Shown here piece by piece: positions 1 through 46,501 of a stretch of DNA of 46,501 nucleotides. Within the stretch, counting starts at the first letter, position 1. Each line of letters begins with the position of its first letter. The translations under genes and the position numbers were made by a program. Below the pieces are notes generated by a model. That model saw only the letters and a program-made list of their open reading frames with translations. It had not been told where the DNA came from and did no database searches. This DNA comes from a virus (taxonomy: Duplodnaviria; Caudoviricetes), in the IMG/VR virus record IMGVR_UViG_3300030397_000347, positions 1 to 46,501 of that record. One strand, written 5' to 3'.

Positions 1-17
1 GTTTCCCAGTCACGATC
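1..17 (+). other. Random-amplification (Round A/B, SISPA-type) primer, library artefact
   Basis: GTTTCCCAGTCACGATC is a widely used amplification primer; exact reverse complement at the other end. Confidence 0.9.
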
Positions 18-148
18 TCTGGCCCTAATTTTCGGTGAACCTTTGTTCACTAAAATAACCAAGCACTTACCTGAACTGCAAAACACGAAAGAATTGTCAT
101 ACGTCGATCGACAGAATTGGAATTTCAGCAACCAGAGAGGCACCGCAG

Positions 149-250
149 ATGGCAGATAATTGGTGGCGTATTCTTTGGTTCATCGTGTCAATTGCCGTGA
201 TTGCGGTTTGGATTTTTGCCATTATGGAGGAATGGATTTGGCGAAAATGA
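149..250 (+). CDS. Small single-TM membrane protein (33 aa, not in ORF track)
   Basis: MADNWWRILWFIVSIAVIAVWIFAIMEEWIWRK; GAGAGG upstream; stop overlaps next ATG (ATGA). Confidence 0.6.
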   Translation: MADNWWRILWFIVSIAVIAVWIFAIMEEWIWRK

Positions 251-438
251 AATGCAAGTACTGCAAGGGTTCAGGCTACCTAGTGATCATAAATCAACCA
301 AGCATGCACGGCATTACAGATCAGGTATGCGAAGCATGGGTTGAAGGCATGCCTGATCAAAAAATCCGTTGTGTTTGCAACGAAGGAAACAACAGTGTTG
401 GTTCATCCAACTTCTATGAGGTGTTGTTAAAGGAGTAA
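247..438 (+). CDS. Small Cys-rich (zinc-ribbon-like) hypothetical protein
   Basis: Likely start MKCKYCKGSG (CxxCxGxG) coupled to the previous stop; later RCVC. Confidence 0.6.
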   Translation: MKCKYCKGSGYLVIINQPSMHGITDQVCEAWVEGMPDQKIRCVCNEGNNSVGSSNFYEVLLKE

Positions 439-444
439 GGGCAT

Positions 445-933
445 ATGGCTAGACCAAAATCATTAACCGATGAAGAGAAGAAAGCAAAAGGCACATTCCG
501 TAAGCACAAAAAACACGGACCTGTACCAACCCGCGAACCTATCAATTCTGAATTGCCAAGAAACCTAGCAGGCAACGCAGAAGCAGGTACCATGTGGCGT
601 TTTTTAATGCGTCCTAATGTCTGTGAACGTGGTTGGTTTGCAGAACATGATAAGCCACTGTTGATTATGTTTTGTCAAACGTGGGCACTGTACTGCAAAG
701 CTACTGAAGAATGTATGTCATGGGGCAACATTGATGACGATGGGAAGTTAGCACCGTGGGCACGTCAACGGCAAGCACTTGCTGATCAGCTGCTACAGCA
801 AATAAAAGTGATGGGATTGAATCCACGTGATTCAAAAGCCATCAAGATTGACGAAAGTCAAAAGCAAGTCAACCAAGGCAAACCCGCGTTAACCCGTCCC
901 CAAATATTTACCCCACCACCAGAGGCATCATGA
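445..933 (+). CDS. terS: Terminase small subunit (P27-like)
   Basis: MARPKS..KKAKGTFR N-terminus, D..LL..FCQTW helix, MGLNPRD C-terminal motif; AAGGAG RBS; upstream of terL. Confidence 0.85.
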   Translation: MARPKSLTDEEKKAKGTFRKHKKHGPVPTREPINSELPRNLAGNAEAGTMWRFLMRPNVCERGWFAEHDKPLLIMFCQTWALYCKATEECMSWGNIDDDGKLAPWARQRQALADQLLQQIKVMGLNPRDSKAIKIDESQKQVNQGKPALTRPQIFTPPPEAS

Positions 934-1187
934 TGGCAAAGAAAAATTGTGTGATAGGTTGTTGCCAAGCGTTAATGTTGGCGATTGAAGAGGCGTCATT
1001 AAACCCTGCAACAATGACCTATTCCAAAGTAATGGAACTAGCCGAGCACTACACACGTAACTACAGCCAAGAAACTAGAGATAAAGCGTGTGCGGTGATT
1101 AATGTCGGCACTATATGTTCAATGGTGCATGAAATTACAGAAGAATCAATAGCTATAAACGCATTCGGAAGACATCGGACCCGTTAA
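930..1187 (+). CDS. Hypothetical protein
   Basis: ORF track; ATGA overlap with terS stop. Confidence 0.6.
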   Translation: MMAKKNCVIGCCQALMLAIEEASLNPATMTYSKVMELAEHYTRNYSQETRDKACAVINVGTICSMVHEITEESIAINAFGRHRTR

Positions 1188-1189
1188 CT

Positions 1190-1366
1190 ATGACTAGTGA
1201 ACGAATTGAAGAGTTAGCAGACTTTGCCGAAGGTGAACTGACCACAATGCCCCCGGTAAACACAATCGAAGGGGCAATGAGACATCACAGTGCAGTCAAA
1301 GATATAGCCAAAATTCTACGGTGGATGGTTGATGATGACGACATCCGAGAACTTGACGAAATCTGA
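1190..1366 (+). CDS. Hypothetical protein (58 aa, not in ORF track)
   Basis: MTSERIEELADFAEGEL...DDDDIRELDEI read by hand; starts just after previous stop. Confidence 0.55.
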   Translation: MTSERIEELADFAEGELTTMPPVNTIEGAMRHHSAVKDIAKILRWMVDDDDIRELDEI

Positions 1367-1454
1367 ACTAGGCGGATGTCTGTTAATGCCGGTTGTGTAT
1401 TTCCTAATGTATTTTTTGCTGTGGGTATTAAGTGTTGTATTCGCCAACCGCTGA
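1332..1454 (+). CDS. Possible small membrane peptide (40 aa)
   Basis: MMTTSENLTKSELGGCLLMPVVYFLMYFLLWVLSVVFANR; fills the gap before terL. Confidence 0.45.
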   Translation: MMTTSENLTKSELGGCLLMPVVYFLMYFLLWVLSVVFANR

Positions 1455-1464
1455 TACAAAAGAA

Positions 1465-3072
1465 ATGATTCGCAACAATATCGATGAATACGCTGTTGAA
1501 AACTTTAACTGTCAGTGGTTCCCTGAATGGGCTGAGCATTTTCGTGAAGTGTGCGAACACTATTTTCAGTTGTGGGAAGGTCACAACGCAGGTAAGCCAA
1601 TGCGGTTGTTGGACTGGCAACGTGAATGCACTGATCATATTTTCGGTTGGGGTATTTGGTCGAAAGAATACAACCAATGGATTAGGCGATTCAGAATCGC
1701 TACCTGTTTCGTTCCGAAGAAGAACGGTAAGAGTCCACTAGCCGCTGCTGTAGGCAACTACTTACTTTGTTTTGACGATGAACCAGGACAACAGGTGTGG
1801 TCAGCAGCGAAAGACGGCAAGCAAGCACAGATTGTGCATCGGCACGCCCAGAACATGGCCAAAGCATCACCGCAGATGCAGGATATGGGCATCAAGGTGA
1901 ATGGTTCTACGGGTAGAATTCTGTTTCCAGCCAACAACAGTTTCTATGGCACGATGGCAGCTGACAACATTCAATCACAGGAAGGGTTAAATGGCAGTTG
2001 CATTTTAGATGAAATCCATGTTGTGCCTGATAAACTTGCCGTGGTGCTTGACGGTATGGGTGCATCACGTCGAAATCCGTTGCGGTTTGAAATCTCAACA
2101 GCTGGTGACAACCCATACGGCTATGGTGGCAAGCAATACGAATACGGCAAAGCGGTTAACGAAGGTCTGATAAAAGACATCCACCACTTTTTCCGTGTGT
2201 GGGAAGTGCCCCAAGACACAAAGGATGAAGCCCTAGTCAATGATGAAAAGTTGTGGGAATTAGCCAACCCAGCATTAGGAATCACAGTCAGCCGAGATCA
2301 ATTCAAGTCATCCATGCTACGTGCACGCCGATCGGTCACCGATTGGGCCAATTTCAAACAACGCAGATTCGGAATTTGGCAGAAAAGTGCCAACCCATTC
2401 TTAAAAGCACACGATTGGGCAGCATGCACAGCAAAATATAGCTTTGAAGACTTCTATGGGCAGGGTGGCGGCATAGGGCTTGACATGGCACGTAACCACG
2501 ATTTTGCAGCGGCTACCTTTGTGGTAAGATTTGGCGAAGGGTGGCGGATTTGGCCCATTATATGGGCTACAGAATCCGGCATTGCCGCAGTGGGTGCCCA
2601 GGTGTCGAGAATTTATGATTGGTTGGCACAAGGTCAACTGATTCAAGTGGAAGGTGCCACAATCACAAATGAGGATATCGTTACAACACTGGACCCGTTG
2701 ATTGAATTGGTAGGTACGCGGTTAATGGCTTATGATCCCACGTTTGCTACCGATATCGTCAACAGCCTACATAAAAAACACCGTAGGTTAATTGCTGGTG
2801 AGTTTAAACAGACTTTTCAAATGTATGCCCACCCAACGGCAGAATTTGAAAGTGCGGTAATTGATCACAACTTACAACACCCTGACAACGAAGTTTTGAA
2901 CTGGATGGCGGGGCATTGTTTGGCTAAGGAAGTAGCAGGGAAAAAGAAACCCCTAAAGGATGAAAACGCACCGTGGCAAAAAATTGACGCAGTACAAGCG
3001 TCAGTGATGGGCCTGCATGCGTGCTGCCAAGCACCACAAATACCAACCAATATTAGAGTGGTGGCAGTATGA
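1465..3072 (+). CDS. terL: Terminase large subunit (HK97-like, Terminase_1)
   Basis: VPKKNGKS Walker A, ILDEIH Walker B, ISTAG coupling motif, IGLD and KIDAVQA nuclease aspartates; ATG 1465 preferred over track start 1432. Confidence 0.95.
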   Translation: MIRNNIDEYAVENFNCQWFPEWAEHFREVCEHYFQLWEGHNAGKPMRLLDWQRECTDHIFGWGIWSKEYNQWIRRFRIATCFVPKKNGKSPLAAAVGNYLLCFDDEPGQQVWSAAKDGKQAQIVHRHAQNMAKASPQMQDMGIKVNGSTGRILFPANNSFYGTMAADNIQSQEGLNGSCILDEIHVVPDKLAVVLDGMGASRRNPLRFEISTAGDNPYGYGGKQYEYGKAVNEGLIKDIHHFFRVWEVPQDTKDEALVNDEKLWELANPALGITVSRDQFKSSMLRARRSVTDWANFKQRRFGIWQKSANPFLKAHDWAACTAKYSFEDFYGQGGGIGLDMARNHDFAAATFVVRFGEGWRIWPIIWATESGIAAVGAQVSRIYDWLAQGQLIQVEGATITNEDIVTTLDPLIELVGTRLMAYDPTFATDIVNSLHKKHRRLIAGEFKQTFQMYAHPTAEFESAVIDHNLQHPDNEVLNWMAGHCLAKEVAGKKKPLKDENAPWQKIDAVQASVMGLHACCQAPQIPTNIRVVAV

Positions 3073-4748
3073 ACTACACACATTCAATTGACACAACGTC
3101 AATTGTTGACTTCGACGTTAAAAACCACACGTGCAAGATGGAATCAACTTCTAATCTTCGCACCATGTCTGATAGCCTACGCAGAATTCTCGGCATCACT
3201 GAAAATGAAGGTGACCACGCAGGGGTTGAAGTCACACCTGCAACTGCGTTGACACAGCCTGCGGTTTGGCAGTGTGTGAACAAGATTGCAGGCATTGTTG
3301 CATCAGTACCACTACAAGTGCACCGCAACAAAGAGGGTGGTGGGAGCGACGTTGATAAAAAACATGACCAGTATCGAATCCTAAGACGAAAACCGAACAA
3401 GCTACAGACTTCGTATGACTGGAAACGTCAGGTGATGTTTCACGCATTGCTTTACGGTAACCATGTATCATTCATCAAGCGTAACAGTCAAGGCAGACCA
3501 ATAGAGCTGGTACCGTTAAGCCCGAAATCTACAGGGCTGTTCGTAGGTGAAGACAAACGGTTGATGTACGTAACAGCGGTTAAGGGGTGGGAGCACACAG
3601 GGCCAAAAGGTAGTGGGCTTGCAAAGGTATTCCCTGACAATGTGGTACACATCAAAGGGTTGTCAGATGACGGGTTGTGGGGTCTACCTGCAATTGAAAA
3701 ACTAGCAGGCAGCGTGGGTGTTGCTGTTGCTGCACGCCGATTCGGTGCACGATTCTTTGGGAAGGGTGCACGCCCTGGTGGGGTTCTAAAACTGCCACCC
3801 GGTATGAAGGAAGAGGAAGCTGAAAAGTTTATTACACAGTTTAAGGAACAGTACGAAAGCCTGACCAACAGTCAGAAGGTGATGGTGCTTTCAGACCCTG
3901 AAATTGATTTGCAGTTGTACCACTACAACAATGAACAAAGCCAATTCAATGACACACGGATTTTTGAAGACCGGCAGGTAGCTACATTTTTCGGCCTACC
4001 AGCATCAACAGTTAATGTGCCTGACAGCGTGTCATTCAATAGCCTTGAAATGGCCAAACAGGCAGAATTGGATGCAGTAGAACCACACTTCTGCAATATC
4101 GAACATGAATGTGACGAAAAACTATTCACCACACAACAAAAGACAGAAGAAACACACAACGTGCACTTCCGCAGGGAAGCGATGAAAAGAGTTGACCATC
4201 GCACCCACATTGAAACTGCGGTGATGGAACTGAACAACGGTGGGCTGACTGAAAACGAGTATCGAGCGTTACGAAACCGCCCACCAGTTGAAGATGGTGA
4301 CCGATTACGCAAACCCAAAAACATCGGGTACACAGATGAACCGGACCAACCAAATGACGGAGCGAACCAAGTACCAACTGAAGACGATCAAGATGATATC
4401 AACACCGCAGCACAGAACGTTTTTGCAGATATGGCACGCCGCGAAGTGTTCAGGGTCATTTCAAAGGCAGAAAAAGCAGTCAAGACTAGTGAAGGTTTTG
4501 TATCCTTCGTTGACCACGATATCAAAACCCTGCGGCTAGATTTTATTGAAAACATGACCGACATTTGCCAGATTGTCAGGTGCTGCCCTGCTACTTTGGC
4601 GGATACATTTTTTGATGAGACGGCAAACGAGCTGTCAGCCATCGTCAATAAGTCAGGGCTAACCCAGGAAGAGGCAACACGGCAGGCCGCCAACGTTTTA
4701 GATTCCTACCGTGGCAACAACTACATTAGAAGGTTAACAAGACAATGA
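3069..4748 (+). CDS. Portal protein, HK97 family, with C-terminal extension
   Basis: AVWQCVNKIAG, KPNKLQT, VVHIKG..DGLWG, FFGKGARPGGVL, NEYRAL motifs; follows terL. Confidence 0.95.
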   Translation: MNYTHSIDTTSIVDFDVKNHTCKMESTSNLRTMSDSLRRILGITENEGDHAGVEVTPATALTQPAVWQCVNKIAGIVASVPLQVHRNKEGGGSDVDKKHDQYRILRRKPNKLQTSYDWKRQVMFHALLYGNHVSFIKRNSQGRPIELVPLSPKSTGLFVGEDKRLMYVTAVKGWEHTGPKGSGLAKVFPDNVVHIKGLSDDGLWGLPAIEKLAGSVGVAVAARRFGARFFGKGARPGGVLKLPPGMKEEEAEKFITQFKEQYESLTNSQKVMVLSDPEIDLQLYHYNNEQSQFNDTRIFEDRQVATFFGLPASTVNVPDSVSFNSLEMAKQAELDAVEPHFCNIEHECDEKLFTTQQKTEETHNVHFRREAMKRVDHRTHIETAVMELNNGGLTENEYRALRNRPPVEDGDRLRKPKNIGYTDEPDQPNDGANQVPTEDDQDDINTAAQNVFADMARREVFRVISKAEKAVKTSEGFVSFVDHDIKTLRLDFIENMTDICQIVRCCPATLADTFFDETANELSAIVNKSGLTQEEATRQAANVLDSYRGNNYIRRLTRQ

Positions 4749-5464
4749 AAGAAATTCTAATCTATGGTGAGATCGTTAGCGAAGACGTTAGCGAATGGTG
4801 GCCCGATGCTGTATCGCCAAAACAGATTTATGACGCATTGCAGGAAGCAGGGGGCGAAGACGTTCTATTACGCTTCAACTCACCTGGCGGCAGTGCATCG
4901 GCGGGGGTGGCAATCTGTAACCTGTTGAAGGATTACACAGGCGATTCGATCGGACGTGTTGACGGCATTGCAGCTAGTGCAGCATCAGTGGTGTTGATGG
5001 GCTGCAACACAGCTGAGATGGCATCAAACAGTGCATTGATGATTCACGCAGCATCCTACTTTCTGTATGGTCAGCTGAATGCTAATGACCTGCGGCAGTA
5101 TGCTACCCAGCTAGATAACTTTGACCAAAGGCTAGCAGGAACCTACGCGAAAAAAAGCGGTGATAAAACAGCTGATGACTTTCTTGAAATGATGGCGGTT
5201 GATACATACCTAACAGCAGATGAAGCCAAAGAATTGGGTTTGATTGACAGCATTACGGACGAATCAGAAGCTGAAATTCACATCCGTCAGGCAGTTGCCA
5301 GCACGGTTAATATGGAAGGCATGCCCAGTGAAGTGGCGGCACGGGTTGTGATTGATGCACCAAAAGCCAAAAAAGGCAAAATGCAAGATCACGTTGAAAA
5401 AACCCGAAAAGTGCCGCAAATTTCCACACGCACAGCGTTAACTGCATCGCGTTTTGGGCTGTAA
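4745..5464 (+). CDS. ClpP-like prohead maturation protease
   Basis: FNSPGG, DGIAASAASV, LMIH, TYLTADEAKELGLID. Confidence 0.93.
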   Translation: MKEILIYGEIVSEDVSEWWPDAVSPKQIYDALQEAGGEDVLLRFNSPGGSASAGVAICNLLKDYTGDSIGRVDGIAASAASVVLMGCNTAEMASNSALMIHAASYFLYGQLNANDLRQYATQLDNFDQRLAGTYAKKSGDKTADDFLEMMAVDTYLTADEAKELGLIDSITDESEAEIHIRQAVASTVNMEGMPSEVAARVVIDAPKAKKGKMQDHVEKTRKVPQISTRTALTASRFGL

Positions 5465-5468
5465 GTGC

Positions 5469-5496
5469 TTGACACAGTCTAACTGAACGTTAGATT
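5469..5496 (+). promoter_or_regulatory. Sigma70-like promoter upstream of capsid gene
   Basis: TTGACA-16 nt-TAGATT in the intergenic gap. Confidence 0.6.
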
Positions 5497-5616
5497 ACGA
5501 GAATTAGAGGGGTTTGGCCCCGTTCTGTTGGTTTCGCCAACTGTTTGTGTATCCGTTTACGGGCACCAGTTGGCGTCATGCCTAGGTTGCCCACATTTGA
5601 CATGGGAAACCGAAAC

Positions 5617-7101
5617 ATGCCTAGCGTACAAGAAGCCTTTGAAGCTGCCGCTAATGGTCAGGAATATGGAATGACCGAATGGCAGGAAGCACGCAGCCAT
5701 CACCTAACCGAATACGGTGCTGAGCAACGCAACCGTGATGAACTAGTTGCAAAAGCACGGAAATATCGTGAGGATTGCGACGATAAAAATCAGGAAGACA
5801 TCACTTTCAACGAAGGTACGTGGGCACAGATTTGTGCCGACATTGAGCAATCAAATATCGAACTGAAAAAACGCGGCACCGATTACGATCGAGCGTCGGC
5901 TGAGGTTGATCGACTCGGACGGTTGGAAAGTGGGCGAGTGCTGACAGTCGGCACGGATGGCGATGCTTTGATGGGGGAAGAATTAACAAGCTTCCCCGAA
6001 AATGGCATTTATAACGCACAGCAACCGCCAATGGTTCGCGGCGGTTCGATGGATCAGTACATGCAACTGTTCCCGGAGGCGTTCAAGAAAGACATGGGTG
6101 GGCAGACCGTTGACATGTCTGCTATGAGCTACCGCAAGGCATTCCACGCTTACGCATCCGCGTACCACAAAAATCGTGTCGGCCCTGAAGTGATGAACGC
6201 TTTAGTGCCGTTTGGCGATTCAGGCGAAAACTATCTTTACGCACCCCCGCAACTACTGTCGTTGTTCTTGCGGTCGTGTGACGTGATGACCTTTGTTCGT
6301 GGTCTGTCCACAGTCATCACTGCACCCAACGTGGAGAATACCGGCATTCGAAAACGAACTAAAAAAACGTCTTCGTTTGCATGGGGTTGTGAGTGTAAGA
6401 AACCTACGGCAGATGAACCGGGATTTGGCCTGCGTACCATGCAGCCACACCCTTATTCAATGTCGTCATGCCTGTGCCGTGCATTGCTGCGGCGAACTAC
6501 GTTCAATTTAGAAGCGTTCATTGCCGATGAACTTGCACGCAACGCAAGTGAGGAGCAAGAGAATGCATTCTTGAACGGTGACGGTGTCAACAAACCACTA
6601 GGCGTTTTCACGCCATCGGATGACGGGGTTACCTTGGCAAGCGATGTGGAAACGCAATCAGTTGGTGTATTGACAGCAGATGACCTGATTTACACGTGGA
6701 TGAAAATGCCACAATGCCGCCGAGCATCTAACGTGACCAACACGCAATCACAGACCGAAGGGCCTGTGTGGATCATGCACGGTGATTGGCTGACACAGAT
6801 CATGTTGCTTAAATCTGGTGACGGTCAATACATTTGGCGTCCATACATTCGCGATGGTTACCCGTCACAGTTGCTAGGACGATCAGTTTACGAATCGGAA
6901 CTAGCACCTAACGGCACATCATCCGGCGATTATGTTTTGGCTCTGGCCGATATGTCGGATTACTACATCGTTGACGGCCCACGTTTGGGCCTTGAACGCG
7001 ATGATGACATTTTTACCGATCAATCATGTTGGGTTGGTCGTGGCTACGTAGACGGTGCACCTATCCAAGAAGAAAGCTTCAAGCGGCTAAAACTTCAGTA
7101 G
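5617..7101 (+). CDS. Major capsid protein, HK97 fold, with N-terminal delta-like domain
   Basis: FNLEAFIADELAR, AFLNGDGVNKPLG, LKSGDGQYIW, LLGRSV, ADMSDYYIVD; start at 5617 (or 5602) preferred over track 5545. Confidence 0.93.
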   Translation: MPSVQEAFEAAANGQEYGMTEWQEARSHHLTEYGAEQRNRDELVAKARKYREDCDDKNQEDITFNEGTWAQICADIEQSNIELKKRGTDYDRASAEVDRLGRLESGRVLTVGTDGDALMGEELTSFPENGIYNAQQPPMVRGGSMDQYMQLFPEAFKKDMGGQTVDMSAMSYRKAFHAYASAYHKNRVGPEVMNALVPFGDSGENYLYAPPQLLSLFLRSCDVMTFVRGLSTVITAPNVENTGIRKRTKKTSSFAWGCECKKPTADEPGFGLRTMQPHPYSMSSCLCRALLRRTTFNLEAFIADELARNASEEQENAFLNGDGVNKPLGVFTPSDDGVTLASDVETQSVGVLTADDLIYTWMKMPQCRRASNVTNTQSQTEGPVWIMHGDWLTQIMLLKSGDGQYIWRPYIRDGYPSQLLGRSVYESELAPNGTSSGDYVLALADMSDYYIVDGPRLGLERDDDIFTDQSCWVGRGYVDGAPIQEESFKRLKLQ

Positions 7102-7143
7102 GTCTAGCCTTTTTTCGATAACCCAAAAACGGGAACCATAACA

Positions 7144-7605
7144 ATGATGCAAGGAAATTGGCTTAGCGAGCTGGAAATTCGGCAGAATGGTGCCGCCCAA
7201 CCAGCGAGTGGCCCCGCAACGTTTGCCTTGGTTGAAGCCAAGTGTCGTGACATGCTTGTATTGATCAACTTCGACAATGCAGGTGTTGGCAACAATATTG
7301 ACGAAATCGCTTTAGGTGATGAGTCTGACGGATCTGATGCAACTGCGTTGGATCTAACAGGCATTCTTGATGCTGGTGGTGCACCTGCAACCGATGGTAT
7401 TGGAACCACCACTAACTTTGCGGTTTTGCTAAAGAACGTGTGCCGTAAGTATGTGCGTGTAACGGCAGTGGGTGCGTCCGGTAATGTTCGCATGCTGACT
7501 GCTCAAGTAAGTTGTCGAAATGCACCACGTACGAATGATAACGCAGAAACGGGTGGACCTGCCGAACAAAAGGCGTTCACCGTACAATGCACCTGCCCTG
7601 AGTAG
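7144..7605 (+). CDS. Putative capsid decoration/cement protein
   Basis: Directly after MCP and before a terminator; beta-rich with RKYVRVT motif. Confidence 0.55.
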   Translation: MMQGNWLSELEIRQNGAAQPASGPATFALVEAKCRDMLVLINFDNAGVGNNIDEIALGDESDGSDATALDLTGILDAGGAPATDGIGTTTNFAVLLKNVCRKYVRVTAVGASGNVRMLTAQVSCRNAPRTNDNAETGGPAEQKAFTVQCTCPE

Positions 7606-7624
7606 TGGGTGTTTGTTCTCTCGG

Positions 7625-7666
7625 CCCTATCCCGGTTGGTTCACGGTCTACCGGGGTAGGGTTTTA
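7625..7666 (+). terminator. Intrinsic terminator
   Basis: CCCTATCCCGGT...ACCGGGGTAGGG followed by TTTTA. Confidence 0.7.
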
Positions 7667-7685
7667 TTCCTTGAAAGGGCATGAC

Positions 7686-7877
7686 ATGGAAATCAAAGGA
7701 CTAAACGGTAGACTTCTTGACCCTGACGAAATGGTGATTGTTAGGGATCGACACACAGGCAGACCAGTTACGAAAAAAATATCCGACCTAAAAGCCGATG
7801 AGGTAGCCGAAAATGAATCAGCCGAACCTGCTACTGAAACGGACGATGGAACCGGACCTGACCAAGATATCATTTGA
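7686..7877 (+). CDS. Small acidic hypothetical protein
   Basis: MEIKGLNG start after GAAAGG; the track's upstream extension runs through the terminator. Confidence 0.6.
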   Translation: MEIKGLNGRLLDPDEMVIVRDRHTGRPVTKKISDLKADEVAENESAEPATETDDGTGPDQDII

Positions 7878-8391
7878 CCATGTACGACAAGCAATCAATG
7901 ATATAGGCGATTGCGACGGGCAAAGGGCACTGCATCTAACAACGCTGATCGAAGCAGCACACGCTTACCTAGAAGCCCACACGAAACGGTCAATTCTAAC
8001 TCAAGCTTGGGAACTAACGATAACTGCACCGTCCGAAACGGTGCAGCTACCCCGTGGACCTGTAACCGAAGTGACCCATGTAGAGCACGCAACCGGGAAC
8101 GGTGAGTGTTGGCAAAAATTGCCGTATTCAGATTGGGAATATTCGGAAGGTTGCTTGTGGCTTCGCGGGGATGCTACATACCCATGCGGTGCAAAACCAC
8201 GATTGCGTGTTTTCTATGTTGCTGGTGCAGCTGAGCTAGAGCGGATGGAATTTCTAGCATTATCAATGTTGGTAGGTCATTGGGATTACAACCGCATTGC
8301 CACCAGTGACATTAAACAGCATACAGTGCCGTTAGGGTTTGAAGGTGTTGTCAGTATTCTGAGAAACAGGTATCTACATAGTGCGGTATAA
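7813..8391 (+). CDS. Head-tail connector (HK97 gp6 / SPP1 gp15-like)
   Basis: LIEAAHAYLEAHTKRSILTQAW, LPRGPV, MLVGHWDYNR, VPLG. Confidence 0.88.
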   Translation: MNQPNLLLKRTMEPDLTKISFDHVRQAINDIGDCDGQRALHLTTLIEAAHAYLEAHTKRSILTQAWELTITAPSETVQLPRGPVTEVTHVEHATGNGECWQKLPYSDWEYSEGCLWLRGDATYPCGAKPRLRVFYVAGAAELERMEFLALSMLVGHWDYNRIATSDIKQHTVPLGFEGVVSILRNRYLHSAV

Positions 8392-8722
8392 ACTAACCCA
8401 CCCAAACAAAATGCGGCACACTGTGACCTACCAGCGAAACAAAGCCGCAGGGCTTGATGGTTACGGTCAACCAAATGAGGATTGGCAATCTATCGTTAAA
8501 GCTAGAGCCAGAATCCAAACGCTGACAGGTGCAGAAATTGAAACCGCAAATAAGCACCACGCAGAAGCCACACATGTGATGACGCACAGATTCACAAGCA
8601 AGATTAGTGTGCGTGACCGAATAAATTTTTCAGGTAGATTATTTATGGTGCTGCATATAGATAACTATGAGCAGTTGAACCAAGAGCAACGTGTGTTGTG
8701 TGTTGAACAGGTGAAAACATGA
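8381..8722 (+). CDS. Head closure protein (SPP1 gp16-like)
   Basis: MRHTVTYQ, DGYGQ..W, ARIQ...G.E, DRINFSGRLF, LCVE. Confidence 0.88.
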   Translation: MRYKLTHPNKMRHTVTYQRNKAAGLDGYGQPNEDWQSIVKARARIQTLTGAEIETANKHHAEATHVMTHRFTSKISVRDRINFSGRLFMVLHIDNYEQLNQEQRVLCVEQVKT

Positions 8723-11262
8723 TTCCAGCTAAATGGAACAACTACGACATCCACAATAATGATGGCACTGTCAGATACACACGGCACGCTGACGGATCAG
8801 TTATGCTGCCGTCATTTATCTTTCTAGCTACCGGCGAAGAGGTACTAGAAGCCTTTTATGACGTGATTGGTGTGGCAATGCCTGCACGCCCAATTGGTGT
8901 GCCATCAGATGCATTTGCAGGGCAAATAAACGTTCCATACCCACGCCTACAGGTTAACGAAAACGGATTCATTCAACTTGGCGATAGGGTGCGTACAAAA
9001 AACAACCGTGACAATCTGGTTGCATTACTTGAAAGTTACGCATCAGCTACAGCAAGTGCGACACGTGCCGATTCAACGCAGTGGAATGGTAAAATCTACC
9101 TACCTACCGGTCAAGAAATCAGCGACTACGTCTACGGATGGGCAGTAGGTGCAGGGCTACCAATTGCTGACACTGATGACCCTGGTAAAGTACCAAACGT
9201 TAAGGCTGAGCAGGAAGGAAAAACAACGTCGGCCAAAATCACATGGGATCATGCAGAAGATGCCGGAAAGGGTGTGGCAACCTACAAAGTTTATAGTGAC
9301 AGTTCACATCTAGGCGACATTGCAAGCCCGTCAGACGTGGCATCATTCGATCTGAGCGGCTACGGCACTTTCTTGATTGAAGTGGAAGCAGTTGATGTTG
9401 ACGGCAATGTTGGGCCGCGTGGTGCAACAAATGTAACGCTGACACAGCTGCAAAGCAGCGAACCACCTACACCATCTGGCGGCAACGGCGGCACAACGTA
9501 TTGGTACCAGCTGGAAACCACAGATGCACCTAGTGGGGCAACAGGGCCAAGTTTCCCACCATCAGAAATCTACCAATACGATAGCGTTGTAGAGAAGTGG
9601 AAAAGCATATTCAGGGTATGGTTCACCCCTAATGGCACATCGTGGTCAAAGCCTATGGAATTCACCGTAGGTGGTTCATTGATCACATCTAGCGGCAACA
9701 CTCATGCGGCGGTTGAATCTGGTGACATCCCGATACCGTACACCACGGCACAAAACCCACCAGCTGACCAGGATTCAGAAGAGGGTGACTTATTAGTTCA
9801 ATCGTTTGATAATGGTTTGGCATATAGTGTGCGAACCGGTGCAGCAACATGGACTGTGCAGTTTACGTGGGAACCAACCGCAGGTGGCATTATCAACAGT
9901 TTGGTCAGCCCATACGCAGACCCCAATACATGGGTAGGTACGGCAGGGTTGACCACCCACATGATTTCAAATGATGCCAATGGTGAAAATGAACTACTAG
10001 GCATCGTCGATGCAGCATTAACACCACACCCAAACGCAAGCAACCGATTTGAAGACGTGGTTGATAGTGTTGGTAGTGATCCGGAAGCACCCGAGCAATC
10101 AGAATTCTTAGTCTACTTTGCAGCAGAAGGCAGGCGATTGCCGTTGCCCGGTGATGTGCTTAGGTACACAAGCCCTACCGCTAAAGTGTTGACCTATGAC
10201 ATTGCATGGAACGGTGCCCTGATTGAATACAGACTACGCACAGCCACGGCTACAGGTGGCGGCATCGGTGACCGTGCAGTGCTAGATGTAACTGGTGTAG
10301 GGCATTCGCTGACAACACTTGATATCGGCAAACCCCTAAGCCATGAATCGAGTGGTGAAGTTTTCGACGATGTCACAGCTAGTGGCGATTGGGTCGGACT
10401 GGTCACTGATGTACCTGACACAGATCATATTGAGTATGCACCACCAGGCAGCGTTGTGCAGATACCGGAAGGGTTGCTTTATAGTGATCCTGGTACAGAA
10501 GCTGGTGCTGTGTTTGATGGTGAGGAAGACTTTCTTGACGTAACAACACCAGACCTGCAAGGGCCGTTTATCATCCGTGCACGGTTGAAAATAACCACAG
10601 GCAGCGCCACAGCCACTGAAGCCATTGTATCCAAGTACACAATTTCTGGCTCTAACAGATCGATTATGTTGGCACGTACTGTAGATGATGAAATCCGATT
10701 CATTGTCTCAGATGACGGCACATCAGGTGGCAACCTAGTTATCACTACGTCCGCAATAACACCTGATCAGTGGTACGACATCAGAGCCGAATACACACCT
10801 TCAACACATGTACGCATCTATCTAGATGATGTGCTGGCAGTTGAAGAAACATCAGGCGTGCATGCCTCACTACACAATAACGCAACCATACCTTTGCGAG
10901 TTGGCGTTTATAGTCATTCATCCGGTCTAGGTAGCCGTGTTTTTCATGGTGAAATAGCATCAGTAGAAATTGACGGCAACGTTAAATATGACTTTACACG
11001 TAAACACGGCACCACAGTGCCGGATGAATCGGGCAATGGTTATGACCTAACGTATCAGGGTAGTGATGTTGAAGCCTTTTGGGCAAACGTTGATTGGGAT
11101 TTGGCAACAGAGCTAGATGGTAGGTACGCCTATTGGGATGATTCCCTAGGCGGATATGTCGGTCAGATACCTGTTGATTCATCAACTTACGCCACACAAG
11201 TGATCTACATCAATTCAATCGAAAACAATTTAGCTAGTGTCACAGTTTTGGATGGTGAATAA
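8719..11262 (+). CDS. Large virion fibre/adhesin with FN3-like and LamG/ConA-like domains
   Basis: FN3-like ITWDHAED..VATYKVY..EVEAVDVDGN; LamG-like FDGEEDFL..IVSKY..QWY..RIYLD..FHGEI..DESGNG. Confidence 0.7.
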   Translation: MIPAKWNNYDIHNNDGTVRYTRHADGSVMLPSFIFLATGEEVLEAFYDVIGVAMPARPIGVPSDAFAGQINVPYPRLQVNENGFIQLGDRVRTKNNRDNLVALLESYASATASATRADSTQWNGKIYLPTGQEISDYVYGWAVGAGLPIADTDDPGKVPNVKAEQEGKTTSAKITWDHAEDAGKGVATYKVYSDSSHLGDIASPSDVASFDLSGYGTFLIEVEAVDVDGNVGPRGATNVTLTQLQSSEPPTPSGGNGGTTYWYQLETTDAPSGATGPSFPPSEIYQYDSVVEKWKSIFRVWFTPNGTSWSKPMEFTVGGSLITSSGNTHAAVESGDIPIPYTTAQNPPADQDSEEGDLLVQSFDNGLAYSVRTGAATWTVQFTWEPTAGGIINSLVSPYADPNTWVGTAGLTTHMISNDANGENELLGIVDAALTPHPNASNRFEDVVDSVGSDPEAPEQSEFLVYFAAEGRRLPLPGDVLRYTSPTAKVLTYDIAWNGALIEYRLRTATATGGGIGDRAVLDVTGVGHSLTTLDIGKPLSHESSGEVFDDVTASGDWVGLVTDVPDTDHIEYAPPGSVVQIPEGLLYSDPGTEAGAVFDGEEDFLDVTTPDLQGPFIIRARLKITTGSATATEAIVSKYTISGSNRSIMLARTVDDEIRFIVSDDGTSGGNLVITTSAITPDQWYDIRAEYTPSTHVRIYLDDVLAVEETSGVHASLHNNATIPLRVGVYSHSSGLGSRVFHGEIASVEIDGNVKYDFTRKHGTTVPDESGNGYDLTYQGSDVEAFWANVDWDLATELDGRYAYWDDSLGGYVGQIPVDSSTYATQVIYINSIENNLASVTVLDGE

Positions 11263-13209
11263 ATGACTTTGATCAGACGTAACAGCCGAAACAACGTCTA
11301 TAAGTTTCACGGAACCGGTGACGCAAGTGCTGATGACTTGCAAATGTCAACGCTAGAAGCTGTCATTGAAGCTTCTAACAAACCCGCCCATATCATTGTC
11401 ACAGGTGATGTGCACCTGACATCAGGACACCTGATCAACATGACAAAAGGTGGCGGCATTAAGTTTGAAGAGGGTGGAATGTTTACATTCCATCGCGGCA
11501 GCTATTGGGGTATCGGTGTTGATTTCTCATCTGACATGCTGACAGGTAGCACTGTTAGCATTCCTGCAACTGCGGCAGGGCAAGCGTGGGTCGAATCAGC
11601 ATCAAACCTTGAAATAGGTCAGTACATTCAAGTAGGTGCTGACAATGAATACACAGGGGATTATGCACGGCATGGAGCATCAACAGAATCACGCCCAATG
11701 AACTTGCGGCGTGTTATCCGGCAAATCAACAGCAATCAGTATGAGTTGAACAAACCCATACGTGATGCACTGACAACAAACCCACGTTACGCCGTGATTG
11801 ACATGATACCGCAAGCTTACGTTGACGGTATGTGTTGGACGTTTGCCCCTAACTACACACAGGGTGCTGACCCGGTGATGTTATCCGACAACTATCAGGG
11901 CAGTATCAACAGCGGTGACGTGCCTACGCTTGAAGCTACTTTTCCCGGCAGCACCACAGACGATTGGGCAAGCATTGAAACAGGTGGCAGTGCAGGGCAC
12001 TACCGATGGGACGGGGCCAACTATCAGAAAGTTTCTGATGTGCCTGATTCAACATCGGTTAGCTTTGACAAGGTCAATAATCTGCGGTTTGAAAACGGCT
12101 ATGCGATTAACCCCGTACCAGGTGCAGTTAGAATCAGGCACTGCAACGATTTTGTGATTCGCGGTTTGAACCACGAACAAAAACATGAGTCATTCAGTGC
12201 AGTTGAACATGCCGGGGCAGGCTACGGAATCCTAGTAGTTGCTTCGGAAGGTGGCAAGCTGAATGGAAACAAGTTTGACACGTGCAGGCACTGTATTGAT
12301 ACAGGTGCAGTGTCAAGTGGTGGTCATAGGTATGGTAATGTCCAATTCAGTGCAGCTGACAACGATGTATATTGCGTAGGCGGCAGTATTAGTGCTGTGC
12401 CGTTTAGCTGCCACAGTGAAGGTGAAGACATTACCTACACGCACAACCGTTTTCATTTCAGTGGCGGCACTGCCAACAACACCAACAACCATGCCTGTTT
12501 TATTCGTGCACGTGATACTGTGTTCTCACACAATAAGCTGTTTGGCCCAGGTGGCAGCAACTATAGCACACGCGGTGTGCTGTGTAATGCACCTGGTGTT
12601 AAAGTCAGCCATAACCTGTTTGAAGGGTTAGGAAACGGTATTATTCTAGAAGCTGCACCTGGCGGCAGTGGGCCGCTAAATGTACAAGCACTACATAACA
12701 CGTTCTATGACATCAACGCATCAGCTTTAATCGCAGATGCAGGCACAGGTGAGTTTTCCCACAACACCTGTATTGACTGTGCATCTAACCGTGCCGGTAC
12801 GCTGCTTGAAGAGTCACCAGGGAACGGCGGCAGCGGTAAAAAATCAGTCTTCACTTTGAAAACTGGTGCAGGCACTGAATGGATTGCTAACCAAAACACA
12901 ATTCCGCGTAGGTCTAATGATTACGCTTTTGACTTTGGACCGATCACACCTAGCGGGATTACAAACATGCAGCAGAACACGCTGACAGGTTACGGGGTGG
13001 ATCAACCAACACATGACCACTTTACAGCTGATTCATCTAACGTAACTATTTGGCGTCAAGCCTTTGAGCAGTCGAACTGGACAGATAAGTTTTTCGATGA
13101 CTTCGTTGCTGCCATACCTTCTAACCCTGCAACTGCCGGTGCTATTCTGATGGAAGATGGCACGCCAATGCAAATGGAAGATGGCACATCAATGCTAAAG
13201 GAAAGTTAA
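11263..13209 (+). CDS. Right-handed beta-helix (pectin-lyase-like) spike/depolymerase
   Basis: Repeating N-rich strands (SHNKLFG, SHNLFEG, LHNTFYD, SHNTCID), GYGILV, CRHCID; C-terminal MEDGT repeat. Confidence 0.7.
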   Translation: MTLIRRNSRNNVYKFHGTGDASADDLQMSTLEAVIEASNKPAHIIVTGDVHLTSGHLINMTKGGGIKFEEGGMFTFHRGSYWGIGVDFSSDMLTGSTVSIPATAAGQAWVESASNLEIGQYIQVGADNEYTGDYARHGASTESRPMNLRRVIRQINSNQYELNKPIRDALTTNPRYAVIDMIPQAYVDGMCWTFAPNYTQGADPVMLSDNYQGSINSGDVPTLEATFPGSTTDDWASIETGGSAGHYRWDGANYQKVSDVPDSTSVSFDKVNNLRFENGYAINPVPGAVRIRHCNDFVIRGLNHEQKHESFSAVEHAGAGYGILVVASEGGKLNGNKFDTCRHCIDTGAVSSGGHRYGNVQFSAADNDVYCVGGSISAVPFSCHSEGEDITYTHNRFHFSGGTANNTNNHACFIRARDTVFSHNKLFGPGGSNYSTRGVLCNAPGVKVSHNLFEGLGNGIILEAAPGGSGPLNVQALHNTFYDINASALIADAGTGEFSHNTCIDCASNRAGTLLEESPGNGGSGKKSVFTLKTGAGTEWIANQNTIPRRSNDYAFDFGPITPSGITNMQQNTLTGYGVDQPTHDHFTADSSNVTIWRQAFEQSNWTDKFFDDFVAAIPSNPATAGAILMEDGTPMQMEDGTSMLKES

Positions 13210-13211
13210 CC

Positions 13212-13610
13212 ATGACCAAAGTTTCTGAAATGACCCCCTTTGCTGATGGTGCTGACCCAACGGGTTTGTATATTCCGTTAGTGGATGAAAACGGCACGCC
13301 AACCAACTATAAAATTTCGTTACGTACGCTACAGGATGCGTTAGCAGACCGTCATGACATGGGCACAGTTGGTGGTGCAGTCAACATTGATTTTTCTGCT
13401 AGTCGAAGTGGTAACAAGCGAATCGAATTGAATGACGATACCACATTCACTTTCAGTAATGGTGCCTTAGACAGCGTTTACATTGTGTCGATCAAGACTA
13501 ATGGGCACAACATAACTTGGCCTGCTAATGTGTCATTCTTCGACGGCACCCCGACATTTCCTGACGACAACGTGTTTCGGCCTGTGATGCTGTACTACCA
13601 GGGTGCGTAA
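13212..13610 (+). CDS. Small fibre-associated adaptor protein
   Basis: N-terminal KVSEM...IPLVD....YKISL motif; C-terminal TFTFSN..ITWPANV domain of the type seen in fibre proteins. Confidence 0.6.
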   Translation: MTKVSEMTPFADGADPTGLYIPLVDENGTPTNYKISLRTLQDALADRHDMGTVGGAVNIDFSASRSGNKRIELNDDTTFTFSNGALDSVYIVSIKTNGHNITWPANVSFFDGTPTFPDDNVFRPVMLYYQGA

Positions 13611-13637
13611 CCTAACTAAAATTTCAAGGGTGATATT

Positions 13638-16355
13638 GTGACCACGTTATTCAAAGATACTTTCACAGGTGCAGACGCCTCTTTAGACGGGCGTACACCT
13701 GAAAAGGAATTTGTAGATGGTACGCCAACTTGGACATCACGCGGGCTGAGTAGTCCTGGTATGTCGATTGTTTCTAACAGAATCGAAGTTGATAGCGTAA
13801 GCGGCAACCGATCACAATACACCCTTGAATCTGGTACGGCAGATGGGCACATCAGCTGTACAGTACAAACTTCTGCCACATCATCCGAACGTGCAGGGCT
13901 GTGCTTTAGGCAGGTTGATGGGAACAACAACCTACAAGCACGGCTACACTACAACGGTTCAAATAACATCCTAGTAGTGCAAAAGGTTGAAGCCGGTGGG
14001 TTTACTGCCATAGCATCAGGCATCACTACGGCAGGTGATGACAACACACCGTGTGAATTGAAAGTTGTGCTGTCAGGCAATGACATCACTGTTTATGTTG
14101 ACGACGTTGAAGAGTGGAGTGGAACCGAAGCCACGTTCAACACTGCAACTAAGCACGGCATATACATTGAAAATGCCACATCAGCTGTTTACGTCGATGA
14201 CTTTTTAATGACTGATGACGGGGTTGAACAAGACCCACCCAGCGTGTTCAACGATGAATGGGTTGGTCAAATGGCGGTTGGCGTTATCGATGCTGTCACA
14301 GGCGGTGGTAACCCTGGTGGCGGCATCACAGTGCCTGAATCCAATGCATATAAAATTGGGTTCAACATGAACGATGAACGGTATTTTCAATCAGGCAACG
14401 CTTACAAGAACATTGCAAAGTTTCCCACGTTCTATCAGCCGATCGGTGGTGCAGCAACATTCGGTGCCGATGGCTATCCTGACAGCGGTGCAACTTCGAT
14501 CAGAATCAACACATGGGGTGACCAAAAGTTACCCGCTGGCACCTATGAGATTTCACACAGCGGCAGTGGTGACCGTGATGGCGATACCTTTGTAATTGCT
14601 GCTGATCAGGTTTTTGTCATTCTCAACTTCAATGGCGAAATTGGCCCTGACCTAGATATCAGACTGCAAGGCACCACAGACACACCCCACGAATACACAG
14701 CTACCTTTGCCGATCGTGCACGCAAGGCAAGCTGTATCCGGTTCATGGATATGCTTCGGATCAATGTAGGAGTATTCGACAGTGCAGCACCTACAGTGCG
14801 TCAAGAAACTGGTGCCAATAATGAATTCACGCATCACGTGATTTCTGCCGATGAAATCGGGGACATGGCCCTTGAATTCCGATTTGACCCGTGGGTGTGT
14901 GTTCATCATTTGATGACAGATGCCGACATTACTACTTTCGCAGCAGCGTTAGCGGCAAAGCTGAGCGGAACAGGAATCAAAGTTTACTGCGAGTATTCCA
15001 ATGAAGCGTGGAACGGTCAGTTTCCAGTTACGCAGTACATTGACAACTTGGTTGGCAACACTAATGGTCAGAACAATGGTGGGCGTAGTGGATTCTACGC
15101 CGATCGTGCAGACCGTGTTGCAGAACTGTTCAAAGCAGAATTTGCACCAGGTGAAGTAGTCGGTGTTCTAGCTTCACAACTGCCCGGTACAGGTTTATTA
15201 AACGGAATGTATAGCAACGCAACCCGTGACATGACGTTTGTTGACGTTGCAGCTGTTGCAAGCTACATGGGTGGGCGTTGGTCCAGACTGAATGAATCCA
15301 CAATCGGATCGATGACCTTAGACGAAATCGACGCAGCAGTCAGAGATAATTTTGAAAATGAAGTCAAACAACAATTGCTCACATGGGATGCAAACGCTAA
15401 AGCCCGTGGGCTTGACGGAGTGATTACTTACGAAGGTGGCACCCACCTTGAAACAATCAGCCCTAACACATATGAAACTGCACAGAACAAGCTTTATGAG
15501 TACAACAACAGTGCCCTAGCTGGTGTGTTGTACGATGATTGGCTTGATTGGTATCAGAATGCAATCGGTAGCCTGAATGTGATCTACATGGATGTCAGCA
15601 CAGGTGGTGGTAAAGCGTGGGGGCACCGTGAGTATGAACTGAGCCCCACCACACCGCGTTGGGATGCAATTATAAACCGCATGGGTAACTTCCCGCCAAC
15701 GGAACGATGGTTAACCTTTGACGGCACTGATGATGTTGTTGACCTTGGCGGTGCAACTGAATTTCAATTCAGCGATGGTGCATCAGCAGATGAACCGTTT
15801 AGTGTTGCTGCTTGGATTCGCCCAACTGACGCAACACTATTCCGCATTGCCTGCAAGGAAGATACCACTGATTGGGAATGGTTACTGTCACTAGACAGCA
15901 GTGACAAGTTAACTCTCACACTGTATGGTGGTGGTGGTACAAGTGTGCGGCTAGGGAAACTTTCAGCAGCACTGACTGCACGCGAAAACACATGGATACA
16001 TGTGGCAGCTACCTATGATGGTAGTGGTTTGATTGGCGGCATCAATATCTATGTAGACGGTGCCTTAGATAATGACTCGACAGATGAAGCAGGGTCATAC
16101 ACATACATGGACAACACCACAGCACTACTTCGAATGGGTGCAGATACAACAGATTTTGCCGATGGCGATATCGGCGAATTGATGGTATTTAACCAAGAAC
16201 TAACAGCGGCACAGGTGGGTCAAGTCTATAGTGATGCAGTAGGTAGACCCACGCCCTATGCCCACTGGAAAAACCAGAAAGGGGAAGGCACAACGGTTAC
16301 AGACTTGCAAGGTAACCATGACGGTACGATCAGTGGTGCTACTTGGAATGGATAA
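13638..16355 (+). CDS. Modular glycoside-hydrolase-like virion protein (lectin-like, TIM-barrel-like, LamG)
   Basis: IRFMD, PWVCV, YCEYSNEAWN and YEGG motifs (candidate catalytic Glu pair) flanked by beta-sandwich domains. Confidence 0.7.
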   Translation: MTTLFKDTFTGADASLDGRTPEKEFVDGTPTWTSRGLSSPGMSIVSNRIEVDSVSGNRSQYTLESGTADGHISCTVQTSATSSERAGLCFRQVDGNNNLQARLHYNGSNNILVVQKVEAGGFTAIASGITTAGDDNTPCELKVVLSGNDITVYVDDVEEWSGTEATFNTATKHGIYIENATSAVYVDDFLMTDDGVEQDPPSVFNDEWVGQMAVGVIDAVTGGGNPGGGITVPESNAYKIGFNMNDERYFQSGNAYKNIAKFPTFYQPIGGAATFGADGYPDSGATSIRINTWGDQKLPAGTYEISHSGSGDRDGDTFVIAADQVFVILNFNGEIGPDLDIRLQGTTDTPHEYTATFADRARKASCIRFMDMLRINVGVFDSAAPTVRQETGANNEFTHHVISADEIGDMALEFRFDPWVCVHHLMTDADITTFAAALAAKLSGTGIKVYCEYSNEAWNGQFPVTQYIDNLVGNTNGQNNGGRSGFYADRADRVAELFKAEFAPGEVVGVLASQLPGTGLLNGMYSNATRDMTFVDVAAVASYMGGRWSRLNESTIGSMTLDEIDAAVRDNFENEVKQQLLTWDANAKARGLDGVITYEGGTHLETISPNTYETAQNKLYEYNNSALAGVLYDDWLDWYQNAIGSLNVIYMDVSTGGGKAWGHREYELSPTTPRWDAIINRMGNFPPTERWLTFDGTDDVVDLGGATEFQFSDGASADEPFSVAAWIRPTDATLFRIACKEDTTDWEWLLSLDSSDKLTLTLYGGGGTSVRLGKLSAALTARENTWIHVAATYDGSGLIGGINIYVDGALDNDSTDEAGSYTYMDNTTALLRMGADTTDFADGDIGELMVFNQELTAAQVGQVYSDAVGRPTPYAHWKNQKGEGTTVTDLQGNHDGTISGATWNG

Positions 16356-16398
16356 AAAAATGCCCCCTGGTAAATGGTTGCCAGACCACCAGGGGGCA
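16354..16398 (-). terminator. Hairpin with U-tract on the minus strand
   Basis: TGCCCCCTGGT...ACCAGGGGGCA preceded by A7 on the + strand. Confidence 0.55.
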
Positions 16399-16440
16399 AA
16401 AACATCCTCTTACATTGTTAGTCGAAATTAAGGATCAAAA

Positions 16441-16809
16441 GTGGACATCGACTATCACATTTACATGAACGCAAGCACAGTGATTCTAGGTGCATGCGGT
16501 TTTCTGTACACACTATACGCCTCTTATCAGGCATCAAAACTATGTGGTACAGGAAAAGCTTTTTCGTTAATGTGCTTAGCCAACGCAGCTGCATTACTCG
16601 CGACAACAGGTTTTGCATACGCTACTTTCAGGGATGATTTTGATTTTGTAGGGGCTTTTGCAAACGCAAAACGATTGTTGCAATTCAGTTCAATCACATT
16701 CTGCACATGGTTGGTGCTGAGAAGAATTGAACGGAATGAGCGGCTAACGACTGAGGCTTATGCGAAAATAGAGGGTGTTTTAAATGAGCAGCAACGGGAG
16801 TCGTTTTGA
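16441..16809 (+). CDS. Membrane protein, about 3 TM helices (holin-like position)
   Basis: Three hydrophobic segments and a charged C-terminus; first gene after the fibre cluster. Confidence 0.6.
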   Translation: MDIDYHIYMNASTVILGACGFLYTLYASYQASKLCGTGKAFSLMCLANAAALLATTGFAYATFRDDFDFVGAFANAKRLLQFSSITFCTWLVLRRIERNERLTTEAYAKIEGVLNEQQRESF

Positions 16810-17437
16810 ATGGGTTGCAGGATGGAAAACGATAGGCGTTGCAGAAATCGGACTAGATGGAAAAATCAAAAGGGCTAGCAGGACTTTTGCCCAGATCCTT
16901 GGATATGATGTGATCAATTTGGTGGGCATGTCGATAGAAGAATTAATACCAAAAGAGGACCGACACCTAGCGAAAAGACGCATAGATGCATTGCAAAACG
17001 GAGAAGTAGAAGAAACAATCGCTAACCATCGATACGTTACAGCAAGCGGTGAAGAAACTTGGTGCTCAATTGAAAAAAAAATAATCAATGAAAAAGGCGA
17101 GGATGCTGTAATTCATGCACTAGTGTTTCCTTTAGATAAAAACGCACACCGTGTTGAAAGACTAGAACAGACACTACAGGAAGTGCTGAAAATTGCAGGT
17201 GATTTGAGAGGCCAAACCGGAGGTACAACTGTGAATGTGAATTCAGATAACGACCACATAGGCGGGGATCAGATCACAAGTGGGGGGCAGAAAAATAATA
17301 CAACGAATAATCAAGCATGGCTGATTGCGGTCGTTGTTTTGGCAATGGCAGCTGTTGTGCTTGGGGTAGCAGGTGTGGGGATACAAAGCGGTTGGTTTTC
17401 AACACACCCCACACCGTCAACACCAACACCACCTTGA
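16784..17437 (+). CDS. PAS-domain protein with C-terminal TM helix
   Basis: IGVAEIGLDGKIKRASRTFAQILGY....LVGMSIEELIPKEDR...RYVTASGEETW matches the PAS S-box pattern; TM WLIAVVVLAMAAVVLGVAGV. Confidence 0.85.
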   Translation: MSSNGSRFEWVAGWKTIGVAEIGLDGKIKRASRTFAQILGYDVINLVGMSIEELIPKEDRHLAKRRIDALQNGEVEETIANHRYVTASGEETWCSIEKKIINEKGEDAVIHALVFPLDKNAHRVERLEQTLQEVLKIAGDLRGQTGGTTVNVNSDNDHIGGDQITSGGQKNNTTNNQAWLIAVVVLAMAAVVLGVAGVGIQSGWFSTHPTPSTPTPP

Positions 17438-17451
17438 AAGGGCAATTGATC

Positions 17452-17808
17452 ATGGTCAAAGTGAATGACGTTTTTTCCCATTCGTCTCCCGTTGAATGCA
17501 TCAACCGGCTACTTGAGTTACTCCGTAACGGTCAGCTGACAGATGAATTTGCACGTGACCCTGTAGGCATGATTCACTGCATTGCAACAATCATTGCAGC
17601 TGGTGCGGAGTGGTTGAAGGGTGACAACAATGAACCGGAAGTGTTTGCATCATCAGGATTTGAACAAGGCTGCAAGGAACTGTGCACTGAACTAGGCGGG
17701 GTGCCCGCTGGTGCTGGGCGTGGCATTCTGCTGCAACTGTTGCTGCCGATCGTCATGAAGAAACTACAGGAAATGCTAGATGAATGGTTGTCCAACCGTG
17801 ATACGTAG
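17452..17808 (+). CDS. Hypothetical protein with amphipathic C-terminal helix
   Basis: Start MVKVND after GAAAGG; GILLQLLLPIVMKKL. Confidence 0.65.
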   Translation: MVKVNDVFSHSSPVECINRLLELLRNGQLTDEFARDPVGMIHCIATIIAAGAEWLKGDNNEPEVFASSGFEQGCKELCTELGGVPAGAGRGILLQLLLPIVMKKLQEMLDEWLSNRDT

Positions 17809-18466
17809 CCTAACCTTTTTTCTGCTTACGACAACAGTCTGTGTGGGGCAGACTGTTGTACAGGAAACAAAAGAACTGACCCCCAACAACTTAGACTTTC
17901 CAGTAGAGTTGAAAGTCGAAGCCACTGAAGGCAAGTCAGTTATTTGGCGGGCTAGTATCCCGCGTGACCTGCGTTTTAGAGTTTATGAAAACGGACGTGC
18001 AGTAGTTTTCAACGCACAACAAAAGCAGAAAACTATTGAGATAGAAAGTCAGTGCCTTGATTGGGAATCAAAGGAATGGGTTGTTACAACATGGATCGTG
18101 CACCTAGGCGAACAACCCAAACCTGATGATGATGATGATGATGAACCATCACCACAACCCGATACGATACCTGAAGACGAGTTTGACAACATTGGGCGAC
18201 GGGTTGCCCAGTGGGCACAAGGGTTGAAACACAACGATAAAGCAGCTGAGATCTATAACGCAGTTGCTCAAATGTTGTTGCAACCAGAAGCGACGATTGA
18301 CCAAACAACAGCAGTGTTAATCAAACGTTTAGAGGAATTACCGTACGACTCTTATAAACCTGTTTGGGACCAGTTGAACGCAGATCTAGCAACACGTTTT
18401 GACAACATCCCACGCGAAACTTTGAGTAGGTACTATGTTGCAGTTGCAAAGGGGTTTAAACCATGA
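17798..18466 (+). CDS. Secreted two-domain protein with Pro/Asp linker
   Basis: Signal-peptide-like VIRSLTFFLLTTTVCVG; PKPDDDDDDEPSPQPD linker. Confidence 0.65.
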   Translation: MIRSLTFFLLTTTVCVGQTVVQETKELTPNNLDFPVELKVEATEGKSVIWRASIPRDLRFRVYENGRAVVFNAQQKQKTIEIESQCLDWESKEWVVTTWIVHLGEQPKPDDDDDDEPSPQPDTIPEDEFDNIGRRVAQWAQGLKHNDKAAEIYNAVAQMLLQPEATIDQTTAVLIKRLEELPYDSYKPVWDQLNADLATRFDNIPRETLSRYYVAVAKGFKP

Positions 18467-19518
18467 CATTGAATCCTGATTTTCGGGGTGCTGATGAAGT
18501 GGTCAAGCCCGATAACGCTCAAATGGGTTGGACTGATGGAACCAAAACGGAAGGGCAGGCGTTAACAGCTGAACGCAAAATGTATGATGCCTTCGGCAAT
18601 GACATGCCTGTTGCGACCAAGATCAGACCCGCTAAAGCTGTTAACGAAGTGATGGCAAAAAAGTGGGATGAATTCCAAGTCAGCAAAGGTAGACAACCTG
18701 GCAGCAATGACCTATCACTGATCGATGAGTTTGTGCACGGCAAACCGCTATTGTGGAAACCACAAATCATTGGCAGTTGTGTGCAGTCAAACACATTTCG
18801 CGGATTGGTTGCACGGTACATGTATGAAACCGCAGTACTAGGCCAGCCACAGGAATACCTAGGGCGGAATGAGTTTGGAGCTGACAATTATGCCACATAC
18901 GGACCATTCACCTATGGCATGGCACGCAGGCGTGCAAACATGCGGGGTGGTGATGGGCTGTATTGTGCACCAATGGCAGCATCAATGGCGAAAGATGGCA
19001 TTTTACGCTGCAACTCACCTAAGCTAAAAGAACTTTTGGCTAGGTTAAACGCTAACCGTGATACTGACTTTCCTGAACCGCAGAATGCCCGTTTGTATCG
19101 TGCATTCGGCAAGTGGCAATACTTGGATGAATTGAAAGACGATGCCGATTTTACAGTGATGGAAACCCCATCAATCCGTTCACTGGATCAACTGGTAGAA
19201 GTGTTATGGGCAGGCAAGCCTGCTTTTGTGTGCAGCGGTGAAGCGATTCATAAAGTAGGTGAACACCGTGATGGGTTTGCCATCCATGCACGTAATCCGC
19301 GTGATTCATGGGCACACAACATGTGCTTCATTGGCATTTTCAAAGCAAGCGATGGTGAATTGTTCATCAGAGAAACTAACGAATCATGGGGTGGCAGGCA
19401 CATGTACACGCGGCGTGCCGCTGAAGTTGGCGAAAGCTTTAGACGCAATCGGTTATCCGTTGCAGCTATTGGCGAAACCAATGCCCCGATGTCGCGTGTA
19501 CCGATTATTGGAGGATAA
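18463..19518 (+). CDS. Papain-like (clan CA, C1-like) cysteine peptidase
   Basis: Q..GSC (QIIGSCV), WAHNM and TNESWG give the oxyanion Gln and Cys/His/Asn(Glu) order of papain-like enzymes. Confidence 0.75.
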   Translation: MTLNPDFRGADEVVKPDNAQMGWTDGTKTEGQALTAERKMYDAFGNDMPVATKIRPAKAVNEVMAKKWDEFQVSKGRQPGSNDLSLIDEFVHGKPLLWKPQIIGSCVQSNTFRGLVARYMYETAVLGQPQEYLGRNEFGADNYATYGPFTYGMARRRANMRGGDGLYCAPMAASMAKDGILRCNSPKLKELLARLNANRDTDFPEPQNARLYRAFGKWQYLDELKDDADFTVMETPSIRSLDQLVEVLWAGKPAFVCSGEAIHKVGEHRDGFAIHARNPRDSWAHNMCFIGIFKASDGELFIRETNESWGGRHMYTRRAAEVGESFRRNRLSVAAIGETNAPMSRVPIIGG

Positions 19519-19522
19519 AGGG

Positions 19523-19768
19523 ATGAGAGCTATTTTGATTCTGCTATTGATGACCGCAGCAGCAGAGGCACGCCCTAGGCTGTTTGGCGGTCTATTTCGA
19601 CACAGGGTAACCGTGAATCAAAGTCAGAGCCAATGCGTAGGCCCCAATTGCGGCATCCTGCGTCGATCAGTTGAGAGAAGGGTTGAAACTACCACAGTGC
19701 AGAGAAAGGCGATTAGAATCGCACCTGTGAGACGTAGCAGGCGATGCATGGCGGCACCCTGCCGGTAA
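19523..19768 (+). CDS. Small secreted Arg-rich protein
   Basis: Signal peptide MRAILILLLMTAAAEA; CVGPNC motif; ATG 19523 preferred over track start. Confidence 0.65.
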   Translation: MRAILILLLMTAAAEARPRLFGGLFRHRVTVNQSQSQCVGPNCGILRRSVERRVETTTVQRKAIRIAPVRRSRRCMAAPCR

Positions 19769-19788
19769 TCCGGTTAGCCACCGGTTCT

Positions 19789-19847
19789 AAGCCCCACACA
19801 AACATCAGTTCAATGCCCTGCTGATGCGTGTGGGGCTTTCTTTGTTT
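19789..19847 (+). terminator. Intrinsic terminator ending the + strand late block
   Basis: AAGCCCCACAC...GTGTGGGGCTT with inner CATCAG/CTGATG pairing, then TCTTTGTTT. Confidence 0.7.
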
Positions 19848-19922
19848 GAAGGTAGATAGCAGCTGACTGATGACGAACAACCTGGTTAAAAGGTTTGAAA
19901 CTGCTATCTACCTAGTTTAACA

Positions 19923-20024
19923 GGTGTTGGGCAGCATGGCATGATTGCACCAAGCACGGGAATCGAACCCTCACACACAGCACGAACAGCTTCACCAAGA
20001 CTGCCGCACATTCTGCCCAACACC
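19923..20024 (-). ncRNA. tRNA-like structured element (not a canonical tRNA)
   Basis: GGGTTCGATTCCC T-arm and a D-loop-like GCAGTCTTGGTGAAGC on the minus strand, enclosed by a 12-bp inverted repeat. Confidence 0.3.
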
Positions 20025-20032
20025 AAGGTGAA

Positions 20033-20590
20033 TTAAGTAACATAATGACCCTGTTGAAATAGCTGAACTAGCTCACTAGTGTCAACATCTGTGTGGTCGC
20101 CAGTGGCGAACAGCTGCACAATGTCTGATGAATCAAACACACCGTCAACGTTGTAATCACCATTCATGCCCACAAAAGCTTCTGCGGCAACACTGCGGTC
20201 AACATCGAACATGTTAGCCCGTAATGGAATGACGCCTTCATCACGGCAGAAGAAATTGCCTTCTGAGTACATCCCAGCATCACGGTGCCCAACGTCGTTA
20301 GATGGGTTGGCAGCCCTGCGTAAGTTGCTGTTTGCTTGCCAAGCCATCAACATATCTGTGCTGTCAGTGTCCCCATCTAAGTCAAGGTCACCCCGCTTAC
20401 TGCCGATCGATTCAAGCACCGTGTTGACATCCAACAAACCTACCCAACCATCACCATCAGCATCAAAAGAAAAATCCTCAGACCGGTAGGCAACTTGCAG
20501 GCAAAGTTGATCAACGTCAATTAGATCAACCACCCCATCACTATTGAAATCAAAACCAGCTGCTAGTCTTCGCGATTCTAGACTTTCCAT
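20033..20590 (-). CDS. Planctomycete-type extracellular protein with dockerin/EF-hand-like repeats
   Basis: MESLESRRLAA (LEPRxLL-like motif), DFNSDGVVDLID, DADGDGWVGLLD, GDLDLDGDTDSTD, GDYNVDGVFDSSDIVQLF; start at 20590. Confidence 0.8.
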   Translation of the reverse strand: MESLESRRLAAGFDFNSDGVVDLIDVDQLCLQVAYRSEDFSFDADGDGWVGLLDVNTVLESIGSKRGDLDLDGDTDSTDMLMAWQANSNLRRAANPSNDVGHRDAGMYSEGNFFCRDEGVIPLRANMFDVDRSVAAEAFVGMNGDYNVDGVFDSSDIVQLFATGDHTDVDTSELVQLFQQGHYVT

Positions 20591-20828
20591 GAAACAACCC
20601 CACTTCAATTCTGAGCCCCACTGCTTTTGCCATTGCAAATAGCGTATCAAGGCTGACCCCACGGTTACCAGATACAGCACCTGACCAGTTAGACCGATTG
20701 GGTTCTGCATCACTGTTTAGATGGAATAGGGTGCGTCGATGTGCCTCGAATTGGGATATTTCGATTTGCACCCTACGTGTTTCGATTTTGTCTAATAGTT
20801 TCTGCATGCCTGCCATATTAGCAGGCAT
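20550..20828 (-). CDS. XRE/Cro-like HTH regulator
   Basis: NRSNWSGAVSGNRGVSLDTLFAMAKAVGLRIEV resembles the recognition helix and C-terminal part of XRE HTH domains. Confidence 0.6.
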   Translation of the reverse strand: MPANMAGMQKLLDKIETRRVQIEISQFEAHRRTLFHLNSDAEPNRSNWSGAVSGNRGVSLDTLFAMAKAVGLRIEVGLFHGKSRIAKTSSWF

Positions 20829-21597
20829 GCGTTATCAAGGCAAGACTACGACGCAAGACCACAGTGGACATCAAGCACCCCGTGCAGGGCACTTGACGTT
20901 TTGATGATGATCTACGACGGCCCTTGTAAACTTCTGTGAATGCGTTTTGCAGAGTCCACACGTTGAAGTCATCAAACTGAAATTCTACTTCATTTCCGTC
21001 AGGGTCTGTTGCCATTTCCGTACCATGCCACAAGCCCAACACATTGGGCACGCGGGTGGGTGTGACGGCTCTAGCCAACAAAGCACGGCACACCAAGTCA
21101 TGGGCTTGCCGATCGTCAATTTCGGTGTTCTTGTAGCATGCAATTCTTTCATCCATGTCTTCAGACGTTTTGCGAAGATCACCAATTGCACGTGCAACAA
21201 CGTGGTCAAGATCGCGGATAATGTGCCGAGTGTGCCGACGTGCAACTTGGACACTGTCACCGTGAAAAGCCAAGTTGTCACAGACAAAAACCCGGCTACC
21301 AATGCACAACCCAGCGGCGAAACTGTTGTCATGGGTGTTGCGTAGGCCAATGACTGTATCACGTTCTTTGCTTTTGCCTTCTAGCGTAGCAACACCAAAA
21401 TAGCGTTGACCATCACGCCCTAGCCCGTGGTCAAGGCTTTTGATGTTGTAACCATTTTCGGTTAGCTGACCTGTGACCGATTCAACGAAGTCAGCATGTG
21501 GTACAGGCACAAAGCTTTCAGTAGCTTTAGGCGTCTTGACCTTACGAAGGGCATCAAGTGTGATTTCTTCGGCACCGCAGTGAAGCATGAGTGACAT
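20818..21597 (-). CDS. DUF932-family protein, C-terminus probably frameshifted
   Basis: MLHCG, PVPH, RYFG, GLRNTHD, GSRVFVCDNLAF, RRHT, W.L.NAFTE. Confidence 0.8.
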   Translation of the reverse strand: MSLMLHCGAEEITLDALRKVKTPKATESFVPVPHADFVESVTGQLTENGYNIKSLDHGLGRDGQRYFGVATLEGKSKERDTVIGLRNTHDNSFAAGLCIGSRVFVCDNLAFHGDSVQVARRHTRHIIRDLDHVVARAIGDLRKTSEDMDERIACYKNTEIDDRQAHDLVCRALLARAVTPTRVPNVLGLWHGTEMATDPDGNEVEFQFDDFNVWTLQNAFTEVYKGRRRSSSKRQVPCTGCLMSTVVLRRSLALITHAC

Positions 21598-21642
21598 AGT
21601 GTTTTTCCTTTTGAGTTGAAGTTGTGTTCCGTGTATGTGTGT

Positions 21643-21671
21643 ATGTTATCGGCAATTGATAACTAGGTCAA
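21643..21671 (-). promoter_or_regulatory. Sigma70-like promoter for the DUF932 operon
   Basis: TTGACC-17 nt-TAACAT on the minus strand; AAGGA RBS before the ATG. Confidence 0.55.
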
Positions 21672-21691
21672 CACCCTACGTGGAATTTTTT

Positions 21692-21928
21692 TCAGATTAC
21701 ATCTTTTGGCCAAACCCACCGTGGGTAGATAGGCCCATTCTTGCCATCGTCGTCAAAACGCACATCAACAAAAGCAGCCTCTTCATCTGACTGCCTATGG
21801 ACTCTTACAACTGTTGCAACACCTTCTAGCCGCCCAGTGGCAGACTGGTAAATGTTGACTTTATCCCAAACAGATACAAATGTTTTCGTTTTCATCGCTG
21901 CCTTCCATTTTTCATGAAATGTCATCAT
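21692..21928 (-). CDS. Hypothetical protein (small beta-barrel-like)
   Basis: ORF track; coupled to upstream ORF. Confidence 0.6.
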   Translation of the reverse strand: MMTFHEKWKAAMKTKTFVSVWDKVNIYQSATGRLEGVATVVRVHRQSDEEAAFVDVRFDDDGKNGPIYPRWVWPKDVI

Positions 21929-22275
21929 TCACCCTCTATTTCTTCCCATGGCCCTGAATGCCCATGTTCGGTAGCTAGTTCTAATGCTTCCTGAACACTG
22001 TAACGGCGTACATTACGGATGTGACCAATAAGGTAATACTGATCGCGAGGCATAAATAGTTCATCCGAAGCATAGTCAAAACAAGTAATATCCGCACCAA
22101 GCCACCCGCACCCTTGCACTTCAAGCCATCCGTGTTGAATCCAAACGTTAAGGTTTGCTGACCAACAAGTGCCGTGGCAAACTTTAATATTGCCCCCAGG
22201 AATGCCACGCCCTAACAATGTGCCTATGTTCATGAAGGCACCGTGAAAGCACATACCACCTGTATCTTTGTTCAC
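21925..22275 (-). CDS. Hypothetical protein, possible transglutaminase-like Cys-His-Asp triad
   Basis: GGMCF, CHG, QHGWLEV, CFD, C-terminal GPW; GAAAGG upstream. Confidence 0.55.
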   Translation of the reverse strand: MNKDTGGMCFHGAFMNIGTLLGRGIPGGNIKVCHGTCWSANLNVWIQHGWLEVQGCGWLGADITCFDYASDELFMPRDQYYLIGHIRNVRRYSVQEALELATEHGHSGPWEEIEGE

Positions 22276-22339
22276 TTTAATGCCCTTTCGTTTTAGAGTA
22301 GATTGAGATTAATTCACATGAGGTGAGTTTTTCCTACAG

Positions 22340-22374
22340 CCCCCATCACTTGTCGTGATGGGGGTTTTTCTTTT
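22340..22374 (+). terminator. Intrinsic terminator
   Basis: CCCCCATCAC-TTGTC-GTGATGGGGG then TTTTTCTTTT. Confidence 0.7.
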
Positions 22375-22485
22375 GTGTGCCTACAACTTTTCAGCACAGA
22401 TATGTACTGATCATTTTGTGTTGCCCTTGTGTTGAAGTAACGTTCAGTTGATTGACGGTAACCATTAAACGGCAAGGGCAATGAC

Positions 22486-22785
22486 ATGTGCGAAACACGC
22501 GGCGGATACCGACCGAATAGTGGACGAAAAGCGGGCTACATCAGTGAAAAGCGGAAATATTGTTGTCCTACAAAAGTTGCCAAAGTGCCGAAGTGCTGGA
22601 ATGTAATGGATGTGCATGAATCACTTGAGATGATTCAAAGTCTGATGGAAGACGCAAGGCAGCAAATTGAAGATAGTCGCGAAGCTTCCGCTAAAAACGG
22701 CAAAGGGTTGAATAGCCGCCTACACGCATTGGATAGTTTCCTTCAAGAACTAGAAAATAATCTGCCGAATAAATGTGAGGGTTGA
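22486..22785 (+). CDS. Putative DNA-binding protein
   Basis: N-terminal RGGYRPNSGRK (GGxRxGAGR-like) motif. Confidence 0.55.
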   Translation: MCETRGGYRPNSGRKAGYISEKRKYCCPTKVAKVPKCWNVMDVHESLEMIQSLMEDARQQIEDSREASAKNGKGLNSRLHALDSFLQELENNLPNKCEG

Positions 22786-22809
22786 CACAGCCTGATAACA
22801 TGTTAAATT
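22782..22809 (+). promoter_or_regulatory. Sigma70-like promoter for the csrA/replication operon
   Basis: TTGACA-16 nt-TAAATT; shares TTGACACAG and GTTA.ATT with the capsid promoter. Confidence 0.6.
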
Positions 22810-22941
22810 CCCATACAGTTGAAACGTGGGTCACACAGTTGCTGCTGAACGATGGGATGAGTTGAACGGAGTACAGCAACAGTAGACGGCGGGCACTGGA
22901 CTGCCACCGTCTATATTCATTTTTTAAACAAGGATGAATCT

Positions 22942-23256
22942 ATGGCAGGGCTTTGCCTATCTAGACGCATGAACCAATCTGTAATGATTGGTGATTCCAT
23001 CAAAATCAAAATCATCGGCATCAATAATGGTGTTGTCAGATTGCATTTTGACGCACCCACGGACATATCTATTCACCGCGAAGAAGTTTTTGAAAGGATC
23101 AAACAGGATGGCGAAACACGAAATCGAAATAGGCCCGAAGTTGGAATCGGTGATACGATCGATCTTCGGGTGCCTAACAGAGGAGACGGAAGCACCCAAG
23201 AAAGCACCGGCGAAGAAACGAACATCACGGAAGAAAAAGACGGTAACACAGGATGA
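22942..23256 (+). CDS. csrA: Carbon storage regulator CsrA/RsmA homologue
   Basis: LCLSRRMNQSVMIGDSIKIKIIGINNGVVRLHFDAPTDISIHREEVFERI matches the CsrA consensus including HREE. Confidence 0.92.
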   Translation: MAGLCLSRRMNQSVMIGDSIKIKIIGINNGVVRLHFDAPTDISIHREEVFERIKQDGETRNRNRPEVGIGDTIDLRVPNRGDGSTQESTGEETNITEEKDGNTG

Positions 23257-23452
23257 GGTACGGGCACTTGCCAATGAAGCAGGTGACGCCCACGGTGTTG
23301 CAGCAATGCGGCAAGCTGTCAAGGATGCAGGGTTGCCTGCGATGAAAGACATGGATGATGATCAGTTAGCGAAAGCAGCAGAAGTGCTTCAGAAGCTGAT
23401 TGATAACCCACCGAAGGAAGAAACCCAAGAACCGGACGATGACGTTTTATGA
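23108..23452 (+). CDS. Hypothetical protein typical of the slot upstream of DUF2800
   Basis: MAKHEIEIG start; APKKAPAKK linker; VTQDEVRAL helical domain. Confidence 0.65.
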   Translation: MAKHEIEIGPKLESVIRSIFGCLTEETEAPKKAPAKKRTSRKKKTVTQDEVRALANEAGDAHGVAAMRQAVKDAGLPAMKDMDDDQLAKAAEVLQKLIDNPPKEETQEPDDDVL

Positions 23453-24642
23453 GTACGCACAGCCCTATCAGCCCGAGTGCATCTACTAGGTGGCGAATCT
23501 GCGGCAGGTCAATTGAGTTGTCCGCAGAATGCAAAACCTACGGCAGCAATGCCTACAGCAATGAAGGTGATGTGGGGCATGAGTATGGGGCACAGTGGCT
23601 AACTGATGGTGTGCAACCACCAACCCCCACATTGTGCAAGGGCTGTAGAAAAGCGTGTACCACACCACCCTGCCAGTGGTGTGGGTGCACCATTGTTGAA
23701 CCTGACGAAATGTTAGCCAGCGTGGTCAGTGAGTATGTCAAACCGATTCAGAAAATCTGTTTGGTTAATCAAATTTTTCCACAGGTTGAATTGCGTTTAG
23801 AAAGTGAGGAAATTAAAAACCTTGGCGGCACGATGGATGCCTTGATGCTGTATTGGACGTTAGACGATGGCGACATTGCACATGTGGCTGACTTCAAGAA
23901 TGGCACAGGCATTCGGGTGGAACGCGAAGACAATTGGCAGGGCATGCTATACCTATTGTTGGTGCGTGAACATTTTGGCAGGCATGACACCTACCGCACT
24001 ACAATCGCACAACCTAGATATGATGATTGGGATTGGGAATCAGCAACCTATGAGTATACAGATGCTGACCTAGACCACTTCACGAAAGCGGTGCTTGAGG
24101 CAGTAGCCAAAAATGAATTGGTTGTTGGTTCCCATTGTGGGCTATGCCCTGCGGCGATTTTGGGCAAGTGTGATGAGTTTAAACAGGGCATGCAAAAGTT
24201 AACTTCAACTGAGTTAACAGACCATGTTATCCTTCAAGAAAACGAGCATCTAGCGTGGGTGCTTGACAACGCAGACGCAATCAGTGCCTGCCTAAAGCGT
24301 TGTTACGATGAGGCACTATGCCGCACACGTAGCGGTCACCAGATACCCGGATATAAAGCAGTTCAGGGCTACGGGCACCGCACATGGGTGGGCGATGATG
24401 AGACCACAGAAAGGAAACTCAGACAGCGTGGATTGAAAGTGGCTGAGTGTTATACGAAAAAACTAATCAGCCCTGCACAAGCTGAAAAGCTTGGCAAAAA
24501 AGGAATCACCACAGGCATCGTGCAAAAGCCTGCACGCGGCATCAAGTTAGTGCCTGAAAGTGCCAAGGGTGAAGCGTTGACTTTCGAAACGGTGGATCAG
24601 GCTTTTGATTCTGCCCTAGAAGAATCGGATGATATCCTATGA
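23449..24642 (+). CDS. DUF2800 / Cas4-like PD-(D/E)XK nuclease
   Basis: HSPISPSAS.RW..C, GGTMD, VADFKNGTG, QPR, GSHCGLCPA, GYKAVQG. Confidence 0.88.
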   Translation: MSTHSPISPSASTRWRICGRSIELSAECKTYGSNAYSNEGDVGHEYGAQWLTDGVQPPTPTLCKGCRKACTTPPCQWCGCTIVEPDEMLASVVSEYVKPIQKICLVNQIFPQVELRLESEEIKNLGGTMDALMLYWTLDDGDIAHVADFKNGTGIRVEREDNWQGMLYLLLVREHFGRHDTYRTTIAQPRYDDWDWESATYEYTDADLDHFTKAVLEAVAKNELVVGSHCGLCPAAILGKCDEFKQGMQKLTSTELTDHVILQENEHLAWVLDNADAISACLKRCYDEALCRTRSGHQIPGYKAVQGYGHRTWVGDDETTERKLRQRGLKVAECYTKKLISPAQAEKLGKKGITTGIVQKPARGIKLVPESAKGEALTFETVDQAFDSALEESDDIL

Positions 24643-25298
24643 GTAGTATTGTGATTGACGGACATCAGGCATCAGGCGTTACACCTGAAGGCATTTTTTC
24701 CTACCCAAGCGTGTTCTCACGCACCAAATTCAAACTTGATGCAGACAGACACCCTGATGGGCTGTACCGTTTGACTCTTGTTTTTCCTGACAAATCCGTA
24801 CTTCAGGAAATGCGAACCGTGGCTAAAAAACTCATAGTCGCGAAGTGGCCAGATCCTACCAAACGTGAAGAGGCACTAGCCAATCCAAAATTCAACAACC
24901 CTTTCCGCAGCTGTAAAGAGAAGCTGAGCAAGAAAGGTTTTGAACACCCTAATGGCATGTTTATCGCGTTCCGTTCTGACCGTGAATTGGACGTACGCAA
25001 AGCGGTTAGAGACACAAGCAAACCCGTAGGACCAAACGGCAAACATCCTTGGATGGAAGCGACCACTGAGGACATCATGGCAGGCTATTGGGGTCGCGTG
25101 AAGTTTTCCATGTTCGCCTACACCGAAGGCAATGGTGGTGTTTCCCTGTGGATGAACAGTGTCATGATGACAAAGGTGGATGAAGTCATTGCAGGTGGCA
25201 AGTCAAACGCTGATGAAGACTTTGACGACATCGAAGAATCAGAAGCACTGACTGCTGACATCGGTGATGATAGTGATTGGGATAGTGAACCGTTTTAG
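24639..25298 (+). CDS. ssDNA-binding protein (DUF2815/Enc34, T7 gp2.5-like)
   Basis: FSYPSVF, IMAGYWGRV, GGVSLWMNSV, acidic tail ending in F. Confidence 0.88.
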   Translation: MSSIVIDGHQASGVTPEGIFSYPSVFSRTKFKLDADRHPDGLYRLTLVFPDKSVLQEMRTVAKKLIVAKWPDPTKREEALANPKFNNPFRSCKEKLSKKGFEHPNGMFIAFRSDRELDVRKAVRDTSKPVGPNGKHPWMEATTEDIMAGYWGRVKFSMFAYTEGNGGVSLWMNSVMMTKVDEVIAGGKSNADEDFDDIEESEALTADIGDDSDWDSEPF

Positions 25299-25330
25299 TC
25301 TAACCCCCCACGTCTAATCAACGGTTCACA

Positions 25331-25369
25331 AGCTGTGCCCCTTCCACACAGGGGTACAGCTTTCTTTTT
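25331..25369 (+). terminator. Intrinsic terminator after SSB
   Basis: AGCTGTGCCCCT...AGGGGTACAGCT then TTCTTTTT. Confidence 0.75.
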
Positions 25370-25384
25370 ATGAGGGTGTCGATA

Positions 25385-25619
25385 ATGGGTTTAAATCAAT
25401 TGTGTGCAAACATTCATCAAAGCTACTTGACCTGGTGGCCAGCAAACAAAGCTGAACGCAACAAGCCAGAACAGATAGCGTTGGTGGAAACATGAAATCC
25501 GCGAAACAAAAATGGAAGGTGATGTAGAAGCAGATGCAAGGGATGAAGGTATTAACGCATGTGCAAATCAATTGAGCAGCGTTATTGATTTATTGAGTCA
25601 GGATAATGTGAGCTTCTAG
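25385..25619 (+). pseudogene. Truncated MazG-like N-terminus joined out of frame to another gene end
   Basis: MGLNQLCANIHQSYLTWWPANKAERNKPEQIALVET* then a second frame ending at 25619. Confidence 0.4.
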
Positions 25620-25621
25620 GA

Positions 25622-27712
25622 ATGCTTAGATTTATTGACTTTGAAACCCGTGATGAAGGTGGCAGGTTGAAAGACCTAGGCACCAGCAAGTACACACAAC
25701 AGCGTGAATTCACGCTGTTGTGCTTAGCGTCGAAAGTCTACGGGAAAAAGCCCACGCTGTGGCTACCTGGTGACCCTTTCCCTGATTGGGCAATGAATCC
25801 TGACCCAAAAGAAACATGGGTTGCTCACAACGCAACGTTTGAACGTCTGGTGTGGGCTAACTACTGCGTACGCGTGTTGGGGTGGGACAGTGTGCCACTA
25901 TCGAAATGGATGTGCACAGCAGCACGGTGCAGGGCTATGGGGCTACCAGGATCACTAGAAGAATCAGCTAGAGCGTTAGGTTTGCCCACCCAAAAGGATA
26001 TGGAAGGGCATAGGCTGATGTTGAAATACACCAAACAAAGAAAGGTAACCAAAACAAACCCTGACAAGTATCATGATGACCCAACCGAACTGAAAAAAGT
26101 ATTTGATTACTGTGTTACTGATGTGGAAGTGACAGAACAGATACATGATCTAACACACGAATTGACCGATGAAGAAATGCGTGTGTGGCGTATCAATGAA
26201 ATGATCAATGACTACGGTTTTCAGATCGACATCAAAACCTGCACACGTATCTGTCAACTGATTACACGAAGTCAGGAAAGGGCACTTGATGAACTAGTCA
26301 AAATCACAGGTGGCAAAATTAAAACCAATGGGCCACAGGGTTACATTGATTATCTCGACAGGTTAGATCTACCCAACATGCAAGCACCCACCGTGGCAGA
26401 AGCATTGGAGCGTGAAGACTTAACAAAAATTGAGCGTAGGGTGTTGGAGATCAGGCAAACCCTTGCACAAACCGCAGTGAAGAAATTCAAACGATTCATC
26501 AATCGTGTTGAAGATGACGGACGTATACGCGGCACGCACATGTACCACACCGCATCTACAGGCAGATTCAGTAGTCATGGTGTGCAGACACAGAACATGA
26601 AGCGTGGGCACGCTGATGACCTGGCTATCAAAGTGTGTGCTGATGCTGTGCACATTGGCAAGACATTGGACGAAACGATTGATCTGATTGAGTGGCAGTA
26701 TGGCAACGTCACAGATGCAGTATCGAACATCGTACGGGGCATGATTGTTGCACGGGATGGCGGCTACCTGTGCCCAATGGATTTCAGCAGCATCGAAGCA
26801 CGTGTCAGTGCGTGGCTTGCTAATGAGCAGACTATGCTAGATCAATTCCGGGCAGATACTGAAGTCTATTGTATATTTGCGTCCAAGCTGTTTGATTTTG
26901 AGGTGACCAAGAAAGACAAACTTGAACGGTTCATCGGCAAGCAGTGCATCCTAGGATTGAGCTATGGTCTAGGCCATTTCATGTTCCGTGAAAACACCCT
27001 AGCTATCGCCAAGAATATGGGCATGACGGTGGATCTAAGCCCTGAATTCTGTAAAGAGGCAGTGGCCCTGTACCGTGAAGAGTATGCCATGATTCCGCAG
27101 TATTGGAATGACTTGGAAACAGCAGCGATTGAAGCGGTCAAACACCCTGGCAAGATCACAGAAGCAGGCATGATCCGTTTCGGCATGGAACGGTTCAAGG
27201 GTAACGAATGGTTACGCTGCAAACTACCCAGTGGGCGTATCATCCGCTACCCATCACCACGGGTGGTCAAGATGTGGCCCAGTTACGTGAAACGCAGTGA
27301 ACGCACAGCCGAAAACGAATGGAAGAAAAAATACACACTCACCTTTTTAGCAGTGGTCAAAGGTCAGAACAGAAGAGAAAAAATCATTAGGCTGCCTGAT
27401 GAAGAATACTTGTGGCAAAAGGATTCACCGTACTACACAGCCCACTGGCAGCGGTTAAGCACATGGGGCGGCACACTGCTTGAGAATGTCACACAGGGGC
27501 TTTCACGCGATTACCTGACACACAGCATGGATGAAGCACGCAAACAGCGATTCGCAGTTAGTTTACACGTACATGATGAGATTGTGGCGGATGTGAAGCA
27601 GGCACATGAGGTGGAAAAAGTCAGACAGGTAATGTTACGCAAACCAGAATGGGGGAAGTTATGCCCAATAGACGCAGACGGTTTTGTAACCAAAAGGTAC
27701 CGCAAAGATTGA
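25622..27712 (+). CDS. DNA polymerase family A (APSE-like) with 3'-5' exonuclease
   Basis: IDFET, AHNATFER, YCVTDV exonuclease motifs; STGRFSS, DFSSIEAR (A), R..GK..ILGLSYG (B), HVHDE (C). Confidence 0.95.
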   Translation: MLRFIDFETRDEGGRLKDLGTSKYTQQREFTLLCLASKVYGKKPTLWLPGDPFPDWAMNPDPKETWVAHNATFERLVWANYCVRVLGWDSVPLSKWMCTAARCRAMGLPGSLEESARALGLPTQKDMEGHRLMLKYTKQRKVTKTNPDKYHDDPTELKKVFDYCVTDVEVTEQIHDLTHELTDEEMRVWRINEMINDYGFQIDIKTCTRICQLITRSQERALDELVKITGGKIKTNGPQGYIDYLDRLDLPNMQAPTVAEALEREDLTKIERRVLEIRQTLAQTAVKKFKRFINRVEDDGRIRGTHMYHTASTGRFSSHGVQTQNMKRGHADDLAIKVCADAVHIGKTLDETIDLIEWQYGNVTDAVSNIVRGMIVARDGGYLCPMDFSSIEARVSAWLANEQTMLDQFRADTEVYCIFASKLFDFEVTKKDKLERFIGKQCILGLSYGLGHFMFRENTLAIAKNMGMTVDLSPEFCKEAVALYREEYAMIPQYWNDLETAAIEAVKHPGKITEAGMIRFGMERFKGNEWLRCKLPSGRIIRYPSPRVVKMWPSYVKRSERTAENEWKKKYTLTFLAVVKGQNRREKIIRLPDEEYLWQKDSPYYTAHWQRLSTWGGTLLENVTQGLSRDYLTHSMDEARKQRFAVSLHVHDEIVADVKQAHEVEKVRQVMLRKPEWGKLCPIDADGFVTKRYRKD

Positions 27713-27894
27713 TACACCGTATACGCTGTGCAAGATGTGACTTGTCGATTGACATGGCAACACCCTACCCACACATACTGATCAGCTATGCACGTCGGCT
27801 AGGCTGGTTAACGGTAACCGCCAATCGAAAATTGACCAACAACCATTATTTCTGTTCAGAACAATGCCACCGAAACACTACAACAAAAAAATGA
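27709..27894 (+). CDS. Small zinc-binding hypothetical protein
   Basis: CARC...GW...FCSEQC; TTG start overlapping the pol stop. Confidence 0.55.
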   Translation: MIHRIRCARCDLSIDMATPYPHILISYARRLGWLTVTANRKLTNNHYFCSEQCHRNTTTKK

Positions 27895-28217
27895 CTGAGT
27901 GGATGGTGTTAGACCTGTTGCGGCAAGGTGTGTACACATTTGTCAATCAACGTCTGCACAAGTCAGCCAAAGTCATTTCATGTCAACCGAACGTGCAAGG
28001 CTACCTGTACAGCCGTATATATTGTACCCCGTATGTTATCAGTATAGGATTACATAGAGTCAGTTGGATGGCTCGACATGATCAGCTGATACCACCAGGG
28101 TTTGAAATCCATCACATAGACCTTGACCGTGAAAACAATGATGCAGATAACCTGGTGGCACTGGCACCATTTGACCACCGCAAATTTCATTTAGAAACAG
28201 AAGAGGTACCGTTCTGA
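27891..28217 (+). CDS. HNH endonuclease (homing type)
   Basis: LHRVSW, IHHIDLDRENNDADNL...H. Confidence 0.85.
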   Translation: MTEWMVLDLLRQGVYTFVNQRLHKSAKVISCQPNVQGYLYSRIYCTPYVISIGLHRVSWMARHDQLIPPGFEIHHIDLDRENNDADNLVALAPFDHRKFHLETEEVPF

Positions 28218-28968
28218 TGGTTACTTTTAATTCAATTGATATGGGGTTGTTGAAATACAATGCTAAATATCTTCTAGACACAATGCCTACTAAAGTCGAT
28301 TCAGAAGAAAGCTATCGGCAAACCTTTGTTTGTCTAGGCCTTAATGACTGGGTAAATTCTGACCAACCTTTCTACAATGTGTGGCCAGCTGTGTTTGGCA
28401 TGAGTAAAAGTCTAAAAGTAGATGAACTTTTGGAATTCATCGAACTGCCAGAAAGTACTATTGTACGTTCTAAAGATGCGTACACTACACGTGCAGTAGC
28501 ACTACGTTTTCACAAAGGCTACCGAGGGCATATACAAGAAATGAAAAACACGTAACTGCGTGCTATCTACCAGAGCAGTCAAGAGTTTTGATGTTACCTG
28601 GTAGCGTAAGCAAACTAAGACCTGATTGGGATATTGGAGATTTAGATTTAATAAAGGTATTGGCAGCTATATCTTTGTTGCACGGGAACCCTGACTATTT
28701 TGAGCCTGTACTGTTGGCGAAGGATAACGGTAAAGAGGCAACACCGCAGCGAATAACCAAAGCGAAAAAACGCGGTGTGCACGGCACCCATGTTGGTAGA
28801 AAATTTGAATCAATACCACATTACCGCAGACCCCACTTCGCCACACGTTGGACAGGCAAGGGTGGTGCCACGCCAAAGATAGTGCCTGTACGTGGTTCAA
28901 TTGTGAAGCAAAAGAGAATGGTGGAAATGCCAACAGGGTATCTGATAGATGGCACGCCCAGAAGGTAA
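28217..28968 (+). pseudogene. Hypothetical gene split by a probable frameshift (track ORFs 28217-28555 and 28588-28968)
   Basis: Second frame is open from 28474 and overlaps the first; C-terminal PHYRRPHF..RWTGKG motif. Confidence 0.5.
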
Positions 28969-29314
28969 CCTTGAAGCTGCTGTCAGGAAGTGGTGCCATA
29001 GCAAACAGTGGCAATGCCGAAAACTGATTGACGTGGGTCAGGAAGGTTTTCCTGATAGGACAGTCATCGGTGATGGTTGGGTTGCTTTCCTAGAATTGAA
29101 AACACCAGTAGGTAAACTAAGACCAGGGCAGGTGAGAACACAACGTAAGTTGAAAAGGCGTGGGCAGCATGTGCTGACAAGCCACAATCTAACCGAAATA
29201 AAACAATGGCTAGAAGGGATTGACGATGCCTACCATGAAAGAAACCCACTACCACAAAGCCCGCTATTGCAGTGCCTGTGGCGATATTTACGAAAAATGC
29301 GAACTAACTTTTAA
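28949..29314 (+). CDS. VRR-NUC domain nuclease
   Basis: E..LE, GFPDR, FLELKTPVGKLRPGQ. Confidence 0.9.
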   Translation: MARPEGNLEAAVRKWCHSKQWQCRKLIDVGQEGFPDRTVIGDGWVAFLELKTPVGKLRPGQVRTQRKLKRRGQHVLTSHNLTEIKQWLEGIDDAYHERNPLPQSPLLQCLWRYLRKMRTNF

Positions 29315-29420
29315 ACCAAATGATAGGGCAGGGTTCAATGGAACGTGCATTAAGTGCTACCGAAAACGCGATGAAGATGGGCGACAAGAATCAGAAAGCA
29401 ATAGCTGCGAAACTGATTGA
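29226..29420 (+). CDS. Small zinc-finger hypothetical protein
   Basis: CSACG...CIKCY. Confidence 0.5.
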   Translation: MPTMKETHYHKARYCSACGDIYEKCELTFKPNDRAGFNGTCIKCYRKRDEDGRQESESNSCETD

Positions 29421-29658
29421 GGTGGGCGACCTGTTGTTGAAAAAGAATGCTGACTATGGCAACAGTGTTTTTCACACACCCGTTCTAACACCAGACATGC
29501 AAGCAGGTGATGCGATCCTAGTGCGTATGTCAGACAAGATCAGCAGGCTATCAAATCTTCGTAACAACGAAAGTCAGATTGATGAAGCCATTGAAGACAC
29601 AGTGAAAGATTTAATAGGGTATGGCGTATTGTGGCTAGTCTCAAACGAAAGGGCATGA
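29371..29658 (+). CDS. DUF1599-like (nucleotide-modification-associated) helical protein
   Basis: KKNADYGNS, VRMSDKISRL, EDTVKDLIGY. Confidence 0.8.
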   Translation: MKMGDKNQKAIAAKLIEVGDLLLKKNADYGNSVFHTPVLTPDMQAGDAILVRMSDKISRLSNLRNNESQIDEAIEDTVKDLIGYGVLWLVSNERA

Positions 29659-31103
29659 TGCAAAGGCATGACTACCAAAACCGCATGATAGATTTTGCCT
29701 ATTGGCGGTTGATAGTAGAAAACCAACCAGGGGTAGCGTGGTGGGCTGATCCTGGTTTAGGCAAAACACTGTGTGCGTTAGAGCTAACCAAACGGCTACG
29801 TAAGCAAGGGCAAGCACTACGCACATTAGTTATCGCACCATTGGATGTGTGTTATTCAACTTGGCCCACGGAAATTCAGAAGTTTGGCTACCCGTGGATA
29901 CCGCGAATAATCCACAGCCCTACAAACAACACTGCGGCATTCAGAAAACGGCAGTGCCGTGGTGGGTCTAGTTACATCCACCTAATCAACCCGGAAGGGG
30001 TCAAGTGGCTATCTGAATCAACTGACACTGAGTGGGATCTAGTCATCGTTGATGAATCAACCAAGTTTAAAAACTGGTCAGCTGTACGTACAGAAAAGCT
30101 AGTGCAGATGGTTAACGCTAACCGAATTAAAAAATTGATTACGATGACAGGCACACCTAAACCGAATGGGTATCAGGATATCTATTCACAGATGTGGCTG
30201 TGTGACCACGGGCAGGCATTAGGCCCAACCTTGACGTATTATCGGCAGTGGGCACTGCAACAGATTGGGTGGGCGGAACAAGCACGGTGGGGCATTCGCA
30301 ACGAGCAGATACCTGAGATCGAAAGACGCATTGCACCATTAGTGATGCGTGTTGATGCACGCGACCACTTAGAGCTGCCTCACGTTAAAAATAATGTGGT
30401 TTACGTAGACCTACCACCTGACGTTTTCCGTGTCTATGCCGACATGCACGAACAATTATTAGCGTTGCTGGATAGTGGCGAAACACTTGCCGCAAGTAAT
30501 GCAGGTGTGAAGTACAGCATGTGTAGGCAGATTGCGAACGGTGGGTGTTGGTACCGTGATGATGATGAGCAAAAACAGTACGAAGAAATTCACACAGTCA
30601 AGATTGAAGCAATCAAGCACCTAGTTGATGGATTGGACGGGCAACCGGTTATCATTGCCTTTCAGTTCAACCATGATCTTGATCGGTTGTTGAAGGTGTG
30701 GCCAAAAGCACCTTACATCAAAGGCAAAGTGAAAGCGAATGAACGTAAAGCAATCATTGCTAATTGGAATGAGGGCAGAATACCGATTATGTTTGTACAG
30801 CCACAGGCCCTAGCCCACGGGGCTAATATGCAGGCAGGTGGGGCTAACATGATCTGGTACGGATTAACTGATCAGTATGAACTATTCGACCAACTGAAAC
30901 GGCGATTGTGGCGGCAAGGGCAGGAAGCAGACACTGTGCGGTTCCATTATGTTCTAGCACGCCACACGGTTGACTATTCAATTATGGACAATTTAAAGAA
31001 CAAAGGCACATCACAGCAACAATTGATGGATGCGATTAAACGTAGAAGGAATGACTTTCATGGGCATGGTGTGGGCTTTACAGAAGCCAATAGCGTCTTG
31101 TAG
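29655..31103 (+). CDS. SNF2-family helicase
   Basis: DPGLGKT, IVDEST, MTGTP, RQIANG, HGANMQ, Q..RLWRQGQ. Confidence 0.93.
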   Translation: MMQRHDYQNRMIDFAYWRLIVENQPGVAWWADPGLGKTLCALELTKRLRKQGQALRTLVIAPLDVCYSTWPTEIQKFGYPWIPRIIHSPTNNTAAFRKRQCRGGSSYIHLINPEGVKWLSESTDTEWDLVIVDESTKFKNWSAVRTEKLVQMVNANRIKKLITMTGTPKPNGYQDIYSQMWLCDHGQALGPTLTYYRQWALQQIGWAEQARWGIRNEQIPEIERRIAPLVMRVDARDHLELPHVKNNVVYVDLPPDVFRVYADMHEQLLALLDSGETLAASNAGVKYSMCRQIANGGCWYRDDDEQKQYEEIHTVKIEAIKHLVDGLDGQPVIIAFQFNHDLDRLLKVWPKAPYIKGKVKANERKAIIANWNEGRIPIMFVQPQALAHGANMQAGGANMIWYGLTDQYELFDQLKRRLWRQGQEADTVRFHYVLARHTVDYSIMDNLKNKGTSQQQLMDAIKRRRNDFHGHGVGFTEANSVL

Positions 31104-33798
31104 ACGAAAGAATATTCCGCGTGGGTTAAAGGAAACAGAATCATGGGTGCTGTGGGATTACAAACGGAAAGCGGATAAAGAACCAAACGAAGATGGGCAA
31201 CTATGTTGGGACAAACCTTGCACGAATGACCTAGGCGAACCTGCATCATTTGCTGACATTCGCGGCACGTATGAAGCCAAAGAGGCGATTGCACGTGAAC
31301 TGACCTGTGGCATCGGCATTGCACCATTAGACACAGGGCTAACCTGTGTTGATCTTGATAACTGCTATGATCCGATTGACGGATTAGAACCGTGGGCTGA
31401 ACAGCTGATCAACTCACTAGACAGCTATACCGAAGTCAGCCCTAGTGGTACTGGTGCTAAAGTTTGGTTCACAGGGCCAATGCGGTTCACAGGCAAACGA
31501 ACCCTACAACTGTTCGGTGAAAAGGTTGAAGTGTTCAGCAGTGGCGGTAGCTACTGCACTATCACAGGTGAACGCATTCATGGCGGTGAACTGCGTGAGC
31601 TGTCGCAGGCTAGTCTAGATGAAATTTTCGGTAGGTTAGAACAACACCAACAGCACATCGTAGTGCCCCGCCCACGCGGTGACCTGACTGAGCAGGTTAG
31701 AGCAGTATTCAAGCTACTGCTATCTAAGATCGATTTGATACGCATCACAGGTGCCGAAACAGGCACCTACGAAGAATGGCTACGTATTGGGGCAGCACTG
31801 CATCACAGCGGTGACCTGTTTGATGAATTCGCGGAGTGGTCAGCCACCCAACCGGGATTCACCAGTGTTGATGATTGCCGTAAACATTGGGTCAGTTTCG
31901 GACGATATGACGGCAGAGAAGCCACATTTAAAACGTTAGTGCACTATGCCCGCGTGTGCGGTTGGCGGTTGTCAGGCGATGACGTTGCGATTCTCGACAA
32001 GTTTCAACAGCTGCCTGATGTTGATATTGACCAAGCCATCAAACGGCTAGACCGACATGGGGCAGCGGTTCAGAGTGGTGCAGAATCACCTGTAAGCCCC
32101 GATGAGCTGAAACAGGCAATTGATATGGTCACAGCACCAGAACCTGCACCACGGGGGGCGTGGGGGCTTCTGTTCACCAACGGCAACGGGTTAAAGGAAC
32201 GCACAACATTAAGCCTGAATAGCCCTAGATCCGTGCAGGCAACCCGTGATGTGATTGACCAGCTGTTTGGACACCAACCCAATGTACAGGTTGCGTTGAT
32301 TGACTACCTAATCCACGGCGGTTTGCGTAGGGGTGGTGGCAACCATGATCAGACTGCACTGCCATTGGAGCTAACCGAAAATTATTTTCTAGTTGATGAT
32401 CCAATGTTTGTCGACTTCAAACACATGACCAATCAACTAACCGTGTTAATGGAAGCTGAAAATTGTTTCGACTATAGCGGGGAAGTGGTTAATGGTAACC
32501 TTGAACCAATTACAGACAAGATGCTGATGGGTTGGGTACCGCTACCTGTGCGGCGTATCGCCAATGCTGAAATGGATCTGCACAATGATTCACTTTCGCT
32601 GTCAAAGTCATCACAGCTACTAAACGCGGTACACCTACGGCAGGTGAAGTCAGTACACGCTATGCCTGTGCTGCTTGAAGACACAGATGGGAAGCTGATA
32701 ACTGTTGAAGGCTACCATGAACCATCAGGCACCTACGTGATTGGCGGTGAGAAGCTGCCCAACGTATCGTTAAAGGAAGCAGCAGCTGCCCTACGGAACG
32801 TTTTGCGTGATTTCGACTTCATACACCCTGCGGATGAGTCAAGGGCTGTAGCGGGGCTTCTGAGCCCTGCTTGTTCTTTTGGCCAACTGATTGAGCGGTG
32901 CCCCATTGATGTGGGTGTGGCCACACGTTCACAAGCTGGTAAAGGCTATCGCCACAGCATGAATGCTGCGATCTACAGTGGTAAGCAACGGCAGGTGACC
33001 CAGTTTGAACACGCAGGCACAACTGATGAACACTTTCAAGCTGCCCTACTAGATTGCAATTTCATTCAGTTTGATAACTTCAGGGGCAAATTCAACTCAC
33101 CGATGCTTGAGGCTTTCATGACCGGTGATGAAATGTGGGCAAGAACATCATACCGTGAAGGACGCATTATCGATCCGAAACGCTACGCAGTATCTCTCAC
33201 ATCCAACGGCATGCACATGACTGATGATCTAATGCGTCGATCGTGCATCACATCAATTGAGCCTAGAGCACCTGACTACCAATGGCACCTGTTTGATGGG
33301 CTGTCTGTTCTAGATCACATGCGGGCTAAACAGCCCTACTACCTGGCATGCGTTTACAAAGTGCTGACCCACTGGCATGACAAAGGGAAGCAAACTTTGC
33401 CCTGTGGTGACATGGGAAGCTTTACCGTGTGGTTCGGTTCAATGAATTGGATCATGCAAAACATCTTCAACCTGCCTGCTACGCATCTTGATCAAGATGC
33501 AGGTGCAGTCAAAGGGGGTCCACAACAAACGTTGCGGGTGGTGTGTCAGGAAATAAAGCCGGGGGAGCACCCAATAACGGTACGCGATCTGATGAAACAG
33601 GTTGAGCACCGTAGGGATGATATTTGTGAACCTGGTGAATCATTGAAAATGAAGCTTGCACATGACCTGAACGAAGTTACAGGTGAGAGCGGAACAATCA
33701 CAGCCCACGGCTACCACATCCGACGTTCACACACATGGATCAACAAGAATCGTACTAACACTTACCACTTTGATGATGGGAGTTTTGACCTGATATGA
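31051..33798 (+). CDS. Primase-polymerase (NrS-1-like) / PriCT-2 / helicase fusion
   Basis: WVLW, VDLDNC, YTEVSPSGTG; YEEWLRIGAALH (PriCT-2-like); QAGKG, FDN, TSNG, DLMRR in the C-terminal P-loop region. Confidence 0.85.
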   Translation: MTFMGMVWALQKPIASCRRKNIPRGLKETESWVLWDYKRKADKEPNEDGQLCWDKPCTNDLGEPASFADIRGTYEAKEAIARELTCGIGIAPLDTGLTCVDLDNCYDPIDGLEPWAEQLINSLDSYTEVSPSGTGAKVWFTGPMRFTGKRTLQLFGEKVEVFSSGGSYCTITGERIHGGELRELSQASLDEIFGRLEQHQQHIVVPRPRGDLTEQVRAVFKLLLSKIDLIRITGAETGTYEEWLRIGAALHHSGDLFDEFAEWSATQPGFTSVDDCRKHWVSFGRYDGREATFKTLVHYARVCGWRLSGDDVAILDKFQQLPDVDIDQAIKRLDRHGAAVQSGAESPVSPDELKQAIDMVTAPEPAPRGAWGLLFTNGNGLKERTTLSLNSPRSVQATRDVIDQLFGHQPNVQVALIDYLIHGGLRRGGGNHDQTALPLELTENYFLVDDPMFVDFKHMTNQLTVLMEAENCFDYSGEVVNGNLEPITDKMLMGWVPLPVRRIANAEMDLHNDSLSLSKSSQLLNAVHLRQVKSVHAMPVLLEDTDGKLITVEGYHEPSGTYVIGGEKLPNVSLKEAAAALRNVLRDFDFIHPADESRAVAGLLSPACSFGQLIERCPIDVGVATRSQAGKGYRHSMNAAIYSGKQRQVTQFEHAGTTDEHFQAALLDCNFIQFDNFRGKFNSPMLEAFMTGDEMWARTSYREGRIIDPKRYAVSLTSNGMHMTDDLMRRSCITSIEPRAPDYQWHLFDGLSVLDHMRAKQPYYLACVYKVLTHWHDKGKQTLPCGDMGSFTVWFGSMNWIMQNIFNLPATHLDQDAGAVKGGPQQTLRVVCQEIKPGEHPITVRDLMKQVEHRRDDICEPGESLKMKLAHDLNEVTGESGTITAHGYHIRRSHTWINKNRTNTYHFDDGSFDLI

Positions 33799-34017
33799 AA
33801 GTACAAACCGTAACCTATGAACGTGTTTCAAAACGAAGGGTGGCAGAGTACGAAACAGAACGTGCATCTTGCACAATTTGAGTTGAACGAAGACGACAGC
33901 CCACGCGAAGCAATGCGTGCAGCTGTTGAAGAGGTTGAGTGGGTGTTAGGGCTTGATGACACAGGGGCTAGCGTCCGTGGCAAATCACGTAAACCACCAG
34001 AGTATAAAACAAGATGA
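33795..34017 (+). pseudogene. Small hypothetical gene with an apparent +1 frameshift at about 33879
   Basis: MKVQTVTYERVSKRRVAEYETERASCTI* continues as ELNEDDSPREAMRAAVEEV if one T of ATTTGAG is removed; start coupled to the primase stop. Confidence 0.55.
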
Positions 34018-34226
34018 CTATTGAAATCATAAAACGTGTCGAACCAAAGAAACCAGAAGAGAACAAAATCACATTCAAGTGTTCACACTGCAAATCTAAA
34101 CTACGTGCATCACCAAATGATGCATGCGGTCAATCTTATGACAAGCTGTCAATGATGGATTACAACGTTCATTTAGCTTTCAACTGTCCCGTATGCAAAC
34201 ACAAAACATGGGTGGTATTACCATGA
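34014..34226 (+). CDS. Small zinc-ribbon protein
   Basis: CSHC...CPVC. Confidence 0.7.
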   Translation: MTIEIIKRVEPKKPEENKITFKCSHCKSKLRASPNDACGQSYDKLSMMDYNVHLAFNCPVCKHKTWVVLP

Positions 34227-34450
34227 GCCATAGACAGATCAACCGACAACTACTTGCATTCCTAGGCGTGGAACCGAAGGGGGCAATGAAAATATCAGTC
34301 ACACTAGCGATTGACTGCTATCCCATCATTGAAGTTGAACGTAGGGGGCGTGATGTGATCTACGGAAAGGGCAGACCCCACTTCGAACGGACTAAGGAAA
34401 TCTATCAGCTTAACGAAATTGGAAACGCAGAAAGGATAACCAGCAAATGA
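34223..34450 (+). CDS. Hypothetical protein
   Basis: ATGA-coupled start MSHRQ. Confidence 0.6.
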   Translation: MSHRQINRQLLAFLGVEPKGAMKISVTLAIDCYPIIEVERRGRDVIYGKGRPHFERTKEIYQLNEIGNAERITSK

Positions 34451-34902
34451 TTGATTTCATACCCATCAAGTTTGAACCAAATGCACGCCGCAAGCACAGT
34501 AAGAAGCCTGTGATGATTCTTTGTGAAGACGATACGTGGTACCGCATTCTCACAGAAGGCATGTCTATTCAAGCTGTTAAGAAAGACGTTCTTGAACCAC
34601 TGACACCCAATTGCGTTCAGCGTAATCTTCTCATCCGTGTTGAAGGTGACGGGATGTGGCAAACTCACGCAGGTGGTGACGGGGTGTATCAAGTCAAGTT
34701 AGAGTACAACCCTGATTTAGATTGTATCTATCAGGTTGCTGACAGCTATGGTGAACTGTTTGAGGTTGCTCGGTATGTACTTAACAAAGCTATTGAAGAA
34801 TTCGAGCCCAATGTACCACCAACTGTTAGAGCCACACTAGTCAAGCGTGCTTTGACTGATCTATCAGCAGTTGCAGGAGAAATACAGAGGGATCAGGCGT
34901 AG
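34447..34902 (+). CDS. Hypothetical protein
   Basis: ORF track; ATGA-coupled. Confidence 0.65.
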   Translation: MIDFIPIKFEPNARRKHSKKPVMILCEDDTWYRILTEGMSIQAVKKDVLEPLTPNCVQRNLLIRVEGDGMWQTHAGGDGVYQVKLEYNPDLDCIYQVADSYGELFEVARYVLNKAIEEFEPNVPPTVRATLVKRALTDLSAVAGEIQRDQA

Positions 34903-34920
34903 CCACTAAATAGACAGTGA

Positions 34921-34950
34921 CCCTTACCAGGAGTCCAAAACTGGTAAGGG
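34921..34950. other. Perfect 10-bp hairpin ending the replication operon
   Basis: CCCTTACCAG-GAGTCCAAAA-CTGGTAAGGG; no U-tract. Confidence 0.55.
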
Positions 34951-35074
34951 CCACCAAGCCAGATCAGCACAGCCACCACTCTAGCACGCTCTACAGTGCA
35001 CATAAACACTATACAGGTGTTCACCACTTCTGAACGATTGTACACCTGTTTCGATCGTAACCCCCTTTATGGGG

Positions 35075-35342
35075 CCTACACGGTCAAGACCACCCATAGC
35101 CACTGTGCTGCACCAAAAGTGCAAAAACACATCGTCGGCACCGTGTAGGGGTGCTTTTTCAAGATACCCCTACACGGTACCCTACACGGTGCCATTTCAG
35201 CCTATGAATCAAGGGGTTCCAGCGTTCAAAACGTGCGAAATCGTAACACCGTGTAGGGTATAGGCCAAACATTCTAGGTGTGGTGTTTTTTATGCCCTTT
35301 TTTGCACCACACCCCTATTACCCCCTATAGACCCTACACGGT
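35075..35342. repeat. Iteron array (CCCTACACGGT x6), putative replication origin
   Basis: Forward at 35075 (10/11), 35168, 35180, 35332; reverse at 35140, 35248; non-coding, downstream of the primase-helicase. Confidence 0.8.
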
Positions 35343-35382
35343 GCACGATCTCGCCCACCCCCCGCGTAAATCACATCCCGGT

Positions 35383-35410
35383 TTGACGGTGGCAGGAACC
35401 GTGGTAGACT
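35383..35410 (+). promoter_or_regulatory. Sigma70-like promoter for the tail operon
   Basis: TTGACG-16 nt-TAGACT with extended -10 TG. Confidence 0.55.
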
Positions 35411-35470
35411 CCAATCAGTCTAGGACGAAATCACGCCGTTGGAGTGGGGGCGATATCGTCCCATCTACGA

Positions 35471-35902
35471 ATGCCAGATCTATCAGAATCGCTAAGAACG
35501 TGGCTGCTGCCCACGGTCACACCTACAGTTGATGACCGTGTTCACGTGGATCACGCACCGCAGCTAGAACAGCTACTCAAAGCAGACTGCACACCTGAAG
35601 ACATCAAGCCTTATGTGTGGGTGTCACGTGCAGGTGTAGACCGCGATGGGTGTCTAGGTGAATCTGGTACACTACCCGATAGCGAAGACTTTGACATAGA
35701 ATGCACATCACGTGATATCGCCACATCAAAAGCGTTGGCTACGCTGCTGCATGGTTTGGATTCATCCCGGTTGCAGTTTGATGGTATCTGGTGTGACGTG
35801 TTTGTGACTGATCAATCAGACGATTATCAGTCGAGAACACAAGCAGTTGAACTAGGGCTATTCGTAACCGCGTTAGCGATAACCGTTGTGAGGAATCAAT
35901 GA
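35471..35902 (+). CDS. Tail terminator/completion protein
   Basis: LRTWLL....VDDRVH...APQ...PYVWVSR...FDIEC; precedes the tail tube. Confidence 0.75.
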   Translation: MPDLSESLRTWLLPTVTPTVDDRVHVDHAPQLEQLLKADCTPEDIKPYVWVSRAGVDRDGCLGESGTLPDSEDFDIECTSRDIATSKALATLLHGLDSSRLQFDGIWCDVFVTDQSDDYQSRTQAVELGLFVTALAITVVRNQ

Positions 35903-36525
35903 GCGGAAAACAAACAGGTAATGGGATAATCATTGAAGCCCGTGAAACGGGCGTAGGCGATTATGAAGCGGTCGGTTGCATCTATGGTGTTCAACCATCC
36001 GGCATCGAGTATGACACTGTTGTTGATGAACAGTGCCTAGACGAAACAGGCACACCAGCTACAGAGCTGGGCGACCCGCAAGCTAGTGAATCCATCTTCA
36101 CCCACTCTTACTTCCCTGGCGGTTCATCAACAGAGAAACTACGTGGGTGGGCCTACAACCGCACCCTATGCGATTGGCGGATTGTTTACCCATCTAACAT
36201 CAGCTGTGCCGCAGGCGTCATTGAACAGTTCAAAGGACGCATCCGCGTATTCCAACCAGCTGAAGCAACCAAGACAGAATTCATGCGTGTGCCAGTCACC
36301 GTTTTGGTTGACGGTAACGTATCGATGCAGTGCCTTGGTCAAACCGTGGTTGATATTGCGGCAATGACTGCATTGGCAATCGGCACACTCACAACTGGCG
36401 ATCACGTACGCCTAGACAACGGTGACGTATACCGATGGGATGCAGCGGCTACATCAGGTGATGAAGAACCTGATGACAAAGCCAACCCCGGTGTCGATCC
36501 TGGTTATTGGATACTTCAACCGTAA
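35899..36525 (+). CDS. Major tail tube protein with C-terminal extra domain
   Basis: QTGNG, CLD, DWRIVYP, FKGRI, VLVDG lambda gpV-like pattern. Confidence 0.75.
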   Translation: MSGKQTGNGIIIEARETGVGDYEAVGCIYGVQPSGIEYDTVVDEQCLDETGTPATELGDPQASESIFTHSYFPGGSSTEKLRGWAYNRTLCDWRIVYPSNISCAAGVIEQFKGRIRVFQPAEATKTEFMRVPVTVLVDGNVSMQCLGQTVVDIAAMTALAIGTLTTGDHVRLDNGDVYRWDAAATSGDEEPDDKANPGVDPGYWILQP

Positions 36526-37035
36526 ATGTCTGATACCTTCAGCGTTGAACTTGATGGCGTTGACCCGTTGTTGCGAAAGCTGCAACGGGTTGAACGTCGA
36601 TCTACCCAACGTAGTATTTTGCGTAGGGCTTTCAAGTCTGCCACCGGACCTGTGAAGAAAGCAATGCGGCGAAACATCCGCAGTGCTGGTGCAGTGCGGA
36701 GTAGAGCCCTAGCTAAGTCAATTCGCGATAAGGTCAAGGTCTACAACAGCGGCATTGTTGTTGCAGTGGTTGGCCCCAACAGTAAGAAGGTTGACGGTGT
36801 TAGCCCATCACGTTACGCTCACTTAGTTGATAAAGGGGTGGCACCCCACAACTATAAGAAGAAACAGCTGACCCACGTGCAACGCTATGACGGCACGTGG
36901 TTCACGCACCGCACCCATCCGGGTAGCAAACCAAAACCATTCTTGAAACAGACTGAGCAAGCTGTACGCACAGCTGTGAAAGGTGTGTTCAAACAACGGC
37001 TAGAAATTCTAATCAATAGGGCATTAACAAAATGA
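36526..37035 (+). CDS. HK97 gp10-like neck/tail protein
   Basis: Basic; LAKSI, RYAHLVDKG, HPGSKPKPFL. Confidence 0.85.
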   Translation: MSDTFSVELDGVDPLLRKLQRVERRSTQRSILRRAFKSATGPVKKAMRRNIRSAGAVRSRALAKSIRDKVKVYNSGIVVAVVGPNSKKVDGVSPSRYAHLVDKGVAPHNYKKKQLTHVQRYDGTWFTHRTHPGSKPKPFLKQTEQAVRTAVKGVFKQRLEILINRALTK

Positions 37036-37376
37036 ACCAAGCACTAGCAAAGATGCGACTAAAAGGTGCAGTACCTGTAGAAGAGGTAACAGGCATCCCT
37101 TCAAGCTACCTATGTGCACCATCAGCCACCATGATGATGCAATTACATGAAACGCTTGAAAGCTTTGGAATTGAAGTTAAGGAAGAGGCCACACTTGAGA
37201 TGGGAAGTCTGAACGCCGCCCAGCGTACCCAGTGGGTAAAGCAAATGGCAGTTTTCATCAGTTCAATTCTGTTAGATGTAGAAGGTAACAACATGCTTTC
37301 TGTGGCAGAAGCTGAACAACTGCCACACACTGTACTTGAACAATTGATGGATAAGGCACCGCTAAAAAAAAGCTAA
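37032..37376 (+). CDS. Tail assembly chaperone (gpG-like)
   Basis: Upstream of tape measure; LLDVEGN; ends in an A8 slippery run. Confidence 0.75.
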   Translation: MNQALAKMRLKGAVPVEEVTGIPSSYLCAPSATMMMQLHETLESFGIEVKEEATLEMGSLNAAQRTQWVKQMAVFISSILLDVEGNNMLSVAEAEQLPHTVLEQLMDKAPLKKS

Positions 37377-37621
37377 ACACATACCCTGACTATGCATTCC
37401 AGCTGTGTGAACAGTTGGGGATAATCCACCCCAAATTTTTATTAGAACAGCTGACTTACGGTGAGTTCGAAGAGTGGTTCAAGTATCACTTGAAACATCA
37501 CAGCTACACCGAGTATGTAGAACTGTACGGTGGCGATGGTGACGTGATGTCAGCCGAAGAACAGTTCCATTTTTTAGAAGAACTGAATGCAAAGCGAAAG
37601 GCTGCACGCGATGGCAGTTAG
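37364..37621 (+). CDS. gpT-like -1 frameshift extension of the chaperone
   Basis: -1 frame open from A AAA AAA: KLNTYPDYAFQLCEQLGIIHPKFLLEQLTYGEFEEW. Confidence 0.75.
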   Translation, partial: KKKLNTYPDYAFQLCEQLGIIHPKFLLEQLTYGEFEEWFKYHLKHHSYTEYVELYGGDGDVMSAEEQFHFLEELNAKRKAARDGS

Positions 37622-39260
37622 AATAGGTCGGTTTAGCGTATCCATCACAGGCACCGCGATTGGTTTTGAGCGTGTGCTAAATGATGCAGGTGCAGCTGCT
37701 CAAAAATTCCAAAGACGCATTCAAGGCATTGGCACATCACTAACCGCACTAGGTGCAGGTATCTCAGCTGTTGGTGCTAGCCTAGTCGCACCGTTCGCCC
37801 TAGCTATCGACAGGGCCACAAGATTTCAGGAAGCGACAACCAGATTTGGTACCATCTTTGAAGAGTCCACAGCCGATGTGAAAGCGTGGGGCGATCAGTT
37901 CGCCACATCAGTTGGACGTTCACGTTTAGAAGTACGTTCATTCCTAGCTGACTTCCGTGGGCAGTTCGATGAATTCAACGAATCCTTTGGACGTGGTTTC
38001 GGCGATGAGGTCAGTAAAGCCCTGACACAGATTGCAATCGATCTAGCATCCATCCGTGACCTTGATGTTGGTCAAGTATTCACCAACATTCAAAGCGGCT
38101 TAGCAGGCGAATCAGAAGCACTGCGGAAGTACACAATTGATGTATCCGCAGCAACGGTCAATGCCAAACTACTTGCAGCAGCGATCGACCCCAAGCTAGC
38201 AACACAAGGCGAAAAACGACTAGCACGCTTTTCATTGATTCTAGAGCAGACCACTAAAGCACAAGGCGATGCCATCCGCACTAGTGGCGATTTCGCCAAC
38301 ACAATGCGGCGATTCCAAGCAGCAGTATCTGATGCAGCAGTGTCAATAGGTAGTCACCTGATACCTGTTCTAACACCTATCGTGCAGCGAGTAGCGGCAG
38401 TCACTAAAGCAGTTGCAGACTTCGTTGCCAACAACCGCACACTAGTGTTGTCAGTTGCAGCCATAGGCGTAGCCATCACCGCATTCGGCGGCACTGTCTT
38501 AGCAGTGGGCACAGCAATTGGCGGTTTCTCTCTGATACTTGGTGCCATCGGCACAACCGCAGCTGGAATACTAGCACCCATTGCTGCGGTCGCAGCTGCC
38601 ATTGTCGCAATTGGTGCCGCTATTGCCTTTGTCACCTTCCGATTCACCAAGTTTGGCAAGTCAATCAAAGAGGCAGTCACAGGTGCACTGCCAGAAGTTG
38701 ACACCTCACAGTTCACGAAAGAGATTGATGAAGCACTAGCACAGACCAATGCAGCCTTGGAAAAGATCGGCAAGACCAAAACAGAAATCAACCTGAACAA
38801 AGAAAAGATTGAAGAGGCAAAGGAAGCAGCGAAGCAGCTGCAAGAACAACTAGAACGTGAGGGTAAAGCCCTAACAGTTAGCCTACGCACACCCTTTGAA
38901 ACCTTTGAAGCATCCATCAAGAAAGTCAATCAACTGCTGCAAGCCAATGCCATTACGCAACAAACCGCAGAACGGCAAATTGCACGGCTACAACGTGACC
39001 TGCTTGAATCACAAGATGAAATAGAGCTGAACACAAGGCAGGCAGTGGCACAGAATATTACAGTGCGTGGTAGCCAAGCCGAAGTTTCGTTCAGGGCAAA
39101 TCAAGAGGCACGTGAAAAGAAAGCAGAACAGCAACGCGAAAAACAACTTGCACAGGAACAACGGCAGACCAGGTTGCTAACACAGGCCAACGATACCCTA
39201 AAGAAAATTTTGGATAGGACAAACACTACACCCCAATTAGCTACGGCATCTATTCGATGA
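37611..39260 (+). CDS. Tape measure protein
   Basis: Ala-rich helical; DLAS, SGLAGESEALRKY, QGDAIRTS, hydrophobic middle, LRTPFE; ATG 37611. Confidence 0.92.
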   Translation: MAVRIGRFSVSITGTAIGFERVLNDAGAAAQKFQRRIQGIGTSLTALGAGISAVGASLVAPFALAIDRATRFQEATTRFGTIFEESTADVKAWGDQFATSVGRSRLEVRSFLADFRGQFDEFNESFGRGFGDEVSKALTQIAIDLASIRDLDVGQVFTNIQSGLAGESEALRKYTIDVSAATVNAKLLAAAIDPKLATQGEKRLARFSLILEQTTKAQGDAIRTSGDFANTMRRFQAAVSDAAVSIGSHLIPVLTPIVQRVAAVTKAVADFVANNRTLVLSVAAIGVAITAFGGTVLAVGTAIGGFSLILGAIGTTAAGILAPIAAVAAAIVAIGAAIAFVTFRFTKFGKSIKEAVTGALPEVDTSQFTKEIDEALAQTNAALEKIGKTKTEINLNKEKIEEAKEAAKQLQEQLEREGKALTVSLRTPFETFEASIKKVNQLLQANAITQQTAERQIARLQRDLLESQDEIELNTRQAVAQNITVRGSQAEVSFRANQEAREKKAEQQREKQLAQEQRQTRLLTQANDTLKKILDRTNTTPQLATASIR

Positions 39261-40387
39261 GTACAATAAACGTCTACCTATGTGACACGCCGCAGTCATC
39301 AGAAACCGGTGACGGGTTGACCCTGCAAACGGTGTGGAATGTCGATCTAGTCAGGGATACACCAGGTGAAGAACTAGATGCAGCTGACATAGACCCCATC
39401 AAGATCTTGACCGATGCAGCGTTCAACGCTTTGCCTGATAGGGGTGATACCTACAGCCTAGGTACCAACCTGACAGCCGTTAGCCGTGACGTAGGTGAAC
39501 TACAACGCATCCCAAACGATGATCTGATCAGACGACAGGTTGTCGTTAGCTATGAACAGATTGTGTTGCAGGGTTCTAACGGGCAAGTGATCACAGCGGC
39601 ATCACTAGACCCAACCAACTGGATACCTGAAGTAGTCGTCAACGGACAGATGCAGAGCTACAACGTTAGCCGTGCATTGTTCAAAGGCTTCTATGAATCA
39701 GATTTCACAACCAACGATTATGACCCATGTGCCGCTGGCTATGTGGCACCCACAATGCAAGACGTGTCAAACAGCTTTGCAACGATGGAAATCGATAAAC
39801 ACAGCCCCATTCAGAACACAGCCGGACGCACCTTTGCGGAAGGGATAGACATCGGGCGTGTTGATCAGGTTATCGAGATTACAAAGTATTTCAGTAGCTT
39901 CAACCTAGATGCGGGCAAGTGCTATCAGAACAAGTTGAACAGTGCTGCTGTTGACCTATCGATTGCCGGTAAGAATTTCACCTTCAATGCTGACCCATTG
40001 GAGTTGTGGCTAGTCCGATTCAAACCACGGGCACAGCGACTAGCACAATTCAACCTGAACTATTGGGCTATCACCTATGAGTTGCTTTATCGTAAGGGTG
40101 GCCACTACATCGATATCAGCAACATCGGCACTGTGCGTGGGTTGCAAGCAGGTGACCCTGATGGACACGGTGGTACTGTCAGCCAAGTCAGCACACCTGG
40201 TGTTTCACCGGTGATGGCTAATCGTGGGCTCGATGGTTTTGTTGATGAAGATCCAAAATTCTTGAACCGTTCAGGCAGGTCATTTGTAGATGAACCTGAT
40301 GCCACATTCTTACGATATCAAGCACAACCGACGATGGATTTTAACGACGCTAACCTAGCACTGGTTGGCAACGGAGTAGGGCCTTGA
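39257..40387 (+). CDS. Tail tip / distal tail protein
   Basis: Directly after TMP; beta-rich; NTAG..F, YWAITYEL. Confidence 0.65.
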   Translation: MSTINVYLCDTPQSSETGDGLTLQTVWNVDLVRDTPGEELDAADIDPIKILTDAAFNALPDRGDTYSLGTNLTAVSRDVGELQRIPNDDLIRRQVVVSYEQIVLQGSNGQVITAASLDPTNWIPEVVVNGQMQSYNVSRALFKGFYESDFTTNDYDPCAAGYVAPTMQDVSNSFATMEIDKHSPIQNTAGRTFAEGIDIGRVDQVIEITKYFSSFNLDAGKCYQNKLNSAAVDLSIAGKNFTFNADPLELWLVRFKPRAQRLAQFNLNYWAITYELLYRKGGHYIDISNIGTVRGLQAGDPDGHGGTVSQVSTPGVSPVMANRGLDGFVDEDPKFLNRSGRSFVDEPDATFLRYQAQPTMDFNDANLALVGNGVGP

Positions 40388-42099
40388 AAATTTTATCTTC
40401 TGATGATCTACGTTTTTTGAAACAGTGGATCAATGACGTTGAAGCACGGTTGATGCAGAAACTGAAAAACATGTTTCTGAAATCACGCCAACGTGATGAC
40501 GTACAACTGTTCTACCACGCTTCACCGATTGCCCCAGCATCAATAAACGGCACTGAGCTGACACCGTCAGTAGTCTACGCAAACCATGCAACGCTTGACA
40601 CATCCAGCGGCAATGAGGTGTGGAAAGCAGATGGACCATCGGAGCCAATCTACAACCGCGTTAACGTTGAAATACCGGCAGGGTTCACTACGTGCAACCG
40701 TGACCACCGCAGCGGCAGATGGTTTGCAGAAGTCAGTGCTAAAGCAGTTGAAGCATCTAAACTACGTCGGTGGGGGATCGCAAGTCTATGTAGCGGCATC
40801 ACCAATGAGTGTTGTTTGTTTGACGGGCGTGTTGTTCACAACGACGATCCTAAGAACTGCGATCATGATCAATGTGTAAAAAAAGTTTGGATAACTTGTG
40901 AGAATAGAGAACTACTACCCGACTATGACTATAACGTCGGGGGTGCATGGGTAGATAGCTATGGCAATCGCTTTTCAGCTGATTACTGCGATTGGGCCAG
41001 AAGCACAGGCAAGTTGGTGACATGCGACGAAGAGGAACGTGAAGTGTATGCAGTTAGATGCCCATGCATACCGTGCACATGTCCCAACCCAGCGGAGGAA
41101 GTAGTCAAAGCTAAGATCACATACCCCAATGGCACCTGTGACAATGTAGACGGAATTGAATTTAGCTTAGGTTGCATATCGCAAGACCCAATTACAGGGT
41201 ACACAGTTGACAACACTAGCCCAGCACCAAATCCGTTTTTTGGTTGGACTATGTGGTGGGGTGAATTCACGATCAGTGGCCGCTACCCCATGATCGGCTA
41301 TGAAATGGAACTTGACCCTGATTTTGAAATCACACTGCCTAGTGGCGACACTACACCGATCGTGTACACAGTGCTGTTACCCGGTAATGACCCGTGCAAC
41401 CCAACTATAGAATATTGGGCTGACGATGATGGTGATTGGGTGGAAGTGTTCAGCCCTGTTTTTGATGAAGATGCTTCACTAGGTGCACCTGAACTAATCT
41501 TCAATAGTGATAATGAGGTGATGACTAGGCCGGTGACATTTCGTTACGGCATGCGTGCACATTGTGACCCACTCTGTCAAGCAGCTGGTGTGCCCACTGT
41601 TAAACCTGACGTCATCTACCACCTACCACCAGACCAATACCTACCACGCACCACAGACAGCTGTGACGGTGTTGATTGGGCTTGTGGTCTAGAGCCAGTC
41701 AGCAGCAACACACCATTGGTCAGCGTACCATCTGACGGCAACACACCTGATGTTGACTTCCCAGAGCCGGAAGGTATTACCGGCACACCTGAAACTGACA
41801 GCTGCTGCTACATATCACCGAAGTGGGATCTATCAGGGTTTGACCCTGACTTCGGTCAAAACTCAATTCCGGTATGTGGTGAAGTTGGCCCATTCTCGAA
41901 TCTAGGCGACCTAGTAGCCAACACACTTGAATGGCATGTGTTTGGCGGTTGTCCTGATTTCATCAAGGATATGCTTCGCACTATCTTTGCAAACCCATTG
42001 CTTGAGTTAGACGTACCATCAATGACGCCGGGAGCGTTAAACATACAATTTGAATGGGGCAGGAATCGCGAAGAATGCGAAGAATTAGAATCACTGTAA
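40384..42099 (+). CDS. Cys-rich acidic tail tip protein
   Basis: 25 Cys in 571 aa, including CPCIPCTCP; position after the distal tail gene. Confidence 0.6.
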   Translation: MKILSSDDLRFLKQWINDVEARLMQKLKNMFLKSRQRDDVQLFYHASPIAPASINGTELTPSVVYANHATLDTSSGNEVWKADGPSEPIYNRVNVEIPAGFTTCNRDHRSGRWFAEVSAKAVEASKLRRWGIASLCSGITNECCLFDGRVVHNDDPKNCDHDQCVKKVWITCENRELLPDYDYNVGGAWVDSYGNRFSADYCDWARSTGKLVTCDEEEREVYAVRCPCIPCTCPNPAEEVVKAKITYPNGTCDNVDGIEFSLGCISQDPITGYTVDNTSPAPNPFFGWTMWWGEFTISGRYPMIGYEMELDPDFEITLPSGDTTPIVYTVLLPGNDPCNPTIEYWADDDGDWVEVFSPVFDEDASLGAPELIFNSDNEVMTRPVTFRYGMRAHCDPLCQAAGVPTVKPDVIYHLPPDQYLPRTTDSCDGVDWACGLEPVSSNTPLVSVPSDGNTPDVDFPEPEGITGTPETDSCCYISPKWDLSGFDPDFGQNSIPVCGEVGPFSNLGDLVANTLEWHVFGGCPDFIKDMLRTIFANPLLELDVPSMTPGALNIQFEWGRNREECEELESL

Positions 42100-42512
42100 A
42101 GTTAACTGAAAGAGGGTTACGGTACCCAATGCCATCAGGCAAGTTGCTGCTGTTCAAAATCGGCAAAGAAACAGCTTGCGTGTCTGAGTTTGATTGGCAT
42201 CTAGTATCGAAACAGAATTTTGAATTGGTAGGCGATTGCCTATTAGAAACATCAGAAAGACGTGGTGTAGAAGGAGGTATGCCGATGGGATGCTGCAACC
42301 AATCAAATGTTGCATCACGTGATAACATCAGGTACAGTACACACCCTGAACTATTTGAGAAGGTCACTGTCACTAACCATGCAGCCACACCCCAACCGCT
42401 AATAGGTAAAGTGAGCGGCAGATCGTATAGCCTTCGGCGTAACGGGGAAGTAGTAGCGGTATTGAAAACCGATATCGAAGCTGAGCCTGAAAAATATGAA
42501 TCTTTGCCCTAA
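42075..42512 (+). CDS. Hypothetical protein with possible internal start at 42285
   Basis: AGGAGG at 42272-42277 precedes in-frame MGCC. Confidence 0.55.
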   Translation: MRRIRITVKLTERGLRYPMPSGKLLLFKIGKETACVSEFDWHLVSKQNFELVGDCLLETSERRGVEGGMPMGCCNQSNVASRDNIRYSTHPELFEKVTVTNHAATPQPLIGKVSGRSYSLRRNGEVVAVLKTDIEAEPEKYESLP

Positions 42513-42702
42513 CAAAAACAAGCTGTGTTACTGTAACCCCCAAGTAGGCGAATGGTACACCATGCTTGATAAAGATCATGCAATCATTAACCGCAATGAG
42601 CGTTTTCAGATACTTCAATCTGAACCAAGGGATGGGGCTTATTTAGCGTCCTACAAAAACGTTGAAACATGGGTGGGCGGTTTTCGCAGGGTACGAAAGT
42701 GA
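42496..42702 (+). CDS. Hypothetical protein
   Basis: ORF track; overlaps both neighbours as in an operon. Confidence 0.5.
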   Translation: MNLCPNKNKLCYCNPQVGEWYTMLDKDHAIINRNERFQILQSEPRDGAYLASYKNVETWVGGFRRVRK

Positions 42703-43016
42703 TTGACTTTATTATTCACAGCCTTGCAGTGTGGCGTATTTGTACGATCGTTAATCGTGAGAATGGCCCCTACCTAATCCTAGAACGTATCAGGTTGCGG
42801 GCTGGTGCATGGCGTGATGATATGGGGCTGATTCAGAGTAAAGAAGGCAGCATCGCTGACTTACTGACTTGCCTGCTGTGCTTATCAGTATGGCTCGGTA
42901 TTGCTACCGCACTATACGCAGGCAAAAGTATTTTATATGGGTTTGCCATCAGTGCAGCCTGCATGTTCATTGAATCTATTTATACACGCATCAAATTTCA
43001 GGTAACCCAACGATGA
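42699..43016 (+). CDS. DUF1360-like membrane protein
   Basis: LAVWRI.....ENGPY.ILERIR...LLTCLLCLSVW. Confidence 0.75.
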   Translation: MIDFIIHSLAVWRICTIVNRENGPYLILERIRLRAGAWRDDMGLIQSKEGSIADLLTCLLCLSVWLGIATALYAGKSILYGFAISAACMFIESIYTRIKFQVTQR

Positions 43017-43363
43017 TCATTAGCTACGTCAACGATGGCAGCGGTGAAATTAAACAGGCCGAACTAGACAAAGACGATTGCGTGTGCACCCTGCCTGTAG
43101 AAGTGCATAAGGGTGAAAAAGTCAGAATCAAGCTATGCCCGTGCAACATGCCTGCCGATGCCGATAGCTATTATATCACAGGGCAAAAAGTAGGTTACAA
43201 TGCAGTGATGTATCCCGCTACCCGTGATGGTGATTGCATCTACGCTGACATGATGTTTTGTGCCGAAGGGCACTACAAGATTCACGCAGGGTACACTGAC
43301 AATAGTAAGTCATACGTTGTAACAGGAATCCACACCATCAATGTCACAACACCACTTTTGTAG
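43013..43363 (+). CDS. Hypothetical Ig-like beta-sandwich protein
   Basis: Beta-rich; EGHYKIHAGY..INV. Confidence 0.5.
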   Translation: MIISYVNDGSGEIKQAELDKDDCVCTLPVEVHKGEKVRIKLCPCNMPADADSYYITGQKVGYNAVMYPATRDGDCIYADMMFCAEGHYKIHAGYTDNSKSYVVTGIHTINVTTPLL

Positions 43364-43694
43364 CTACGACGGTTGCGGTGTGTTGGTAGAAGGGCATACA
43401 CGCTGTGAGAATCATCGCAAACGCAACAGACCCACTGACTACAGAGGCAGTGCAGGCAAACCCATTGAACGGGGTGGTAGGGGCTATGATTGGAAGTGGC
43501 GGAAGGTGCGTGACGCCTACCTAGCCAAGAACCCATTGTGTGAACGATGTATTGAAGCAGGGCAACCCGTGACGGCAACAATCGTGCACCATAAAATCGA
43601 AGTAGAGAAGGCACCGCACCTAAGATTGAATAGCGGTAACCTTCAATCAGTGTGTGCGTCATGCCATCAACTAATTCACCAAGGAAATGAATAA
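43341..43694 (+). CDS. Packaging-associated HNH endonuclease (HK97 gp74-like)
   Basis: CSYDGC..C..H, RGYDWKWRKVRDAYLAKNPLCERC, VHHK, NLQSVCASCH. Confidence 0.92.
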   Translation: MSQHHFCSYDGCGVLVEGHTRCENHRKRNRPTDYRGSAGKPIERGGRGYDWKWRKVRDAYLAKNPLCERCIEAGQPVTATIVHHKIEVEKAPHLRLNSGNLQSVCASCHQLIHQGNE

Positions 43695-46024
43695 TGGTTA
43701 TCCCTGCAAAATTCGCCACACACGACATTTTCAACGAACAAGGCAAGGTACGCTTCACTATCAGCCCTGATGGGCAGGTGCTGCTACCATCGGAAGTCTA
43801 CAAGGCTGATGGCACACCTGTTGTGTTTGAATCTGAATCAGCAGTGGATAACGTTGCAGCACTGATTGCGAAAACGGATAGTGTCAACGGGGTAACTTAT
43901 GCAACCCTTGGCTACCACACTTCAGGTGATGGCGGTGACAATCGATACACATACCGATCAACCGGTAGAAGTGGTGTCACCTTGAATGGGTTCTACCTAA
44001 CAGGTGCAGGTGCCGACGACTACTACGAAGCAGTTAACAAGGAAGTCATACATGCAGCACAGTGGGGCATGAAAACAGACGGTAGTGACAACCTTGCAAT
44101 TCTCAATACTGCTATCACAGAAGCTTCTGCCAATGGTCAATGGATTGTGTTTGGGTTCGGCACCTACACGCTATCAGGGCAAGCAGCAATTAAAGACGGT
44201 GTGAAGCTGCACGGGCGGGGTATGTTCAGCGGCACCGTCATTCTGTGTACTGATCAAAATGTAGATGTGTTTGATTTAGAGAACGCACAAAACGTCACTG
44301 TCTGTCACATGGAAATCACAGAAAATGCAACACCCGACAACCTTACAACCGGTGGGGCGTTCCGATCTGGCACAGGTGGCGGCACCATCGGTGTTGATTC
44401 AACAGACACAGTTGAATTGCACCACCTGTACCTTCACAACTTCGGCTCACAGGCTTGCCTATTTCAGACAGGTGTTAGGAACTTCAACATCCATGATTGT
44501 TTTGTCACTGAATGCGGCAGAAGTGGATTCACTTTTAATGGTATTCAAAGGTTACGATTCACCAACAACATAATCGGCACCACCGGCGATGATGGGTTAG
44601 CCATCAACAATGTATCGAGCCGTGCAGTGGTGACAGGCAATCTGTTTGACGGTTGCGGCAAACATTCTGATAACGTACCAGGTGCAATCAAGGTACACGG
44701 ATCGGCAGTGGCAATTACAGGCAATGTGTTTAGCAATGTTGTGACTGCCTTGTATACAAAAGCCCACTCCGACTATGAGGCAAACAACAACCCGGCATCA
44801 GAAGCAAGGAAGGTGGTGTATAACGGCAATGTGATTCAGAACCTTGCAGCTGATGATGCTAGTCACGGATTACCTGTGGCAATTCGAGTTGAACAAGGGG
44901 TTATGATCAACCTCACTAATAACTTTGTGAACGCGATTGGGTTAGACGGCAACCCGCGTAAAGCAATTGAGATTGAAGGGTGTCACACTTTACGTTCTTC
45001 AAACAATACCTATATCGGTGCAAACCTAACTATTTCCCAACCGGGCAGACCTGTTGGTGATATTCAGTTTGTCAACGATGATTTTCACTTAGGTATGGGT
45101 AATGGTGATAGCGACGATGATTACCGACTGATCAGCATGACATCAAACTGTATGATTGATCGGGCTACGTTCAGACATTGTCGGTTTGCAAAAACAGTCA
45201 CAACACTAGTGAAGACACAGTCAGGCTGCACAGTTAATGAGTTGATACTTGATAACTGTGAAGTCATCAGACCCGTACCACATAGCACACTTGATACCAA
45301 TCTGACTAACGGTGTTGGTGTTACAAGCCTTGATGTGTTTACTTCAAATTCTGAAGGCTATGACCGACCACTACTAGGCAACAACATCAGTAGTGGCGGC
45401 AAGATCTTGATATGTCGCTATGAGAATGACGCAATCGTGTCTGAATCAGCCACACTGTCAGCTGACTACACCATCGGCGATGCAACCATAAGCATCAACT
45501 CATTCACCCCATCCCGTGACTATGATGCTGTTGACACATGGATTGAAAGGGATCTTGACTACACCAACAAAGAATCTTTTGTGCATTTCAACTCAACAGC
45601 AACCGTGGGCAAGATGCTGGTGCGTGGTCGCTATTCACATGGTATGGCAGAGTATTCTGCACGCCGTGGTTCTAGTTCAGGCACCTTGACCGATCCTGTG
45701 TTTATGGATGACGGCAACAACGTGCTATCTGTTAGCGATGGCAACACAACCCCATCAGCTGGATGGGTGCGGCGTGTTAGTATGAAGACTGCCAATGGTT
45801 CAGCAACTGATGTGTATGGCTTCAATTCAATTGTTGAAGGTCAGGAAGTCACAGTCATTGCTGATGCTAATACAACATTCAAACACAATGACGCAACAGA
45901 CACACCGGAAGCAACCCTTGCATTAGATGGTGCTGCTGATTGGGCAGTGGGTGCAGGTGGTGGTGTGATACGCTTCATTGTTGATGGCATAGTGGCGAAA
46001 GAGATTAGTAGAGCATCGTACTAG
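43694..46024 (+). CDS. Right-handed beta-helix tailspike/depolymerase-like protein
   Basis: TLGYHTSGDGG spike N-domain, WGMKTDGSDN..GTY pectate-lyase-3-like start, TGDDGLAI, repeated V/ITGN.F strands. Confidence 0.8.
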   Translation: MVIPAKFATHDIFNEQGKVRFTISPDGQVLLPSEVYKADGTPVVFESESAVDNVAALIAKTDSVNGVTYATLGYHTSGDGGDNRYTYRSTGRSGVTLNGFYLTGAGADDYYEAVNKEVIHAAQWGMKTDGSDNLAILNTAITEASANGQWIVFGFGTYTLSGQAAIKDGVKLHGRGMFSGTVILCTDQNVDVFDLENAQNVTVCHMEITENATPDNLTTGGAFRSGTGGGTIGVDSTDTVELHHLYLHNFGSQACLFQTGVRNFNIHDCFVTECGRSGFTFNGIQRLRFTNNIIGTTGDDGLAINNVSSRAVVTGNLFDGCGKHSDNVPGAIKVHGSAVAITGNVFSNVVTALYTKAHSDYEANNNPASEARKVVYNGNVIQNLAADDASHGLPVAIRVEQGVMINLTNNFVNAIGLDGNPRKAIEIEGCHTLRSSNNTYIGANLTISQPGRPVGDIQFVNDDFHLGMGNGDSDDDYRLISMTSNCMIDRATFRHCRFAKTVTTLVKTQSGCTVNELILDNCEVIRPVPHSTLDTNLTNGVGVTSLDVFTSNSEGYDRPLLGNNISSGGKILICRYENDAIVSESATLSADYTIGDATISINSFTPSRDYDAVDTWIERDLDYTNKESFVHFNSTATVGKMLVRGRYSHGMAEYSARRGSSSGTLTDPVFMDDGNNVLSVSDGNTTPSAGWVRRVSMKTANGSATDVYGFNSIVEGQEVTVIADANTTFKHNDATDTPEATLALDGAADWAVGAGGGVIRFIVDGIVAKEISRASY

Positions 46025-46036
46025 AAAGGTGTGCAG

Positions 46037-46150
46037 GTGAGCGTGCCATTTTTTGTTGTGCTGTTTATCGTGGTATTACTGATAGTTATCACTGCGTACC
46101 AGCAAGGGTACAAAGACGCTCTCATTTGGGCTAAGGAGAAACGATCATGA
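46037..46150 (+). CDS. Small single-TM protein (37 aa, not in track)
   Basis: MSVPFFVVLFIVVLLIVITAYQQGYKDALIWAKEKRS; GAAAGG upstream. Confidence 0.55.
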   Translation: MSVPFFVVLFIVVLLIVITAYQQGYKDALIWAKEKRS

Positions 46151-46302
46151 ACGGTTGCGAAACATGTGCATGGTTCTATCGGAACACCTGCCGAAGGCAC
46201 GCCCCCAACCCAGGCCAACACACGGTGGTGTGGCCAGTGGTTGATGGCAAAGGATGTGGTGAGTGGGAGGAGGTACTCAGCTTGCCCCCTAACGAACCCT
46301 GA
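46147..46302 (+). CDS. Small 4-Cys protein (51 aa, not in track)
   Basis: CETC...CRRHAP...WPVV....CGEW; AAGGAG RBS; ATGA-coupled. Confidence 0.65.
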   Translation: MNGCETCAWFYRNTCRRHAPNPGQHTVVWPVVDGKGCGEWEEVLSLPPNEP

Positions 46303-46396
46303 ACATCTGATGATTCAGTTGTCAGGCTGGCAACTGTAGACGCAGCAGATGAAGGCACAGACGATGTGGTGGCGGATGAGACGGCAAGCCCTGACA

Positions 46397-46438
46397 CACC
46401 CGAGGCAGCAGAGGCACCCGAGGCAGCCCCACCCGAGG
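46397..46438 (+). repeat. Three CACCCGAGG direct repeats near the genome end
   Basis: Copies at 46397, 46415 and 46430. Confidence 0.6.
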
Positions 46439-46484
46439 GGGGTGTCGATTCTGACACGAATCACTAATTGACCGCCCCCTACCA

Positions 46485-46501
46485 GATCGTGACTGGGAAA
46501 C
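46485..46501 (-). other. Random-amplification primer, library artefact
   Basis: Reverse complement of positions 1-17. Confidence 0.9.

Follow-up and report, generated by a model that had tools for sequence, protein, structure and literature searches.

A phage csrA gene whose ribosome-binding site coincides with a CsrA-consensus site: candidate translational feedback at the head of a replication operon

The csrA gene of a tailed phage carries a CsrA-consensus site over its own Shine-Dalgarno (SD) sequence, and five further sites of this kind follow downstream, in and around the start of the next gene. This set of sites, all six of them on the sense strand, is real and well placed. Its likely function is autorepression: CsrA would exert negative feedback on its own translation at the head of an operon for a DUF2800 protein, a single-stranded DNA-binding protein (SSB) and a polymerase, a reading to which we assign a probability of about 0.5. 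An earlier note on this DNA had gone further and proposed a self-contained switch, in which the leader of csrA would end early to give a CsrB-like sponge or an attenuator; that switch is mostly unsupported. The mechanism of the feedback itself is textbook, and the unexpected part is a long overlap between csrA and the gene that follows it, here called gene 2.

The window, by which we mean the whole stretch of 46,501 nt analyzed, is a 46.5-kb virus record with a CheckV completeness of 100% that encodes terminase, portal, Clp protease, capsid and tail tube proteins. From csrA onward, the block of interest runs through gene 2, DUF2800, an Enc34-type SSB, a family A polymerase, a nuclease, an SNF2 helicase and a primase. 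Its features are as follows.

22782..22809, plus strand: predicted sigma70-type promoter with an extended -10, 10/12 to consensus plus TG, called by sequence
22838..22880, plus strand: leader hairpin 1, a predicted fold, with GGA 22855 in the apical loop and ACGGA 22866 partly paired
22882..22914, plus strand: leader hairpin 2, a terminator-like stem predicted at -17 kcal/mol
22915..22939, plus strand: hairpin 3, predicted, 10 bp (22915-24/22930-39), -5.3 kcal/mol at 37 C
22929..22936, plus strand: CAAGGAUG, a match to the CsrA consensus over the csrA SD (-13), shared in register with 14 other viral csrA genes
22942..23256, plus strand: csrA, 104 aa, a CsrA core (residues 4-55) followed by 49 aa of acidic tail, disordered by prediction
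23089..23110, plus strand: initiation region of gene 2, with SD AAGGA at 23094-98 and CAGGAUG over the AUG at 23108
23108..23256, plus strand: dual-coding overlap of the csrA tail and the start of gene 2, 149 nt, with the sites at 23226 and 23249 inside
23108..23452, plus strand: gene 2, 114 aa, ATG at 23108, a small gene ahead of DUF2800, with the sites at 23320 and 23350 outside the overlap
23449..27712, plus strand: replication module by Pfam matches (DUF2800, Enc34-type ssDNA-binding protein, family A DNA polymerase)

The 4-nt overlaps that join gene 2, DUF2800 and the SSB gene suggest that these three are co-transcribed; a gap of 323 nt lies 5' of the polymerase. Elsewhere in the window, the head genes stand separately at 445-8722 and the tail and head-tail genes at 34193-46024, 3' of the replication block; a large beta-helix protein at 43694 has a start resembling that of the beta-helix protein at 8719, and a PAS-domain protein at 16784-17437 adjoins the lysis or late region. 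Searches for close relatives with CsrA, DUF2800 or polymerase in viral contigs, with gene 2 in metagenome contigs, and with a 21-nt stretch of the window in viral contigs were negative. In the protein search, the best DUF2800 match had 33% identity and CsrA matched only an identical copy. Very near genomes may escape all of these searches.

The csrA product matches the CsrA family profile (PF02599) with an E-value of 1e-19 and 70.5 bits against a cut-off of 27. Alignments with solved structures place its L6 and R46 at the positions of E. coli L4 and R44, the residues described as critical (PMC7652899), and all the RNA-binding residues are retained. An AlphaFold model of the monomer gives the core a pLDDT of 87-94, with strands at 13-16, 20-28 and 31-37 and a helix at 47-62; the swapped strands 1 and 5 are unassigned in the monomer. 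Domain, residues and the beta-strand core followed by a helix all agree with the CsrA/RsmA family. The tail is modeled at 61-71 and is devoid of secondary structure. Its residues 63-77 (window 23128-23172) weakly match positions 8-22 of the CsrA profile (4-5 bits; 2 and 4 of 2000 shuffles do as well) and repeat the strand 2-3 motif with 22 of 45 bases identical in frame, which together suggest that the tail is a decayed internal duplication. A tandem two-domain CsrA was rejected, as the tail matches profile positions 8-22 only and does not fold in the model. Among the best protein matches (P0029-P0177), tandem two-domain CsrA is nevertheless frequent, and a few of these proteins have 3-5 repeats.

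The consensus of the promoter claimed for this gene in the earlier note is present, TTGACA-16-TAAATT with a TG extension at 22782-22809. Genome-wide, a score of 10/12 or better, with no fewer than 5/6 at -35, is reached twice, and only the match at 22782 has the TG; the other strong sigma70-type match is at 5469, just 5' of the capsid gene. Transcription would start near 22815-22817. Farther upstream, a strong plus-strand intrinsic terminator at 22338-22375 sits in the divergent gap 5' of the ORF at 22486, with no plus-strand gene ahead of it, and is possibly a small RNA. The leader stems described before (GTTGCTG 22838-44 with CAGCAAC 22874-80 and TAGACGG 22883-89 with CCGTCTA 22907-13) are present, as are the GGA motifs at 22855, 22868 and 22898, a loop CTGGAC at 22896-901 and a U6 run at 22920-25. 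Folding of the leader, one of the checks suggested in the earlier note, gave z = -2.87, with 3/200 shuffles equally good, and three hairpins are predicted back to back (22838-22880, 22882-22914 and 22915-22939). For hairpin 1, an alternative fold is predicted at 10 C and in longer context. In hairpin 2, the hexaloop CUGGAC holds the GGA at 22898, 34 nt 5' of the GGA of the SD. A contig from a second study (depth 3.3) carries T22914C, possibly an error, which turns the basal G-U pair of this hairpin into G-C.

The site CAAGGATG at 22929 lies over the csrA ribosome-binding site, as had been claimed. The motif CAAGGAUG is a CsrA motif reported as enriched in RIP-seq (bioRxiv 10.1101/2025.07.22.666180), and the site is the sole exact copy of the SELEX core ACARGGATG in the genome on either strand. 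About one such copy is expected somewhere by chance, so it is the position of the core and not its presence that counts; when two mismatches are allowed, the full 12-nt SELEX consensus shows no genome-wide enrichment (18 matches versus 14.2 expected). For comparison, we drew on two sets of viral csrA stretches, of 497 and 172 members, and took the best 80 from each; these amount to 159 loci, dereplicated to 123 (hereafter the best-match loci). Of these, 57 belong to what we term the planctomycete type, a class defined by us on a CsrA protein motif, the alignment behind which retrieves almost only Planctomycetota from genomes. Among the best-match loci, CANGGANG is present at 14 of the 55 GGA-bearing starts of planctomycete-type viral csrA genes as against 8/260 control ORF starts (p 6e-7), the controls being mechanical ORF calls with false starts included. 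Given ANGGANG at the start, the 5' C is found in 14/19 of these csrA genes versus 8/32 controls (p 0.001). This 5' C is not part of the anti-SD complement. The variable position differs between the recurrent sites (CAC, CAA, CAT), and the site label is scattered on the CsrA tree (13 changes for 15 rows against a shuffled mean of 13.6), a tree that is poorly resolved, with 2/55 branches starred.

This recurrence is confined to one class: no enrichment was seen at csrA starts of the other type among the best-match viral loci (1/55 vs 5/279), nor in 72 cellular planctomycete csrA loci (7/67 vs 6/95, p 0.39), and the site is commoner at planctomycete-type viral than at cellular csrA starts (14/55 vs 7/67, p 0.03). 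The CsrA of the window is without the class motif and sits on a long branch, so that we infer, rather than observe, that the recurrence carries over to it. One locus (L131) has AAACAAGGATGAA in common with the window, and two others (L122 and L155) have a csrA with CAAGGAGG at -13, 5' of a DUF2800-like gene. Taken together, the intact RNA-binding residues, the SELEX core over the SD and its recurrence at viral csrA starts lend indirect support to self-repression by the phage CsrA, the first part of what the earlier note had proposed.

The same sites could be used by the CsrA of the host. The host is probably a planctomycete, as suggested by weak evidence: a match to Planc_extracel (PF07595) that scored under the cut-off in a protein of the window, weak matches to this protein in 4/151 planctomycete genomes, and two genes in common with L115, a virus with a planctomycete-type csrA. 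A 351-aa protein of the window matched 0/201 genomes, and a further host check gave 0/4. Ten DUF2800 loci were found in 401 planctomycete genomes, and 0/10 had csrA in flanks of about 1.5 kb. A Dockerin/EF-hand-like protein with a weak planctomycete extracellular signature is encoded at 20033-20713 on the minus strand. Under the host-based account, the host CsrA pool reads the sites and ties csrA and the replication genes to the metabolic state of the host, while the phage CsrA acts on other RNAs or dampens host CsrA through mixed dimers. Planctomycete genomes do encode CsrA, sequence cannot tell which protein binds, and the phage tail is acidic and long (9/123 best-match viral CsrA proteins reach at least 90 aa). 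However, viral csrA starts carry the SD site more often than cellular ones do, the phage protein retains its RNA-binding residues and the host phylum is but weakly indicated, and we regard the account as decidedly improbable.

The structure around the SD raises a different possibility, one that needs no CsrA at all. In the predicted fold, the U-run arm of hairpin 3 pairs with the SD (UUUU:AGGA, fourU-like), burying it together with the site at 22929, and leaves the SD GGA with an unpaired probability of 0.01-0.03; the same U-run doubles as a candidate terminator tail. Nearest-neighbor models may overstate the stability of such hairpins. The locus might thus be governed by a fourU-type thermometer or by a fixed SD-occluding hairpin behind a leaky terminator. 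The pairing of four uridines with the AGGA of the SD is the defining feature of fourU elements (PMC4166951), and the SD is more buried here than in most viral csrA genes (0.01 vs a median of 0.47; 9/110 of the best-match loci at or below 0.1). Moreover, a hairpin of -10 kcal/mol or lower with a U-rich tail occurs just 5' of csrA in 17/121 viral loci versus 10/224 controls (p 0.003), and in 12/71 versus 5/157 where the gap is at least 60 nt, the viral loci again being drawn from the best 80 of 497 and best 80 of 172 matches. Against this, shuffles of the arm of hairpin 3 are as good in 617/5000 cases (12%), the model keeps the hairpin closed across 4 to 55 C, and the CA prefix and the downstream sites are left unexplained. 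We therefore consider control by structure very unlikely as a replacement for CsrA feedback, with which it can coexist. The recurrence of terminator-like hairpins 5' of viral csrA makes a leaky terminator or processing site in the leader plausible. Long stable hairpins with U-runs are found just before the csrA SD (10-35 nt 5') in eight unrelated phages (L006, L093, L098, L114, L125, L128, L131 and L156), and tRNA or tRNA-like genes lie 5' of csrA in L118, L125 and L133.

The further claim of the earlier note, that the leader may end early to give a CsrB-like sponge or attenuator, concerns what such a terminator might do. In its sponge form, termination at the U-run would set free a short RNA of about 110 nt; in its attenuator form, the terminator would be toggled by CsrA. 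The strong predicted promoter, the stable hairpin with its U-rich tail, the two GGA motifs predicted in loops and the recurrence of terminator-like elements 5' of viral csrA all speak for it. Yet, as a sponge, the 111-nt leader has 3 GGA motifs (P 0.11) and one ANGGA, compared with about 18 repeats in CsrB (PMC7652899), and the best site would be missing from the short RNA because it is located beyond the U-run. An Rfam search of the window gave nothing at the gathering threshold and 11 chance-level matches up to E 10, with no Csr/Rsm model among them; in 14 related loci, Rfam returned tRNAs only. As an attenuator, the leader offers no competing fold: forbidding hairpin 2 costs 17-24 kcal/mol, and hence there is no structural antiterminator, while hairpin 3 is no candidate for one, since the U-run is transcribed before its 3' arm. 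The tail after hairpin 2 begins AUUCA before reaching the U6, and the terminator went uncalled by one predictor and was called under looser rules. No leader motif in common was evident by eye among 29 other leaders. Thus, neither the sponge nor the attenuator is supported, and we judge the two together extremely unlikely; a constitutive leaky terminator in the leader is possible.

Returning to CsrA feedback, the remaining sites extend the set into gene 2. The CAGGATG sites noted before at 23104, in the start region of gene 2, and at 23249 are present, as are CAAGGATG at 23320 and CATGGATG at 23350; a sixth, CACGGAAG at 23226, was absent from the earlier note. Four of the 14 sense-strand copies of CANGGANG fall within 421 nt (scan P 0.0032), as do 6/31 copies of CA(N)GGANG in the cluster (scan P 0.0002); the looser pattern ANGGA gives a scan P of 0.20. 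When 2504 shape-matched patterns with 8-25 copies were compared, only CANGGANG had at least 4 copies in the region, and 16/2504 formed equally tight clusters anywhere in the genome. None of 2943 background windows from the 123 best-match viral loci held four CANGGANG or six CA(N)GGANG, a count that takes in both strands of these windows and so dilutes the rate. GGA as such is under-represented on both strands, at 0.64 and 0.60 of expectation. We ruled out avoidance of CsrA as the cause, the depletion being equal on both strands, which indicates a DNA-level bias. Over the whole window and on both strands, GCGC is strongly avoided (1 seen vs 95 expected), and CTC/GAG, GGA/TCC, GGCC, CCAG/CTGG and GATC are also avoided, likely reflecting restriction avoidance. 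Of the 28 sense-strand CA(N)GGANG sites listed, with the minus-strand block 19900-22330 left out, just two are within 20 nt of a start, one at csrA and one at gene 2. A late-gene regulon was accordingly rejected, no other listed site being near a start. A reading of the sites as DNA operators is also unlikely: they are asymmetric, all sense-oriented and inside genes, and they do not belong to a common repeat family.

For the downstream cluster, the evidence comes from a single genome. Among 120 other best-match viral csrA loci with full cover from -160 to +420, CANGGANG occurs 0 times in 67, once in 43, twice in 9 and three times in 1, as against four in the window; the cluster thus recurs in 0/120 and is peculiar to the window phage. 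Only one of 70 cellular csrA loci (L216) has four sites, and the gene 3' of two of them presumably encodes flagellin, a known CsrA target. Another locus, L253, has four CANGGANG in 276 nt (1317-1600) around a DUF2800-like start, with no csrA in its 4 kb.

The csrA frame runs on to 23256 and so overlaps gene 2 by 149 nt, a feature missed in the earlier note. Three of the six sites thereby fall within or border on DNA that is read in two frames; the site at 23249 contains the csrA stop codon. Third-position T is absent from the first 48 codons of gene 2 (9.2 expected, P 1e-5); this T-free run stops at the T of the csrA stop, and the next longest in 21 other genes is 26. The csrA frame stays open, given the gene 2 protein, with P 0.03. 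These two observations make it likely that the overlap is under selection in both frames. Gene 2 has no Pfam match; it has a weak homolog 5' of DUF2800 in L245, and the nearest Atlas model, a 'putative rRNA biogenesis protein rrp5', reaches a TM of 0.53, under the bar of the tool. A like acidic CsrA tail extends over the next gene from +163 in L126, where the overlapping ORF looks real; two further candidates, L149 and L113, were dismissed as their overlapping ORFs are unlike real genes. Two ACAGGATG repeats flank the overlap, one containing the start of gene 2 and the other the stop of csrA, and no joint from a deletion between them was seen in contigs. An assembly error at the csrA stop was rejected, since a contig from run X1, possibly the source sample, covers 22274-23627 with no difference. 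Its depth there is 1377, whereas the flanks reach 2000-3600; contigs have loose ends at 22089 and 22303, and a co-occurring variant may carry a different cassette at 22274-23627.

The overlap bears directly on the most mundane reading of the cluster, namely, that an ordinary AAGGA SD with a chance CA prefix is joined by downstream motifs that an acidic K/D/E-rich protein and a double reading frame happen to produce. AAGGA is the usual SD in this phage. Only 3 of the 149 overlap positions are free under both proteins, and hence the codon-preserving shuffles suggested earlier cannot judge the sites at 23226 and 23249 and, largely, 23104. Outside the overlap (64 codons), where they can, the two sites have, given the protein, a borderline P of 0.05 for CANGGANG or 0.009 for CA(N)GGATG; a synonymous test of the whole of gene 2 (P 0.001-0.002) was set aside as overstated because 48 codons are dual-coded. 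The K-D encoded at 23320 is kept in the distant homolog of L245, other viral csrA loci do not share the cluster, and the locus was chosen post hoc from about 500 viral csrA stretches. On the other hand, the background windows never reach such counts, CANGGANG ranks first among the 2504 patterns at exactly the csrA locus in a genome that avoids GGA, and the SD site recurs at viral csrA starts. We consider it doubtful that the cluster is incidental.

The feedback that we favor would operate as follows. A CsrA dimer would bind the site over its own ribosome-binding site and repress translation of csrA, with one pocket presumably on the GGA in the loop of hairpin 2 and the second pocket on the SD site 34 nt 3' of it, a spacing within the range of 10-63 nt over which CsrA bridges (PMC7652899). 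Low basal expression, with no switching involved, would be ensured by hairpin 2 together with its U-run and by the weak hairpin that pairs with the SD. Among the points against this scheme, the loop of hairpin 2 is CUGGAC and not ANGGAN, and a paired site lowers CsrA affinity (PMC7652899), so that the predicted pairing of the csrA SD site would have this effect. The earlier note had also extended repression to the next gene. The sites near the starts of csrA and gene 2 favor this and the absence of the cluster from other phages speaks against it, leaving it plausible. More tentatively, ribosomes translating the csrA tail would cross the gene 2 start and clear it of CsrA; once csrA translation is off, the SD and AUG sites of gene 2 could become occupied by CsrA, so that fewer ribosomes enter the replication genes. 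The gene 2 SD is in the loop of a 5-bp hairpin in the local fold and mostly paired in a wider one (unpaired probability 0.04-0.19). We offer such repression of gene 2, through its SD/AUG sites and the loss of ribosome traffic, as a tentative possibility. The sites from 23226 to 23350 may increase the capacity for binding, or they may simply follow from the two protein sequences. A bolder version would make the locus a self-contained translational timer, in which the shut-off of csrA halts ribosomes over the 149-nt overlap, CsrA loads the five downstream sites and the replication operon closes, with the acidic tail, as a decayed second repeat, tuning RNA affinity and the SD site recurring in planctomycete-type phages, not in their hosts; this we view as improbable.

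Phage csrA genes are common, with 497 csrA-matching stretches in IMG/VR viral records, and one survey describes their targets as untested and calls for loss-of-function tests (PMC7366521). A literature search, thin on subscription journals, returned no paper on planctomycete-phage CsrA or on autoregulation by a CsrA of any phage. The locus provides a compact test system for the targets of phage CsrA. More generally, the 14 of 55 starts suggest that self-limitation has recurred as a design. It would be fitting for a phage that has to avoid overwhelming a global regulator of its host.

Several parallels may be drawn with known systems. Among the closest are E. coli csrA autoregulation and glgC repression (PMC7652899), which share the SD site, a GGA hairpin loop 5' of it at bridging distance and, in the former, csrA as its own likely target. 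The present gene differs from them in being phage-encoded, in having its SD site in a predicted stem and an upstream loop lacking the 5' A, and in a 49-aa tail that overlaps the next gene. The Pseudomonas aeruginosa psl and E. coli ymdA leaders (PMC7652899) likewise combine an SD/anti-SD hairpin with sites for the CsrA family. In psl, however, the site is in the loop and binding stabilizes the stem, and in ymdA binding opens the stem, whereas in the phage the site is itself the SD arm. CsrA control through an overlapping upstream ORF or through start-codon sites, as proposed for gene 2, resembles E. coli idlP-iraD coupling and the start-region sites of sdiA (PMC7652899), except that, compared with idlP-iraD, csrA itself takes the place of the upstream ORF and the overlap spans 149 nt rather than a few bases. 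With the CsrB/RsmZ sponge RNAs, the locus shares CAGGAUG repeats and GGA motifs in predicted loops, but its repeats lie in coding sequence 3' of a leader that has 3 GGA and matches no Rfam model. The predicted pairing of UUUU with the SD AGGA is akin to that of fourU thermometers (PMC4166951), from which hairpin 3 differs in showing no predicted melting below 55 C, in not preceding a heat-shock or virulence gene and in not being significant against shuffles. Finally, the phage-borne csrA/rsmM alleles (PMC7366521; PHROG 9500), found in 30/2517 phage genomes in that survey, also have variable C-terminal extensions; the available part of the survey names no phage RNA target, and the locus described here supplies candidates.
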